Shown here one piece after another: positions 1 to 64,000 of a stretch of DNA of 64,000 nt; the first letter of the stretch is position 1, and every line of letters starts with the position of its first letter. The position numbers and the translations under genes are program-made. The DNA comes from a virus. The notes below the pieces were generated by a model. That model searched no databases, had not been told where the DNA came from, and was given only the letters and a program-made list of their open reading frames with translations. The DNA lies in IMG/VR virus record IMGVR_UViG_3300024239_000017; one strand, 5' to 3'.

Positions 1-156
1 ACGATCCAAATCTATTTTTAAACTATACCATCCTAAAAAAGTTTCATAGTCATATTGAGTATTATAATCCAAATAAATATCTTTTTCACTTAACTCGCTG
101 GCTTCTGTACTTACTACTACTGTTACTTCCCAAAGTTTTTTTAAGTCTATTAACAT
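1..156 (-). CDS. hypothetical protein, partial (runs off left edge)
   Basis: ATG at 156 overlaps the stop of the upstream gene; open frame MLIDLKKLWEVTVVVS... to position 1; not in ORF track. Confidence 0.6.
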   Translation of the reverse strand, partial: MLIDLKKLWEVTVVVSTEASELSEKDIYLDYNTQYDYETFLGWYSLKIDLDR

Positions 157-482
157 ATTTCTAAATTTTCAATTATATATTTTTCTATTTTTTTAAACTC
201 TTTACCTTTCAACATTATTTCATCTCCATTAACATATTTATAAATTTTTATTACATCTACTTCTTTAGAAATAAGATTACAGTCATCTTCTTTAGGAGAA
301 TCAGATGTTTCTTTATGATACCATCTTTTATATTTAATATCTACGTGCATTTTTGACATATAATCTTTTCCACCTACATCAAACTCTAATTCAAATACTC
401 TTGCATCATTATAATACTCATATCCTGAATTTGGAAATTCCTCGTAATCGGGAAACTCTTCAAAATGTACTTTCAATCCCAT
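150..482 (-). CDS. hypothetical protein (110 aa)
   Basis: ORF directly downstream of repeated promoter. Confidence 0.75.
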   Translation of the reverse strand: MGLKVHFEEFPDYEEFPNSGYEYYNDARVFELEFDVGGKDYMSKMHVDIKYKRWYHKETSDSPKEDDCNLISKEVDVIKIYKYVNGDEIMLKGKEFKKIEKYIIENLEIC

Positions 483-501
483 ATTTTCTAATTTTATTTT
501 G

Positions 502-533
502 CAAACATACGAAAAATTTTTGACATATGCAAA
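502..533 (-). promoter_or_regulatory. Bacteroidota sigmaA-type promoter, class A copy 1
   Basis: minus strand TTTG-N20-TATGTTTG (-33 TTTG / -7 TAnnTTTG); 480-535 identical to 5108-5163. Confidence 0.85.
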
Positions 534-542
534 TATATTATG

Positions 543-1418
543 TTAAAATTCTTTTAATTGATTGAAAATAAAAGCAATAACGTCTACCGTCCAACCATTT
601 CCTAACATTTTATATCTCTGTGAGTTTGACACAATACTTGTGTAATTATCAGGAACTGTTTGCAATCTCTCACATTCTAACGGAGTAAGTCTTCTATAAG
701 AATTAGTTCCGTTTATTAATACTTTTGGATGCCTATTTCCGCCTTGCATTGTATCAAGAGTAGGGCTTTTACCGCTACTTGCATAAATCCTTTTTATAGA
801 ATCATTTCCGTTTATATCTAAAGCGTTTCCTATATGATGACAAATACTATTCTCATTAAACTCTTTTAATTCACATTCTCCATATTTAAAATCACCATCA
901 TCTTCTAAAATATCTTTTAATAATATGTTTTTATCTTCAATGGTAGTTGTAATAGGTATATTAGTCCAATATAATCTTTCCCTATTTTGTGCTGAAAATT
1001 TAGAAGAATTAATCAAAATTGGTTCTACACCTAAATATTCTGATATAACATCTATATATTCTTTTTTCATTCTAACATTTTCTAAAAGAAAATATTTTGG
1101 ATTTAAAGCATTTTTCAATTTTACAAATTCAAAAAATAACCTAGATCTTGGATCTTCAAAATTCAACTGTTTTCCTGCAAAGCTAAATCCTTGACAGGGA
1201 GATCCTCCTATGAGTAAATCTATAGTAGGTAATTCATTTATATTTATCTTTGTAATATCTCCTAACTGTATTGTATTTGGGTAATTATACTGTGTTACTT
1301 CTATTGCGTATTTATCTATTTCTGACGCATAGTAATTGTCATATGATATACCTGCTTTATTTAAAGCTATTTGCCCACAACTCATACCATCAAAGGCACT
1401 TAATACATTTTTAATCAT
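543..1418 (-). CDS. DNA (cytosine-5)-methyltransferase
   Basis: motif I FDGMSCG, catalytic GGSPCQGFS, ENV, QNRERLYW, C-terminal RLQT..GNGW. Confidence 0.93.
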   Translation of the reverse strand: MIKNVLSAFDGMSCGQIALNKAGISYDNYYASEIDKYAIEVTQYNYPNTIQLGDITKININELPTIDLLIGGSPCQGFSFAGKQLNFEDPRSRLFFEFVKLKNALNPKYFLLENVRMKKEYIDVISEYLGVEPILINSSKFSAQNRERLYWTNIPITTTIEDKNILLKDILEDDGDFKYGECELKEFNENSICHHIGNALDINGNDSIKRIYASSGKSPTLDTMQGGNRHPKVLINGTNSYRRLTPLECERLQTVPDNYTSIVSNSQRYKMLGNGWTVDVIAFIFNQLKEF

Positions 1419-1433
1419 ATTATTAATTAGTTA

Positions 1434-1928
1434 TTATATAAATTTATCATAAAACAATGTTTCGTGAGTAACTTTTTTTAAAAATGGTTTTAATTCTTTA
1501 TATCTTTCTACAGAAAGTTGAAAACATTTCATCTCTTTTCTATTTGAAAGGCTACTATCAAATCTATTATGTGCTTCTGCTGATAAATATATAATATTAA
1601 AATCATCTGTTGCCACTTCTGGACTTAAAGATTTAGAAAGTATATGACATACTTCATATATGTTACCTGTTAGTTTAACATTTGTTTCTGCACATCTCTT
1701 TCTCGAAGCGATTTTAATATGTTTCTTAAAAAAATCAGGATAATCTTTTCTAATCTCTGCCCTAATACTTCTAGTTCTCTTTGTCTTATCAGATATTTCA
1801 GATTTTTTATTAAACTGTGAAGCATGATAAGGACATACTCTTTTTCCAAAAAACTCACTGTCTTTGTTTTTTATAGTAGTCCTTATCTTCACCATTTTTT
1901 CACAGTCAGGTATCTCACATTTATACAT
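1434..1928 (-). CDS. Zn-finger plus HNH-like (NinG-like) nuclease
   Basis: N-terminal CxxxxC...CxxH; EVCHILSK and NIIYLSAEAHNRFD resemble a degenerate HNH core. Confidence 0.55.
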   Translation of the reverse strand: MYKCEIPDCEKMVKIRTTIKNKDSEFFGKRVCPYHASQFNKKSEISDKTKRTRSIRAEIRKDYPDFFKKHIKIASRKRCAETNVKLTGNIYEVCHILSKSLSPEVATDDFNIIYLSAEAHNRFDSSLSNRKEMKCFQLSVERYKELKPFLKKVTHETLFYDKFI

Positions 1929-2538
1929 GATTTAATAATAATTTATAATTATATTTTATAATATCTTGGTTTTTATCTATAAAATTACATATAGGACATT
2001 CTTCTGGAGTCCATTTAGTAGTATAAGCATTTGTAGGTTTAAAAAACAATGTTTTCATTTGATTTAAATACTTTTGTTCATACTCAAATTGCATTACGTA
2101 TGAGTATACTACTGCTTTAATCATATCTTCTGTGTAGGAATCTTTATAATAAAGAAACTCTGATATATAGAATAATAATTTTCCACCACCTGAAATATGT
2201 TTAAGTGCACCAATTTTTTTATACTGCTCGGTAACATACTCAAGTGTAAATTCCGCTAAAGGATGTATAGGTCTTTGGAACATATCTTTTATAATCTGTT
2301 CTCCTTTATCAGATAATCTTATTCTTTCCCAAGGTCTTGATTTTGCTCCTGTTTTTATATATTTAATGTAACCTGCTTCTTCTAGAATATCACATGGTAA
2401 TTTACCACTCTCGGTGGTATATTCAAATAAATAAGTTCTAATTATATCAGACACGTATTCATCTCCTGTGTTAAGTTTTAAGTATATTAATAGCCCTAAT
2501 GTTGATGGGTTTATTTTTTCTTTTTCTAATATATTCAT
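1921..2538 (-). CDS. hypothetical protein, possibly winged-helix replication accessory
   Basis: LEEAGYIKYI...RLSDKG wHTH-like segment; near helicase. Confidence 0.45.
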   Translation of the reverse strand: MNILEKEKINPSTLGLLIYLKLNTGDEYVSDIIRTYLFEYTTESGKLPCDILEEAGYIKYIKTGAKSRPWERIRLSDKGEQIIKDMFQRPIHPLAEFTLEYVTEQYKKIGALKHISGGGKLLFYISEFLYYKDSYTEDMIKAVVYSYVMQFEYEQKYLNQMKTLFFKPTNAYTTKWTPEECPICNFIDKNQDIIKYNYKLLLNHV

Positions 2539-2879
2539 TACAATTTTTTTACTGCTTTAACATATAAATTATTTGGATATTTATCAAATAAATAAAGTGT
2601 TACAGGGCATAACCAAACTACAAAATCTTCCATTTTTACAGAGTATGTTGCTCCTGATTCATCACTATATAACTTTTTTAAATGTAAATGCGTACTCTTT
2701 TTTTTATTAGAAAAATTAATAATTACTTCATTACTGTACTTAGATAATTTGTCTAATAATAAATCTGCTCCATCTATCATTTCTAAAGCTTCTATAGGCA
2801 TGTCATTATCTAACCATTCAGGCAGATCAATATACCATCTTCCTTCGTCTGTTTTATAAAATCTTTTTGTAAATTCCAT
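2538..2879 (-). CDS. DUF6717-like protein
   Basis: WYIDLPEW, LEMIDGADLLLD, WLCPV motifs. Confidence 0.6.
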   Translation of the reverse strand: MEFTKRFYKTDEGRWYIDLPEWLDNDMPIEALEMIDGADLLLDKLSKYSNEVIINFSNKKKSTHLHLKKLYSDESGATYSVKMEDFVVWLCPVTLYLFDKYPNNLYVKAVKKL

Positions 2880-3392
2880 TTATAATTTTAAACCTTTTTT
2901 CTTGTATTTTAATAACACCTCTGCGTTTCCTACAGCGTCATCTACAGGATTATGTGTATGTTCGGTATCTCGCATCCACTTCCATTTGAAATATAAGTTA
3001 TTTTCATAACCACAAATCAAATCTGTAATTCTTCTACTAGACCATCCAAATGGGTTTTTACCTAAATACTTTATAAAATACCAATTGATCCATGATGCAT
3101 CGAACCCATTGTTATCTGATATTAAAGTAGGCTTACCATTAATGTTTTCTTTCAACCATTTTTCAAATAGTTCCATTACTTCTTTAGGATCGTCAAAAGT
3201 TTCATGTTCTTCTCTAGAGAATCCTGAAACAGCTAGTGCTTCTGGATCATATTCACTAGATATAGGTCTAGTCTTACCATAAAACGTTCGTTTTAAACCA
3301 TCTTCTACTATGACTGCTCCAAAACATACCATACTATTTGTTCCTAGTAAATTTCCGTCTGCTTCTACGTCTACTACTACTAATTTTCCCAT
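2880..3392 (-). CDS. DEDDh 3'-5' exonuclease (Rv2179c-like)
   Basis: DVEADG, N.GFD, HNPVDDA motifs. Confidence 0.85.
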   Translation of the reverse strand: MGKLVVVDVEADGNLLGTNSMVCFGAVIVEDGLKRTFYGKTRPISSEYDPEALAVSGFSREEHETFDDPKEVMELFEKWLKENINGKPTLISDNNGFDASWINWYFIKYLGKNPFGWSSRRITDLICGYENNLYFKWKWMRDTEHTHNPVDDAVGNAEVLLKYKKKGLKL

Positions 3393-3395
3393 AAT

Positions 3396-4436
3396 TTAAA
3401 ATATTAATTTATCTTCTGTTGAATCTTTTTCCATTTCTGACATAGTATTTATGTCATCTTTTTCCTCCTCATTTAAATACTGACAGTATAATTTTGGAGT
3501 ACCATCGTCTAATCTTACTTTTAAAAAGTCAAAATAAACTCGGTTATTACCTTTCAATCTAACATAGTCTTTTGGAGAAGCTTTATCCTCGTCGACAATG
3601 TGTTCTTCTAAATGCTCATATCTCTTTCTATTAACTGTACAATATTTTTCCAAACCTGCTTTTTCGGGTATTACAGATGCAACTATAACGTCTGCATATT
3701 GTTGTAAAGCATCCGAACCATAAATATATTCCGATGTAACTCTAAGATTAATAGGGTTAATATCTCTGGTTCTCCATAATCTTTCTATATCTCTATTTAA
3801 TTGCCCTAAAACTATAAAAGTAAGTTTATTAGGGTAATCTAATTTAAGATTATTCATTACTTCCAATATTTCAAAAATAGCCTCTAATTTATTTGAACCT
3901 TTTGTAATACCTACGTGGTCTACGACAATAAATAACTGTTCTTTTTCTATATTTTCTTCTATATATTTTCTACATACATAATCAAATTCCGTAGGAGATA
4001 GTGATTTTTCTACTGTTACAAGTCTTTCATCTCTAAAACCATCTGCGACCTCTTTCATTACAGCTAACTGCTCTTTATTTGGATTAAGATTTAATATTTC
4101 CCTTAGAGGAATCATTAATCTTTTTCTTATTTGAGTTAATAGTAATGCAAAAGTCGGCATCTCCCAATTGAAATATAGTAAACCTATATCTCTTTTCTTA
4201 TCTGCTAATATATCCTCTTTTAATTGTGAGGCTATATATGTTTTTCCGTGAGACGGTCTGCCTAAAATAGCAAGAATAAGATTTGGCATTAATCCACCTA
4301 AACATACATCATCTAAAAATGGAAAAGAGGTTTTAACTAAAGTTATATCCTTTTTCTGAAATCTGTCTAGGGTTTTTATGGCGTCATTAATACCTTTATT
4401 TGTTTTTTTAAGTAATTTATCTAATTTATTCTCCAT
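3396..4436 (-). CDS. DnaB-like (SF4) replicative helicase
   Basis: Walker A GRPSHGKT, EM, VVDH, QLNR, GSDALQQYAD. Confidence 0.88.
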   Translation of the reverse strand: MENKLDKLLKKTNKGINDAIKTLDRFQKKDITLVKTSFPFLDDVCLGGLMPNLILAILGRPSHGKTYIASQLKEDILADKKRDIGLLYFNWEMPTFALLLTQIRKRLMIPLREILNLNPNKEQLAVMKEVADGFRDERLVTVEKSLSPTEFDYVCRKYIEENIEKEQLFIVVDHVGITKGSNKLEAIFEILEVMNNLKLDYPNKLTFIVLGQLNRDIERLWRTRDINPINLRVTSEYIYGSDALQQYADVIVASVIPEKAGLEKYCTVNRKRYEHLEEHIVDEDKASPKDYVRLKGNNRVYFDFLKVRLDDGTPKLYCQYLNEEEKDDINTMSEMEKDSTEDKLIF

Positions 4437-5110
4437 TATATATTATTTACAAAATCTCCCCATTGTTTAGCAAATGCTTTTGCCATTCCTTGAAAAGTTT
4501 TACTTCTCAATGTTTGTCTTTCTTCTTTTGTTTTAGCATTTTTTAAAGCATCTGCATACCATTTTGGATGTGATTTTCCTGATTCAAAAACAGTTCTCTC
4601 TCCTTTTCCAACTATATCTGTTGGAGTTAATAAAGGTAGATTTTTTAACCATAAACAAGTTGTTTTTGTTGCCTCGTCTCCAAACATATAAGGTTGTACA
4701 ATTTGATCAGGTTTTCTCCATCTACTACTTAATAATCCTACAGGATTTTCTATTGCAATATACTCAATATCAGCATTATACAAAGCTTTTACAAACTCTA
4801 CACTGTCCAACATATCTTGTCTTCTATTAGGATATTTTGGATGAGGTCTCCTTTCTTCAAAAGGAAGTTCTTTATCATCAGGATGTGATAACCATTGCGC
4901 TCCACTACCCGCTAGATAGGTGCAAGGCGGGTGAGCAATCATTAAATCCCATCCTTGATTTATTACTTCAAATACGTCACATTGAAAATGCCATTCAGGA
5001 TGTCCACCACTACAAGGTAATAAATCACATGAATAGGCTTCGTGTCCTAACTCTCTAAACGCTTTTGTTGTTGCTTGGCTTTCTTCACATGCCACTAATA
5101 TTCTTGCCAT
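4436..5110 (-). CDS. short phage C5-cytosine methyltransferase-like protein
   Basis: ILVACEESQ, SCDL, IAHPPCTYL, IENPVG, RSKTF.G.A.A motifs. Confidence 0.75.
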   Translation of the reverse strand: MARILVACEESQATTKAFRELGHEAYSCDLLPCSGGHPEWHFQCDVFEVINQGWDLMIAHPPCTYLAGSGAQWLSHPDDKELPFEERRPHPKYPNRRQDMLDSVEFVKALYNADIEYIAIENPVGLLSSRWRKPDQIVQPYMFGDEATKTTCLWLKNLPLLTPTDIVGKGERTVFESGKSHPKWYADALKNAKTKEERQTLRSKTFQGMAKAFAKQWGDFVNNI

Positions 5111-5129
5111 ATTTTCTAATTTTATTTTG

Positions 5130-5161
5130 CAAACATACGAAAAATTTTTGACATATGCAAA
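5130..5161 (-). promoter_or_regulatory. class A promoter copy 2
   Basis: TTTG-N20-TATGTTTG, identical to copy 1. Confidence 0.85.
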
Positions 5162-5162
5162 T

Positions 5163-5189
5163 AAAAAAGAGAGTTTTTACACTCTCTTT
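5163..5189 (-). terminator. intrinsic terminator
   Basis: AAAGAGAGT/ACTCTCTTT stem plus T-run, immediately upstream of promoter. Confidence 0.8.
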
Positions 5190-5191
5190 AA

Positions 5192-5296
5192 TTATTCTTG
5201 AATTTTTGATAAAAAAATTAGCTCTAATTCTGCCAAATTTTTTGGTAAAAATTTATCTATTTTTAATACGTCATATTCTGTTGATGATTCTACCAT
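5192..5296 (-). CDS. small hypothetical protein (34 aa)
   Basis: MVESSTEYDVLKIDKFLPKNLAELELIFLSKIQE; fills gap before terminator; not in ORF track. Confidence 0.4.
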   Translation of the reverse strand: MVESSTEYDVLKIDKFLPKNLAELELIFLSKIQE

Positions 5297-5372
5297 TAAG
5301 TTATTTTTTAATAGCTTCTTTAAACTTTTTTATATCAAAAGAACTATTGTCTACATTACTTAATGTATCTAC

Positions 5373-5639
5373 TCAACCTTCGTATTTCGAGTAAATTTTA
5401 TGGAAAATATACGGTTTGTAGGGATAAAATTCGCCATCAACCCCTTTTATAATATAATCTCCAATTAAGGCGGTCATATCTCCCTTTAATGTTGGGATTG
5501 TTAAACCTACTATATTATTGCCATCTGTTTTAAATGATACGTCACTTGTTTCAGTAATCCAATTTACTATTTTTATAATATTTGCGGGGATTAATTCTTC
5601 TGCTTCAACAACTACGGGTTTTTTAATATATTTATTCAT
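5373..5639 (-). CDS. conserved phage protein
   Basis: YIKKPVVVEA...GDYIIKGVDGEFYP.KP.IF, a widespread small phage family pattern. Confidence 0.7.
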   Translation of the reverse strand: MNKYIKKPVVVEAEELIPANIIKIVNWITETSDVSFKTDGNNIVGLTIPTLKGDMTALIGDYIIKGVDGEFYPYKPYIFHKIYSKYEG

Positions 5640-5640
5640 T

Positions 5641-5889
5641 TTATTTATTAAATGTTAATAACTTGACAACATTCATTTGGGCATTTAGAATTTCTCCTAT
5701 TGTATGATTAAATAATTGATGTCTTAATTCTAAAGGATTATAATCTTGTTCTCCCTCATAAAAAGATTGATTTACTAAATCTGCTAAATCTGCACATAAT
5801 TGTTTAGCTCTTGCAACCTTATCATCTCCTGATGGATTAAATGTTGCTCCTACTAATTTTTGACCAAAAGTCAATTTTTTGTTTTCCAT
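5641..5889 (-). CDS. small helical-hairpin protein, possibly Acb2/Tad1-like
   Basis: TFGQKLVG.TFNPSGDDKV..AK...A.L.D ... AQM.VVK pattern. Confidence 0.5.
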   Translation of the reverse strand: MENKKLTFGQKLVGATFNPSGDDKVARAKQLCADLADLVNQSFYEGEQDYNPLELRHQLFNHTIGEILNAQMNVVKLLTFNK

Positions 5890-5893
5890 ATTT

Positions 5894-6349
5894 TTATTTA
5901 TTTAAATTTTTAATTCTTTCCAAAACGTCATTACCTGTATGACCATCAAACTCAAACAAAGCTTTGTCTACTTCTGGAATTTTAAATAAATCCCAATCTT
6001 CTGCTTTGTAATGATTACTAATTAAACCTGTTGGAAGCATTGCAGAAACAATAAACCATCCTCCTCCGAAACATAACTCTCCATCTGAATGTCTCCAAGA
6101 TTTGTGCACATTGTATTTAGGTACATTAAACAGTGCTTGTCCAAAATCAGAACTAGTCTCTAAATTTTCAGCCCATTCATTAAACAAAGCCGCATTATAT
6201 ACTTTTCTAAATTCATATAGTTCGTTAAAGGTGTGATAACCGTCTGATAATTCTCCAATATCTACTACTTCGTCTTCACTTACTATTTGATCTTTTTTAA
6301 TAGAGGAATACTCTATAACATAATTTTCTTGTTTTTTAAATACTTTCAT
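5894..6349 (-). CDS. WDGH-type phage protein
   Basis: SDGYHTFNELY, KSWRHSDG, GWFIV, LPTG.IS.HY, FDGHT. Confidence 0.65.
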   Translation of the reverse strand: MKVFKKQENYVIEYSSIKKDQIVSEDEVVDIGELSDGYHTFNELYEFRKVYNAALFNEWAENLETSSDFGQALFNVPKYNVHKSWRHSDGELCFGGGWFIVSAMLPTGLISNHYKAEDWDLFKIPEVDKALFEFDGHTGNDVLERIKNLNK

Positions 6350-7059
6350 TATTTTTTATTTTTAATTATATCAAAATATCTGTCTTTTAACATTCTAACA
6401 TATAAATCATTGGGTACACCATAATTTCCTATTGCCCACATATCATTGAATTCAATAATTGTATAACTATCTGAATCATTGTAAAATCCTATATCCATTA
6501 CAAATGTTTCTGGAAAATTTTTAAAAGTAGAATCATCTAATTTATTAAAATTATTAACTGCTCCTATTAAATTTATATCCATTCTACCTGAATAATGTCT
6601 AATATCCACTATTTTATTTCTAAAGACATAGAATCTCCATTCAGAGTCTAAATTTATCACCTGTTGTATTATAATATCTAATTCTTTATCCAATGTATTC
6701 AACATTGATTTTGAGTAGTCATCTACTACAAATCCTGTAAAAGCTTTTATAGATTTTGGTTTAATAAATACAGGATATTCATACTTAAAATCTTTAAGCT
6801 TCATTTCTTCATAAGGTCTAAGATTATTTATAGGTAATCTTGGTTGTTCTATACCAACCCTATTAAATACCTCTGTCATAAATTCTACTGAACCTACAAA
6901 CAGGTTATTTTTTATAAGCGAGTCAAATTTTCCATTTTTAACTTCTTCAAAAGATACTAATATATAATCTAACCCTAAATCTATTGCGCCATACATTGCG
7001 CAAGCACAATCAAAATGATGTGGAATACCCTCATTATCCCTTTTTTGTATGTAAATCAT
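6349..7059 (-). CDS. ATP-grasp protein (R2K/DUF4343-like)
   Basis: VFIKP, K.FTG.V, SEWRFYV, MDIG, IEFND.WAIG.YG. Confidence 0.8.
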   Translation of the reverse strand: MIYIQKRDNEGIPHHFDCACAMYGAIDLGLDYILVSFEEVKNGKFDSLIKNNLFVGSVEFMTEVFNRVGIEQPRLPINNLRPYEEMKLKDFKYEYPVFIKPKSIKAFTGFVVDDYSKSMLNTLDKELDIIIQQVINLDSEWRFYVFRNKIVDIRHYSGRMDINLIGAVNNFNKLDDSTFKNFPETFVMDIGFYNDSDSYTIIEFNDMWAIGNYGVPNDLYVRMLKDRYFDIIKNKK

Positions 7060-7363
7060 TTCTCAATTTTACTTCTAAATCTGCTAATAAATTCCAAACT
7101 GCGGCACCTTCATGAGTCATATGTCCAAATTCAATCATATCTTCTACTACACCTTCTTCAGTCATATGTCTTAATGACGCTTCTTTATATCTAGTTTCTG
7201 CGTTTTTAAGCCTAGAAAAATTCTGCCAATCAGTATCAGTTTCGTGATATTTATTATGACCAGCCACACTGCATTCAATTACCGCTTTTAATGCTAATGG
7301 GAACTGTTTAAATAATACTGTATAGTAAGGTAACTTACCATTATCTCTTTTTACACCTTCCAT
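7034..7363 (-). CDS. dATP/dGTP diphosphohydrolase-domain protein (DUF5664-like)
   Basis: G.K.D.GK.PY, G..KY, W, A..RH, H..A..WN motifs. Confidence 0.7.
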   Translation of the reverse strand: MEGVKRDNGKLPYYTVLFKQFPLALKAVIECSVAGHNKYHETDTDWQNFSRLKNAETRYKEASLRHMTEEGVVEDMIEFGHMTHEGAAVWNLLADLEVKLRNDLHTKKG

Positions 7364-7365
7364 AT

Positions 7366-7611
7366 TTATTTTCCTCTCTCTAATAATTTTAATTTATAAT
7401 TTTCTAAAAATTCTAAGTACTCTTTCTCTTTATCTTGACTTGATTTGAGAAATATATTAATTTTTTCAGATATTTTTAATGGTGGTTTTCCATTTAATGT
7501 ATTAATTATCTTACTACCAAAACATACATCGCAAGGTACTTGTCTTGTATTTAAAGATGTATATTTTGGATCAATACCTGTTCCGTTACAAATAGGGCAT
7601 TTTTGAAACAT
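7366..7611 (-). CDS. DnaJ-type zinc-finger small protein
   Basis: CPICNGTG ... CDVCFGS. Confidence 0.65.
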   Translation of the reverse strand: MFQKCPICNGTGIDPKYTSLNTRQVPCDVCFGSKIINTLNGKPPLKISEKINIFLKSSQDKEKEYLEFLENYKLKLLERGK

Positions 7612-7614
7612 AAT

Positions 7615-7764
7615 TTAATTTTTTTTATTAAACAATCTTATAAAATTTCTTTTCTTAAGTCTTCTATCTGTGTTATACCATAATAATCCTTCCTCTAAAT
7701 CTACAGAAGGTTCAAAATGATATATTAATCCTAATATAATTATTAGTATAAAAAATGATGTCAT
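7615..7764 (-). CDS. small membrane protein (49 aa)
   Basis: ATGA overlap with upstream stop; MTSFFILIIILGLIYHFEP...; not in ORF track. Confidence 0.6.
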   Translation of the reverse strand: MTSFFILIIILGLIYHFEPSVDLEEGLLWYNTDRRLKKRNFIRLFNKKN

Positions 7765-9428
7765 ATTTCTAATATTAAAGGTTCATTTATAAATTCTTGA
7801 GTGTCTGTAAACCACACTCCTTCTTTAAAAGTATGCTTTTTACGTGCTGTATGTCCTACTACTTGAATATAATTATCTATTTTTGATTCTAATAAACTTT
7901 TAGGTCTAATCCAAAAAGGCGATTGCCAAAAATTTTCTCCATAAGAATCAGATCTATATTTATAGTTCATACCACCTATTGTGTTAAAATAACTATGTTG
8001 AAAACAAAAAGCGAATATTTCTCTTTTAAATAAATCATTTATACTTTCTTCTAAATTATCTAAATCAATATCATACAAATCACACCATGTTTTAGAAACC
8101 CCAGCATGTACAAATAAATAATTATCTATTACCTTACATGCTTTTAAATCTCCGTTTAAATACATTGGTTTAAGTATATCATTAATAGTATGATAAAAAG
8201 TATAATTAAACCCCGAACAGGCGCAATTGGAAGTTATATAGGATAAACAATTACCTGTTATAAATACTTTACCATTTCTTCTAGCAATAAATGTACCATT
8301 AGGTAGTGTAAAACAAAATACTTTTCCAGTATAATTAATAATAGATGAATATTTTTTAATATTAAATTCTACTGAATTTCTGTCTAATGCCACATTTAAA
8401 ACATAATGTCCTCTAGTTGTTTTTTTAATAAAACTCCTAATATTATTTAAGGTACATAATTCTTGAATAAATGTTAAGGCTTTATAATTACCATGGATGG
8501 TTGCACTTTGATTTTTAGTATAACCATCTGCTTTTATATATGTATTTAAAAATATATCAAATTGTCTTCTTGATAATTTTCTCAACCATTTTGGAAAATC
8601 ATATCTATCCCCTTGGATTAAGTTTTCTAATATACTACCTTGAGGTATATTAAATGTCACACTTTTCTTACAACTTTTTAATTTTACACCGCAGATTTGC
8701 GATATTTTCCTGTCCCTAATTTGTTTAGAAAATTTAACATTAAGTCTATTTAAAAGATTTTCAATAATTTCAATATTGTTTTCTTTACTTTGATGTATTG
8801 CATACGATGTTCCCCTAGTTCCTTTTCTAAGAGAACCATCACTTAATATCCATGCTACTAAATCTATCTCGTCATCTAGTATATCATATTCTTTATTTTT
8901 ATTATTTCCAGCTGTTGGAATTTTTAATGAAGACCTTGATTCTATGTTAAAATCTTTGGCTTTTTTGAAAATATACCCGTTATTTGTACCATTTTGTAAT
9001 TCTCCTAAAATTCTGTGTTCTGGTGTCATAAGCATACTAACATTATTAGACTCGAATAAATACATTTCTCCATCATAATCTTTAAAAATTATATTAGACG
9101 GATATTGATATTCAATATAACCAGTTATATTATTATATGTGGCTATTTTATTCGGATTATTATTATAATCTCGAATTGTTTTAAAACCGTCTTCAGTTAA
9201 TACTTCTGTATCTTCAGATAAACAATGGTTCCCAGCCAATAATATTACTTTATCTTTATTATCTTCATAAAACTTTTTAATATCTAAAAAATTACTTATT
9301 TGAATTTCATGTGGAATATCAAAACTATCAAAATAATCTCCTAAGAAGATATATAAATCTGCTTCTTCCTCTACTTGTTTTTTCCACAAATCTCTTCCAT
9401 GGACATCTGATATTACTACTATTTTCAT
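7761..9428 (-). CDS. calcineurin-like metallophosphoesterase interrupted by an intein
   Basis: SDVHG, LGDYFD, GNH, VHAG, VGHT motifs; about 230 aa after splicing. Confidence 0.9.
   Translation of the reverse strand: MKIVVISDVHGRDLWKKQVEEEADLYIFLGDYFDSFDIPHEIQISNFLDIKKFYEDNKDKVILLAGNHCLSEDTEVLTEDGFKTIRDYNNNPNKIATYNNITGYIEYQYPSNIIFKDYDGEMYLFESNNVSMLMTPEHRILGELQNGTNNGYIFKKAKDFNIESRSSLKIPTAGNNKNKEYDILDDEIDLVAWILSDGSLRKGTRGTSYAIHQSKENNIEIIENLLNRLNVKFSKQIRDRKISQICGVKLKSCKKSVTFNIPQGSILENLIQGDRYDFPKWLRKLSRRQFDIFLNTYIKADGYTKNQSATIHGNYKALTFIQELCTLNNIRSFIKKTTRGHYVLNVALDRNSVEFNIKKYSSIINYTGKVFCFTLPNGTFIARRNGKVFITGNCLSYITSNCACSGFNYTFYHTINDILKPMYLNGDLKACKVIDNYLFVHAGVSKTWCDLYDIDLDNLEESINDLFKREIFAFCFQHSYFNTIGGMNYKYRSDSYGENFWQSPFWIRPKSLLESKIDNYIQVVGHTARKKHTFKEGVWFTDTQEFINEPLILEI
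8250..9224 (-). mobile_element. intein (325 aa) with LAGLIDADG homing endonuclease
   Basis: block A CLSEDTEVLT, block B MTPEHRI, LAGLIDADG-like AWILSDGS and TYIKADGY, blocks F/G VFCFTLPNGTFIARRNGKVFITGN followed by +1 Cys. Confidence 0.92.
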
Positions 9429-9439
9429 AATTATATTTT

Positions 9440-10483
9440 TTAAATATCAAGTCTTATTCCAACGCAGACAGGAAATCTTGGCGCTCCGTCATCTGTATAT
9501 TCAAAAAACCTTATTTCTGCTATAGAACCTATATAATCTTCTTTATTAATTAATACTTCTTCCCTAAATTTATGTGGAAATTTCATACCGCAACCAAATG
9601 TTACACCATTGTGTTCGCATACAAATATTCCATGAGTAGGTCTTTTTTCAGATGGAATAACATCTATAATTTCACAAGCTATATCTTTAAAATCTTTATA
9701 TTTTAATAGGGTTGATGATCTCTTATTGATTTCATATTTTCCATATGGAATTCTAACTATTGTACCCTCGTAACCTTCTGATAAAAATTTAGAATGAATT
9801 TCATTTAATTCATCTGTATTATTTACTATATATGTTGGGGATAACTCGATATACTCTGACTCGTTGTTTTCAATAATACTTTTTAATAATTTATATCTAT
9901 CTTCAAAAACTAATGAAGTATCAACCAAATCATATACAATATATTTGACTTTTTCTGATTCATTTGGAGTATATTTTTTTATAAGCTTCATATTTTCCTG
10001 AAAAGAAAGTCCGTGTGCATATAACTCTCCATCTAAAACCTCGTTTAAATGTGCAAGTGTATCCATAATATGTGGCATGGTGTCTATTTCTTTATTCTTT
10101 CTTGATTTAAGAATATTTTTTTGTTTTAAACATCTCATTCCGTCATACTTAGGTTGAACGTATACAGGATAACTTACTTTATGTACTTCCTCTTTAAAAT
10201 CTTTAGCTAACATAGGTAATACTACAGTCTCATTATTAGCTTCGTCTATTGTTTTGTAATAACCTTCGTCTAATTTTTTTAATAGTTTAGATTCTGCTTC
10301 TAACTCTGCTTGTCTCTCAGGAGTTGTTTCATTAGATTTACCAATGTTTTTACCGATACATTTGCTTTCGTTGTATACCACAGCTCCATCTAATACTCCA
10401 TGTTTTTGTACTACTTTATCACCTTCGGGATAAATTTCAACAAATCTTATTTTATCTTTTGAATCTTTTTTATATAAAATCAT
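9440..10483 (-). CDS. lig: ATP-dependent DNA ligase
   Basis: PMLA, motif I QPKYDGMR, LDGELY, YDL, EGTIVR, KRS..LLKYK, PRFP. Confidence 0.92.
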   Translation of the reverse strand: MILYKKDSKDKIRFVEIYPEGDKVVQKHGVLDGAVVYNESKCIGKNIGKSNETTPERQAELEAESKLLKKLDEGYYKTIDEANNETVVLPMLAKDFKEEVHKVSYPVYVQPKYDGMRCLKQKNILKSRKNKEIDTMPHIMDTLAHLNEVLDGELYAHGLSFQENMKLIKKYTPNESEKVKYIVYDLVDTSLVFEDRYKLLKSIIENNESEYIELSPTYIVNNTDELNEIHSKFLSEGYEGTIVRIPYGKYEINKRSSTLLKYKDFKDIACEIIDVIPSEKRPTHGIFVCEHNGVTFGCGMKFPHKFREEVLINKEDYIGSIAEIRFFEYTDDGAPRFPVCVGIRLDI

Positions 10484-10530
10484 ATTATTTCTTTATTAGT
10501 ATTTTCTCTGGTATATTCTATTATTATAAT

Positions 10531-11226
10531 TTAATTTACATAAAACCATTGTCTATTTAAACAATGACTTGTTTTACCATTAATATTTGCCCTTATATTT
10601 GCTCTACCAATTTTTAAAATTTCAGAGGCTTCTGTAACAGATTCGAATATTTCTCCTCTATCTGTTCCAACTGGTTTTCTACGTTTGGCAACAGATTTTC
10701 TATTTGCTTCAAGCCATTTTTCAGTTTTACACATTTCCTGAATCCTTAATTTTTCTTTTTCTTTATATTCATCTGTTTGGCGAGCTTTTTTACATTTTTC
10801 TAACATTTCTGATAATCTACTATTAAAATGTTTTCTTCTAATTCCCCGAAGTTCATCTGTATAAGAATTTATAACACCTTGTCTATGTTTTTCTTTTATT
10901 TCATCATTTGTAATAGTATTACCTCCTGTAGCCGATTTACTTAAATTAAAGCAAAAATCTTTACCTTTCAATACATACTCATTTAAATATATTTGTTCTA
11001 TTTCTTTGACTTTAGACTTATCTGATATTTCTTCTAAAATTTCAAAAACAAAATTATCTTCACCATATTTATTCCAAGATTTTTGAAGATAATCGTTTTC
11101 ATGATAATTATTTCTAAGTCTTTGTTTATGTTTTTTAAATCTTTGCTTAAAACAAACTTCTGTACTACCTATATAAATTTTATTATTTACTTTACAAGTA
11201 ATCTTATAAATTCCAAATTTTTTCAT
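10531..11226 (-). CDS. free-standing GIY-YIG homing endonuclease
   Basis: GIYKIT...YIGST...RF..H...LQKSWNKYG...FEILE...EQ.Y..N; C-terminal NUMOD1/HTH-like FESVTEASEIL. Confidence 0.9.
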   Translation of the reverse strand: MKKFGIYKITCKVNNKIYIGSTEVCFKQRFKKHKQRLRNNYHENDYLQKSWNKYGEDNFVFEILEEISDKSKVKEIEQIYLNEYVLKGKDFCFNLSKSATGGNTITNDEIKEKHRQGVINSYTDELRGIRRKHFNSRLSEMLEKCKKARQTDEYKEKEKLRIQEMCKTEKWLEANRKSVAKRRKPVGTDRGEIFESVTEASEILKIGRANIRANINGKTSHCLNRQWFYVN

Positions 11227-11232
11227 AATATT

Positions 11233-11341
11233 AAAAAAGAAACCCTTTTTAAATCAATGGTAGGTCTGAAGTACCATTTCAATAAAAAGGGTTTAATATA
11301 TTGTTAAATGTTCTATAGTTTCAGACCAACATTATAGAACA
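11233..11341 (-). ncRNA. putative structured leader: two hairpins with complementary loops
   Basis: stems 11309-11317/11333-11341, 11240-11251/11283-11294 and 11256-11262/11272-11278; loops 11320-11327 and 11263-11270 are reverse complements. Confidence 0.55.
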
Positions 11342-11371
11342 AATATAATAAATCTTTTAATATCTTACAAA
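11340..11371 (-). promoter_or_regulatory. Bacteroidota-type promoter for the GIY-YIG gene
   Basis: TTTG-N20-TATATTTG. Confidence 0.7.
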
Positions 11372-11400
11372 AGTATTAATTTTAAAATTAAAAAACAAAT

Positions 11401-12288
11401 TTATTTAAAAATATCATCAAAAGTAGATGCTTGGAAACCCGCACTCTGGGAGTGCCCACCCCCGCCACGTTCTCTTGCTATTTGTGAAACATCTACTTTG
11501 TCTCCAACACTTCTAAGACTTATTCCCCAATTTCTACCATTGTAAGCAAAACCAATCATTAAATCATGTTTTGAACTATCAAACTTTGAAGCAAGTGTAT
11601 CTGAACTCATAAAGTTAGTATTTATACATAAAGCTTTTAGTCCGTTATAAACTTCTTTTTCAAAAGCATAACTTGTGGCTCTTGACTCATCCATTTTTTT
11701 CTCATACTCCATAATTGATTTACCTATTTCAATCATTTCGTCCAATATGTCCTCATAATATAATTCTTCTGCGCTAATAAACCAATAATCTTTAACATCT
11801 TCTGGTTTATTTACCCTACCGTATAAAAAGTATTTTAAAGGTAATACAGAGGTTTCCCATTCATTAGTCCCATTGGCTCTCCAAGTATCATATTTTCCAA
11901 CTAATTCTACAATTGGAGGTACATATCCAAAATAATGTTTAAACCCTAATTCACATGCTGAAAGTTTGTCATCATAGATATATTCAAATGATACTAGAAA
12001 TGGAAAATCATCTACTTGTTTTTTAAAACTTACGTGATGATCTATTACTGTTAATTTTGTTTTTGTCCCAAGTTCCTGTAAAATATCAAATGGAAATGTA
12101 ATATCAATTAATATTACTTCGTCATATCCTTCCATACTTTCGAATGAAGGTACTTCATCTCTATAATCCCATCCCATCAATTCGATGTCAGGATATTTAT
12201 ATTTTAATACTGCTCCTGAGAAAAAACCATCCATGTCTTTCGAATGGTAAAATCCTAATCTTTTTAATGTGTCTTGTTTGTTTTCCAT
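11401..12288 (-). CDS. DHH/DHHA1 phosphoesterase (NrnA-like)
   Basis: YH..DMDG, IDHH, SLRS, GGGH..AG. Confidence 0.88.
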   Translation of the reverse strand: MENKQDTLKRLGFYHSKDMDGFFSGAVLKYKYPDIELMGWDYRDEVPSFESMEGYDEVILIDITFPFDILQELGTKTKLTVIDHHVSFKKQVDDFPFLVSFEYIYDDKLSACELGFKHYFGYVPPIVELVGKYDTWRANGTNEWETSVLPLKYFLYGRVNKPEDVKDYWFISAEELYYEDILDEMIEIGKSIMEYEKKMDESRATSYAFEKEVYNGLKALCINTNFMSSDTLASKFDSSKHDLMIGFAYNGRNWGISLRSVGDKVDVSQIARERGGGGHSQSAGFQASTFDDIFK

Positions 12289-12299
12289 TTTAAATTTTA

Positions 12300-12518
12300 T
12301 TATCTATATAAAGGTAAATTTGATAAATCTGCATATAATTGCACTAAGTTTAAATCACCTCCTGTCATATACTGCTCCCATTTTCTATCAAACTCACCGC
12401 TATCTATTAGATCTTCGTTTTCGTTATCTTCAAAAAATTCGTCTACTAAATCATTAGGTATAATATACCAATGGCTTGACTCATCTTGTACTGCATTTAC
12501 TTTTTGTAAATTTTCCAT
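12300..12518 (-). CDS. hypothetical protein (72 aa)
   Basis: operon-consistent ORF; QDESSHWYIIP. Confidence 0.65.
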   Translation of the reverse strand: MENLQKVNAVQDESSHWYIIPNDLVDEFFEDNENEDLIDSGEFDRKWEQYMTGGDLNLVQLYADLSNLPLYR

Positions 12519-12524
12519 ATTATA

Positions 12525-12719
12525 TTATTTTAATCTTTTAAATTCAGTTATTTCTTCTACCAATTGTATATTTTCATAACATTCTCCGTCAAAAACGTCA
12601 GTTCCATTTTTATTTAACCATTTTTCCAATTCTTTTATTTTTGGCTCTTTCTCACTTTCGATAAAGTAAATGTAATCATCGCCACTTTCACTTTGTGTTA
12701 CAACTGCAAATTTTTTCAT
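12525..12719 (-). CDS. hypothetical protein (64 aa)
   Basis: operon-consistent ORF. Confidence 0.6.
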   Translation of the reverse strand: MKKFAVVTQSESGDDYIYFIESEKEPKIKELEKWLNKNGTDVFDGECYENIQLVEEITEFKRLK

Positions 12720-12726
12720 ATTATTA

Positions 12727-12873
12727 CTATTCTTTTACGATTTCTAAAATTTCTTTTTCTGATATTATGTCTCCGTCAATTAATTTGTATCTTCCGTCTT
12801 CTAAAACTTCTTTTACTTTAATCTTTATGTTTCTCTGTTTCAAAATAACATATAATATTTTCTCTTTTTTCAT
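12727..12873 (-). CDS. small hypothetical protein (48 aa), probably leaderless
   Basis: MKKEKILYVILKQRNIKIKVKEVLEDGRYKLIDGDIISEKEILEIVKE; ATG 4 nt after the -7 box; not in ORF track. Confidence 0.65.
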   Translation of the reverse strand: MKKEKILYVILKQRNIKIKVKEVLEDGRYKLIDGDIISEKEILEIVKE

Positions 12874-12877
12874 ACTG

Positions 12878-12909
12878 CAAACATACGAAAAATTTTTGAC
12901 ATATGCAAG
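12878..12909 (-). promoter_or_regulatory. class A promoter copy 3
   Basis: TTG-N20-TATGTTTG with the same spacer sequence as copies 1, 2 and 4. Confidence 0.8.
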
Positions 12910-12915
12910 TATTTT

Positions 12916-13896
12916 TTATTTTTTTATTCCAAACCCCATATCTACTAATTTTTTATATGCTTCACCTACGTCCTCGTTACATTCATAATGTATAAATAAG
13001 CTACTAGGATTATACCCTTTACTATTATCTAATGATGTACTAGTACTAAAACAATTAAATATTTTTGTATAAGTATCTAATAGGGCAGAAGTAGGAGAAG
13101 ATTTCCCTGGTCTTTTAAATCTAATGTTTTTACCATATAATCCACCTACTGCACTCCATCCATTTGATTCAAGTAATCTTACTACATCACCTCTATTATT
13201 ATAATCCTCGAAAGGAGGTACTTTCCATTTGTCATTATGTATATTTCTTCTACTATCTTTTTTATCTACCTTTCGTATCTCATCAAATTCTCTAGCTGTA
13301 TTTAATAAAATTTCATACTCTTCTAAAGTTATCTCTGATATTTTACCATACACTTTTTCGTATCCTCTAGTAGGAGATATTAGAATATATCCACCCTCTC
13401 CCCTTGTCTCTATTAGAACCCTACTAATATCATTTGAGGCGATTTTTAATGCCTTACTTTTAGTTATAGGATTCTCAAAATGATCCATATATGTACGGTG
13501 TTTTTCATCTGCTGTTGTAAATCTAGATGCTAGTTTCTGATTTCCTTCAACAATTTTAGGACAAGAAAAAACAAAGTGGAATCCACCACTCTGAGTTTTC
13601 TGTACAAACATTTTTTTAAGTAATGTTTTTGGTATTCTAGACTTATATCTTTCTATTAAATCTCCTGAAAAATCATATTTCAAATCAAAGTCTAATGCAG
13701 TTATTTTATTCTTTCCTCCACATATAAGAGCCATGCCATAGGCATTTTTAAAATGTAGTTCACATTCTTCATCTGTCATCACTCTATTTTGAAATTCTCT
13801 CCAACCCCTTATTGTTGGAACTTTGTTAGTACCTACAGGTATAACTGAATACCCTTCTTTTGAATATGCTTTCGCTAATTTAATAAAATCAGTCAT
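12916..13896 (-). CDS. Prim-Pol (bifunctional primase/polymerase) domain protein
   Basis: GYSVIPV, W..FQ, ALDFD, TQSGGFH, ETRGEGGY. Confidence 0.85.
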   Translation of the reverse strand: MTDFIKLAKAYSKEGYSVIPVGTNKVPTIRGWREFQNRVMTDEECELHFKNAYGMALICGGKNKITALDFDLKYDFSGDLIERYKSRIPKTLLKKMFVQKTQSGGFHFVFSCPKIVEGNQKLASRFTTADEKHRTYMDHFENPITKSKALKIASNDISRVLIETRGEGGYILISPTRGYEKVYGKISEITLEEYEILLNTAREFDEIRKVDKKDSRRNIHNDKWKVPPFEDYNNRGDVVRLLESNGWSAVGGLYGKNIRFKRPGKSSPTSALLDTYTKIFNCFSTSTSLDNSKGYNPSSLFIHYECNEDVGEAYKKLVDMGFGIKK

Positions 13897-13907
13897 ATAT
13901 CTTTGTT

Positions 13908-14615
13908 TTATTTAAATAATTCTAAATATTTTGTGTAATATTCGGAGATTTCTTTTGCTACTTTTCTTACGTCTTTTTCTAAAAACTTCTCTATATTCTT
14001 CTTAATATAAGGTGTTTCTATATACTTTGTTTTTCCTGTCAGTCTTAATGGACTTTTAGGAGAATTATTACCTGCTCTGTCTAAAATAATTACTCCACAA
14101 TCAACTATTTCATAACCTTCTAAATCTCGAGCATAGGCATAAACACCTGTCTGTTTGTAATCATTTGAAGCATAAAAACCCTCTTTTTTAACAATAGAAC
14201 CTGTTTTATAATCAAATACAGACAATCTATTTTCTTCCAAATAAGTACATCTATCCATAAAACCCTCTATAACAAAATCCCCCATATCTATTACAATAAG
14301 GTCTTCATATACTGAATTTTTAGGAAGCTCTAATCCCTCTAAAACCTCTTTATCAAAATCTGATAATAGATGTTTATACTCGTCATGTACAGAAATATCT
14401 CCAGTTCCTAAAGCTTCTATATATGTGCCGCACGCAGATCCAAATTCAGCAAATATACCACTTGGTAGTTTTATACCTGCGATATATTGTTTAATATATC
14501 CTGCTTTATATGTTGGATCTAACCAACTTGATATTTGACTATATGATAATTTTGGTTTACCATTAAGATGTTCATACTTTCCTGATTTATCTTCAAACTG
14601 TCTAGGTAATATCAT
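13908..14615 (-). CDS. PD-(D/E)xK (RecB/Cas4-like) nuclease
   Basis: LSYSQI, GFMD, DYKTG, Q...YA. Confidence 0.8.
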   Translation of the reverse strand: MILPRQFEDKSGKYEHLNGKPKLSYSQISSWLDPTYKAGYIKQYIAGIKLPSGIFAEFGSACGTYIEALGTGDISVHDEYKHLLSDFDKEVLEGLELPKNSVYEDLIVIDMGDFVIEGFMDRCTYLEENRLSVFDYKTGSIVKKEGFYASNDYKQTGVYAYARDLEGYEIVDCGVIILDRAGNNSPKSPLRLTGKTKYIETPYIKKNIEKFLEKDVRKVAKEISEYYTKYLELFK

Positions 14616-14838
14616 TATTTCTTTTTTTTAAAATTTCAACATTTTTTAATGTGGAATCCATTGTTGATCCCATGATGTAAGAAGTATAATTAACTAAATC
14701 ATTATAACCTATAACTAATGTTTCAGGTACTACATTTTCAGGTAAATCAAATAAAGTTCTAATTAGTTCCTCTACTTTAAAACCATCTATTCCATCATAA
14801 CTATCTTCTACTGTTAGTACTACTTTTGTTTCTTCCAT
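14602..14838 (-). CDS. hypothetical protein (78 aa; start revised to MEETK)
   Basis: ATG at 14838 abuts the upstream stop. Confidence 0.6.
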   Translation of the reverse strand: MEETKVVLTVEDSYDGIDGFKVEELIRTLFDLPENVVPETLVIGYNDLVNYTSYIMGSTMDSTLKNVEILKKRNNDIT

Positions 14839-14839
14839 T

Positions 14840-15841
14840 TTATTTTTTAATATTTTTGATAAAATCACTTATTTCTGCTTTCTTTGCTTGTACAACATCT
14901 GAGTTATCAGTATCCATAAATTCACTTCTTATATAAATATTTTCCAATAAATTCTGTAAGTAAGATTTATCTTTTACTGTTAATTTTTTACCTTCAAGTC
15001 TTTTTACGATCCCTTTTTTTACTGTATCTGATAAATAATTTGTTGAGTATAATAGTTCCAATAAATTTATCTCGTTAAAATCGTCACCGTCTTTCTCAAC
15101 TTCTTTTGTACTTGATCCACTATTATCTATAGGTGATCTATCTACAAAATCAGTAAAAGGTTTTTGAAATTGCATTTTAAGAAATAGATTCATTGTTGCA
15201 AATACATCCTTTTTAACATAAGGGATTATCTTATTTATACCGTTGGTATAATATTCATTACTTACCATTGAGCCATCAATATCATCTTTACTACTATCTA
15301 AGTCATAATGATATAACATTTCATCTAGTGACATATTGGCATAATGTGTTCCTCTAATAACTTCTAATAAATCTACTATATTTTTTAATTCCCAAGGTTT
15401 TTTACCTGAAGTTACAAATCTATCAGGTATAATTTCAGTAAAATCAAAATATTTAGATGCATTTGTATATATAAAAGGTAAATCATATCCTAATATATTT
15501 ACTCCACATAGATAATCAAATTTAGAAGCAATTACTATGAACTCTTTTAAGATTTCTTCTTCTGTACCACTAAGATGTTTGATAAAAGCATCTCCTGCTC
15601 TAACATATCCAACACCAATTGTTATAATAGTAGAGTACCCCATTTTTAATGCCGCTCTTCTATTGTAATCTTCCAAAGTCTCTTCTATACTAGGAAGTTC
15701 ATCCGTATCTTTATTACGTATTTTCTTTCTGTATAACTCAAACTCTTTTGAATTTACGTCCAATGTTTCATTTGCTCTTACTGTTTCAATATCAAAAAAC
15801 AATGTTTTTTCAATTGGTAATCTTTTAAAATTTAAATTCAT
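14840..15841 (-). CDS. PolB-related 3'-5' exonuclease
   Basis: FFDIETV, G.N...YDLP, Y...DV. Confidence 0.8.
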   Translation of the reverse strand: MNLNFKRLPIEKTLFFDIETVRANETLDVNSKEFELYRKKIRNKDTDELPSIEETLEDYNRRAALKMGYSTIITIGVGYVRAGDAFIKHLSGTEEEILKEFIVIASKFDYLCGVNILGYDLPFIYTNASKYFDFTEIIPDRFVTSGKKPWELKNIVDLLEVIRGTHYANMSLDEMLYHYDLDSSKDDIDGSMVSNEYYTNGINKIIPYVKKDVFATMNLFLKMQFQKPFTDFVDRSPIDNSGSSTKEVEKDGDDFNEINLLELLYSTNYLSDTVKKGIVKRLEGKKLTVKDKSYLQNLLENIYIRSEFMDTDNSDVVQAKKAEISDFIKNIKK

Positions 15842-15842
15842 A

Positions 15843-16415
15843 TTATTTTACGTCTTTTTCATTTATTAATTGTTCTGCTCTAATACTTGATGCTAAGAAA
15901 TCTATAAACATTCTTATGGAAGTTAATATATTGTTTAACTCTTGGTATAATCCATAGGATATTGAAGCGTTGGCTATATATTCTTTATAACCGTCATCTA
16001 ATCCTACAATATCTCTCAATCCACTTGTTGACTTTGTTTTGAACAACTCTTGTACCGATTCGTCCTCTCTTAGCCTCTTCATAGATTCAGCTCTTACAGA
16101 AGTTTTTTCCTCCTCAAATAAGATTTTATTCTTATTTATTATATAACTAAACTGGTCTGATATGTCTCTATACAAGAAATTTAAATGTTTTCTTGCTTCC
16201 AACATGTCTTCTATTGTTTTCTCACTGCTGTTATAATTATCGGTAATTTCATTATACTCTTGTTTTTTTTCAGAAAAACTATCCCTAATTTTTATTAAAT
16301 TAGTATAACTTTCTGACAAGTGTAATGCCTCCAATATATCATTCAAAACCGTGAGTGCCTCTGTTTTAGAGGTACATCCTATAATTTTTGGAATAATGTC
16401 TTTTGCTTTACTCAT
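15843..16415 (-). CDS. helical hypothetical protein (190 aa; start revised to MSKAK)
   Basis: the ORF-track N-terminal extension is promoter/terminator DNA; ATG 16415 has the same leader spacing as copies 1 and 2. Confidence 0.7.
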   Translation of the reverse strand: MSKAKDIIPKIIGCTSKTEALTVLNDILEALHLSESYTNLIKIRDSFSEKKQEYNEITDNYNSSEKTIEDMLEARKHLNFLYRDISDQFSYIINKNKILFEEEKTSVRAESMKRLREDESVQELFKTKSTSGLRDIVGLDDGYKEYIANASISYGLYQELNNILTSIRMFIDFLASSIRAEQLINEKDVK

Positions 16416-16434
16416 ACTTTCTAATTTTATTTTG

Positions 16435-16466
16435 CAAACATACGAAAAATTTTTGACATATGCAAA
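16435..16466 (-). promoter_or_regulatory. class A promoter copy 4
   Basis: TTTG-N20-TATGTTTG. Confidence 0.85.
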
Positions 16467-16495
16467 TAAAAAAGACATCTTTTTCAAGATGTCTT
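16467..16495 (-). terminator. intrinsic terminator ending the virion region
   Basis: AAGACATCTT/AAGATGTCTT stem plus T-run. Confidence 0.8.
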
Positions 16496-16903
16496 AATTT
16501 TCAATAAATGTTTAAAGTAACTATAAGGTATTGTACCTATTCCAGCTATTGTTAGTAATATGAATCTTACTACCCTAATTCCTTTTCCATTTTTTTCCAT
16601 ATTTTTAATATACTTTAAGTCAGATTTAAATTTCTTTACTATGTTTCTATTACTACCTGTTATATATTCGTAATCATGTAACATTGCATCTAAGTCCAAC
16701 TCTCCAAAATCTACTAAATCTTTTACTATTGTTGCGCCATCAAATTCAGATGGATGTGTAATAAAATAATTATAAGCATTCAAATATTCTTGAATATCTT
16801 TTGGATCTCTTCCTTTTATATAAAGAAGTACTTTTAAATATTTTCTATATTTTTCTAAAGTTTCTTTATCATTATAAAATGTATAATCTCTACTCCAAAA
16901 CAT
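16484..16903 (-). CDS. DUF1353-like protein with C-terminal hydrophobic segment
   Basis: FDGAT...AMLHDYEY motif. Confidence 0.5.
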   Translation of the reverse strand: MFWSRDYTFYNDKETLEKYRKYLKVLLYIKGRDPKDIQEYLNAYNYFITHPSEFDGATIVKDLVDFGELDLDAMLHDYEYITGSNRNIVKKFKSDLKYIKNMEKNGKGIRVVRFILLTIAGIGTIPYSYFKHLLKIKTS

Positions 16904-16905
16904 AA

Positions 16906-17385
16906 TTATTCATTATATATTATAAATTCTTCAGGTTTTAACCCAAATATACATACTCTTTTAGCCTCATCAGGTTCTTCTAGATTTATAAAATCAGTTC
17001 TAATATACATTAACAATGCATCTTTTTGTATTTCATAAAATTTATATGGAAACTCATTAGGTAGTATACTTTTACCTACTGCCTGAAATAACATATTCAT
17101 TTCTTGATCTGATTTTGTTAACATTTTTTCTCTAAGTGGAACTATTTCATCATATGTCTGACTTATATCGACATTTCCAAAAATAGGTTGACCGTTTTCG
17201 TCGTTCACACCTGTTTGGACATAATTAGTTACTGTTTTAGTTACCACATGTATTCCAAAATATTTTACATCTAAGTCCCAAGTACCATAATTTTGTGATA
17301 CTTTAAGGGTTACTTTTATCTTTCCTTTCTTTTGTAAAGGAGCATCAAATAATACTTCCTTTGTACTTATAATTGCTATTTCCAT
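16906..17385 (-). CDS. hypothetical protein (fibre-associated)
   Basis: position in fibre module. Confidence 0.55.
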   Translation of the reverse strand: MEIAIISTKEVLFDAPLQKKGKIKVTLKVSQNYGTWDLDVKYFGIHVVTKTVTNYVQTGVNDENGQPIFGNVDISQTYDEIVPLREKMLTKSDQEMNMLFQAVGKSILPNEFPYKFYEIQKDALLMYIRTDFINLEEPDEAKRVCIFGLKPEEFIIYNE

Positions 17386-17387
17386 AT

Positions 17388-18482
17388 TTAAAATTTATTA
17401 CGATATTTATTATAATCTGATGTTGGTAATGTACTTAGGTCTGTTGGTATATCATTACCTGTTAACATTACTAAAGGTGAATCTGTATTATATATTTCCA
17501 TTACTTTAGATGTAATTAAAGGTGCTATATATAAGTTACCATTAGGGGCTAACACTCCTCCTCCGTCCCATTTAATATTATTACCTGTTAAATTTAGTCC
17601 TATTGATCTATGGGTGTATGTATTTGGGTTAAATTCTAATACCTGTGTAACACCATTATTCCCATTTGTCAAATATAATAATCCGTTTTTACCTAATGAT
17701 ATTCCTGTATACTTATTATTTGATGTCGAAAAAACATTACCGACATATTGTGTAGTCATAGTTGTAGTATCCAACTCTAGGATATACGCATTATTAGTAT
17801 TATAAGGTGCAAAATATATTTTACCATTAGGTGCTAAGCAAGCACCGTACCAACTATCTGCCCCACTATACACGCTTCCTACTCTTTGAGTAGTATTTGT
17901 ATTTGGGTCTATTTCTAAAATCTGTGAATCACTACCTGGTGCACAATATATTTTACCATTATTACCTAAGACCCCACCTATCCATTTATATGTAAAGTTT
18001 CCACCATAAATACTTCCTATTAATTGTGTAGTCAATGTTGATGGATCTAACATCATTACTTGGTTAATATTGTAAGGTATAAAATATATTTTACCATTTG
18101 GAGCTAAGACGGCACCTCTCCATTTATGTACCGAAGTTGTTGAGTATACACTTCCAACTAATTGTGTAGTTAAAGTAGTTGGATCTAATTCTAAAACTTG
18201 AGTAGCTAATCTAGGTGCAAAATATATTTTTCCATTAGGTGCTAATACTCCTCCAAACCATTTACTACTTCCTGTTCCATAGTTAGTACCTACGTAACTT
18301 ATAGCATATGTTGAGGGGTTGAATTCCATCACCTGTGAGTTATTTGAAGGTGCAAAATATATTTTTCCATTAGGTGCTAATACTCCTCCGCTATATCTAA
18401 AACTTGTCTCTGTTATTGACGTACCAACTTCTTTTGAACCTGGTTCAATTACATATCTTCTTCCAAAAATTAAATGTCTCAT
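17388..18482 (-). CDS. seven-repeat beta-propeller protein, possible receptor-binding
   Basis: seven repeats of about 44 aa, W/Y.GGVLAPNGKIYFAP. Confidence 0.75.
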   Translation of the reverse strand: MRHLIFGRRYVIEPGSKEVGTSITETSFRYSGGVLAPNGKIYFAPSNNSQVMEFNPSTYAISYVGTNYGTGSSKWFGGVLAPNGKIYFAPRLATQVLELDPTTLTTQLVGSVYSTTSVHKWRGAVLAPNGKIYFIPYNINQVMMLDPSTLTTQLIGSIYGGNFTYKWIGGVLGNNGKIYCAPGSDSQILEIDPNTNTTQRVGSVYSGADSWYGACLAPNGKIYFAPYNTNNAYILELDTTTMTTQYVGNVFSTSNNKYTGISLGKNGLLYLTNGNNGVTQVLEFNPNTYTHRSIGLNLTGNNIKWDGGGVLAPNGNLYIAPLITSKVMEIYNTDSPLVMLTGNDIPTDLSTLPTSDYNKYRNKF

Positions 18483-18485
18483 ATA

Positions 18486-21400
18486 TTATGTAGTTGAAAG
18501 TTCTCCTAATAAATTAAAATTGTTTATATCATTACTATACAATACCGCCATTTTATCTGCTTTTAGATATAAACCATTGGGTGCATTAAGTATTACACCA
18601 CCACTTACAAATGTTGCCATAAAAGCTCCTTTTACATAACAATTACATGAAAAATTAGTAGATATACCTGTTGGTACTGTTATTGTACATGTATTAACTA
18701 TGTGTAATATAGCATTATTATGTATATCAGATAATGTGATATTTCCTGTTATAGTTATAACTTTTAATGGTTTTTCAAAAGAGCTATATTTTGCTGTTAC
18801 TGCTTCACCAGTAATACTATCTAACATTACAATTTCGTCATTATTACTTGGAGTCATTTTAATAGATAATTGCGTATCTATAATTTCTCCTAAATTGGTC
18901 TCATTTAAAACATCTTGCTTTGTTTCCGCTACGTTGTCTACATATTGTCTTTGTGCATATATAAATTTATTTTCTGGTTGTACGGATGAGAAATCATAAC
19001 TACCAATACCCATACCATCTGAATTAATAGAAAAACTTTTAATTTCTCCTGATACTACATCGGTGTGTACTAAAGAAATACCTCCTTCTGTAAAACTTAA
19101 TGAAAAATAATTATCAGGATAATTTGCACCTTTAATCCAAAAATTATTATTTAATTCCATCAGTTCAATACCCCCAATAATGGGTTTTCCCTCTTCTGTT
19201 CCTGTAAGTGGTATGTAAGTATCATCTAATTTTGATAATGTTAATAATTTACCATCAATATATGTTTTTGTAAAACCATCTGTTTGATAACCGCTACCAT
19301 CTATTAATTTAGAATAATCAGAAGTTTCATTAAAAATAGTATTTATAAAATCTACATTTCTAATTGAGTCATTTATTGTAATATTTTTAAATTCTGAAAA
19401 CCCATTCATTTTAACAAATTGAATATACTTATTACCAATGTCATGGAATGTTAAATCTTTAATTATCGAATTATTTTCAATAATACATCCTGATAAAGCA
19501 TTTCCACCAAAATTATGGTCATTAGGATTTGTTCCTTCTGGGTTTACAATATTTCCAAAATCAATGTTTTGTATTTTTCCTGTAAATAATTTATTTGTAT
19601 GAATTCCAGATGAGTAAGAAGTTGCTGGAGAAATTCTTAATTTACAATTTGTTATTTCAGATTGTCTATCTAATTGATTTCCATAAATTCTACCATGACC
19701 TGTTAAAATATTATTATCAATTTTTCCATTTTGAACAAGTTGATTATTATAAATATTAGCTTCCGTATCTAAAGTGTTTCCGTTTATTGTTGAATAATAT
19801 TCTAACGTATGTCCAAATATTCTTGAACCATTCTTAATAGTATTATTATTGATTGAACAATTATTAATTAATTTATTTCCATAAATAGATTTTATAGTAC
19901 CATCTACTGTTTTACCTTCTTCTACAAAAGTATTATACTCAATTTTAGAGAAATTTTTTAATGTATTTTCTCTTATATATCCTGTTAAACTATTGACAGA
20001 TATATTACCATCATCATTATTATTTATACTAGAAGAATTTTCTAATATGTTACTTTTTATAGATAAATAATATTTATTGTCACTAATACTAGAACTAGTA
20101 ATAACAGTATTATATGACATTTCATCAAATTTTATTACATTATCTCTAATACCTGAATGTCTTTCAATAGTATTACTTATTATTCCTTTATAAGGATAAA
20201 ATATATTATTTCTAAAATAACTGTCTTTATTTATAACATTATTACTAAAAGTATTGAAATATTTAAAAACATTATTATTTACATAACTATTATTTAATAT
20301 AGTATTATTTTTTATATGAGAAAAGTTGATAGTATTATAACTAAAAGCAGAACTGTTTTCTATTCTATTCTCATAAAATGATATGCTGAAAAATTGATTT
20401 TGTATAAAAGACGAATTATTTAAAATAATATTATCTCTGAAAACTCCTACAAGATTACAGTTTTCTACAATTGAATCTAACATTAAATTGTTTTTACAAC
20501 CATTTTCAATATATTCTATTCCCCATTGAAAACTTTTTATAATATTAGCAAATGATATTAGTTCTTCTGATGTAGAAAATTGAAAATTATACTGTAAACT
20601 ATTATAAATATTATAGTTACTAATTTTTAATATATTACCAAATTTATTTTCTCTGTAAATAATTGTATCATTAATATAATCATACTCTATATTACATCTT
20701 TCAATAATATAATCAATATCATTTACTGGCACTAGTTCCCAATCCTCTGGATTCAAGTAATTATGAAGATCAAAAACATACTCTGTTTCCTCGTCTTGAT
20801 TATACCATAAATATTTATTATTACCTAAATCTCCAGAAATATTTCTCCATACTAATCCACCCCATATAACTTTGTCACCTATATTATAAATTGGTTCTAA
20901 TGGTTGACCACCATCTGGCTGTGACTCAGGTATCAAATTACCATCTTTATCTATACCATTTTCTAAGAATTTTCCTTTCCAGATACCTTGAAATACATCT
21001 GTCATATTATATTTTGGTACGTAAAATTCACCATATCCTTTTGTAGAAAGTTGATTATTAGATATTGCGGTTAAATAAACAGTGTCTGTTGGCTCATAAT
21101 ATTCATACCAACTTTCTATTTCAGTTATTTTATAAACGCTGTTTACTTTTAGTTGACTATTCTCTATTAAAATATCTAACTCACTTTTTGTAACTTCTAT
21201 AACATTTAATAAAGCATCTATTTCTTCCTTAGAATAAGTTTCTGTCTTATCATAATAGTTCAATATTATTTTCCATTCTTCTAAATTCTCTATATTAGAT
21301 CCGTCTACATTTAATTTACTATTTAAATAATTATTCAAATCCTCCTGTAATACATAATTTCCTACCAATTGATAGTTATTCTTGGTGAAATCCAGTAATT

Positions 21401-21497
21401 CATCTAATACTTTAGAAACCCTTTCTTTAGTGTTAGCATGTTTCTTGGTTTCTTTTCTGATTACGTCTATTAACTTTTTTATATCTATATATTCCAT
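18486..21497 (-). CDS. tail fibre/spike-like protein with Asn-rich beta-helix-like repeats
   Basis: ET..ANT.ERV N-terminus, I..N.I.N.S repeats, C-terminal module shared with 55942..57297. Confidence 0.65.
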   Translation of the reverse strand: MEYIDIKKLIDVIRKETKKHANTKERVSKVLDELLDFTKNNYQLVGNYVLQEDLNNYLNSKLNVDGSNIENLEEWKIILNYYDKTETYSKEEIDALLNVIEVTKSELDILIENSQLKVNSVYKITEIESWYEYYEPTDTVYLTAISNNQLSTKGYGEFYVPKYNMTDVFQGIWKGKFLENGIDKDGNLIPESQPDGGQPLEPIYNIGDKVIWGGLVWRNISGDLGNNKYLWYNQDEETEYVFDLHNYLNPEDWELVPVNDIDYIIERCNIEYDYINDTIIYRENKFGNILKISNYNIYNSLQYNFQFSTSEELISFANIIKSFQWGIEYIENGCKNNLMLDSIVENCNLVGVFRDNIILNNSSFIQNQFFSISFYENRIENSSAFSYNTINFSHIKNNTILNNSYVNNNVFKYFNTFSNNVINKDSYFRNNIFYPYKGIISNTIERHSGIRDNVIKFDEMSYNTVITSSSISDNKYYLSIKSNILENSSSINNNDDGNISVNSLTGYIRENTLKNFSKIEYNTFVEEGKTVDGTIKSIYGNKLINNCSINNNTIKNGSRIFGHTLEYYSTINGNTLDTEANIYNNQLVQNGKIDNNILTGHGRIYGNQLDRQSEITNCKLRISPATSYSSGIHTNKLFTGKIQNIDFGNIVNPEGTNPNDHNFGGNALSGCIIENNSIIKDLTFHDIGNKYIQFVKMNGFSEFKNITINDSIRNVDFINTIFNETSDYSKLIDGSGYQTDGFTKTYIDGKLLTLSKLDDTYIPLTGTEEGKPIIGGIELMELNNNFWIKGANYPDNYFSLSFTEGGISLVHTDVVSGEIKSFSINSDGMGIGSYDFSSVQPENKFIYAQRQYVDNVAETKQDVLNETNLGEIIDTQLSIKMTPSNNDEIVMLDSITGEAVTAKYSSFEKPLKVITITGNITLSDIHNNAILHIVNTCTITVPTGISTNFSCNCYVKGAFMATFVSGGVILNAPNGLYLKADKMAVLYSNDINNFNLLGELSTT
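18846..18970. repeat. dispersed direct repeat, copy 1 (pairs with 56086-56210)
   Basis: near-identical DNA encoding IYAQRQYVDNVA.TKQDVLNE.NLGEIIDTQLSIKMTPS. Confidence 0.85.
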
Positions 21498-21733
21498 TAT
21501 TCAAAACTTATATCAAAACTTAAATCAAATATTTTATTATGGAAATGTGTATATTCTGATAAATACTGCATAAAATATATTTTATTATAATCAAAAAAAC
21601 ACGGATCTACATTAAAATTATTTTCTTCTTCTTTACAATTTTCTATACGGAGATAGTTATTATAATCTTCTTTTTGTTTTTTAGCACAATCACTATCTCC
21701 GCTGGTATTAAAATTTAATTTATTATTTTCCAT
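21497..21733 (-). CDS. small virion-associated protein (likely start MENNK)
   Basis: C-terminal IFDLSFDISFE; coupled to fibre gene. Confidence 0.55.
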   Translation of the reverse strand: MENNKLNFNTSGDSDCAKKQKEDYNNYLRIENCKEEENNFNVDPCFFDYNKIYFMQYLSEYTHFHNKIFDLSFDISFE

Positions 21734-24700
21734 TATTATCCTCATTAGGTATTAAATCAAATATATGATAAAAACTATTCTGTTGATTAAAAAATTCATA
21801 TGATTTTCTAGTCTCACCTAACGTATTGGCTGAACTCACTGTATAAGGATTTCTAAGTGAAGTAGCTTTTATTATACCGCTTACATATTTATTCATATCC
21901 TTATATTTACCACTTTGAACAGTTTCATCAATATCCCCAAATTTAACTATATTAGTCATATTTTTAAGGGTTGTTCCTAACATTATAGGATTTTGAACCG
22001 CTTCATAATAAGCCTGCCCTATACCGACATTACCTGAAAAAGTTTCATTAAGATTTCTCATAGACATATATGCCAATAATTGTAACATATAATTATCCTC
22101 TTCGTCATCGTCATCAGCTGCTTTTTTAAGTAAAATTGTTAATGCCAACATTGCAAATAATGTTGCGCTAATTGTCATAGACATTTTAACATTCTTTCTA
22201 GCAACCTCATCTAATTCATCATAAGAATCTTTAAGTTTCTTTTTATCTTTTATAAAATCTTTAAGTATTTTATACACATATTTATATGAGAATACCAATC
22301 CTTCTTCTTCACCGTCTATATCATATCTTCTTCTAGAAAACATGTTGCTGGTTGCCAATACTAACCATTTTTTAAGAGATAGTACAAATCCCCAAGAAGG
22401 GTCTCTACCTGCCGATCCTTCGTTATATTTGGCAATTTCCATTGTTGTAAGCTCTACAACATTTCTTATTGCTCCCATAACAAATACTTTATCTCTTTCA
22501 ATATCTCCTTCGTATCCTTTACTGTTTAAGAGACCCATGTTAAAACTACCATCGTCATTTATAAAATCATACATACTGTCCGATTCATATAAATCAAATT
22601 TAGCTTTAATATCTCCATCAGACATTGAAGGATTTTTTGTTTTTTCAGATATTGAAAACTCTCTCCAAGATTGAAATTTACCGTCTATAAGTCTATATTC
22701 CATTAGTTTACTTAAAGTAGACTGTGCTTGTAAAGGAAAGTTTGTTATAGACATCGCCGCAAATCCTGCTTGTGGTAACAATCTTAATACAGTATTATAT
22801 TGTGAGTTTGCATATCTATCTTCTATATTATATACCCCAAATGAGTACATTATTCTATTTATCTTTGCTTCTGGATTAAATTTACCTACGTCTTTTAGAG
22901 AGTCTGGAAACATTTTTGCAAGTGTTTTAGCAGCTCTTTTATTGGAGGTAGAATATATAGTTCTACCTGTCATTGACATTAATAAATTTTGAGTAAGACC
23001 ACTGGTAAAGTTTGTTATACCTACAATCGGTGAAAAAGCTAAAGACGTTTTAACACCTAGGTGTTTTAAACCTATTAAGAATTTAGATAAATCTATTACT
23101 CTATCTGAGCCTGGTAGTTTAAATTGAACTTTTGCTGGAGTTGTTTTACCATAAAAGTTAAAATCAAACATTTCGTCAATCATTTTGCCATAATTAGTAT
23201 CAGTAGGTTTTTTACCATTTTCAAATTCTAATGCCTCAAAACCCTGTTTCATAGCTACAGCATCTTGCCAATGTTTCTTTCTCTGATCTCTTAAATTTGC
23301 ATTATTTAATCTCCATACTAAACTATGAAATACATCGTTTGTTAATTCAGATTTGCCTAACTTGTAATACCCATATTTAGGAATTGTTTTTGATTTATAA
23401 TCAAACTCGTTATCATCTGGTCTGAAAGATAACTGTTCTGCAAAGTAATCCTTTACTTGATCCCATTTATTACCTTTGTTTACAAACGCAGAAGTTCTCT
23501 CATAATCTGTTATTCTCTGTTGAGGTCTAAGAAATATATATCTTTTATTTAATGCATCCTCTTTTTTAAGACCAAGTAGGTGAGCATCCATCATTAATAT
23601 ATATATATTTAAATCTTCTTTATTATTTAAAATATCAAAGCCTGTTTTATATTTTTCATCTACATTTGTAAATCCTGCCATTCTATGTAGAATATTATAC
23701 TTCTCTTCATCAGAAGTAGAATTAAAATACTCATCATATAAATCTTCTATTTTTTCTTCGAAAGGTACTGAAAATTTAAAAGACGGAGTTATTCTCATTA
23801 ATTTTAAAGGTTTACCGTTATATAATACTTCATCAGTATTAGAGTTAAGGTAATTTTCAATTAAAGCTTCTACATCTATCTTTCCACTTTTATAACTTCT
23901 TATAAAATCATCGTATTCGTTATTTGCGTCATATCTTTTATACCAAGAGGGTGAGTTCGTAATATAAAATGCCTTTAATATACCTTCTGATGTTTCTGGT
24001 AATCCTAAATTTCTAGCATTCTGTTTATAAGTCTGTATAAAAGATGTATTTTTATTATGTTTAATATCTCTTTTTAAGTTCGCCAAAGAACCTCCATATC
24101 TAGATACATTGAAGTTATTTCTATCTGAGAAAAATCTCTCTATTTCCTTAATTGAAGCCATTTCAAATGGTTTACCTATGATATTTTCAAAATACTCATT
24201 AAAAGCTTGATTAAATCTCAGTGAAGTTTCTCCGTTACCTCTTAAATATAATTCAGTAATATCATTTTTTTCAAATAATTTAGATATGTTATCCATCTGA
24301 TTACCATTATCATCAACGACATTTCCTCTAACTATGTTAGACATTTTATCCTCCAACTCTGTCATTATTTCTTTATCATGCAATGATATGCTTGCAATGT
24401 CTACTTCTTTATAATCATTTTTAAGTTTATACTTTCTAAGAATAAGCCTTTTTTGCATTGCTAATTCTTTATATCTTTTTTCTAGTATATTCATATGGAA
24501 CATGTCCATCATAGACGCCCCACTATTATAAAACCCTTTAAAATTTATTCCAGAAGTTCCGTCATTGCTTTCCCAATATTCATCTGTTGGTTCAAACATT
24601 AAAGAATTATCTAACCATTTTATTATTTCTTTTGTTTTTTCTGCTTTAGGTAAGCCTTTCTTATTAAGAGATTTTATAAAACTTCTATATTCGTTAGAGA

Positions 24701-27176
24701 AGTTATCTTTTATAGTATCTCTGCTTACAGATCCATTATTATTTAAATCAAGTATAGATATACTATTCCACTTCATATAATTAAAAGCCAATTCAGCTTC
24801 TTTTGAAGTATTTGAGCTATCATATAGAAATACTAATTCTTTATCGTCTGGTTCATTTTCCCCATAAAATAAAGTATGTCTAGGATTTATAGATACTACG
24901 TTACTCTTATCTATATTTTCCAAATTTTTAATATCTTTATAAAAATATACTTTGAAACCAGTTTTAAGTTCTCCTATTTGATTATATGGGTTAGAATCTT
25001 CTCTTCTTTGTTCCAACATTATAGTATCATCTGATCTTCTTCTTGACATATTTTTTTGAGCCCTGTAAAAATCAGAATTCCATATATCTCCTTTTATGTT
25101 TAAACTATCTAGTTTATTATTAAAGTTTATTAATCTGTCTTTTACTTTTTGATCTAACCATTTTTCATTTACTACTTTTTTATCATATAAATATAAATAT
25201 TTGTAATAATTTTCGTCCTTATCGCTAAGTTCTTTTATACCAAACTGTTGATACATATCAACATATTCTTCAAAACTCATTGATCCATATATGTCAGGAT
25301 ATACTTCTTTAAGTATTTCTAACTCAAAAGATCTAATATCATTTTCGATTTTTTCAGAGTCAATATCTGATTTAAAATAACTTCCTGATATAAAATTCTT
25401 TAATTTATTTATATGAGGAATTAACGGTAACATTTTCTCCTGCATGTCTTGCATAAACTTATGCACATATGTATTATTCAAACTAGCTATTATTACAGCG
25501 AGCTGTCTAACAAATAGATTCGATGCTTTAAAAGTATGTCCAAATAATCTTATAAATCCAGAAGTATCTGTTTGTAATCTTTTTATACCATACTCGGCAT
25601 TATTTACCATTTTTTTTATTTCTTCTTCGGATTTATTAGGTTCATATTTAGCTATCATTCTTTCTAATACAACTTCTTTATTATGTACTTGTTGTATATT
25701 ACTAAAGTTACCTTTTAATAATGTCAATTCTCTTAAAGCCTTTTCTCCCTTCTGAGTAATGTACTCTTTAAACCTACTTAATTCTTCTTTATTTTGTGGA
25801 GAAAACTGTGGGTTATTAATATCTAAATTATTAAAGAATGCCCATGCTCTACTAGCTATTTCCTCGGTACCTAAAAGTTGCTCTATAGTATACGCTAATT
25901 CTTGAGGTGTAATTTCCTCATCTGCTAACATACTAAGCTCTTTATTTGAGCTTATGGCTACAGAAATTATAGTATTGAATAATTGATCTACTTCTTTTTT
26001 TAATTCATCATCTAATATTACGTTATTAGGTGTTTTAACCAACTGCTCTATTCTTTTTAAAGTTGTATCATCTACAGAATACATTACAGATAACGTAGGG
26101 GACATATTTGGATTTAACTTACTTGAAAGTGTTTCATTATATAATCTATTATTTATATCTCTCGCCATCTCATTAATACTGTTATTTAAATCGGTATTAA
26201 ATTTAGATTTAACAAAGTTTATAAATCCTTTTAATATTTCTATAAGTTTATTATAGAAATTCATTTCTGTTTCAGTCTTACCTTCTGTTGTAAAATCACT
26301 TTTTATAGCATTAGATAACATTTTACCCAGTACTTCTTTTCTAACTGCCGTCTCTAATAAAGCAGGGTCTGTTATTTGTTTCGAATATATTTTTCTGTAC
26401 GAATCTGCAAACTCTATATATTCTTTTGTATTGTTTACTGTTTTTAGCATTCTAGATATTTCGTCTTGATTCCAAGATTCTATTACAAAATGCGAAAACT
26501 CTTCTGTCAAAGTATCTAATTCTATCTCACCTTTTGATAAAGCTACTATCTTTTGGTTTAAATCTATTAATGCTTTTGCGTTTGGTTCTACACCGAATTT
26601 TAATTTATAATTATTTTTATAAGACTCTATACTCGTAAAAGAAAATCCTAATTTTTTCATAAATGAAACAATCATATTAGATAACTGTTTCTCATCGTAT
26701 TTTACAGGTTTTTCCTTTACTGTTTTACTAAGTTCATTATATATTTCTACTGCCTCAATAACTACATTAGAAAGTTCAGGTAAATCTCTTGATGTACCCA
26801 TTTTAAAATCACCAAATGAAAATTCTAATCCATTTCTTTTAAATGAATTATATTCTGAAGTACTTAATAACTCTCTTTCTAAAATATCCGCTGCCATTTC
26901 GTCAACAGCCTTAAATGTATTATCAGATATTTGTTTTTCATCTAAATAACCATTTTTTATATATTTTTGAATCTTTCCATTTTGAGTACTTTCGTCAAAA
27001 ATAGGTACTTCTATTTTACTGTCAAACTCCTCTCTTTCATTTAAAAATCCTATATAATATGAGTTGGTAGTATTGTTTAATACCTCGTATAAAGAAGTGA
27101 ATATTTCTCCTTTATCTGAGGTATAAAATAATTTAGGTTCTCCAGTATTTTTATTTCTTATTGAACATTGTGACAT
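21723..27176 (-). CDS. giant internal virion (ejected cargo) protein, 1817 aa
   Basis: size and position in crAss-like cargo block; degenerate zincin EEFSH; C-terminal hydrophobic helix; single Cys at residue 4. Confidence 0.7.
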   Translation of the reverse strand: MSQCSIRNKNTGEPKLFYTSDKGEIFTSLYEVLNNTTNSYYIGFLNEREEFDSKIEVPIFDESTQNGKIQKYIKNGYLDEKQISDNTFKAVDEMAADILERELLSTSEYNSFKRNGLEFSFGDFKMGTSRDLPELSNVVIEAVEIYNELSKTVKEKPVKYDEKQLSNMIVSFMKKLGFSFTSIESYKNNYKLKFGVEPNAKALIDLNQKIVALSKGEIELDTLTEEFSHFVIESWNQDEISRMLKTVNNTKEYIEFADSYRKIYSKQITDPALLETAVRKEVLGKMLSNAIKSDFTTEGKTETEMNFYNKLIEILKGFINFVKSKFNTDLNNSINEMARDINNRLYNETLSSKLNPNMSPTLSVMYSVDDTTLKRIEQLVKTPNNVILDDELKKEVDQLFNTIISVAISSNKELSMLADEEITPQELAYTIEQLLGTEEIASRAWAFFNNLDINNPQFSPQNKEELSRFKEYITQKGEKALRELTLLKGNFSNIQQVHNKEVVLERMIAKYEPNKSEEEIKKMVNNAEYGIKRLQTDTSGFIRLFGHTFKASNLFVRQLAVIIASLNNTYVHKFMQDMQEKMLPLIPHINKLKNFISGSYFKSDIDSEKIENDIRSFELEILKEVYPDIYGSMSFEEYVDMYQQFGIKELSDKDENYYKYLYLYDKKVVNEKWLDQKVKDRLINFNNKLDSLNIKGDIWNSDFYRAQKNMSRRRSDDTIMLEQRREDSNPYNQIGELKTGFKVYFYKDIKNLENIDKSNVVSINPRHTLFYGENEPDDKELVFLYDSSNTSKEAELAFNYMKWNSISILDLNNNGSVSRDTIKDNFSNEYRSFIKSLNKKGLPKAEKTKEIIKWLDNSLMFEPTDEYWESNDGTSGINFKGFYNSGASMMDMFHMNILEKRYKELAMQKRLILRKYKLKNDYKEVDIASISLHDKEIMTELEDKMSNIVRGNVVDDNGNQMDNISKLFEKNDITELYLRGNGETSLRFNQAFNEYFENIIGKPFEMASIKEIERFFSDRNNFNVSRYGGSLANLKRDIKHNKNTSFIQTYKQNARNLGLPETSEGILKAFYITNSPSWYKRYDANNEYDDFIRSYKSGKIDVEALIENYLNSNTDEVLYNGKPLKLMRITPSFKFSVPFEEKIEDLYDEYFNSTSDEEKYNILHRMAGFTNVDEKYKTGFDILNNKEDLNIYILMMDAHLLGLKKEDALNKRYIFLRPQQRITDYERTSAFVNKGNKWDQVKDYFAEQLSFRPDDNEFDYKSKTIPKYGYYKLGKSELTNDVFHSLVWRLNNANLRDQRKKHWQDAVAMKQGFEALEFENGKKPTDTNYGKMIDEMFDFNFYGKTTPAKVQFKLPGSDRVIDLSKFLIGLKHLGVKTSLAFSPIVGITNFTSGLTQNLLMSMTGRTIYSTSNKRAAKTLAKMFPDSLKDVGKFNPEAKINRIMYSFGVYNIEDRYANSQYNTVLRLLPQAGFAAMSITNFPLQAQSTLSKLMEYRLIDGKFQSWREFSISEKTKNPSMSDGDIKAKFDLYESDSMYDFINDDGSFNMGLLNSKGYEGDIERDKVFVMGAIRNVVELTTMEIAKYNEGSAGRDPSWGFVLSLKKWLVLATSNMFSRRRYDIDGEEEGLVFSYKYVYKILKDFIKDKKKLKDSYDELDEVARKNVKMSMTISATLFAMLALTILLKKAADDDDEEDNYMLQLLAYMSMRNLNETFSGNVGIGQAYYEAVQNPIMLGTTLKNMTNIVKFGDIDETVQSGKYKDMNKYVSGIIKATSLRNPYTVSSANTLGETRKSYEFFNQQNSFYHIFDLIPNEDNNGK

Positions 27177-27196
27177 ATTTTCTTTTCTATTTATTG

Positions 27197-27204
27197 CAAA
27201 TATA
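27197..27204 (-). promoter_or_regulatory. -7 box TATATTTG (no clear -33 box)
   Basis: in AT-rich gap before the 1817-aa gene. Confidence 0.5.
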
Positions 27205-27244
27205 TAAATAATATTTGAAATATTAAAATATATTAATTATTAAA

Positions 27245-30200
27245 TTAACATTTGACATCACTATCTTTCCAATAGTCCAAACCTTCTGTATATATGGATT
27301 TATAAACTCCTAATGATTGCTCTTTTGTTATAAAAGGTACTGACGAAATATCTTTAAATAATTCAGACTCTATATAATCATTTTCTACTACATTTATATT
27401 TTCAATATTTTCTAAACTATATCTAATATCATTAGTATTTGCAGAATATGTTCCTATATTTTCTGTTGCTGATTTTATTTGGTTGGGAGAGAAAACTGCA
27501 TAAGTATTGTCTCCTGTATCTTCTATTAATTTAATTCCATCCTTATTATTATTTATTAAGGATTGAGTCATGTCCCATTCACCTCCATCAAATAATTGCC
27601 ACAACTCACTGTTTTTATCAATTCCAAACTCATATAAGAAACTTCCTTTTTCATCTTTAACTTTATAGTCTATATCTTCAGTAATTTTACTCCAATCTTC
27701 TAATTTTTTTATATTTAAAAATACTTCTTTTATATTTTTCTTTCCACCAAAGTTTTCAATCCTTACATTTGCAGCATTTTCTGCATAATATTTATTTTCA
27801 GAAAAAAAATGTAATTTACTGTCTACATTATATGTAACTACACCTCCACGAATCCCTTGTTTATTAGTGAATTCTGTAAATTCATTATTAGTTCCATGAT
27901 AAACAACCAAAGGCTCACCGTTTTTATCTACAACTTTAGAAGCGTTTTTCGCATCGTTTTCCCAATCACCAAACCAATCTTTAAACCGTTTTGTTCTTAC
28001 GTCTAGCCATTGTGCTTCGTTTAGATTAGTAGCTTTTCCATTTGGTGCTTTCATAAAAGTACCATTCGCTTGTGCTTCTGCTTTTATAGCTTCCCTCTCT
28101 GATTGTATTTCTGCTAATACTTCTGGTTTTATATTACCGCTATAATCCAAATCATTATTATCAATTAAACTGAACATTGTATTTCTATCTCTATCTCCTA
28201 TAACTTTTTTAAAGGATTTAGATCTATTGTACACTTCCCTAAAGTCTTCATCTTCTAGATTATTCTTACCTCTATATTCTGATAATAATCTTGTCCCAGC
28301 AAATGTGCCACCATCTAAATGAATAGGTTTTCCATTTTTAATTCCCCAATTGGCTTTTCTAGAAAAATCACCAAATAACACCTCTCTATTAAGAATATAA
28401 AACATTCCGTATTTGTATAAGGTATCTATTAATTTTTGTGATTGACTATCAAAATCAATTTGAGAAAATTTTGAAAAATCTGCAAACATTTTTTCTGCCC
28501 TTTCTGTTCCTATTTGTTCTCCCTCTACATCATATGTTGGTACTAAATCCCTTGCCTTTATAGGAGGTACTTTTTCTATTATAACATAATTTAGACCTCT
28601 TTCGTATATATCAGGTAATAATTCTTCTTCTACTAAGTCATAGCTTCCCTCATAGATATTTTGCATTAGCCCTCTAGCTGTTTTTGCTATTTTTATTACC
28701 TTTGTATCGTCTAGCTCATAAACAATTCTATCAGAACCTGCGCTTATTCTTTTTAATTTGGGAATATCAAATCTTTCTCTAGCTGTAAGGTCTGTGTCGT
28801 AATCAAAACCTATTCTTCTTCCTACTCTTAGTAATGAGTCTAATTTTTCCTCATTGAACATTTCAGCATTCACAGCATATGCAAATTCTTTAACAGTCAT
28901 GTTGGAAACATCTTCGGCAGTATAACCTGTTATACCTACCATATTTTTAAATGCGTTCCATATACTTTCCAACCATTTTGCAATATCTGATTTTTTTTCT
29001 CTATTGATAATTTCTACACCATTGTTAGCTATTAACTCAGCCATTACTTCTTCCCAATAAGCATCGCTGTTTTCTTTAAGATCAGGATATAATTTATTAA
29101 CTCTTTCAATATAATTCTTAACTTCTGATTTATTTTCTTTAAGTAATTTTATACCTGCTTCAAATAAATCTCTTCTGTTCTCTATTAACCATCCTATCAT
29201 TGGATGTGAAAATTCGTGTATAGTAGTATTTAATACGTCATTAGATTCCTTATTAATAAATATCTGTCGTGTATCTTTTCTATAAAATCCACCTACTACT
29301 GTAGCTAAACCATTGTCAATTAGTGATTTACTAAAACTTGTTACATTTTCTATAGTGACAGCACTATCGTCAAAAACTACATAATTAAATCCTCTTGCTG
29401 TATCAGAGGTAGCTCCACGAGAAATAGATTCTGCTGGATATTTTATACCGTCAATACCTGCTTCTAGTAAGAATAGAGAGGCTGCTTTATCAGAGCCTAA
29501 TTGTCTTGATAAGTTTTTATATAAAGCGGATCCTTCAATATTTTTAGTATTAATACCCTCAGATAACATCTTTATTATAACGTCATTTTTAGAAATTGCC
29601 AAATCATTTATTTTTTTAAATACTTCTTCTGATACTGTATTATCCCATTCTATAAATGTATATTGTTCTGGTGATTTACCTTTATGTACTGTTACGCTAT
29701 AAAGGTGGGGTTTAATAACTGATTTTCTTAAAGCTTTTATCTCTTCGGCTATTCCTTCTAAATTTTTAATAGTATTAAGCTTTTCTTCTTCTATTGCTTC
29801 ATATATTTTAAAAAATAAGTCTTCTGAGGGTTCCTGTGAATATAACTCTAACATTTTATTATGATGATCTAAATCGTTTATAGTTGTATATCCCTCTAAT
29901 AGCATTCTAGAATCTTCCAAGTATCCTTCTAAAGTATAATACTCAAGTATTTCATACATACGTTCCTTAACATAAGAAGGTGTTACTTTAACTATAGACT
30001 TCTTTATTGAACTTATTTTCATATCTATATGACGTAATACCTCTGCCCTACTTTCACTGCTATATATACCATATATTCCGTTTGAGTTAAGTTTTGTAAT
30101 TATCCTATTAGGTATATTTGGTTCCTTTTTTATAGTAGATAATTTATGAGCGTAATACTTTGCTATACGGTCTATTTCAGTAAAGTATAATCCCCATCCG

Positions 30201-31237
30201 AAAGCTTGATTTCCCTCCCCTATTCCTATTTTTTCGGTAGAAAACCTATCAAATTTATGTGGAGACCCATGTTTTAAAACAAGCTCTCTCGCAATATTTT
30301 CAGAAATACCAAGTTGTTTTAATTTTTCAACTATCTCATCATTAGTCATTAAATATACGTCTGATGTAAGACCTTTATTACTTAGTACCTTTACTACATT
30401 ATTTAATAATATAGTTTCATTATTTATATACTCTGGTGATTTAGCATTTAGTACTTGATTTTCGTCAAGTATTGCCCATGTTTTAAAATCTTTATAAGGA
30501 GCTCTATTTCCACCATAGAAACCGTCTATACCCTCTTCTATAGAACTATCTATTCTAGGTATTATTTTATTACTTACCTCTTCTACTTCTTCGTATTTTC
30601 TTATATTTAAAAATACTGGTTCAAGGAATGAATCTTTTGGTGCATATTTTTGCATAAAACTTTCAGAAGTATTGAAAGCATCTATTCCTGTAGAATATGT
30701 CAATGCAAGTTTTTTATCTTCTACAAATAAAGCAGTATTACTAAATCTATAATCCTGTGGTTTTTCACCGTCTTGTTTGAAACTATTATACTCATTACCA
30801 TAAATTCTGTAACCTTGGAACTGTGCACCATTTATATTACTTGTTATAGTTGAAGAAACATGTCCTGACCATACTATTTTAGGTTGACCATTTTCATCAA
30901 CCACTTTTGAAGAATTTTCAGGATCATTTAACCAATCTCCGAAGAAGTTTCTAAATCTTTCAGAATAAACTTCGCTAACCAATTTGATTGCTTCTTCTTC
31001 AGAATATCCCATTTCTTTATATGTATTATAAAGAATACTTGGTTTTCCATTAGGAGCTAAATTTAATGGGTTGTTATTATTTAATTTTATTGCTTCTGAT
31101 ACATCTATACCTGATTGGTTTTCATCATTAATATCAAATTTAATATTATCTGTATTTGGTGTATATGAAAGGTTTACAACTTCTACTGAAGTTATATCTC
31201 CGTTATCGTTTCTATTTACAACACATTTTTTTGACAT
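27245..31237 (-). CDS. polyvalent cargo protein: ART-like domains, HExxH zincin and kinase-like domain
   Basis: two FGDW...VD.NG.P modules, HGSPHKFDRF..IG.GEG.QAFGWGLYF, HEFSH, AGSDRIVY/VIKIAK/GDF..ANWG/LDGG, VYHGT..AVFSPNQIKSA. Confidence 0.75.
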   Translation of the reverse strand: MSKKCVVNRNDNGDITSVEVVNLSYTPNTDNIKFDINDENQSGIDVSEAIKLNNNNPLNLAPNGKPSILYNTYKEMGYSEEEAIKLVSEVYSERFRNFFGDWLNDPENSSKVVDENGQPKIVWSGHVSSTITSNINGAQFQGYRIYGNEYNSFKQDGEKPQDYRFSNTALFVEDKKLALTYSTGIDAFNTSESFMQKYAPKDSFLEPVFLNIRKYEEVEEVSNKIIPRIDSSIEEGIDGFYGGNRAPYKDFKTWAILDENQVLNAKSPEYINNETILLNNVVKVLSNKGLTSDVYLMTNDEIVEKLKQLGISENIARELVLKHGSPHKFDRFSTEKIGIGEGNQAFGWGLYFTEIDRIAKYYAHKLSTIKKEPNIPNRIITKLNSNGIYGIYSSESRAEVLRHIDMKISSIKKSIVKVTPSYVKERMYEILEYYTLEGYLEDSRMLLEGYTTINDLDHHNKMLELYSQEPSEDLFFKIYEAIEEEKLNTIKNLEGIAEEIKALRKSVIKPHLYSVTVHKGKSPEQYTFIEWDNTVSEEVFKKINDLAISKNDVIIKMLSEGINTKNIEGSALYKNLSRQLGSDKAASLFLLEAGIDGIKYPAESISRGATSDTARGFNYVVFDDSAVTIENVTSFSKSLIDNGLATVVGGFYRKDTRQIFINKESNDVLNTTIHEFSHPMIGWLIENRRDLFEAGIKLLKENKSEVKNYIERVNKLYPDLKENSDAYWEEVMAELIANNGVEIINREKKSDIAKWLESIWNAFKNMVGITGYTAEDVSNMTVKEFAYAVNAEMFNEEKLDSLLRVGRRIGFDYDTDLTARERFDIPKLKRISAGSDRIVYELDDTKVIKIAKTARGLMQNIYEGSYDLVEEELLPDIYERGLNYVIIEKVPPIKARDLVPTYDVEGEQIGTERAEKMFADFSKFSQIDFDSQSQKLIDTLYKYGMFYILNREVLFGDFSRKANWGIKNGKPIHLDGGTFAGTRLLSEYRGKNNLEDEDFREVYNRSKSFKKVIGDRDRNTMFSLIDNNDLDYSGNIKPEVLAEIQSEREAIKAEAQANGTFMKAPNGKATNLNEAQWLDVRTKRFKDWFGDWENDAKNASKVVDKNGEPLVVYHGTNNEFTEFTNKQGIRGGVVTYNVDSKLHFFSENKYYAENAANVRIENFGGKKNIKEVFLNIKKLEDWSKITEDIDYKVKDEKGSFLYEFGIDKNSELWQLFDGGEWDMTQSLINNNKDGIKLIEDTGDNTYAVFSPNQIKSATENIGTYSANTNDIRYSLENIENINVVENDYIESELFKDISSVPFITKEQSLGVYKSIYTEGLDYWKDSDVKC

Positions 31238-31239
31238 AA

Positions 31240-33267
31240 TTAACAGAATTTTATCTGGTTATCTTTTATTTCTCTTGTTTCTTTTACTTTAATTTTACCG
31301 CTACTATCAGCTACTACCTCTTCAAAAGTTGCAGGAGTATAGTCTGGTTTTTGTAGATTATAATTCATATATCTATCACTAGTATCTACTTTTGCGTATG
31401 TATTAGTATCTACTTTTTCATATAAAGTATTATTAACTTTTATAAAATCGCTGATACTATTAGGTGCATATATTAAATTATTTTTTTTAACATATTTACC
31501 TTTAAAATTATCTAACTGATGTAAATTATTCGCAAAAAAATCTCTTTGATTTACATTGTCTATCTCGTTATCTTGATTACTGAAATATTCCAATGATTCG
31601 TTACCTGATAATTTTGAATACGTGACTAATGAATTAAACATATTCTCTGATAATAAATTTTTAATAAGTGAAAAAGAATATTCACCTATTATAGGTTTTG
31701 CTTCTATCCCTCTATTCGATATATAGAATAGTTCTGAAAGCTGTTTATTGTTAATAAGTTCTTTATTAAATTCTATAATAAAATCATCTATATTTATTTC
31801 TTTAGATATGCCTACTTCTCTTGTTGATGGATTATCTTTTATACTAAGTAATATTTTGTAAGCTGTCAATTTTTTAATATTATTAACGTCTGATTCATCT
31901 CTCAAATAATCATTTGCTTTTGTAGAGACATATTTATCTAAATCTTCTATAAGTAGATCATTATTAATAGGTATATTTTTAACAGATAGAGTTCCTTTTG
32001 GAAGTAAAAAATCATTTTGTAATATTAAATCGTATAGTTCTTCTAAACTTTTAGTATTATCTATTCTTTGATAGATATTATCATTTACTTTTATTACTGA
32101 ACTTTCTTCAAATAATTTTTCCTCAGATCTGTTAGTTTCTATATTTATAAAATTACCCTCTCTATTAATTTTATCTACTATTTTTATAACAGGTTTAGTT
32201 TCTTTATTAAAAAACAAATCGTAAGCATCTGAAAAATCTTTCAATGATTCTTTTAATGAATCATCATTAATTCTTTGTATATCTATTAAAACATTGTAAT
32301 AGGAATCTAAAAAATCCATTATTTCATTATAAGACTTATTATAAAATATTTCGTCTATATTAGAAAGATCTATGCCTTTTTCAGCTGATTGCTTTTTAAT
32401 ATTATCTAAATATCTTTCAACTAATAATGTATCTGTTACAAAATATCCAGCTGGTAATTCTTTTATAAATTCTATTTGATTTAATATACTATTATAATAC
32501 TCTTTAACGTCTATAGTCTGCTCTAATCTAGTATATGTTGATTCTTTTTTCTCGACTATATCTCCTGAGTATTCATCAGTTTCATAAGATGGTATAGATT
32601 GTTTATTTCTTAAATCTACTAATATTTTTTTTATTAATTCTGGATTATTTAATACCACCTCGTCTCCAATCTCGTTGGCTTTATTTAGGATTTCTTCTTT
32701 TGTTGTTAATCCTATATAATTATTGTATAAATTAGTTAGTATCATATCAGGATTTAATTTATCAAATAATCCCTTACCTAATACAACATCATATTTTACA
32801 GTATTGAAAGTTTCATCTGTGGTGTTTAATTTGTAATAAAGATTTTTTATTTTTGAAATATTTTCATAATTATCTAATTCAAGTATATCCATACCTGAAA
32901 ACATTTCACTATTCTTTATTTTTTCTATATCTATGCCGAATATACCATCAACCGTAAATATATTTAAAAATTCAGTTTTAAAATCTTCTATATTTTTATC
33001 TGTTGTTGATAGATTTAGAATATCAATTCTATCCGAATTATTCAAATTGTTAGAATTGATTATATTATCGGCTTGATTAAAAGCTAGAATATTTTTAAGC
33101 GTTGGTTTAACATTTTGTGATTTAAATTCATCTAATAATGTTAACCCATATAAATCTAAAGCTTGTGCTGTATTATAATTTGTATATACCAATAATTCCG
33201 TCATTAATTTCGGATATGTTTTAGCACTAGGTATATTATTCTTAAAAGTTATTTCGCATTGTGACAT
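31240..33267 (-). CDS. internal virion protein, 675 aa (start revised to MSQC)
   Basis: the ORF-track extension spans a terminator and promoter; ATG 33267 lies 4 nt after TACTTTTG. Confidence 0.7.
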   Translation of the reverse strand: MSQCEITFKNNIPSAKTYPKLMTELLVYTNYNTAQALDLYGLTLLDEFKSQNVKPTLKNILAFNQADNIINSNNLNNSDRIDILNLSTTDKNIEDFKTEFLNIFTVDGIFGIDIEKIKNSEMFSGMDILELDNYENISKIKNLYYKLNTTDETFNTVKYDVVLGKGLFDKLNPDMILTNLYNNYIGLTTKEEILNKANEIGDEVVLNNPELIKKILVDLRNKQSIPSYETDEYSGDIVEKKESTYTRLEQTIDVKEYYNSILNQIEFIKELPAGYFVTDTLLVERYLDNIKKQSAEKGIDLSNIDEIFYNKSYNEIMDFLDSYYNVLIDIQRINDDSLKESLKDFSDAYDLFFNKETKPVIKIVDKINREGNFINIETNRSEEKLFEESSVIKVNDNIYQRIDNTKSLEELYDLILQNDFLLPKGTLSVKNIPINNDLLIEDLDKYVSTKANDYLRDESDVNNIKKLTAYKILLSIKDNPSTREVGISKEINIDDFIIEFNKELINNKQLSELFYISNRGIEAKPIIGEYSFSLIKNLLSENMFNSLVTYSKLSGNESLEYFSNQDNEIDNVNQRDFFANNLHQLDNFKGKYVKKNNLIYAPNSISDFIKVNNTLYEKVDTNTYAKVDTSDRYMNYNLQKPDYTPATFEEVVADSSGKIKVKETREIKDNQIKFC

Positions 33268-33271
33268 ACTG

Positions 33272-33302
33272 CAAAAGTATAAAAAAAATTTAATATTACA
33301 AA
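33272..33302 (-). promoter_or_regulatory. class B promoter copy 1
   Basis: TTTG-N19-TACTTTTG; about 55 bp identical to 45914-45969. Confidence 0.8.
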
Positions 33303-33321
33303 AAGTATTAATATTTATATT

Positions 33322-33347
33322 AAAAAACCTCTCTATTAAAGAGAGGT
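33322..33347 (-). terminator. intrinsic terminator
   Basis: ACCTCTCT/AGAGAGGT stem plus T-run. Confidence 0.8.
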
Positions 33348-33352
33348 CGTTT

Positions 33353-36300
33353 TTAACACATATTGTCTTCTGATTCAAATATCCCCTTCATGTCTACAGT
33401 GCTTATACTTGATACTGCTTTTTCTGGAATATCTTTAGTTGCTTCGTTTATATTATCACCTAATTTGAATACTAATTTATTACTCATAAAAGGATCTTCC
33501 ATATTTATGTAAATAGTTCTATCTGATTTAAGTAATTCTTCTTCACTTGAAATGTCTATTGTATCATACACATTTGATAATGTATTTTTAATACTATTCA
33601 GATTATAATTTTCACTAGTTACTGCTGTAGATTCATTTAATAAACCATAAGTGTCTAATAAAGCGTTTAGTTTAAAGAATTTTGCTTCTTTACTTATAGA
33701 ATCATTCACTATATTGTCTACGTCAGCATCTAAATCTACATTTTCAGGCTTAACATTTATAGGAAAAGCAATATTATTATTACCGTATTTGAAAACTACA
33801 ATAGGTGATTTTTTACCTGATTTAGTTAACGGTCTTATATATTGGTCATTATCTATTTTTATATCGCCTTTAAAAGTTTTAACTACCCCATCATTATCTA
33901 CATATCCATAAGAAACCACTTTAGATTCGTCTATATTGTTTTCTATTGGTTTGGAATCTGATGTCAATTGTATTATAGGTAAACCTAGGTAAGATTTATC
34001 TACTTTTATTGAATATGTTTTAGTAGGATTTTTAATCACTTTTTTTCTCAAAGCTTTTAATTCCGCCCATTGTTTAGAAGTAGTATTATCCGTTCCTTTA
34101 AGAATTTGCACTAACTTACCGTTATGTTTAACATATATTACACCTTTTGATTCATATTCTGTAGAAGATAATCCCTGGTTATAGTCGTTATTAGGATCAA
34201 ATTCTAAAGTTACTTCATCGCCTGATTTTAAGCTATTTAAAGCTTCCTTATCAAACATTATCTGCGTTCCATCAGAAGTTACTGTAAACTCAGATTCTTT
34301 AGGGCTCAGTGTTCCGTCAGAGTTAGTAGAATATAATAAAACATAACTACTAGGTTGACCCGTTATAGCATATGCTTTAAGTCCAAGTAATGATAAAAAA
34401 GTATCTATATTACCCTCTATTGAGAAAGCTGTTTCATTTATATTTTTTACAAGATAATTATCTTCTGATAAATTTACTTTTATATTATTTTTACCTTCGT
34501 ATATTTCTGATACATACTCTACATTTTCATCATTTATATCTATCTTCTCTAAAATATTTTTATTACCATTAGAATCTATTTCATAAACCACTATTTCAGG
34601 AGTTAGACCATTTTGTAAAGCACTATTAAGTATTGAAGATAGTTTTATATGTGATAATTCATATCTATCTCTTCTTTTTTTAATATAAGCTCCGTCATAA
34701 ACTAAACCTGTTTTTTCTGATCTATACCCTTCGTCCAGTTCTACATTTTCTACTTGATGTATCAAGCTATTTAACTGCTGTTCAGAAGTTTCTATATCCT
34801 GTTGTTCAGAAGATTCTTTTATATTTTTAAGCTGATTATAAAGATTTATTACATCTAATAAACTTACACCTTCGATAAATAAGTTATTTACTATATTAAA
34901 AGGAGATAGTTTTTCTCTTAATACTGCTAATCTTTTTTTATCAGTAGAATTTCTATTTTTCTTATTAGACAATTCTATTAATTCATCTATATCTTCTTGC
35001 TCTGGTTTACCTATATTTGCAAGTGTTTCTACATCAGTAAAATCACTCTCATATGAATTTTCTACTACCCATTTAAGTTGCTCATAAGGTGAAGAATTAG
35101 GATCGAATTCACTTACAGGATTTTTAATAGAAGCCAGTTCCATTTTTAATAAAGTAAGTTTCTTTGTAGCCGAAACATTGTCGTCCACTAAACCAAGAAG
35201 TATATCATTAGATAATTGTTCAATTTCTTCTTCTATTCTTATTTTTTTAGCAATAGAATCTACTTCACCATTTAATCTTGCTATCTCTTCTTCTAACCTT
35301 ATTACTTCTTTTTGTACTAACTCTACTTTTTTATCCTCTAGTTCTGATAATTTGTTTTTCAAATCTGATTCTAGTATTCTATTTTGTCTGTCTATTTCAG
35401 AGATTCTAGAATTTCTATCCTCTGTTTTAGAGATAAGTTCTTCATAAAGTTTTTCAACTTCAAGAACTCTTTCTGCAAGTTCTCTGATTTCTCTATTTTT
35501 TTGTTCTGTGAATTCATTTTCTAATTTATTTAATAAATGATTATATACTATTGCATCTGCTGTACTACCTTTAAAAGAAATTATTCTTCCGTTTCTAGCT
35601 TGTAACTGTACAACATAGTTACCATTTTTATCTTTAAAAATACTATTATCTATGGTGCCATTTCTTAAAGTTACTTTATATAATTTACCGTTTATATAAG
35701 CTTCATTTCCCTCAATAAGTATGTCATCTTCCTCTAGTTTTTTAAGGTCTTTGATGTTAGAAGTATCTACTTTTTCTAATGGAAGTGTTTCTTCTTGTAT
35801 ATCTACTATTTCATCTTCATTTACTATCTGAAGTATACCTTTATTTATTTCTAGATTACCTACTATTACATCCCCATTTGGTTTTATATATTCATACTGA
35901 GTATAATTACTTTCTTTAACGGTACTAATATTTTTTTCAATTGTTTGTTTAGGAACTAATTGATTTTCAATACTCTCTATTTTAGACTCTATTTCTTTTA
36001 TTTGATTATTAAGGTCTTCAACTATAGGATCTAATTCATCTGTAGTAATTACTTCTTTTTCATTTAAATCGTCTATTTGTTCTTGTATTGAAGCTATTTT
36101 CTCACTTAACTCTTCATTAAATTCTCCATTAAGTATATTTGATAATTGTACCTTATTATAATTTAATTGAACAGTTTTTAAATCTATTATTAATGTCTTA
36201 TTTTCAGTATATGTTTTATCAAAATTATCAATTAATTTTTTATGATTTTCATAGTACTTTTGCTCTAATTCAGTTAGCTCGTTTTTACTATTTAATTTAT

Positions 36301-39214
36301 CATATACATGTTTAATATCTGAAGCTGTTGGTTTATAGTCTTCTGACAATTTATCTTCTGTAATTACCTCTTTAGTTTCTTGTAAAGACTTATTTTTTAT
36401 ATACTCGCCCTCAACATATTTATTAAACAATTGTTTTAATGTATCTCTAGTTAAATCATTAATTGATTTATTTTTCTTGGCTCTTAATGAACCAAATAAA
36501 CCATTATATGATTTTGGAGAAAATTCTTGATTAGTTATATTATTTATTAGATCAGAATATGATTTATAAGCGGTTGTAGCATTGTCATATTGATTAAATA
36601 ATTTAGATAATAATATCTTATCATTTGGACTTAATTCTAATCCTTGTATAGCTTTATTTAAGTCGTTTACTTCATTATCAAAATTATCTAAATCTATTCT
36701 ACTAGCATAACCAGTCTTACCCATTTTTGAGTAGAAATTATCTAATATTGTTTTTTCTAACATAGATAATTTTTCTGATGCTTTAGATAACTCTTCCTGT
36801 GCTAATGCTATATCTCTATTAAGTTTAATTTTTTGTTCTGCTGATTCTGGAGAAACTTCTTTATTATTAAGTTTCACCATTTTATCTGTAAGTCTACTTA
36901 TTTTACCCTTTGCTTCACTAACTATTTTGTTTAGATTGAAATAATTTTCTCTTTCTAAATTAGTCATATTTTTTAAAGCAGTTATAGCACCAAGTTTTTC
37001 AGAAATTTCTTTTCCTGCTAATGTCTGTGATAATTTATTTTGTATAGCATCAAATGTTTGTGATGCAAATCTTTCATTAAATTTAGACATTGCTGTTGAG
37101 AAAGCTAAAGCATTTGATAACATTTCTCCGTTTACTTGAACAGTTTTATCACCAACTTTAATATCTGATAAACCTGCTGTATTATTTCCAAAAATATATC
37201 TTCCAGCTTTTAAAGCATTACCATAATCATCTGATAATTCATTTATATACTGAATTTGTTCATTTTTGTAATCTTCCACTTCTGATAAATCAAGACCTGT
37301 ATTATCTGCTATGACTTGTGGATCTATACCTTTTATGGTATCTACCATATTTTTTACAAATACCTCTTCTTTTCCTATACTATGATATGCGTCAAGCATT
37401 GACACCATTGTCTGAGCTTGTAAAGAAGCTTGAAGTAATTTATCCTCACTATTTTCCGCTTTACTTAATTTTTCACTAAGTGCTTGAAATCTATTAGCGT
37501 GAGAAAATAATGCTGTAGTCCACTCATTAGTGTACTGGTTAGATGAAATTTCATTAAAGAACTTATCACCTTTATTATAAACTTCCGCTATTTTTTCTTG
37601 CGTTTTATATTGTTTAGAAACAGTTTCATTACCTGTTACAGTTCCTACTCCGCCCATAAGTCCACCTATTAGTGCACCTATTATTACTTCCTCCCTACCT
37701 TCTTTTGTGCCAAACTGATCTTTCATGGCCTTACTAAAGGCATCTATGTAGTTTGATGTGACATTTGTATATTTTGGATCATAAGAACTGGCAACATAAT
37801 TTTTATATGTATTACTGGCTACACCTTGCATTCCCTCTTCATATACACCCTCTACAAGACCGCCTTTTATAATAGGTGATGCATAAGCTAATGATTTTTG
37901 CAAAAGAGTTGGTTTTAGAGCTTTGTAAATTCCTTCGGAAGTTTTCTCTACACCCATTCCTAGTAATGCGCTATTTAATATTTTACCGTTACTAGTTACA
38001 GCTTTTGATAATGGATTACTTAAATTTAAAAAATTACCCATCATCATTAAATTAGATGGCATTAATATTGCCATATTAGCAAAAAATACACCATTTGCAG
38101 AACTACTTAACTTATCAGAAAATTTGTTTATTTCTTCCTCTGTAGGAGTTGTACCTCTTTCTCTATGAAAATCCCAAAATTTCTGTTCTGCTTCTTTAGC
38201 ATAATGTCTCGCTTCAAAACCAGCTTCGTATAAAGGTGATGTTAAAGCAAATCTTGTTTTTACTAACATGTCACCCATTTTACCTTTGCTAGCTACTTTA
38301 GCTAAATCTTTAGAAGCTGTTTCTCCTAGATTTGACATTATACCTTTAAACCAATTAGCACCTTTACCTATATTGCTTTCTACTTTTGATGCTACAGTCA
38401 TTTCAGGTGTAGTCATTAATCTAAGGGCTCTAGCTACTTTATTACCTTTGGATACTAATTCTCCTGTTTTCAATGCAGATCTCGCTGCTGTAGAAGATAA
38501 ACTTACACCACCTGTAAGTGTTGCTAGTATAGCTTCTGCGGCAAGTAATCTAGTAGTAAATTCTGCTCCGCCTAAAACTTTATCAAATGTTTGTAGATTA
38601 AGTCCTAAATTTTGTTCTCTTTCTACTTCATTATAATAATTTTTATAATCGAAATTTGTTTTTGTAGTTAAATCATCTACCCATTTCATATAATCATTAT
38701 CATATATGGCATCAAATCTACCTGATATTGCAGCCGCCCCTATTCCATAAACACTTCCAACTAAATCCAATGGTGCTTTTGCTGTATTGAAAAATAATCT
38801 TTTTACAGGATTCATAAATTTTTCAAAGTCAGTTTGCATTGCTGACAGTCTAGCATCATTATCTACACCATAAACATATGATTTATATTTAGGTGTCCAT
38901 TTAGCTGAATCTAATGCTGATTGTTCATGAGTATCCCTAATATCAATAGTTCTATCAATATCTATTTTATTTTTATTTGGAAACGCACTCTCTACTATAC
39001 TATCAGCGCTTTCACCCAGTTTATTAAAAGAGTCCATTCTTTGTAATGAATCAAACCTAACATTATTGGTGAACGCCAATGTTGCTGGATCTGGTACAGC
39101 AGGTGCTGTTGGTAGATTATTAAGATCCATTCCGTCTACTTGTGTAGACGGTGGAACTATTGTATCAGTGAAACTTGATGTATTTATTTGTGGTAAATAA
39201 CTATTTGGATCCAT
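33353..39214 (-). CDS. giant internal virion/ejection protein, 1953 aa
   Basis: Gly/Ala hydrophobic segments (EGVYEEGMQ, IIGALIGGLMGGVG), long coiled coils; only Cys is the last residue. Confidence 0.7.
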   Translation of the reverse strand: MDPNSYLPQINTSSFTDTIVPPSTQVDGMDLNNLPTAPAVPDPATLAFTNNVRFDSLQRMDSFNKLGESADSIVESAFPNKNKIDIDRTIDIRDTHEQSALDSAKWTPKYKSYVYGVDNDARLSAMQTDFEKFMNPVKRLFFNTAKAPLDLVGSVYGIGAAAISGRFDAIYDNDYMKWVDDLTTKTNFDYKNYYNEVEREQNLGLNLQTFDKVLGGAEFTTRLLAAEAILATLTGGVSLSSTAARSALKTGELVSKGNKVARALRLMTTPEMTVASKVESNIGKGANWFKGIMSNLGETASKDLAKVASKGKMGDMLVKTRFALTSPLYEAGFEARHYAKEAEQKFWDFHRERGTTPTEEEINKFSDKLSSSANGVFFANMAILMPSNLMMMGNFLNLSNPLSKAVTSNGKILNSALLGMGVEKTSEGIYKALKPTLLQKSLAYASPIIKGGLVEGVYEEGMQGVASNTYKNYVASSYDPKYTNVTSNYIDAFSKAMKDQFGTKEGREEVIIGALIGGLMGGVGTVTGNETVSKQYKTQEKIAEVYNKGDKFFNEISSNQYTNEWTTALFSHANRFQALSEKLSKAENSEDKLLQASLQAQTMVSMLDAYHSIGKEEVFVKNMVDTIKGIDPQVIADNTGLDLSEVEDYKNEQIQYINELSDDYGNALKAGRYIFGNNTAGLSDIKVGDKTVQVNGEMLSNALAFSTAMSKFNERFASQTFDAIQNKLSQTLAGKEISEKLGAITALKNMTNLERENYFNLNKIVSEAKGKISRLTDKMVKLNNKEVSPESAEQKIKLNRDIALAQEELSKASEKLSMLEKTILDNFYSKMGKTGYASRIDLDNFDNEVNDLNKAIQGLELSPNDKILLSKLFNQYDNATTAYKSYSDLINNITNQEFSPKSYNGLFGSLRAKKNKSINDLTRDTLKQLFNKYVEGEYIKNKSLQETKEVITEDKLSEDYKPTASDIKHVYDKLNSKNELTELEQKYYENHKKLIDNFDKTYTENKTLIIDLKTVQLNYNKVQLSNILNGEFNEELSEKIASIQEQIDDLNEKEVITTDELDPIVEDLNNQIKEIESKIESIENQLVPKQTIEKNISTVKESNYTQYEYIKPNGDVIVGNLEINKGILQIVNEDEIVDIQEETLPLEKVDTSNIKDLKKLEEDDILIEGNEAYINGKLYKVTLRNGTIDNSIFKDKNGNYVVQLQARNGRIISFKGSTADAIVYNHLLNKLENEFTEQKNREIRELAERVLEVEKLYEELISKTEDRNSRISEIDRQNRILESDLKNKLSELEDKKVELVQKEVIRLEEEIARLNGEVDSIAKKIRIEEEIEQLSNDILLGLVDDNVSATKKLTLLKMELASIKNPVSEFDPNSSPYEQLKWVVENSYESDFTDVETLANIGKPEQEDIDELIELSNKKNRNSTDKKRLAVLREKLSPFNIVNNLFIEGVSLLDVINLYNQLKNIKESSEQQDIETSEQQLNSLIHQVENVELDEGYRSEKTGLVYDGAYIKKRRDRYELSHIKLSSILNSALQNGLTPEIVVYEIDSNGNKNILEKIDINDENVEYVSEIYEGKNNIKVNLSEDNYLVKNINETAFSIEGNIDTFLSLLGLKAYAITGQPSSYVLLYSTNSDGTLSPKESEFTVTSDGTQIMFDKEALNSLKSGDEVTLEFDPNNDYNQGLSSTEYESKGVIYVKHNGKLVQILKGTDNTTSKQWAELKALRKKVIKNPTKTYSIKVDKSYLGLPIIQLTSDSKPIENNIDESKVVSYGYVDNDGVVKTFKGDIKIDNDQYIRPLTKSGKKSPIVVFKYGNNNIAFPINVKPENVDLDADVDNIVNDSISKEAKFFKLNALLDTYGLLNESTAVTSENYNLNSIKNTLSNVYDTIDISSEEELLKSDRTIYINMEDPFMSNKLVFKLGDNINEATKDIPEKAVSSISTVDMKGIFESEDNMC

Positions 39215-42146
39215 TTATTACTGCTTTTATTCTTTGTTGTATTAAGTCTGTTGCTAATTTTTCTGATATTGCATCTAGACTGTTTCTATTATATACCGCA
39301 TCTTGTGGTTCAGACATATAAATCAATTGGTTATTTTGTCTAGCAACTATAGACCATTTATCGTTTATAGGTTCTGTACTTATATTAATAGGGGTACTTA
39401 ATATATTCTTTATTTCTTCTGAGTATTTATTTATAATCTCCTCTCCATAAACAGCTTTGAAATTTTTGTAAATATCTTCTTGTGTTACAGGAGGATTCTT
39501 ATAAGCCTCGTATCTTTTTTGCTCTGGTAGATAATCTATGGTTTCCAAGAAAGATTCTTTGTTATCTACAATATCTACTGTTTTATTATATTTTACTGCG
39601 TTTGGATTAGAAGCTGAGTATATAGATTTTTTATCTTCAAAACTAACGGAATTTATTACTTGTGGTGGTAAATCCTCTATTTTAATATTATCAAAAGTCT
39701 GTGTTTCATATTCATCACCGTCTTTTACTGATGCTATTATTTTAGCCATCCCTTTTTCCTTATCCACTACTATTTTAAGATTACTATCTTTTTCCAATTG
39801 AGTCCCTGTTGGAAGAGAAGCCATTATATCTGGCATCATTTTTTTAAACTTGTCATCTCCTAAATATATGTTTAGTGATTTAGGTGCGTTGTAGGAATAA
39901 TCTGTCAGTTTATTTGAGTTATTTTTTACAGTATTTTTAACTCTTTCTTTAAATTGCGCAGTATTAAATCCGATTTTATCAGTATCTATATCCCTACTGT
40001 CTAATGACTCTAAGTTTGTATTGGCATTTAACAAATCTCTATTACTTGTTTCTATTGTTGAACGAATCCCTCTTCTGTTAAAAGAACCATCTCTTATGTT
40101 TTTAAGATAATCATTGAAATCTTTTGCGTATGTAGAATTGGAATCTGAATTTAACATTTTTTCAAAAGTTTGAGCATAAGTTAAATACTTACTAATTTCT
40201 GTACCTACGTTTGTTGATAATAACTCTTGCGTAAATTTTTCCAATACTCCCTTGCTACTATAATTAGAAGTGTAAGTTAATTTATTTACAATATCTCTAG
40301 CTTTGTCTGAAGATATTTTATTTCCTTTTTCATCTTTAATGTTTTGGGCTTCTATTGATATTAATCTTTTTATTTGCATTTTTTCTGCGGCGGACATATC
40401 CTCATCCATTAATAGTGTATTATATACACCTATTACTTGAGCTGCTTTTGCAAAATTATCATTTCTATTATTTAATACCGTTCCTTTTACAACATTTCCT
40501 TCTTTATCTATAGTATAACCATTATTAGCATATTCTAGTATTTTTTTAGTATCTTCTTTTGTTTTTGGAGATTTTATACCCTCTAAAAATTTCAAACTAT
40601 TACTTCTTATATTACCCAACCCTTCATCTATTTTTCTAAGTGCCCCTACTGTTGATTTTGTATTATCAATAATTGCTTTACTTTCTTCTGATAAGTGATC
40701 ATAAAGTACTCCCATTTTCCCTGGAGCGTTTACTAATCCCCATGCTAATGATTTTGGATCTTTTGCTTTTGCTTTTACTGATTCTAAAAGTTTTTCATTT
40801 TTAGGATCGTTAAGTATTTGCTCTATTTCAGATGTAACGGTAGTATTCATTAATTTAGAATTTTCTGTATTCTGTTTATCAGCTTTTACAAAACCGTCTT
40901 CTACTTCAGCATCCTCTGGGTTAAAAGGTTCATCTCTTGTTGGAATTTTATTTTGATTAAAAGGATTATTAGGATTCTCAACAACTGTTCCATCAGGATT
41001 AAGATCAAACCCTATTTTATTATACTCTAATTTTAATTTCATGAATTCCTGTTCAGAATCCATATTCATTTTATCACGGTCAAGTTGATTTTTTATATCA
41101 TCTTGACTCATATTATAATTGAATTTTGCTATTTCAAAACCACTATTATCTACAAAAGAATCTACTAATCTATCATAAGAAAGGAAACTGGTATTTTTTG
41201 CATAAAAATTATTAGTATAAAGTTTATTTATGATATTATCTCTGTTAAACGCTGTTTTTTTATCATCTAGTAAATTAGATTTAAAACTATCTAACTTATC
41301 TATTTCTTGTTTTATTTGATTTTTAATAGTTGAATTTGTTGGTTTTGTTAATTGCAAATTTAACTCTGCCTTTCTATCCTCTATATAATTTATATTGGCG
41401 TCGATATTACTATCATAATCTGCTTTAAGTTCCTCGTCTTTTTTATCTCTATATGTGTACCACCCATCAATATATAATTGATTTTTAAGTTCAGGTGTCA
41501 TCATCATATCTATAAAATCCTTAGCAGTTTCCATAGATATTTTTTCCTTTTTACCTATTCTTGTAAACCAAGAATTTCCTCCTATTTCATCATAATGATA
41601 TTCTACACCAAAATCTTTAAGTATTTTAGAGTTTTCTAATATATGTTTCTGTACGTCTTTGTATGGTACATATGGTCTAGCATTATATTTATCTCCTGCT
41701 TCTTTAGAAGAAAGGTATCTATTTAAGTCTGCTGTAGCGAATTCTTGATTCTGTAGTGACCACATATCAGGCTTAGTTTTCTTAATATTTTCTATCTCCT
41801 CTATTTGTTTTCTATAAGCTTTTGTAGAAGCAACTGCATTTAATACCTTTTCATCTATAGCACTTGATATATATGACTGAACTTCATTTGTTATATTCTT
41901 TTTAGACCAGTCTCTTGTGCCTGATTCATTTATATAACCTACTATACTTTTTAATCTTTCTCCAAGATATTCTTTATCCACATCTTTTAATAAATCTGTA
42001 TTACTATATTGATTTATTAATTGCTGGGTTTGCATCGTATTTACATCATAGTTTTGTTGTAAATACGTTGCTGCTTTTCCCAATGTATTAGATATGTCTA
42101 GCTGTACTGGATCTCTATATGTATCTATTCTATATGCTGTAGCCAT
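39201..42146 (-). CDS. internal virion protein, 981 aa
   Basis: cargo-block position; helical; no Cys seen. Confidence 0.6.
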   Translation of the reverse strand: MATAYRIDTYRDPVQLDISNTLGKAATYLQQNYDVNTMQTQQLINQYSNTDLLKDVDKEYLGERLKSIVGYINESGTRDWSKKNITNEVQSYISSAIDEKVLNAVASTKAYRKQIEEIENIKKTKPDMWSLQNQEFATADLNRYLSSKEAGDKYNARPYVPYKDVQKHILENSKILKDFGVEYHYDEIGGNSWFTRIGKKEKISMETAKDFIDMMMTPELKNQLYIDGWYTYRDKKDEELKADYDSNIDANINYIEDRKAELNLQLTKPTNSTIKNQIKQEIDKLDSFKSNLLDDKKTAFNRDNIINKLYTNNFYAKNTSFLSYDRLVDSFVDNSGFEIAKFNYNMSQDDIKNQLDRDKMNMDSEQEFMKLKLEYNKIGFDLNPDGTVVENPNNPFNQNKIPTRDEPFNPEDAEVEDGFVKADKQNTENSKLMNTTVTSEIEQILNDPKNEKLLESVKAKAKDPKSLAWGLVNAPGKMGVLYDHLSEESKAIIDNTKSTVGALRKIDEGLGNIRSNSLKFLEGIKSPKTKEDTKKILEYANNGYTIDKEGNVVKGTVLNNRNDNFAKAAQVIGVYNTLLMDEDMSAAEKMQIKRLISIEAQNIKDEKGNKISSDKARDIVNKLTYTSNYSSKGVLEKFTQELLSTNVGTEISKYLTYAQTFEKMLNSDSNSTYAKDFNDYLKNIRDGSFNRRGIRSTIETSNRDLLNANTNLESLDSRDIDTDKIGFNTAQFKERVKNTVKNNSNKLTDYSYNAPKSLNIYLGDDKFKKMMPDIMASLPTGTQLEKDSNLKIVVDKEKGMAKIIASVKDGDEYETQTFDNIKIEDLPPQVINSVSFEDKKSIYSASNPNAVKYNKTVDIVDNKESFLETIDYLPEQKRYEAYKNPPVTQEDIYKNFKAVYGEEIINKYSEEIKNILSTPINISTEPINDKWSIVARQNNQLIYMSEPQDAVYNRNSLDAISEKLATDLIQQRIKAVINGSK

Positions 42147-45134
42147 CTATTTTAAATATTTCTTTATATTTTTAGAAAGTAGTAATCCACCTCTTTTTTT
42201 ATTTTCTTTTTTATCATTTACTTTTTCAGCTTTTTCAACCTCCTTAGTATTAGGATTAATTCTATATAATTGATCATTATAATAAAAAACATTTGGATCT
42301 CCTACTTGTGTTACTTGTCCAAGACTATTAATTTTATAATTAGGGTTTATAGCGTTGAAAGTATTAACTTGGTTTTGTAAATTCCAATTATTAACATTTT
42401 CAAGATTTTTCTTATCTATATAATTTCTCCAACTTGCTATGAAATTGTCTTGTGCATCTTGCGCAGACTTTTCATATTCGTCCATTTTACCTGTATTATA
42501 AATATCTCTTTTATTTATTCTTTCCTCATTTATATTTTCAACATTCCTTCTATCTTGTGCATTAGCCATTGAAGTGCTATAATAAGCTTGATTTATAGCA
42601 TCATTGGTTTGAGCTTGAAGATTAGCCATCGCAGCTCCTGCTGTATAAGGATTATTTTCCATTATCATAGAAGAAGCAGTATTATACTTTCTATTTAACT
42701 CTCTTATTGTTTCTTCTGGTGAAACATATATAGGAGTAGCCTCATAACTTCCGATTGTTCTAAGAGAAGGTTGAAGTAAATTAGGAGGTAAATTAGATTG
42801 ATTTGGTACTAATAAAGGCATTGTGTTACCATTATTATCCTGTCTTACTGAAGGTGGTAATCCAACTTTAGACGTAGATGTATTGGTATTATTTGAAACA
42901 GCTTCTTTATCAGAAGAAACTTTATTAGTAATAGGATTAAAATATAGTCCTGTTTTATTACTTGAGTATATGGTTTTACCGTTTACGTCTTCTACTTTTT
43001 TATAATCTCCTTCTTTTATAAAATTATCAAGTTCTTGTTGATTATTAAAATTTACGTCTTGTACATCTGCGAATCTATAAAACCATTTATTATCTACAAA
43101 GTTAGAATCTACATATTTTTTATAAGCCTCTTCATTAGTAGATCTCTTATCAGTTATTAGTTGTATAAGTTTTCCCATATTTTCTTTGGGAACCATACTC
43201 TGAGAACCTACCAATATCTTATTATCTTTTACCTTTACACCTAAAGCTTTAAGTTCTTCTTGATTAACTAAACCGTTATCCAAAGCTGTTTGTAATCCTT
43301 TTTGTGTTGGGGCGACATTTGAAGAGTAGTGTTTAGAAGTTTCTGGATATGTTTCTGTAAATTTTTTCTGTGCTAAACCAGCCAACTTATCTTGTCCTTC
43401 TTGTGTCGCTAACTCTTTGGAATCATACGTTATCCCTAATCTATCTAAAATAGTTTTAAGTCTTTCTCCTTGTTTTTTAATATCACCTTTTTCGTAAGTC
43501 GGATCCCAAGTATAACTATCTATTATTTTTTTGAAATCTCCTACTTTTAGACCTGCTTGTGCGTATTCAACTGTACCCTCTTCTGTTCCCTCGTCATTAG
43601 ACTTATCATCAACTTGTTGTGATCCTTGAGATTGTTGTAATTCTCCTACCATTTGTGATATGGCTTGTTCTAATTGAGAATCATCTAATTGTTGTAACTG
43701 TTGTACTATTTCAGCTGGATTTTGTCCTGTTAACTGTGAATAAGCTATTATTATCTGCTCTAATTCATTTGAAGATTCTTCTTGAGGAACCATCTGTTCA
43801 TTATCAGAGGGTTGTGCTACTTCACCACCTTGTTGTTTTTTAAAGTTATATCCACCGTCTTCTTTACTTTCCTCTTGTCTATTATAAACATAGTTTGTAA
43901 ATACTTCTAATTCACTCTCTAGTTCTTTTTTAGATACTTCAATTTCTTTAAGTTTATTAGTAAGTAATTCCATATTAACACTTTTAGAACCTTCGAATTC
44001 AACGTCTTGTTGCTTATTTATTTTTTTATAAATATCTTCTTGTTGTTCTAAAATATCAGTTAATCCTATTTTTTTCTTATATTTATCTATTACTGTTGAA
44101 AATGTATTTGAATGTTTTGTATTTATATCAAATTCTTTTTTAAATTCTGTTGCTAACTTTGAACCTATTTTTAAATAATCTGATATTACTTTTGTGCCGT
44201 CTGGTACATTCAACATTTCTCCACCTTGTGAGTGTTTATTCCCTAGAACTTCCATTGTAGAACCATCGGGTGTCTGTAAATATTCTCCTTTTTCAACTTC
44301 TACATTTGGATTAGGATGGTCTTCATTACCTTGAATGAAATTTCCTGTCATCATTTTCTCTACTTCACCACCTTTTTGCATATAAGATCTTCTAGCTTTA
44401 TTTTGTGCATCAATGAGATCTTGTTCTTTTTCATTAGCGGCTTCTTGTAATATCTTATAAGCTCCTGCTCCTGATAAAGCATTTCTTGCTCCTGAAAGTA
44501 ATAATTTTCCTGAGGCTCCAACTACTCCTAAAGCATTTTTATCTTGTGCAAATGCACCTAATGCAGTAGCTGTATTTTCCATATTCCAACCTCCGTAAGG
44601 ATTTATAGGACTTGTAAACGCTCCGTTATTACTATTAACATTATTTTTCTGTACTTCCTCACCAGCTTTTCTTTGAACCTCGTTATAATCAACAGGTACA
44701 TCTAAAGCTGTAGCCATCTTGTCTTTTTGTGACGCTTTATATTTCTCTGCTTCAGCTATATCTTCCATAGTAGGAGGTAATATAGTAGGTGCGCTCGTTA
44801 AATATGGAGACGGTGACTGGTTACCGTATACTGTGATTCCTTCTAAAGAATTATCTATAGGAGGTATTACCAATGGGCTTTTGATTTTTCCCCAATCCGC
44901 TTGAGCATATGGAACTTCTAATACACCTTCTACATCATTTTCAAACTGTATGTCTGAATCTCCTGGTTTTGCAATCTTTTTTCTGTTATATTGTGGTACT
45001 CCATTTACAATAGGAACAAGCGTCAAACTTTTACTAACACCTTCCATAGTAATTAAATTGCCTGGGATAATATTATAACTCCTATTTGAGTGTGGAGAGT
45101 TATCTTTATAACCTGTTATTGATAGATTGTTCAT
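42147..45134 (-). CDS. internal virion protein, 995 aa
   Basis: NVEVEKGE...G.KHSQGG motif, repeated Q.GG motifs, Gln-rich helix. Confidence 0.65.
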   Translation of the reverse strand: MNNLSITGYKDNSPHSNRSYNIIPGNLITMEGVSKSLTLVPIVNGVPQYNRKKIAKPGDSDIQFENDVEGVLEVPYAQADWGKIKSPLVIPPIDNSLEGITVYGNQSPSPYLTSAPTILPPTMEDIAEAEKYKASQKDKMATALDVPVDYNEVQRKAGEEVQKNNVNSNNGAFTSPINPYGGWNMENTATALGAFAQDKNALGVVGASGKLLLSGARNALSGAGAYKILQEAANEKEQDLIDAQNKARRSYMQKGGEVEKMMTGNFIQGNEDHPNPNVEVEKGEYLQTPDGSTMEVLGNKHSQGGEMLNVPDGTKVISDYLKIGSKLATEFKKEFDINTKHSNTFSTVIDKYKKKIGLTDILEQQEDIYKKINKQQDVEFEGSKSVNMELLTNKLKEIEVSKKELESELEVFTNYVYNRQEESKEDGGYNFKKQQGGEVAQPSDNEQMVPQEESSNELEQIIIAYSQLTGQNPAEIVQQLQQLDDSQLEQAISQMVGELQQSQGSQQVDDKSNDEGTEEGTVEYAQAGLKVGDFKKIIDSYTWDPTYEKGDIKKQGERLKTILDRLGITYDSKELATQEGQDKLAGLAQKKFTETYPETSKHYSSNVAPTQKGLQTALDNGLVNQEELKALGVKVKDNKILVGSQSMVPKENMGKLIQLITDKRSTNEEAYKKYVDSNFVDNKWFYRFADVQDVNFNNQQELDNFIKEGDYKKVEDVNGKTIYSSNKTGLYFNPITNKVSSDKEAVSNNTNTSTSKVGLPPSVRQDNNGNTMPLLVPNQSNLPPNLLQPSLRTIGSYEATPIYVSPEETIRELNRKYNTASSMIMENNPYTAGAAMANLQAQTNDAINQAYYSTSMANAQDRRNVENINEERINKRDIYNTGKMDEYEKSAQDAQDNFIASWRNYIDKKNLENVNNWNLQNQVNTFNAINPNYKINSLGQVTQVGDPNVFYYNDQLYRINPNTKEVEKAEKVNDKKENKKRGGLLLSKNIKKYLK

Positions 45135-45138
45135 TTAC

Positions 45139-45909
45139 TTATATATTTAATTTTATATCGTTGCTTAATACTGATTTTGATAATGGTACTGTAGATAAAA
45201 CTTGTTGTTTTTCCAACTGTTTTTGTTTTAAAACTTCCTCTATATATTTATTTTCTTCTTCTACCATTTTTTTATTCTGTTCTTGTACTTTCCTTTCTTC
45301 CTCTAATTTAGAATCTCTTATGTATTCTTGCTCTGTTTTATAAGTATTCATTACTGTATTTACAAAATCTGGACTTTTTTGATATAATTCTTGTGTTTTA
45401 CTATCCGTCCAATCTATTACACCGTTTTGCATACCTTTGATTATATCAGTGTATTCTTTTAAATAAGGATTTTCATAATTATTGCCGTAATCATTAGATA
45501 ATGAATTGTTATTTGTTATTCTATCTATATATTCTTTATTATATCTTCCCCAGTTAGATTTATCTGTTCCACCATGGTATTCTCTTATTGCCGTATAATA
45601 ATCTCCATTATTTCTATCTGCCGATTCTTTTAATAAATAGGCCGCCGCTAACGAAGCCTGATCTGGATTCCAAGCGTCTACACCATACTTTTTAAGTACA
45701 TTATTTCTAGTTGAAGGAATAAACTGATATACCCCTTTTGCATTAGCACTTGACACCTGGTTTTCATTAGATCTTTCACCTAATAATCTTACAGACCTTA
45801 ATATATGTAATGGCACTCCTGTTTTTTTAGAAGCTATTTCATCTGTTTTATCGTAAAAAGGGTCGGTGTATTTTCTACCACCTTTCTGTAAAAACTGTTT
45901 TAATCTCAT
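45139..45909 (-). CDS. virion-associated lytic transglycosylase (SLT-like)
   Basis: catalytic GERS, SSANAKGVYQFIPST, A.YL, YHGG. Confidence 0.8.
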   Translation of the reverse strand: MRLKQFLQKGGRKYTDPFYDKTDEIASKKTGVPLHILRSVRLLGERSNENQVSSANAKGVYQFIPSTRNNVLKKYGVDAWNPDQASLAAAYLLKESADRNNGDYYTAIREYHGGTDKSNWGRYNKEYIDRITNNNSLSNDYGNNYENPYLKEYTDIIKGMQNGVIDWTDSKTQELYQKSPDFVNTVMNTYKTEQEYIRDSKLEEERKVQEQNKKMVEEENKYIEEVLKQKQLEKQQVLSTVPLSKSVLSNDIKLNI

Positions 45910-45913
45910 AATA

Positions 45914-45944
45914 CAAAAGTATAAAAAAAATTTAATATTACAAA
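45914..45944 (-). promoter_or_regulatory. class B promoter copy 2
   Basis: TTTG-N19-TACTTTTG, ATG 4 nt downstream. Confidence 0.8.
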
Positions 45945-45963
45945 AAGTATTAATATTTATATT

Positions 45964-45987
45964 AAAAAATCCCCATATAGGGGATTT
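45964..45987 (-). terminator. intrinsic terminator
   Basis: AAATCCCC/GGGGATTT stem plus T-run. Confidence 0.8.
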
Positions 45988-45991
45988 AATA

Positions 45992-48900
45992 TTAATATGA
46001 CTCTTCGTTTGAAACCATCCATTTAAAATATGATTTAAATTGACTATGTTTATCCTGTGTTAATCTGGCTAAGAACCAATCTCCTCTAAGTCTTTCTAGT
46101 ACTTTTTTGGAAGTAAACGATATGGCTTCACTATTAAGTGTTTTATATATTTCATTATCGTCCCAATTCCATAAAGGAAGATGTGAGCTCTCTTTCTTAA
46201 CTCTATTGTAGAAATAGTTAATATTTACCGTTTCGTCAAAATGAGTTACAGGTATACCTTGTTCTGTGCTAGAAATACTTATAGGGTATTTTGATTTTTT
46301 AAAACTATCTTCGTATTCTAAATGCAATAATCCAGAGTTATTTGTTTGATTATAAACTGTCAGTTTATTAAACAATTTTTTTCTCCATACCGCATAATCA
46401 TAATCATTATAGTATCTTTTTGATATACCCCATACTTTCATGTCATTTAATACATTATTTGTATAAGTATTTTTTATAGGTATTTCAATAGTCCAAGGAT
46501 ATAATTTTCCATAAAATACTTGATAAGATTTATTAGTATTAATATGTGTCCATATTCCCTTTTCATTTTCATCGGCACTATAGTTTATACCTGTTTGGAA
46601 ATAGTCATTGTATGCTACAGAATAATTTGGTTTAAAGTCATAATAACTTATCCAATTATTATATATAGGAGAATATGCAACAGTCCAAGATACATTTTTA
46701 AAGTAGTTTTTATCTGTTAATTCTATTTTATTAGAAACTTCATTATTTATATAATAAAACTCTCCGTTAGAATAAGATATTTTCCCTTTATGTTGAGGTA
46801 GTATTTTATAATCTAATTTTGTAATGAATACTCTTTTAAATTTAGAATCCCACCACATAAGAATACCAAGTCCTTTAAAATGATTATCTACATCTTCTTC
46901 CGTTAAATTATATATACCTTGTTTTAGTATTTTAAAAGGAAGATGTTTTTTAAACCATTTTCTCATTCCGCTTTCCCCACCTGATTTTTTGAAATCAGAT
47001 ATTATATTCAATCCTTTCGCATTTGACTCTAATTGGAATACTTTTCCTCTTTTAGCATCTGTCCAGAAATGACCAAATTCACATGATACCATGGATCTAT
47101 GTTGCGATCCTGTTTCACCTAATTCTGTATAACTAAACTGCATAGGTCTTTGAGCAAATATTCCTCCTGTTCCAAGCTCTTCGTTATCCTGATTTATTCT
47201 TTCTCTCAATACATCAATAGCATTAAATACTGTCATATTATTGCTGAATCTTCCCATTACTTGAGTTGATTCTATAGCGTCTAAAGATATTAATTTACCA
47301 TATGAAAATGGAAATCTATATATATTGAAAGGTTTAAATATTAACCAAGGGTCTGATAAAGATACTTCTGAGTTATCGGCTTCACTCCATGCTACACCAT
47401 TTTCTGCTTCTGAAAGACAATCCCATTTTTTCTTATCATAATAAGAAGGTAATACTCTATAAGGCAACCCTGTTTGGTTTTTTGAAAATATATCATTGTA
47501 ATAAAAGATATTATTATGTGCAATTGTTACATTTTCTTCTTGAACCCAATCTTCTACATTAATTCCTTTTGAAGCAAACTGTTCATGATATTCTTTACCA
47601 GAGTATCTATAATTTGTATTTATTTCTGATTCAACTAAGAAATATGGTATAGCATAAGCATATAAATAAAACTTAGAGGGTTCTCCTTCATAGAATTTTT
47701 TAGCACCTGTAGTACAATCCATACTATATTTAGAAGATAAATAAGGCATATCAGATGAACCTATTTCGTCATCTACTGACTTATGATCAACATAAAATCT
47801 AGTATATCCTATATTAGAATTATTACTATATTTAAATGCGGTTCTATTTGCCAAGCCTACAGCGTTATTATCAAATAAAGATACTTTATTCTTGAAGTCT
47901 ACTCTTGATATAAAAATATCCCCTCCGAATATATTTTTTGATTCGTTATTAAATAATACATTGTGGTTTAAAGCAAGCCATTTTATTTCGTCTATTTTAC
48001 CATATTGATCTGGTACATAGTTTTTAAGTGTAGCATATGGACTAGCTATTTTCTTAACCAAGTTTGTATCATTACATCCATTCTGTGAAGATAAATATCT
48101 ACTTGAGTTTCTAACTGATATATCAGTATTATCATAATTAAAATATTTCGAAGGGTAATTTATAGGAAAATCCTCTCCTGTAAATAAATATATACTTCCT
48201 TCTCTGTCTTTGTTGTTTAATACTGTTATAGTAGAATCATTATTATCTGTCTCAAATGTTACTTCTAAACCGTTACTTAGATATTTTGAAGTTACCAACC
48301 CTCTTAACATATCCCCTTTATCTTTATTTGGAACAAAGTAGTTATACATTCCTTTAGAAGAAACGTACATTGAAGCAAAGTTATTAACAGATCCTCGTTG
48401 TTCAAATATTTCCAACCATTGTGCTTTAAGTTTAGGTAACTTATATGTAACTAGATTTATACCTTCTATACCTAAATATATGGCTGTTGCTATTGTTGAG
48501 GTTGCTGCACCTATAGGGTTTCCACCAGTATTGGCTATACCTACTGTAAACCAATAATTTTTAGAACTTTCTACTGTTAATGTTGCAACATTTAATGCTG
48601 CTTCCATTAAGATTTCAGCCATAGCAAGTTTATCTGCTTTAGAATATGCTTTAGATCCTAATAACACCCATTCAGAATGGTTTTTTACTTTAGTAAAACT
48701 AGTTAAAGCTTTACCATACATATAACCGTCTATCTGAAGTTCACTAGGTGATTTGGGTCTATTATAATATACCTCTGGGGCTATTAAAGAAAATCTATCA
48801 TTTTTAATAGAGCTATATGGGTGATTTAATAATACTTTTCTATCCTCATCTTCTGTTATAAATTGATTTTTACCTAGTGAATTATACGGGAAGTTTCTGA

Positions 48901-51900
48901 AAAATGTTCTTTCATTATTCTTACTATTCTTTTTATCCTCATACATATCGTTAAGGATTCCTTTCATTATAATAGATTTATCTACTGTTCTATCCCCTCT
49001 ATATATTTCATATCCTATTATACTATCTCTTTGTTCTTTACTTATTAGATTTGATTTTACTGCCGAATCTAAAAATACATTAATAGTTTTTTCATCTATT
49101 GTTATTCCTATTGGAAATATTTTACTATTTGAAAAGTCTATTAATGACTCTGAAGACATGAAAGGTATTATACTATTATCGGGGAATTTGAAGTGTCTTA
49201 TTGGTTTACATACTAAATTTGCTTTACTTCTACCGTCTTCATCTTTCCAAATAATATTCCCATCAACGCCTGCTCCTTCTACATAATAATCAGAAAATAA
49301 ATTTAATATTTCATCATCTTCGTGTGATAAATCATTTATATTAAGTTTAAGAACAGAACTGTCATATAAATCATTATTATCTGGATATGTTTCTGTTGAT
49401 TCCCAATATGAAAACATACCATATTTATGAGGTACTACACCACAATTTTCATTAATAGGAGCATTAAACTTACAGAATGTCTCATAGGTACTAACCTTAT
49501 TCATGTAAATTTTAGAAGCATTTACTATTGCTTTATAATATTCTACTCCTCTAATTTTTATATCAAAACAAGAACTTGTTGTTGAAGGAACATATCCATT
49601 TATAGTATAGATACAAGGATCTCCTTCCGCATCTTTAAATGTTTTCGTTACATTTTCAAGATGTATTAATTTAGTATCAAGCGTTAAATACACCTTGCTT
49701 CTTCCTAAAACAGATTTTTCTAATAATAAAAATTTACCATCGGTACTATTATAAACTCCATGTGATAAAATATTCAATGTTCTACAATCATCATATATCA
49801 CATATCTAACTTCGTTGTCACCAGAAGTTGCATCTTTTACCATACTAGCTTCTGTTTCTGGAGTTATCTCTACCAATAGTTTTTCATTATTATCGAAGTT
49901 TATTTCATACCACAATGCTGTTTTAGGTAATTTATTTTCAAATCCTGTGTAAGCAGGAGCTGTTACATTTGTAAGTAAATTATTCTTATCTATAACATAA
50001 TCATCCTGTGTTCTATTAGGACTTTGTATGTAGTTATTTATATTTGTATATATATTACCACCTTGGTTATTACTATTAAGTTTTAAAAGGTTTATTGTAC
50101 CTGTAAAATCTAGTGCAAAAGCATTGGAATAAGTAGGTAATCCTAAAGCTGAAATACAGTCATTATTTTCATAAGTGTTTTGTCTATCTACGAAATGACT
50201 TATTTCAGTATTTTTAACATCTACAGGCTCATTAGTTTCATCTATAATTTCTATATCCGCATATAATTTTTGTGTTTTAGAATTTACATAGCACTTATTT
50301 TTAGTAGATGTATGTGAATATTTTTCATCTGTTGTTACTTCCCAAGGATATTTTTTTTCTATAAGGTCTGCTTGTTCGTTTATTACATCTCCTATATATA
50401 GTCTAGAAGATATTTTTACAGGTGTGGTACATGTTTCTACCCCACAATCTGAGTCACAGATTTCAAAAGGTATAGAATCTGTTACGTCACACTCTTCTAA
50501 AATATCATCTGTTAGAAGCTCTTTTAATTCTGGATAATAATAATCATCTCCAATTTCAGCATCTCTAATAGCGTCATAATGAGTCTCAACAAAATCACGT
50601 AATGAATAAAAATCTTCTTCTATTTTAATTTCTAATTGTAGATCTGTTACTGATTTTACATTTTCCTGTAAACAGTCTTCTTCTACCTTTCTTGTTATTA
50701 CTTTATTATTATCATATATAATATCTGAATAACTGTTTCCTAATACTTTACCTGTATTATAAAATTGCCATTTATGTATTCTATCTGTATTTGAACAAGT
50801 AGCAGAGTTTGTTAATAATGAATCTACATCTAAGTTATAACCATTATCATGTATAGATAGATCATCTAAGCTACTTGGTCTTCCCACAAAAGGAAATAAA
50901 GACGTTTTGTAACCTGTATTAGATATAAATCTTATACCTAATGGATATACTTCGTCCCTCATGTAACCTTTATAATTGGCTACATTTATGCCGTCTTTAT
51001 ATAAATCTTCCCCTGCTTCGACTGTTTGCCATTTTACAAAAGAACCAAGCATATTTACCATTGGTTGAAGATTCCATTCTTTTTCTACCTCGTAATCGTA
51101 TCCAAATAATATACCATTAGAAGCTACCATTCCTCCAAAATTTTTATAAACAGGTTTTTCAGAAAATAATTTATTTATACTTATTCTGTTTTTACCACTA
51201 TTTGAGCTATATATTATATTTACGTCTGTAGTAGAGTGTACACCTTCTTCATACGCTGTAACATTATCGTTGGATACTCTTTCTATGACAACTACTTTAT
51301 AGAAATTAAATTTTCTATCTAGATTTTCTACTTTTACTTTTATAGAATAGTTTGTTGATTCATTGAAACTTTCCCCTGTAATTGAAAGATTATCAAAATC
51401 AAAGTTTGTTATTGGATTTGTCGCGGCAATATAAGAAGTTAATTCATTGCCTAGTTTATCACAATATGCTATATAAAATTCATAGTTTCCTCTCTTCAAG
51501 CTTCCACCATAATTTACCATTGTTGGTTTTAAAACTGGTGTTATATATTTTGGAAACAATCTCATTTTATCGCAATCTAGACAAGTTGGTATCATTTCAT
51601 TTTCACCACATTGTGAATCTATTTCATAATGATAATAATCTAAATTGTCTAATATTATATATCTAGGTGGATTATTTTTTGAAGCAAAAGTCATAGTGAA
51701 TCCACATGCTTCTCTTTTTAATTCTATCGAATGTATTGGATAATTTGGATCAAAATTTAAACAGTTGTTACACTCGTCTGATATAATAGTTGTATAAGTA
51801 CACGTTTCTATTATATTTTCTATGTTTTCTAACGGTTCAGATAATACTGTTTTTATATCACAATTGCATTCTGATGTAGAATCTTCTAAATCAGGAGAAT

Positions 51901-52258
51901 CACCATTTATTTCTATATAACCTATTTCAGAATTTCTTACTTTTATTACATTATTATTTTCATCTAATACTTCATTACCATTTTCATCCAGTTTATTATG
52001 CTTATCTTTTTGTGTTAAAAAGAACCATACTTTATTGTTTAAAGAGTCATATTTATTACCTATTACTACATACCCTGGTTTAAATCTAGAACATAGATAA
52101 TTAGAATGTTCATTAGTAAGTGCTATAGATTCATCATCTGTTTCTATATTACCATTTTGCATAAAAGTATAGGACTTCTCATCTATAAGATGTGAGAAAC
52201 CCTGTCTTTCCATTCCATTTATTCCAAATGATATTTGTATATTATCTTTTTTTGCCAT
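45992..52258 (-). CDS. crAss-like tail stabilisation (muzzle) protein, 2088 aa
   Basis: YMRDEVYP.GI, IRHFKFP, IFGGDIFI, W.S.Y...P; size; follows ring and IHF-like genes. Confidence 0.8.
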   Translation of the reverse strand: MAKKDNIQISFGINGMERQGFSHLIDEKSYTFMQNGNIETDDESIALTNEHSNYLCSRFKPGYVVIGNKYDSLNNKVWFFLTQKDKHNKLDENGNEVLDENNNVIKVRNSEIGYIEINGDSPDLEDSTSECNCDIKTVLSEPLENIENIIETCTYTTIISDECNNCLNFDPNYPIHSIELKREACGFTMTFASKNNPPRYIILDNLDYYHYEIDSQCGENEMIPTCLDCDKMRLFPKYITPVLKPTMVNYGGSLKRGNYEFYIAYCDKLGNELTSYIAATNPITNFDFDNLSITGESFNESTNYSIKVKVENLDRKFNFYKVVVIERVSNDNVTAYEEGVHSTTDVNIIYSSNSGKNRISINKLFSEKPVYKNFGGMVASNGILFGYDYEVEKEWNLQPMVNMLGSFVKWQTVEAGEDLYKDGINVANYKGYMRDEVYPLGIRFISNTGYKTSLFPFVGRPSSLDDLSIHDNGYNLDVDSLLTNSATCSNTDRIHKWQFYNTGKVLGNSYSDIIYDNNKVITRKVEEDCLQENVKSVTDLQLEIKIEEDFYSLRDFVETHYDAIRDAEIGDDYYYPELKELLTDDILEECDVTDSIPFEICDSDCGVETCTTPVKISSRLYIGDVINEQADLIEKKYPWEVTTDEKYSHTSTKNKCYVNSKTQKLYADIEIIDETNEPVDVKNTEISHFVDRQNTYENNDCISALGLPTYSNAFALDFTGTINLLKLNSNNQGGNIYTNINNYIQSPNRTQDDYVIDKNNLLTNVTAPAYTGFENKLPKTALWYEINFDNNEKLLVEITPETEASMVKDATSGDNEVRYVIYDDCRTLNILSHGVYNSTDGKFLLLEKSVLGRSKVYLTLDTKLIHLENVTKTFKDAEGDPCIYTINGYVPSTTSSCFDIKIRGVEYYKAIVNASKIYMNKVSTYETFCKFNAPINENCGVVPHKYGMFSYWESTETYPDNNDLYDSSVLKLNINDLSHEDDEILNLFSDYYVEGAGVDGNIIWKDEDGRSKANLVCKPIRHFKFPDNSIIPFMSSESLIDFSNSKIFPIGITIDEKTINVFLDSAVKSNLISKEQRDSIIGYEIYRGDRTVDKSIIMKGILNDMYEDKKNSKNNERTFFRNFPYNSLGKNQFITEDEDRKVLLNHPYSSIKNDRFSLIAPEVYYNRPKSPSELQIDGYMYGKALTSFTKVKNHSEWVLLGSKAYSKADKLAMAEILMEAALNVATLTVESSKNYWFTVGIANTGGNPIGAATSTIATAIYLGIEGINLVTYKLPKLKAQWLEIFEQRGSVNNFASMYVSSKGMYNYFVPNKDKGDMLRGLVTSKYLSNGLEVTFETDNNDSTITVLNNKDREGSIYLFTGEDFPINYPSKYFNYDNTDISVRNSSRYLSSQNGCNDTNLVKKIASPYATLKNYVPDQYGKIDEIKWLALNHNVLFNNESKNIFGGDIFISRVDFKNKVSLFDNNAVGLANRTAFKYSNNSNIGYTRFYVDHKSVDDEIGSSDMPYLSSKYSMDCTTGAKKFYEGEPSKFYLYAYAIPYFLVESEINTNYRYSGKEYHEQFASKGINVEDWVQEENVTIAHNNIFYYNDIFSKNQTGLPYRVLPSYYDKKKWDCLSEAENGVAWSEADNSEVSLSDPWLIFKPFNIYRFPFSYGKLISLDAIESTQVMGRFSNNMTVFNAIDVLRERINQDNEELGTGGIFAQRPMQFSYTELGETGSQHRSMVSCEFGHFWTDAKRGKVFQLESNAKGLNIISDFKKSGGESGMRKWFKKHLPFKILKQGIYNLTEEDVDNHFKGLGILMWWDSKFKRVFITKLDYKILPQHKGKISYSNGEFYYINNEVSNKIELTDKNYFKNVSWTVAYSPIYNNWISYYDFKPNYSVAYNDYFQTGINYSADENEKGIWTHINTNKSYQVFYGKLYPWTIEIPIKNTYTNNVLNDMKVWGISKRYYNDYDYAVWRKKLFNKLTVYNQTNNSGLLHLEYEDSFKKSKYPISISSTEQGIPVTHFDETVNINYFYNRVKKESSHLPLWNWDDNEIYKTLNSEAISFTSKKVLERLRGDWFLARLTQDKHSQFKSYFKWMVSNEESY

Positions 52259-52259
52259 T

Positions 52260-53171
52260 TTATGTAACTATAAATTCAATATTGTTTCTTCCACTATTGT
52301 TGTAAGAATAATTTCCAAAATTAAATACACTGAACTCTTTTTTAATTTTATTTCTATAAACATTTAAAGAATTCATAACTTTTGACATTTTTATTTCACC
52401 TACTGTTTTTGTAAAGAATTGTCTTTCTTCTTCGGCATATAATGTATATAAAAATTGTTCGTTGGTAGTATTATCACTATTATTTAATAAATCTTCTATT
52501 ATTCTTTTTTTAACATATGCTTTGATATATTTCATTAGGTTTCCTTCTGCCGTATCTGGTATCATTATAAAACCATCCTCGTCTTCTTCATAACCATTAT
52601 ATATCATAAATATATTACCTTCCTCAAAATTCGTATAAAGAGTTTTGTTATTTATACTTATTTCATAAGTTGAATCATTCATTCTAAAATTTACACAATT
52701 TTTATCACATTGTGTTCTTTTTACATAAGGTGTTAATTTTAATTTTAAAGGTTGAAGATTATTGTAATAAAAATTAGCTCTTTTACCATTATGTAAATAG
52801 GTTTTTTCAACTATACACGAATCTGTTTCTTGTACATCACAAGGATCGCAAGAATTCCATTCTTGTTTTTTCAATTCCCTTACTTTATAAAAATAAAAAT
52901 CTTGCTCAATATCTTCGGTAGTATCATCAACTGTATATACATGTGGTTCACATTTTATAGCATAATAAATACTTTTAAAACCATCTGGTAATTTAGCTTT
53001 ATTATTTTTAACACGTAATACACTTTCTATTTTGATTGTAGGTAATATATTTAAAGCATTTAATGCTTGTATAGTCCAATCATATACATCCATATCATCT
53101 ATTAGATTTGCTGAATCATATTGTCTGAAGGATCTTTTTATCTCTGCTAAAAAATTACTGAATTTTGTCAT
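52260..53171 (-). CDS. tail ring/tubular protein
   Basis: A.LP..F, NF.EG.I...Y, DEDG..MIPD motifs; synteny. Confidence 0.7.
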   Translation of the reverse strand: MTKFSNFLAEIKRSFRQYDSANLIDDMDVYDWTIQALNALNILPTIKIESVLRVKNNKAKLPDGFKSIYYAIKCEPHVYTVDDTTEDIEQDFYFYKVRELKKQEWNSCDPCDVQETDSCIVEKTYLHNGKRANFYYNNLQPLKLKLTPYVKRTQCDKNCVNFRMNDSTYEISINNKTLYTNFEEGNIFMIYNGYEEDEDGFIMIPDTAEGNLMKYIKAYVKKRIIEDLLNNSDNTTNEQFLYTLYAEEERQFFTKTVGEIKMSKVMNSLNVYRNKIKKEFSVFNFGNYSYNNSGRNNIEFIVT

Positions 53172-53658
53172 TTTTTACATTATTGTTTTTATCTGTTATA
53201 GCTTTATTAGAAGCACCTAAATATATATAGTCTGCTTTACTGACACCGTTCATTAAATTTAAATACCTGTATCCGTTCTTTATATTATTATCAATTCCTT
53301 CCATAATCTTTGTACTAAATTTAAAGTCCATAGACCAGTATTTAAATATGCTATTTTCTGTTGGTATAAATGTAGGCATGTATCTTTTCAAATGTTTTCC
53401 TCTTAATGTAGTTCTAAATGTAAAAGGGTGTCGGTATACAAAAAAATAACCTATTCTATTTATTAATACCCCAGACCTACTTTTTATAATATTGTCCCCT
53501 ACTTTTTTTAAAAACAATCTTATTATCCTATCATTATCATAATGATGAAGTCTATTTTTAGTATTATCTTTTGTGCGTTTTCTGTAGTAATTTCTAAAAT
53601 CTTTATCTAGAACCTTTAAGGTTGATGGTGTCAAACAATTTACCGTACTTTGTCTCAT
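53155..53658 (-). CDS. IHF/HU-like basic protein
   Basis: I...F...I.....G..I..IG.F pattern; crAss-like synteny between ring genes. Confidence 0.5.
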   Translation of the reverse strand: MRQSTVNCLTPSTLKVLDKDFRNYYRKRTKDNTKNRLHHYDNDRIIRLFLKKVGDNIIKSRSGVLINRIGYFFVYRHPFTFRTTLRGKHLKRYMPTFIPTENSIFKYWSMDFKFSTKIMEGIDNNIKNGYRYLNLMNGVSKADYIYLGASNKAITDKNNNVKNDKIQ

Positions 53659-54350
53659 TAATTAGGGTTTGGATTTTTTTCGTTAGAATTTCCAGAAGGA
53701 AGTTCATCTTTTGGTATTTGCATTCTCAATGATATTTCTTTTATAGCTTCCTGTATTACAGCCTCTCCTATTTTATTAGGTAGATTAAATTCAGCATCAT
53801 AATAATTATTACAATTATCACATTCTTCGCAATATCCCATATTTATTATACTTTCGTCTAGTGTGTATAATAAAACATTTATTCTTTTCACTGTGCTATC
53901 AGGGATTATAATTCTATTGTCTGGATAAATAATTGCATATTTACCTTTGAATTTTTCAAAATTACTTCTGTTTTTAATATTCATAAACTCTAATGGAGAT
54001 ATTAATTGGTATTTTTTACTGTTTGTAATATTAGTTACCATTAATATTGAAGATCCATATCTAGACCATATTAACTCTGGTAATTTAACTTTAGTAACCA
54101 TTACAGTTCCACAGTCTTCTAATTCTACTAATCCACACATATATGTGTCCATCTCCTTCATTTCTACGCAGTTTACCCATGAGAATATATTCATTTCTCT
54201 AAAAAGAGATTTATCATTAAATTTTTGGGAAACTAGAAACTCTGCTTTAGATTTCAATACAGCCAATACATATCTTTTAGGGATATACATGTCTTTATTA
54301 ATAGCATTTAGTGTGTTTTGTACTCTACTTATTACTTCGTTGTAAGTCAT
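53658..54350 (-). CDS. tail ring protein
   Basis: CVEM...D..C, C..Y.AEF..P motifs; synteny. Confidence 0.6.
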   Translation of the reverse strand: MTYNEVISRVQNTLNAINKDMYIPKRYVLAVLKSKAEFLVSQKFNDKSLFREMNIFSWVNCVEMKEMDTYMCGLVELEDCGTVMVTKVKLPELIWSRYGSSILMVTNITNSKKYQLISPLEFMNIKNRSNFEKFKGKYAIIYPDNRIIIPDSTVKRINVLLYTLDESIINMGYCEECDNCNNYYDAEFNLPNKIGEAVIQEAIKEISLRMQIPKDELPSGNSNEKNPNPN

Positions 54351-54369
54351 TTTAATATAAATTATATTA

Positions 54370-54401
54370 CAAAATTATTAAAAAATTTTTAAATAACCAA
54401 A
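54370..54401 (-). promoter_or_regulatory. Bacteroidota-type promoter
   Basis: TTTG-N20-TAATTTTG. Confidence 0.7.
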
Positions 54402-54419
54402 TTGGTTGATTTACAAATT

Positions 54420-54447
54420 AAAAAAGGCTGGATAAAATACCCAGCCT
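54420..54447 (-). terminator. intrinsic terminator after endolysin
   Basis: AGGCTGG/CCAGCCT stem plus T-run. Confidence 0.8.
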
Positions 54448-54474
54448 AGAAAAGAAAACAAAGAAAACAAAGAA

Positions 54475-55020
54475 TTAGTATTTAAAATCATATATTGATT
54501 TACTTCTATTAAACCATCCTTTTAAAAACTTCTTCAATGTAGTTTTTGACTCTGACAGTCTATTATAAAAAGATTCTCTCTTTGATTTTAAACATTCCTC
54601 TTTAATATTTTTCATTTTAGATAATGTGACCATTCCAATTACACCATCATCTTTTACTCCAGCACATTGCTGCATTATTTTTATAGCTCTTGAAGTTCCC
54701 ATATTATAAGCCATATCAAAATAATATAACTTTGTTTCATATGGCATTGCGTCTGCTCTGATAGCAAGGTAGAATTTAACGAAAGCTATATAACTAGCTT
54801 CTTCTCTTGTTGTATCTTTAAAATCATCAAAGTTTTTAAATAATGACTTCCAATAGTTAAATGCTATACCCCAAACAGTCCATCCTCCGCTGTCTCCTGC
54901 AACATTGTGAAGTTTTCCCCCACCTTCCCATTGCATTACTATAGGAAATATTTTATCTCTGAACAATGCAAATTCTTCAGGATATTTCACTGCTATATTT
55001 TTATAAAATTCTAAGTTCAT
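54475..55020 (-). CDS. endolysin, glycoside hydrolase family 108
   Basis: WEGG, GDSGGWTVWGI, FDMAYNMG, DG.IG..T, F.KGW.NR. Confidence 0.85.
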   Translation of the reverse strand: MNLEFYKNIAVKYPEEFALFRDKIFPIVMQWEGGGKLHNVAGDSGGWTVWGIAFNYWKSLFKNFDDFKDTTREEASYIAFVKFYLAIRADAMPYETKLYYFDMAYNMGTSRAIKIMQQCAGVKDDGVIGMVTLSKMKNIKEECLKSKRESFYNRLSESKTTLKKFLKGWFNRSKSIYDFKY

Positions 55021-55021
55021 T

Positions 55022-55321
55022 TTATTTTTTATTAAAGTTATTTAATATTTTAGATATACTTCTCCTAGTTCTTATTATCATGTTAAATGTAAATCCAAAT
55101 AAAAAATTTGTAGTTATCCATTGAACTTGTTTTACACTACTAGGTCTTTCTTTCAGAAAAACAAACTCGAATATAGAATATATAATTACAAATGATGTAA
55201 ATAACATTCCTAGAAATTCTGGTCTAGATATACTATTTCTATATCTTATCAGACAGTATATAGTATACATCCAGTAAAAAGTTATAAAAAAGTCAGATAA
55301 AATATAGATTAAGTTTTCCAT
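55022..55321 (-). CDS. membrane protein (3 TM), holin candidate
   Basis: three hydrophobic segments, adjacent to endolysin. Confidence 0.55.
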   Translation of the reverse strand: MENLIYILSDFFITFYWMYTIYCLIRYRNSISRPEFLGMLFTSFVIIYSIFEFVFLKERPSSVKQVQWITTNFLFGFTFNMIIRTRRSISKILNNFNKK

Positions 55322-55322
55322 T

Positions 55323-55727
55323 TTATTTCTTAAGTTCGTTTGTTAAATATCTCATTTGAACTTCGTAGTCTTTTATTTTAAGCTCGTAGTTTTTTATTTT
55401 TCTATCCTGTTCTTCTACTCTTTTTTTAAGAGATTTTATAACTTCGTTATCCTTTTCAGTTTGTTTCTCCAAAGCTTCTATTTTTTCAAGTAGTCTTCCT
55501 CTTTCTTCGATGGCGATCCTCTCTCTTGCCTCCATCTCTTTTATTTTAGTTGTAAAATTATTATATTGTTTATCTATATCATCGGTCATCTTATTGTAGA
55601 CATCTTGTATTTTTGAAAGAATATCTGCTCTATCCCTTTTTCTTGTTGATACCCATGTTATTATTATACCTAAAAAAGTGGCAATAGTCTTCCAATTTTC
55701 AAAAATAAAATTAATTACTTTGTCCAT
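55323..55727 (-). CDS. TM plus coiled-coil protein (lysis cassette)
   Basis: N-terminal TM, long coiled coil. Confidence 0.55.
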   Translation of the reverse strand: MDKVINFIFENWKTIATFLGIIITWVSTRKRDRADILSKIQDVYNKMTDDIDKQYNNFTTKIKEMEARERIAIEERGRLLEKIEALEKQTEKDNEVIKSLKKRVEEQDRKIKNYELKIKDYEVQMRYLTNELKK

Positions 55728-55914
55728 TTTTATTATTTATATTGGCAAAATCAGTAGACATTCTACCTAATATTGCTATTGTTACTGGTATAACCCACTC
55801 ATATGGTTCTACTCCTGGTTTGAAATACATTTGAAAACTTGTCAAACCTGCTATCAAATACCCTATCAATGAGGATATTGGATATTTTCCTAAAAATATA
55901 TTTTTAAATTTCAT
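55711..55914 (-). CDS. small 2-TM holin-like protein
   Basis: two hydrophobic segments. Confidence 0.5.
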   Translation of the reverse strand: MKFKNIFLGKYPISSLIGYLIAGLTSFQMYFKPGVEPYEWVIPVTIAILGRMSTDFANINNKNGQSN

Positions 55915-55941
55915 AATTTTTAATTATTTTAAATAAATAAT

Positions 55942-57297
55942 TTACACTATTCCTAAAATTGATTTAATGGTAGAAAGTTCTGCTGGTGAAGCACTATTTA
56001 ACATTGTAATTAACATCTGTGCATTTACATTTATTGTTACTGCTTCTCCTGTTATTGAATCTAAAGTTACAAGTTCGTCTGTAGCACTTGGAGTCATTTT
56101 AATAGATAATTGTGTATCTATAATTTCTCCTAAATTTATTTCATTTAAAACGTCTTGTTTTGTTCCTGCTACGTTGTCTACATATTGTCTTTGTGCATAT
56201 ATTAATTTATCTTCAGGTAGTGTGTCTGAATAATCATATCTGCCTCTTAATCCAATTGATTTTTGTTCTCCATTCCCATCACCTCTATCATGAATAGTAT
56301 AAATATCTACATAAGCAAAAGTTAAGCCGCTTACATTATCATAAAAATAAGAAGGACGTATTATAGATTGGATTAAATTACAATTAGTTTTTGATTGGTC
56401 GGCATTTATATATGTAATTTGAAGGTCATCTTCTCCACCGCTAAATGTTGAATATATAATATCTTCTCTGTTATAACCTGTGTATGCGCCAACATCGGTA
56501 ATTAATGCGCCAGTTATAGGATTTCCTTCTTCTGTTCCTGTTAATGGAATAAAATCATTTTTACTATAATCTGCCAACAATTGACTATTTTCAAGTACAT
56601 AATTTGCCAACCCAAAATCAGATACAGGACAACTTATTAATTTATAAAATATTCCATCTTTAAAATATAATTCGAATGAATTATTCAAATAAGTCTCACA
56701 ATCAGGAATTTGATTTAGAAAATAATTAATATCTTCAATTATAGGAATAGATAATTCTGTAAAAGTTGATGGAAATTCTGCAGCAGGTATATTCGTAGGA
56801 CAATCTATAATTAAATATGAAGAATAACCTCTTTTTATTAAATCTTGTGATGGTTTCAATAGAACATTATCACCTATCCCTATATTAATATCTGGTGCCA
56901 CCCAATATCTATATTCATTTACATTATATTCACTAAAAGTTGCTTCTATATATGGAGGCACTTCATATTCTTCCCATGAATTAAAATTTTTATTTTCATT
57001 TATAAGACTTTTATATATACCTGATACATATGTTAAGTTTTTTTCATAATCATCGCTATTATAATAAAATAAATCTTCTTCATTATATACATTATCTGGA
57101 TTATAATCAGGTATTGTTGTATTAGAATTTCCCTCTGTTGAATCTCCCAATGACCATTTTTTAGTAACAGGATCTACAAATATTATTTTACTATAGTTTT
57201 CATTATAATCACTATATTTCGCATTAGTGTTGTCTATATTAAGTTTTCTACAAAGTAACATTTGTAGTTCTCTCAACATTCTTTTAATCTCGTTCAT
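55942..57297 (-). CDS. tail fibre-like protein, 451 aa
   Basis: shares IPLTGTEEG.PI and C-terminal module with 18486..21497. Confidence 0.6.
   Translation of the reverse strand: MNEIKRMLRELQMLLCRKLNIDNTNAKYSDYNENYSKIIFVDPVTKKWSLGDSTEGNSNTTIPDYNPDNVYNEEDLFYYNSDDYEKNLTYVSGIYKSLINENKNFNSWEEYEVPPYIEATFSEYNVNEYRYWVAPDINIGIGDNVLLKPSQDLIKRGYSSYLIIDCPTNIPAAEFPSTFTELSIPIIEDINYFLNQIPDCETYLNNSFELYFKDGIFYKLISCPVSDFGLANYVLENSQLLADYSKNDFIPLTGTEEGNPITGALITDVGAYTGYNREDIIYSTFSGGEDDLQITYINADQSKTNCNLIQSIIRPSYFYDNVSGLTFAYVDIYTIHDRGDGNGEQKSIGLRGRYDYSDTLPEDKLIYAQRQYVDNVAGTKQDVLNEINLGEIIDTQLSIKMTPSATDELVTLDSITGEAVTINVNAQMLITMLNSASPAELSTIKSILGIV
56086..56210. repeat. dispersed direct repeat, copy 2
   Basis: matches 18846-18970 with scattered substitutions. 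Confidence 0.85.
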
Positions 57298-57314
57298 ATT
57301 ATTTTATTATTAAA

Positions 57315-57569
57315 TTATTCTGTAATACATTCTATAGGATTCATTCCTGTATGACTTACAATAGAGGAAGCTATAATTTGAATTACACCATCGTCTATAC
57401 AATAACCACCTTCTGTATATTCTACACCATACTCATCTATATAAGTAACACTACCACATACTCCAGGACAATTATGTGTTGAATCTTCACAATCCCAATG
57501 TGCTTGAAAACAATATGTTTGAGTTGGTAAAGTAGGTTTAACTGCGTTATTTATTGTTAATATTGACAT
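57315..57569 (-). CDS. small Cys-rich virion protein
   Basis: MSILTINNA N-terminus shared with neighbour. Confidence 0.6.
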   Translation of the reverse strand: MSILTINNAVKPTLPTQTYCFQAHWDCEDSTHNCPGVCGSVTYIDEYGVEYTEGGYCIDDGVIQIIASSIVSHTGMNPIECITE

Positions 57570-57572
57570 ATA

Positions 57573-57995
57573 TTATAAACTATTAATATTTATTAAAATT
57601 GTTTTTAGTAATACTGGATTACCGTTATTATCATTCTGATCTATAGCGTCTCTATAAATATTCATATTATATGAAACGTCTACTGCGTTATTACCAGCGT
57701 CTGTAGTATCCTTTTCGGTTTTTAAAGTAAGCGTATCATTACTATTAAAAGAATATGTTGTATTATTAACATTTTCGTATTGCTCGCCATTTTTTGATAA
57801 CCGTAAATCTAAACCATTTACGCTTACAAGATCAAAAGTTAAGAACATATCACCATTGTAATTAATATAATCATTTATGGGTAATGTTGTTTCAAGACTG
57901 CATGTTTCCACCTCTCCGTTTCCAATACACATCATAGAATAGTTTAATATACTTGGTGCCTCTTTTTCTGCATTAGTTATTGTTAATATTGACAT
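57573..57995 (-). CDS. small virion protein
   Basis: MSILTITNA N-terminus. Confidence 0.6.
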   Translation of the reverse strand: MSILTITNAEKEAPSILNYSMMCIGNGEVETCSLETTLPINDYINYNGDMFLTFDLVSVNGLDLRLSKNGEQYENVNNTTYSFNSNDTLTLKTEKDTTDAGNNAVDVSYNMNIYRDAIDQNDNNGNPVLLKTILININSL

Positions 57996-58008
57996 TATTA
58001 AATATTTT

Positions 58009-58035
58009 TAAAGCAGGTGATATTTCACACCTGCT
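58009..58035 (-). terminator. terminator-like hairpin
   Basis: AGCAGGTG/CACCTGCT stem with short T-run. Confidence 0.6.
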
Positions 58036-58042
58036 ATTATTT

Positions 58043-59608
58043 TTATGAACTCCAAACACCGTTAGCTTTTACATTATACTGTACTTGATAACTATACAGC
58101 GCATCTTGATCTGGTGCTTTATAATATAAAACAAAAGTTATAGGTAGTTCTGTTCCAGATACGTAGTTATTAGTATAACCAGAATCTGTATATAATCTAC
58201 TAGTATCTCCTATAAATCTAACATTCGTTATTGGATCTCCATCTGGGTCAGAATATATAAGATCTAAACTAGATAATGTTTTATTTTCTCTATTTGCAAG
58301 AGGTAAATTTACATCCTGTGTTATAGGTTCTGAATCAGGTACTGTTACATTTAAAGTATAAGTTGCTGTTGTACCATTAACATTTATAGTATACACTAAT
58401 GTTAATAAAGACCCTCTATAAGATCCGTTGTAATAAACAGGGACGTCTACCGTTGTATTTCCTGGTATTGTTGTAGTATTAACTGATGCTACAAAATTAC
58501 TTCCGCTTGAAGTTTCAGTAAATATATTCTGAGCATTTAATACAAAATCAGTATTACAATTATTTACAATTTTTATTACTTTAGAAGTTTGTCCTGTGTA
58601 ATTATAGTCTTTTATAATTGTATCGGTATAATTTATCCCGCTTCCTAATGCTATACAATCTATATACGTATCATCTTTCTGTGCAACATTAAATACTATA
58701 TATCTAGCTATAGTTTCCTCATTATTATCATTTATTATTGAGAAAGATACTTGTTGAGTATATGAGCTATCTATATTATTACCTGTAAATGTTATCAATG
58801 AAATATCTGTAACAGGTATCAACATTTCCGTAGAAATAGGAGAACCATTGTAACTTATTCCTGTATAATCTCCTCCTTTTATTTTAATGTTTGTAGGAAG
58901 ATGTCCTAAACCATCTGAATATACGTCAGTAAAATTACTTTGTATTAAATTAAGTGAAGATCTATTATTTACATTATAATACACATTTGAAGAAAGTATT
59001 GGTGTATGAGTATCATCACAATTACAATCTATAGTACATGTTTGTATTATATTACATACGTCTATTTTACTAGAAGTCATTAAATTAGTAATATAGTCTG
59101 CAAAAAAGTCTTGAAATTCTAATGTTGAAAACATTGTTTTTATATACTGCTCAAAAAATACTTTCCATATATTAGTATTAAAAATATCTTTATTATAGTT
59201 TACAAAAAAATCCTTAAATGTTTGATTTTCAAATAATATAATTATATTATCCAATAACCATTCTGTATCAACGCTAAATTCTATATAATCGCCTTTATTT
59301 TCTATTACTATTCCCTCTATACCTGATAATGTTTTGAATTCATGTATGAAAGAGGTTGATAGGCTTTTATATACACCTATTTTATTCCCTATATTTGCTA
59401 TATGAGTTTCTGGTACTTCCAGGTTTTCTAAAACATTTTTTATATAATCGTTTATGATTTTTAATATTGAATTACCATTAGCTCCAGAGTTTATATTTAA
59501 TGGATCTAATTTATCACCAGTGTAATAAACACATTCTAGGTCTACCTGATTTTCGCAACCAACTATCACAGGTTTATTACATCCACAATATTTATCTAAT
59601 TCATCCAT
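58043..59608 (-). CDS. structural protein with Ig-like repeats (fibre/hub)
   Basis: CV.YTG..L N-terminus; repeated YSDPDGDP-type beta modules. Confidence 0.6.
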   Translation of the reverse strand: MDELDKYCGCNKPVIVGCENQVDLECVYYTGDKLDPLNINSGANGNSILKIINDYIKNVLENLEVPETHIANIGNKIGVYKSLSTSFIHEFKTLSGIEGIVIENKGDYIEFSVDTEWLLDNIIILFENQTFKDFFVNYNKDIFNTNIWKVFFEQYIKTMFSTLEFQDFFADYITNLMTSSKIDVCNIIQTCTIDCNCDDTHTPILSSNVYYNVNNRSSLNLIQSNFTDVYSDGLGHLPTNIKIKGGDYTGISYNGSPISTEMLIPVTDISLITFTGNNIDSSYTQQVSFSIINDNNEETIARYIVFNVAQKDDTYIDCIALGSGINYTDTIIKDYNYTGQTSKVIKIVNNCNTDFVLNAQNIFTETSSGSNFVASVNTTTIPGNTTVDVPVYYNGSYRGSLLTLVYTINVNGTTATYTLNVTVPDSEPITQDVNLPLANRENKTLSSLDLIYSDPDGDPITNVRFIGDTSRLYTDSGYTNNYVSGTELPITFVLYYKAPDQDALYSYQVQYNVKANGVWSS

Positions 59609-59618
59609 TTTAGTTATA

Positions 59619-59861
59619 TTAATTATTATTTATAATTTCTTTTAAAGAAAGTATCTCGTTTTCTAATGCACTTATTTTATTATCCATCTGTGCAATTTTA
59701 TTATTTAACTTTGTTAAAAGTAAATTAAGATTTTCTCCCTCTAGATTACCTATTTTATTATATATATCGTCTACTATTATACATGTCGAATAATAATAAG
59801 CGTCGCATTTCATTTCACTATTGTCTACTGTAGGGATATTTATTTGTGTACATTTATCCAT
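59619..59861 (-). CDS. small Cys/coiled-coil structural protein
   Basis: operon position. Confidence 0.55.
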   Translation of the reverse strand: MDKCTQINIPTVDNSEMKCDAYYYSTCIIVDDIYNKIGNLEGENLNLLLTKLNNKIAQMDNKISALENEILSLKEIINNN

Positions 59862-59865
59862 ATTC

Positions 59866-60288
59866 CTATGTGTTTATTTTTAATTTATCTATTTCGTCTA
59901 TTAAAGTTTGGAAAAAAGTCTTTAAATTAGCAATGTCATTACCGCAAGGATCTGTAAGACTTTTAAAATCCAAGTTCATTTCTTGAAAAACATTTACAGA
60001 TAGTTTATCTTTAATGTCGCATATCTCAGATTCAAACGCATATAATACCTCTTTTGTTTTTAATTTAGGAGACTGTTGCTGGTATTCTATACAATCATTA
60101 CCAAGTTCAGATAAATCTAAAGAATCAAGTATTTCTTCCTGATTTCTATATAATTCTTCTGTTGTTTCTTCTATTGAGACACAATCTGGATCTAGTTCTG
60201 AGTATGAGGGTAAATATCCGATATATTTTGTACAAATTGCAGATACAATAGTACCTGCGCATCTATTCTTTTTATTATTACAACACAT
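59866..60288 (-). CDS. Cys-rich structural protein
   Basis: operon position. Confidence 0.55.
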   Translation of the reverse strand: MCCNNKKNRCAGTIVSAICTKYIGYLPSYSELDPDCVSIEETTEELYRNQEEILDSLDLSELGNDCIEYQQQSPKLKTKEVLYAFESEICDIKDKLSVNVFQEMNLDFKSLTDPCGNDIANLKTFFQTLIDEIDKLKINT

Positions 60289-60511
60289 TTGTTAAAATTT
60301 TGTTTATTATTAATAATATTTTGTCTTTGTCTGTGCTTCTACATAAAATATTATCTAATTCTATAAGGAGTCTTATATTATCATAGTCTACACATTTATT
60401 TATATCATAGTCTACTATATTGTTGAATATAATTCCTTCTTTTATTAAAAAATCATCTAGTTTATTTTTTGTAATAGACACATTATACTCTACTATACTT
60501 TGTGCGGACAT
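60278..60511 (-). CDS. hypothetical protein (77 aa)
   Basis: overlapping operon ORF. Confidence 0.55.
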   Translation of the reverse strand: MSAQSIVEYNVSITKNKLDDFLIKEGIIFNNIVDYDINKCVDYDNIRLLIELDNILCRSTDKDKILLIINKILTNVL

Positions 60512-61038
60512 CTCTTACAATTTTTACTTTTATCTATAAAATCTATTATATTATTCACTATTTTATTTGCGTCTGATATAAACCCTTTTCTTATAAAAGC
60601 ATCTGCTACACTTATTAAATCTCTATACCTAAGTATTTTCTGTGTTAAAATTATATCAGCATCACAATCACTTTTTATATCGTAATTGTTTATTAATAGT
60701 TCGTCTAATTTACTTTGAATTGTTGTTGTTTTAAGATAGAATCTTTTTTTATTGAATCTATCTGGCGATCCTTTTATAGTTATTTCATATATACCATCAG
60801 GTAAGTCATAATACTCTTCTCCACAAGTACCACAATTGAGTTTTAAATTATGTGAATTAAGTATGTTAACACTGTTTTTTTTATAATTTAATACAACAGG
60901 ATTTTTCATTCCTGGGGTAATAATTTCTATTATAGATGGTTTATTAGAAATATGTTCCCATACTGAAGTATCTAAGATGATAATTTTTTTTGGGTCATTA
61001 GAATCATATACTTGGAAGTCAAGATCTATATTTCTCAT
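60493..61038 (-). CDS. conserved crAss-like tail-associated protein
   Basis: D.S.W, I.I..PG, LPDGIYEI motif. Confidence 0.65.
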   Translation of the reverse strand: MRNIDLDFQVYDSNDPKKIIILDTSVWEHISNKPSIIEIITPGMKNPVVLNYKKNSVNILNSHNLKLNCGTCGEEYYDLPDGIYEITIKGSPDRFNKKRFYLKTTTIQSKLDELLINNYDIKSDCDADIILTQKILRYRDLISVADAFIRKGFISDANKIVNNIIDFIDKSKNCKRCPHKV

Positions 61039-61042
61039 TTTA

Positions 61043-61074
61043 CAAATTTATTAATAATATTTCATTTACACAAA
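61043..61074 (-). promoter_or_regulatory. Bacteroidota-type promoter, leaderless geometry
   Basis: TTTG-N20-TAAATTTG-N4-ATG. Confidence 0.7.
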
Positions 61075-61090
61075 TGTATTGATTTTGATA

Positions 61091-61693
61091 TTAAAACTCA
61101 AAAATCTTATAAGATACCCCTATACCAACGTATACAGGTACTCTTTGAACATTAATATTTTTTTTATCTATATTTATCTGACCACCAGTACCTAATTGTA
61201 ATGATAGTGATAATTTTTTACTTCTAGATTTATTTAATTCTTTTATTAATTTAATCTCCTCTGTTTTATTTTTAATTATATTATCCTTATAAACTATAAT
61301 ACTATCTTTACTTATTATAACTTTATTTAAGTTATTTTCTATCGTGTCTTTAGTATTCAATGCTTTTTCTAATAGTGATATTTTATTATTATAACTACTG
61401 TATACTGTATCACAATCTTTATTATCTACTATAGGTATTTTATAATCTTTTGCCTTTTTTCTAAGCAAATTTTCTTCTTTCTTTAAAGGAATATTTTTAC
61501 TATTTATATTTTTTATGACGTCATATAAGCTATCTATTTTAGCATAAGCTTTTTTGTCTTTAGAATGAATAATTTTTATCTTTCCCATTATTTCTTTATC
61601 TTCCTGAGTTTTTTTACCTACAGAATTTCCAATGTAAAAAGAGATAATTATTGTTACTATTAATATTCCTAATATATATAAGTACTTTTTCAT
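61091..61693 (-). CDS. TM plus coiled-coil protein, spanin-like (start revised to MKKYL)
   Basis: N-terminal TM, coiled coil, C-terminal beta strands YVGIGVSYKIF. Confidence 0.55.
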   Translation of the reverse strand: MKKYLYILGILIVTIIISFYIGNSVGKKTQEDKEIMGKIKIIHSKDKKAYAKIDSLYDVIKNINSKNIPLKKEENLLRKKAKDYKIPIVDNKDCDTVYSSYNNKISLLEKALNTKDTIENNLNKVIISKDSIIVYKDNIIKNKTEEIKLIKELNKSRSKKLSLSLQLGTGGQINIDKKNINVQRVPVYVGIGVSYKIFEF

Positions 61694-61697
61694 AATT

Positions 61698-61730
61698 AAA
61701 AAAGGCGGTAGGAAATCCACCTACCGCCTT
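61698..61730 (-). terminator. strong intrinsic terminator
   Basis: AAGGCGGTAGG/CCTACCGCCTT stem plus T-run. Confidence 0.85.
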
Positions 61731-61745
61731 GTATTTATAAAGTTA

Positions 61746-63692
61746 TTATTTTACTTCAAAATCAATTCCAGCAGAACCTGCTAGTTTTTGGAATAATTGC
61801 TCCATATTATCTGTTCTACCGTAAGGTACTAAAACGTGATAAGTTATGTAAGAATATTCTTTACTATTTATTCCTGCTTTATTGTCCTTCTCAATTGTAA
61901 AGAAAATATCAGAGTACTGTTGTAGACCGTTAAGTCTTGACTTAGAACCTGTTAAATCTCTTTCAACATAAGATCTGTATGGTTTTTCATCTAAGAAGTA
62001 GAATCTTCCTTTTTGTTCCCATTCTCTTAAGTTTCCACCTAAGTTATCTAAATCTTGTGCTCTTTCTAATTGAAGAACTCTCCATGTTCCTTTAGGAACT
62101 ATAGCATTCATTGAATAATCAATTGGATAACCTCCTGATAATGAAATGATTCTAGTAGAAGTCATTACAAATGGCAGTTCATCTAAAGTATACTCACTTG
62201 GATTTAATACAATAGGTTTAGCTTTAATTTCAAAACCACATTTTGTACCTGTTGAAGCTACTTCTGTTGTGTAAGGATACCAATAATCATTCATTCCGAA
62301 TCTTACAGGTGCTTCTGAACTAAATACTTGTTGTACAATAGCTTGGTTACATCCTTCACTATAACTGAAATCAGTAGTAACTGTTGTTTCAAATACTGAT
62401 ACACAATTTTGGTTAAGAACTTGTGTGATTGTTAAATCAGGATAAGCTTCTTGAATGTCAGCCAATCTAGTTCCGTTACAATCGTCCGCTACCATAATTC
62501 TATACTTAGCTGTAGAAGCTGTAAATGTACCACACTCAACCCACGCATGTGTAACAGGCGCCGCTGTACTTTGACAGAAAGCTTCTTTTTCACCTAAGAA
62601 TTTTACAAGTGCAGTAGGATTTGCAGTTTTGAAAGCTGTAATCTCTGCTGAAGTTAATTCTGATGTGAAAGATACTAAATAGTGTCCTACTCCAAAATCA
62701 CTTCCTGTTTTAACTGCTTCTATAACATTTAAAGATAATCCTTCTACTGTAGTAGATAAATCAACTCCTTCGTCAGATAAAGCAACTCCGTATACAAAAG
62801 CAGTCTCAACTAGCTCTGTATTTGCAGGACATTCCTCGCAACCAACTAATACGCTACCTATTGTTTGAGAATAAGGTGCTGGATTATAAGCAGCAGGAAC
62901 AGTCATAACAAACTTATCTGTAAAAGTATCTCTTTTAATATCTACTCCTGGATATTGAGCAGAAACCATTGATAATTCATGTTCTCCACCGAATCCGCAA
63001 TATTCTAAACACATTTGCTTATATGCAACAGGAGTTGCGTTAGCTGTAGGTGTATCGAAAATAGGATAAATATCAAAGAACTGTGATAATTTTTGACCTC
63101 CTGGTAAGTCATAATCGTTCAATCTTTTTACCATAGAAAGTGTGTGCTCTCTACAATCTACTGGGTCACAAGGAGATCCTAGTGAATCGCAAATTGTTTC
63201 CAATTCATCGTTGGGAACATTTATAAGTGTTCTAACTGTATAAGTGTCAGTGTTATTGAAGAAAGTTGCAGCAATACCTCCGATTGTCATTTGGAATTCT
63301 AATGTCTGCCCTTTATGAAACTTAAATGAAGTACTATCTTCTACTCCATCCCAACCTACTCTCCAGTAGTCTACTTTTTGCTCTTTTTGTTTAGGGTGAG
63401 CTATACCTACTTTTTTTACGTTCTTTAAGGAGAAATCTAATGTTCTAGCATTCTTATCAGATCCCATTCTACCTGTATCTTTCTTTGTACCGAACATTAC
63501 AGATAAAAGCTCGTCTTTAGAAATATCACTAAAAGTAGATAATGCTTTTAAACCATTTTTCTTAACTTTTAGTTTATCTTTTGAAAAGATACCTAAAGTA
63601 TCTAGAGGTAAATCTAATGAATACCCTGATGTCATTACTGCTCCTGAAGGAGAAACGCCTAAATGACGTACGTCACTACCGTGTAAACTCAT
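61746..63692 (-). CDS. major structural protein, 648 aa (auxiliary capsid/decoration-like)
   Basis: follows ring gene as in crAss-like head modules; followed by strong terminator. Confidence 0.55.
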   Translation of the reverse strand: MSLHGSDVRHLGVSPSGAVMTSGYSLDLPLDTLGIFSKDKLKVKKNGLKALSTFSDISKDELLSVMFGTKKDTGRMGSDKNARTLDFSLKNVKKVGIAHPKQKEQKVDYWRVGWDGVEDSTSFKFHKGQTLEFQMTIGGIAATFFNNTDTYTVRTLINVPNDELETICDSLGSPCDPVDCREHTLSMVKRLNDYDLPGGQKLSQFFDIYPIFDTPTANATPVAYKQMCLEYCGFGGEHELSMVSAQYPGVDIKRDTFTDKFVMTVPAAYNPAPYSQTIGSVLVGCEECPANTELVETAFVYGVALSDEGVDLSTTVEGLSLNVIEAVKTGSDFGVGHYLVSFTSELTSAEITAFKTANPTALVKFLGEKEAFCQSTAAPVTHAWVECGTFTASTAKYRIMVADDCNGTRLADIQEAYPDLTITQVLNQNCVSVFETTVTTDFSYSEGCNQAIVQQVFSSEAPVRFGMNDYWYPYTTEVASTGTKCGFEIKAKPIVLNPSEYTLDELPFVMTSTRIISLSGGYPIDYSMNAIVPKGTWRVLQLERAQDLDNLGGNLREWEQKGRFYFLDEKPYRSYVERDLTGSKSRLNGLQQYSDIFFTIEKDNKAGINSKEYSYITYHVLVPYGRTDNMEQLFQKLAGSAGIDFEVK

Positions 63693-63712
63693 TTTATTAA
63701 ATTATTTTATTG

Positions 63713-64000
63713 TTATAAACTTTTTTTGGCAAAAATATTATGAATTTGCCATCTTTCTGAATTATTGTTAATATCAAAACCACTTGCTGTGGCAGATAAT
63801 ATTCTATTTATTGCTTTTTCGTCGAAATCAACTTCTTGATTATCATCAAAATCTGATTCTGGATTGTTAGGATCTATTAAACTGTGTTTTGTTGGGTATC
63901 TATAGTAAGATAATATTAAAGAATTCACTGTGAAATCAGTATAAAATACATTTACTGAATTAGATCCTATAGTAATAAAAGATTCCCTATATTCAAAACT
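63713..64000 (-). CDS. crAss-like ring/adaptor protein, partial (5' end off right edge)
   Basis: frame open to 64000: SFEYRESF...YYRYP...I. Confidence 0.6.
   Translation of the reverse strand, partial: SFEYRESFITIGSNSVNVFYTDFTVNSLILSYYRYPTKHSLIDPNNPESDFDDNQEVDFDEKAINRILSATASGFDINNNSERWQIHNIFAKKSL

Follow-up and report, generated by a model that had tools for sequence, protein, structure and literature searches.

Conserved terminal cysteines and a proposed tether between the cargo proteins of an Epsilon-group crAss-like phage

Virions of the crAss-like phage crAss001 hold inter-subunit disulfides, and their cargo has to unfold partly for passage through the tail, as described by Bayfield et al. 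(PMC10172136). In the available portions of that paper, mass spectrometry of reduced and non-reduced material gives disulfides only for the tail and portal vertex, and gp47, gp49 and gp50 are unresolved in the maps (PMC10172136). The papers on the crAss001 block and its phi14:2 counterpart (PMC10172136, PDB 6VR4) leave the order of ejection open and, in the portions available, do not mention terminal Cys or a cargo tether. More broadly, we found no published description of a terminal-Cys cargo tether in crAss-like phages in the literature outside most subscription papers. The cargo gene block was already known, and what is new here lies in the inferred tether.

The four-gene block and its cysteines

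The window analysed here (64,000 nucleotides of IMG/VR record IMGVR_UViG_3300024239_000017) is assigned by its sequence to an Epsilon-group crAss-like phage, a relative of Cellulophaga phages phi4:1 and phi17:2. Its muzzle and tail ring proteins matched PF25731 (76.5 bits), PF24228 (38.6) and PF25702 (69.2), with cut-offs of 27, and the nearest cultured relatives, phi17:2/phi4:1 and crAssE-Sib, are 24-28% identical. The record comprises 132 kb at 92% completeness; Epsilon crAss-like genomes are ~150 kb. A search for related loci in viral contigs found no relatives, and a genome search with phi14:2 gp66, run without a positive control, was empty. A family search of the phage's own genome missed the muzzle that Pfam detects, so such empty outcomes say little. 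The features of the block and its surroundings are as follows.

45992..54350, minus strand: crassvirus muzzle (2088 aa) and tail ring proteins 1 and 2 (Pfam, above cut-off)
39201..45909, minus strand: three upstream cargo genes (981, 995 and 256 aa), Cys-free and outside the Cys chain
33353..39214, minus strand: member 1, 1953 aa; its sole Cys is the last residue (codon 33356-33358)
33320..33348, minus strand: hairpin and U run resembling an intrinsic terminator, 3' of member 1 (-13.2 kcal/mol, z -4.6)
33272..33302, minus strand: TTTG, N19, TAnnTTTG, a Bacteroidota sigma-70-type promoter immediately ahead of the member 2 start
31240..33267, minus strand: member 2, 675 aa; Cys4 (33256-33258) and Cys675 (31243-31245)
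27245..31237, minus strand: member 3, 1330 aa; Cys5 (31223-31225) and Cys1330 (27248-27250)
21723..27176, minus strand: member 4, 1817 aa; sole Cys is Cys4 (27165-27167)

Members 1 and 4 are homologous to gp47 and gp49, the ends of the crAss001 gp47-gp50-gp49 cargo block. The counterparts of member 1 are crAss001 gp47, phi14:2 gp67 and phi4:1 gp38 (family HMM against gp47, E 2e-22), those of member 4 are gp49, gp65 and gp35 (against gp49, E 3e-28), and member 2 occupies the gp50/gp66 position. Judged by homology and position, the four proteins are the equivalent of the crAss001 block, without the RNA-polymerase catalytic motif and with polyvalent effector domains. Both end members have the membrane-like hydrophobic segments that an earlier, sequence-only reading of this DNA had attributed to them, at residues 510-528 of member 1 (Gly-rich) and 1665-1683 of member 4, as seen in a hydropathy scan only. 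Among the upstream proteins, the 256-aa one has an SLT domain and the 981- and 995-aa ones match phi4:1 gp39 and gp40.

The members are made separately, as the block contains an internal terminator and promoter. Relatives carry similar hairpins at the position after member 1, and an identical second copy of the promoter is at 45914-45944. The start of member 2 had been moved to the ATG at 33267 in the sequence-only reading, and we retained it: the hairpin and promoter lie between it and the stop of the 1953-aa gene, and homologues of full length begin at the same position. The 712-aa open reading frame with a TTG start was rejected because both elements lie ahead of ATG 33267.

An exact count gave 6 Cys in the 5,775 residues of the four proteins, all at facing termini (C1953; C4 and C675; C5 and C1330; C4), with none at the outer ends, and agreed with the manual count made earlier. 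At the Cys content of the other minus-strand open reading frames in the window (1.44%), ~83 would be expected, and the probability that six Cys would occupy the six facing 6-residue windows, one apiece, is ~1e-15. The reported contrast between Cys-free neighbours and Cys-rich external tail proteins also held, with 0 Cys in the 981-, 995- and 256-aa proteins and 29 in the muzzle.

The two inner members differ in character. Member 3 contains an ART-PolyVal domain at residues 1104-1263 (Pfam, 91.7 bits against a cut-off of 31.2) and a weaker copy, a zincin-like HEFSH at 674, and a kinase-like stretch at ~820-990 that was recognised by eye and from phrog_4301 and has no Pfam match. Its gene lies in a virion context and encodes multiple unlike effector domains, ART-PolyVal among them, which makes it a polyvalent protein. 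Member 2 is probably a conserved scaffold, whose structure weakly resembles the N-terminal, non-catalytic portion of the crAss virion RNA polymerase. Its model gave a middling match to 6VR4 residues 97-894 (Z 7.1, rmsd 8.6, 383 aligned), profile searches linking it to gp50/gp66 gave no HMM match, and Foldseek with the 675-aa model returned nothing at E <= 0.001. Sequence searches of the PDB with members 2-4 gave no significant match. Virion RNA polymerases of crAss-like phages have a two-barrel core with a catalytic DFDxD motif. The aligned part of 6VR4 stops at 894, and the DFDxD catalytic motif there is at 1361; a motif search for DFDxD found none in members 1, 2 and 4 or the member 2 family, and a DYDTD in member 3 sits inside the kinase-like stretch. 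The suggestion that the inner members are effector cassettes is upheld for the 1330-aa protein, but not for the 675-aa protein.

Terminal cysteines in related phages

The facing Cys are conserved. Both were present at 48/48 junctions in 23 phages, counts that come from related sequences and are not independent events, and for which the crAss002 start was re-chosen at Met33. The outer ends had none (0/18 first-member N-termini and 0/19 last-member C-termini; 0/37 together), and internal Cys numbered only 30 in 117,159 aa. Exactly one Cys, in the last 6 residues, was found in 47/49 member 1 homologues; member 4 homologues had an N-terminal Cys in 40/42 and a C-terminal Cys in none. The member 2 family (50% clustering) comprised 140 proteins of 607-2807 aa, 130 with Cys at both ends and 0 with Cys at neither, and had 16 internal Cys in 147,757 aa. 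The N-terminal Cys lies at position 3-6, and the C-terminal Cys is followed by 0-8 residues that vary; apart from the Cys, little in the donor tails of junctions 1 and 2 is conserved. In phi4:1, the virion proteins gp38, gp37 and gp35, all detected by MS, obey the rule; gp36, encoded between rule-obeying genes, has no MS note.

The Cys pairs were absent where genes are fused and present where they are split. Fourteen proteins in which members 3 and 4 are naturally fused had the N-terminal Cys only and none at the joint, two in which members 1 and 2 are fused had no Cys at the joint, and the Fpv20 gp47+gp50 fusion had one Cys in 4,419 aa. In the relative L017, member 3 is divided among three pieces, all of which carry a Cys at either end; an endonuclease-like gene lies between pieces, and the same type of coupler is used twice. 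One relative has six members, and every added junction has an added Cys pair. Internal Cys are tolerated in some phages (7 in total in crAss002, 8 in p-crAssphage and 5 in DAC15 gp50), where fusion joints cannot be located exactly. Among the member 2 homologues with long C- or N-terminal extensions, profile searches identified only P0289 and P0220 as fused to a neighbour (member 1), and none contained member 4.

Members need not be adjacent. The crAss001 block is split by an inversion, ~20 genes intervene in crAssE-Sib, a gene with no MS evidence from virions interrupts the phi4:1 series, and in the window members 1 and 2 are separated by the terminator and promoter; member order is, from these arrangements, set by homology and not by gene adjacency. 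That the Cys are conserved, paired at junctions, absent in fusions and present in splits strongly implies that different proteins are linked head to tail. The earlier proposal of a polyprotein in gene order is supported in part, and the genes need not be adjacent.

Junction 3, between the 1330- and 1817-aa proteins, appears to cut a single domain. The last ~45 residues of member 3 correspond to the first half and the N-terminus of member 4 to the second, and in alignments the Cys pair falls within a loop that is uninterrupted in fused relatives: from a Trp to a TGEP-like motif there are 13 residues in fused forms versus 7 + bond + 7 in the split form. In an AF2 model of the fused joint (pTM 0.70), residues 21-116, which cover both halves, had as top match residues 12-95 of 6VR4 (Z 8.2, rmsd 2.5, 80 aligned), the crystal structure of phi14:2 gp66, where the corresponding domain is unbroken; the sequences also align. 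It is this coverage of both halves that points to one divided domain. Based on alignment and model, we conclude that the junction is a gene split of the gp49 equivalent. A quick tree, from a short search, needed three changes and is compatible with a single split in which the Cys pair arose and at most two re-fusions in which it was lost.

Nature of the link between members

We think it probable that hetero-disulfides between members replace peptide bonds. The members are most likely packed in the head, as proteomics shows for the phi4:1 homologues and as we infer for this uncultured phage. The C-terminal tail of each member would dock on its successor's N-terminal hairpin or half-domain, and the two facing Cys would oxidise, presumably in the released virion or the host periplasm, to one inter-protein disulfide that substitutes for a peptide bond. 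With Cys purged elsewhere, the correct pairs could form. The tether would hold membrane-anchoring ends, scaffold and effector cassettes in a thread of ~5,800 residues, and since partial unfolding in the tail would break non-covalent contacts, we propose that covalent linkage keeps the members together. More speculatively, cytoplasmic reduction could later free the effectors. Strict ejection of the cargo as a single ordered thread seems to us slightly less likely than its opposite. We are evenly divided on a general model in which the injected cargo of crAss-like phages is a post-translational polyprotein, joined by a reusable docking-plus-disulfide coupler that leaves genes free to split, fuse, move or extend (2-6 members seen), passed as one ordered thread and reduced in the host, with swappable effectors in place of the RNA polymerase in Epsilon.

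The reducing cytoplasm at assembly and the many hosts that are gut anaerobes count against a disulfide, and a motif scan of the 92%-complete genome found no thioredoxin-like CxxC gene. The confinement of the disulfides reported by Bayfield et al. to the tail and portal vertex, the internal Cys of some relatives and the poorly conserved donor tails also weigh against it. A metal clasp, in which, for example, two donor and two acceptor Cys from neighbouring copies of the chain bind Zn, would also join partners head to tail, would work in a reducing cytoplasm and in anaerobes and would explain paired gain and loss equally well; the cargo is probably present at about six copies. We nevertheless consider a clasp unlikely, given a single Cys per end with no conserved His nearby (a His <=15 residues from the Cys at 16/130 N-ends and 10/130 C-ends in the member 2 family, and at 1/47 member 1 ends) and a junction 3 geometry that fits a direct one-to-one link. 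Disulfides that are homotypic, as in a copy-to-copy ring, or that close the middle members on themselves have a precedent in the homotypic inter-chain disulfides of phage spanins, such as those of lambda (PMC6139136), and the middle members do have exactly two Cys. Such bonds are very unlikely here: the single Cys of each end member is invariably at its inward-facing terminus, paired Cys come and go together upon splitting and fusion, and the ends at junction 3 are halves of a single domain.

The Cys might instead be handles for a third partner or enzyme (portal or tail thiol exchange, lipidation, thioester, protein ligation), with no mutual bond. Terminal Cys are typical modification sites. 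In some relatives the block is encoded as a polyprotein (bioRxiv 10.1101/2020.03.07.982082). We regard handles as quite unlikely, because the Cys are at position 3-6 and not 1 and 0-8 residues follow the C-terminal Cys, which leaves no fixed free alpha-amine or carboxyl at the Cys, and because a common handle should not be absent from both the outer ends and the fusion joints. Pfam detected no intein or HINT domain, and we rejected a split intein with protein trans-splicing, which would call for a nucleophile at position 1 and a C-terminal Asn, on this ground and on the placement of the Cys at both termini. Finally, ejected proteins may simply shed Cys and tolerate them only at unstructured ends; Cys depletion is documented in N4-like ejection proteins (PMC11445570), and the ends have low confidence in the model. 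Tolerance, however, does not yield near-100% conservation, bare outer ends or paired gains, and the member 2 family and 23-phage counts refute such drift, leaving it a negligible probability.

Inter-protein disulfides, the reading we prefer, predict specific residue pairs: gp47 C2339-gp50 C5 and gp50 C2404-gp49 C5 in crAss001; gp67 C1797-gp66 C3 and gp66 C2179-gp65 C3 in phi14:2; and gp38 C1957-gp37 C4 and gp37 C516-gp35 C3 in phi4:1. The Cys rule may also serve as a sequence-only route to cargo proteins and their order. If the tether is real, it would be a novel way of repairing split genes, and proteins delivered by phages would have a natural modular coupler.

Comparison with known systems

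The Cys rule is common to the window block and to crAss001 gp47-gp50-gp49 and phi14:2 gp67-gp66-gp65 (PMC10172136, PDB 6VR4), and the domain at junction 3 matches the one at the N-terminus of gp66. The window block differs in having no DFDxD, a member 2 of only 675 aa, and a gp49 equivalent that is split behind a polyvalent cassette. The gene layout and the Cys rule are also shared with gp38-gp37-gp35 of Cellulophaga phi4:1/phi17:2 (Lightbulbvirus) and with crAssE-Sib (PMC7886860, PMC11054128), which have three members where the window has four. Their proteins are annotated only as structural, and crAssE-Sib member 2 is labelled RNA polymerase from HHpred, but its family shows no catalytic motif.

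More distant systems share single elements. In the split NrdA of Aeh1 (PMC3045599), a mobile endonuclease breaks the gene and new terminal tails rescue it, which recalls the endonuclease-like gene of L017; that case is single and non-covalent, concerns a cytoplasmic enzyme and has neither a Cys pair nor a multi-protein chain. The ejection proteins of N4 and DEV (PMC11445570) suppress Cys as the window cargo does, but the N4-like ones retain no terminal Cys. Two-component spanins (PMC6139136) form inter-chain disulfides in a phage trans-envelope complex, but those studied are homotypic and function in lysis. Phage polyvalent proteins (Iyer et al. 2017, PMC5512222), a description in which the words cysteine and disulfide are absent, are likewise virion-injected and multi-domain, have ART-PolyVal, zincin-like and LPD23 domains, and swap payloads as the window's relatives do. 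They are single polypeptides, whereas the polyvalent unit of the window appears to be built from separate gene products.

Terminal cysteines in the probable cargo proteins and their relatives

The cysteine pattern of the cargo block is a real and strongly conserved feature. Four consecutive genes on the minus strand encode proteins of 1953, 675, 1330 and 1817 aa (members 1 to 4, meeting at junctions 1 to 3), and translating the window reproduced every cysteine count of the sequence-only reading: position 1953 in member 1, 4 and 675 in member 2, 5 and 1330 in member 3, and 4 in member 4, that is, one cysteine at each facing end and none at the two outer ends (the Cys rule). About 83 cysteines would be expected in the four proteins at the 1.44% rate of the other ORFs in the window, and the probability of six falling one per facing 6-residue window is ~1e-15. 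All three cargo-like proteins upstream have no cysteine; the muzzle has 29.

A single cysteine, located among the six C-terminal residues, was present in 47 of 49 member 1 homologues (the two without one are probably truncated), with no internal cysteine in 96,577 aa. Among 42 member 4 homologues, a cysteine lay within positions 1-6 in 40, and the C-terminus lacked one in all 42. Searching 1.8 billion representatives with a profile gave 140 member 2 homologues (607-2807 aa); 131 had the N-terminal cysteine, 139 the C-terminal one, 130 both and 0 neither, with 16 internal cysteines in 147,757 aa. Several internal cysteines occur in a few relatives' chain proteins. The predicted co-occurrence of terminal cysteines at the junctions of relatives was borne out: in 23 phages with chains assigned by homology (including crAss001, phi14:2, DAC15, crAss002, p-crAssphage and Fpv20), cysteine was on both sides of 48/48 junctions and at 0/37 outer ends, counts that come from related, not independent, sequences. 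A crAss-like two-member block in Leptolyngbya phage Lbo-JY46 (PP438436, L014; recorded host cyanobacterial) obeys the Cys rule and lacks a DFDxD motif.

Identity and arrangement of the block

Genes for the crassvirus muzzle and for ring proteins are present in the window, which is part of a virus record of 132 kb (92% complete). The nearest cultured relatives are Cellulophaga phages phi4:1 and phi17:2, the latter of the Epsilon group, from which the transcription block is reportedly missing (PMC7886860). By family profiles, member 1 is related to crAss001 gp47 and phi14:2 gp67, and member 4 to crAss001 gp49 and phi14:2 gp65; member 3 is a polyvalent cassette. The phi4:1 homologues gp38, gp37 and gp35 are virion proteins by mass spectrometry. 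Member 2, which occupies the gp50/gp66 position, lacks a DFDxD motif. Its model (pLDDT 75, pTM 0.45) matched residues 97-894 of the phi14:2 gp66 crystal structure (6VR4) over 383 residues (Z 7.1, rmsd 8.6), a middling match that was the sole long one and is in line with the crAssE-Sib homologue's HHpred call. We take member 2 to be a probable non-catalytic remnant serving as scaffold. Five of its homologues (P0302, P0227, P0309, P0203 and P0246; 600-2800 aa) have inserted payloads: RadC-like JAB, ART-PolyVal, DUF3293, PolyA-polymerase plus HD, and LPD23.

The correction of the member 2 start to 33267 held, as full-length homologues share this start and a terminator hairpin and a promoter lie upstream:

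33272-33302, minus strand, Bacteroidota-type promoter, with an identical copy at 45914-45944, before the 256-aa gene

The hairpin and promoter argue that members 1 and 2 are probably separate transcription units. Each promoter copy is just 4 nt ahead of an ATG, which suggests nearly leaderless transcripts. Three identical 32-nt matches to a Bacteroidota-type promoter are in the replication region on the minus strand (502-533, 5130-5161 and 16435-16466). The Cys-free 256-aa gene (45139-45909) has an SLT transglycosylase domain, replaced by a glucosaminidase domain in two relatives (L005:3109-3936 and L007:2633-3532). A Cys-free 1130-aa gene with repeated QxGG motifs (phrog_24249; L026:727-4119, equivalent to 53226-56618 of the virus record, G000), outside the window and far from the block, may encode another, untethered cargo protein.

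Gene adjacency, on which the sequence-only reading had based the chain, is not needed. In crAss001 and DAC15 gp47 is on the opposite strand, ~20 genes sit inside the crAssE-Sib block, and gp36 interrupts that of phi4:1. In a rearranged locus (L020:10001-22067), member 2 follows unrelated genes and keeps its N-terminal cysteine, and a homologue of the 981-aa protein is downstream of member 4. The last crAssE-Sib member (L003:18749-25151) was deposited as a 281-aa ORF (Cys5) overlapping a 1885-aa ORF in a different frame, which reflects either a genuine frameshift or an error in sequencing.

Fused, split and additional junctions

Terminal cysteines vanish when genes are fused, as had been anticipated: the 14 relatives with members 3 and 4 fused have one cysteine each, N-terminal, and two fused forms of members 1 and 2 have none at the joint. 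At junction 3, the split-form cysteine, chain break and Met-x-x-Cys align exactly on a continuous loop of the fused forms; from a conserved Trp to a TGEP-like motif there are 13 residues (fused) versus 7 plus the bond plus 7 (split). One fused joint was modelled with AF2 (pTM 0.70; confidence lower near the joint loop), and residues 21-116 of the model matched the phi14:2 gp66 N-terminal domain (residues 12-95) as top hit among 48,161 chains (Z 8.2, rmsd 2.5, 80 aligned; next unrelated match 6.3), and the sequences also align motif by motif. Because the match spans both sides of the joint, the model indicates that junction 3 splits a single domain of solved fold. The halves presumably re-associate, which would bring the two cysteines together. 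In gp66 and gp49, the hairpin with the N-terminal Cys is followed by a domain of this same type. A quick tree (short search; long basal branches) totalled three changes, with deep Epsilon relatives unsplit, split forms basal in a 29-row clade and re-fused forms within it, and is consistent with the pair having been gained and lost.

New pairs appear at two further junctions in the six-member chain of locus L017, where the member 3 equivalent (L017:11998-17530) is divided into three, of 665, 183 and 320 aa, all with cysteine at both ends; a 306-aa GIY-YIG-like gene and one of 374 aa, rich in Cys, lie between them. Both junctions have a short coupler pair, an insertion relative to the window protein, in which a donor helix ends in Cys and the acceptor starts MAC-x-Y-x-YNN. 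Several member 2 homologues and an Lbo-JY46 protein start similarly. In locus L018, two chain members flank an ORF of 114 aa (L018:16575-16919; Cys at 4, 110 and 113), perhaps an extra link of minimal size, perhaps coincidental.

A proposed covalent tether and its rivals

Cargo of crAss phages must partly unfold to pass constrictions <50 A, its exit order being open, and crAss001 virions contain inter-subunit disulfides (PMC10172136); cysteine is suppressed in N4-like ejection proteins (PMC11445570). We think it fairly likely that donor tails (C-terminal) dock onto acceptor ends (N-terminal), that the docked cysteines would oxidise to hetero-disulfides, and that these would hold the cargo together during unfolding. 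The main rival is a metal clasp formed by the terminal cysteines, but a second ligand is not conserved. With the cysteine at position 3-6 or followed by up to eight residues, ligation or lipidation is a poor fit; homotypic, spanin-like bonds leave the paired gain and loss unaccounted for.

The sequence-only proposal of head-to-tail disulfides in a gene-ordered chain is partly supported: a head-to-tail link gains from the Cys rule, the paired gain and loss and the pair within a split domain, and dependence on gene adjacency falls away. Strict ejection as one ordered thread, followed by reduction, is less certain than the hetero-disulfide links, and we hold it slightly doubtful. Weak points of the disulfide reading are the internal cysteines of a few relatives and the outcome of a motif scan of the 92% complete genome, which revealed no thioredoxin-like gene.

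The gene block itself is already known; the searched literature, including the key papers, yielded no description of the terminal cysteines or of a cargo tether. Chains reach up to six members, and the window lineage has no polymerase motif and a junction through a domain of solved fold. As a precedent, the split NrdA of phage Aeh1 (PMC3045599) comes closest; its rescue, unlike the proposed tether, is non-covalent.
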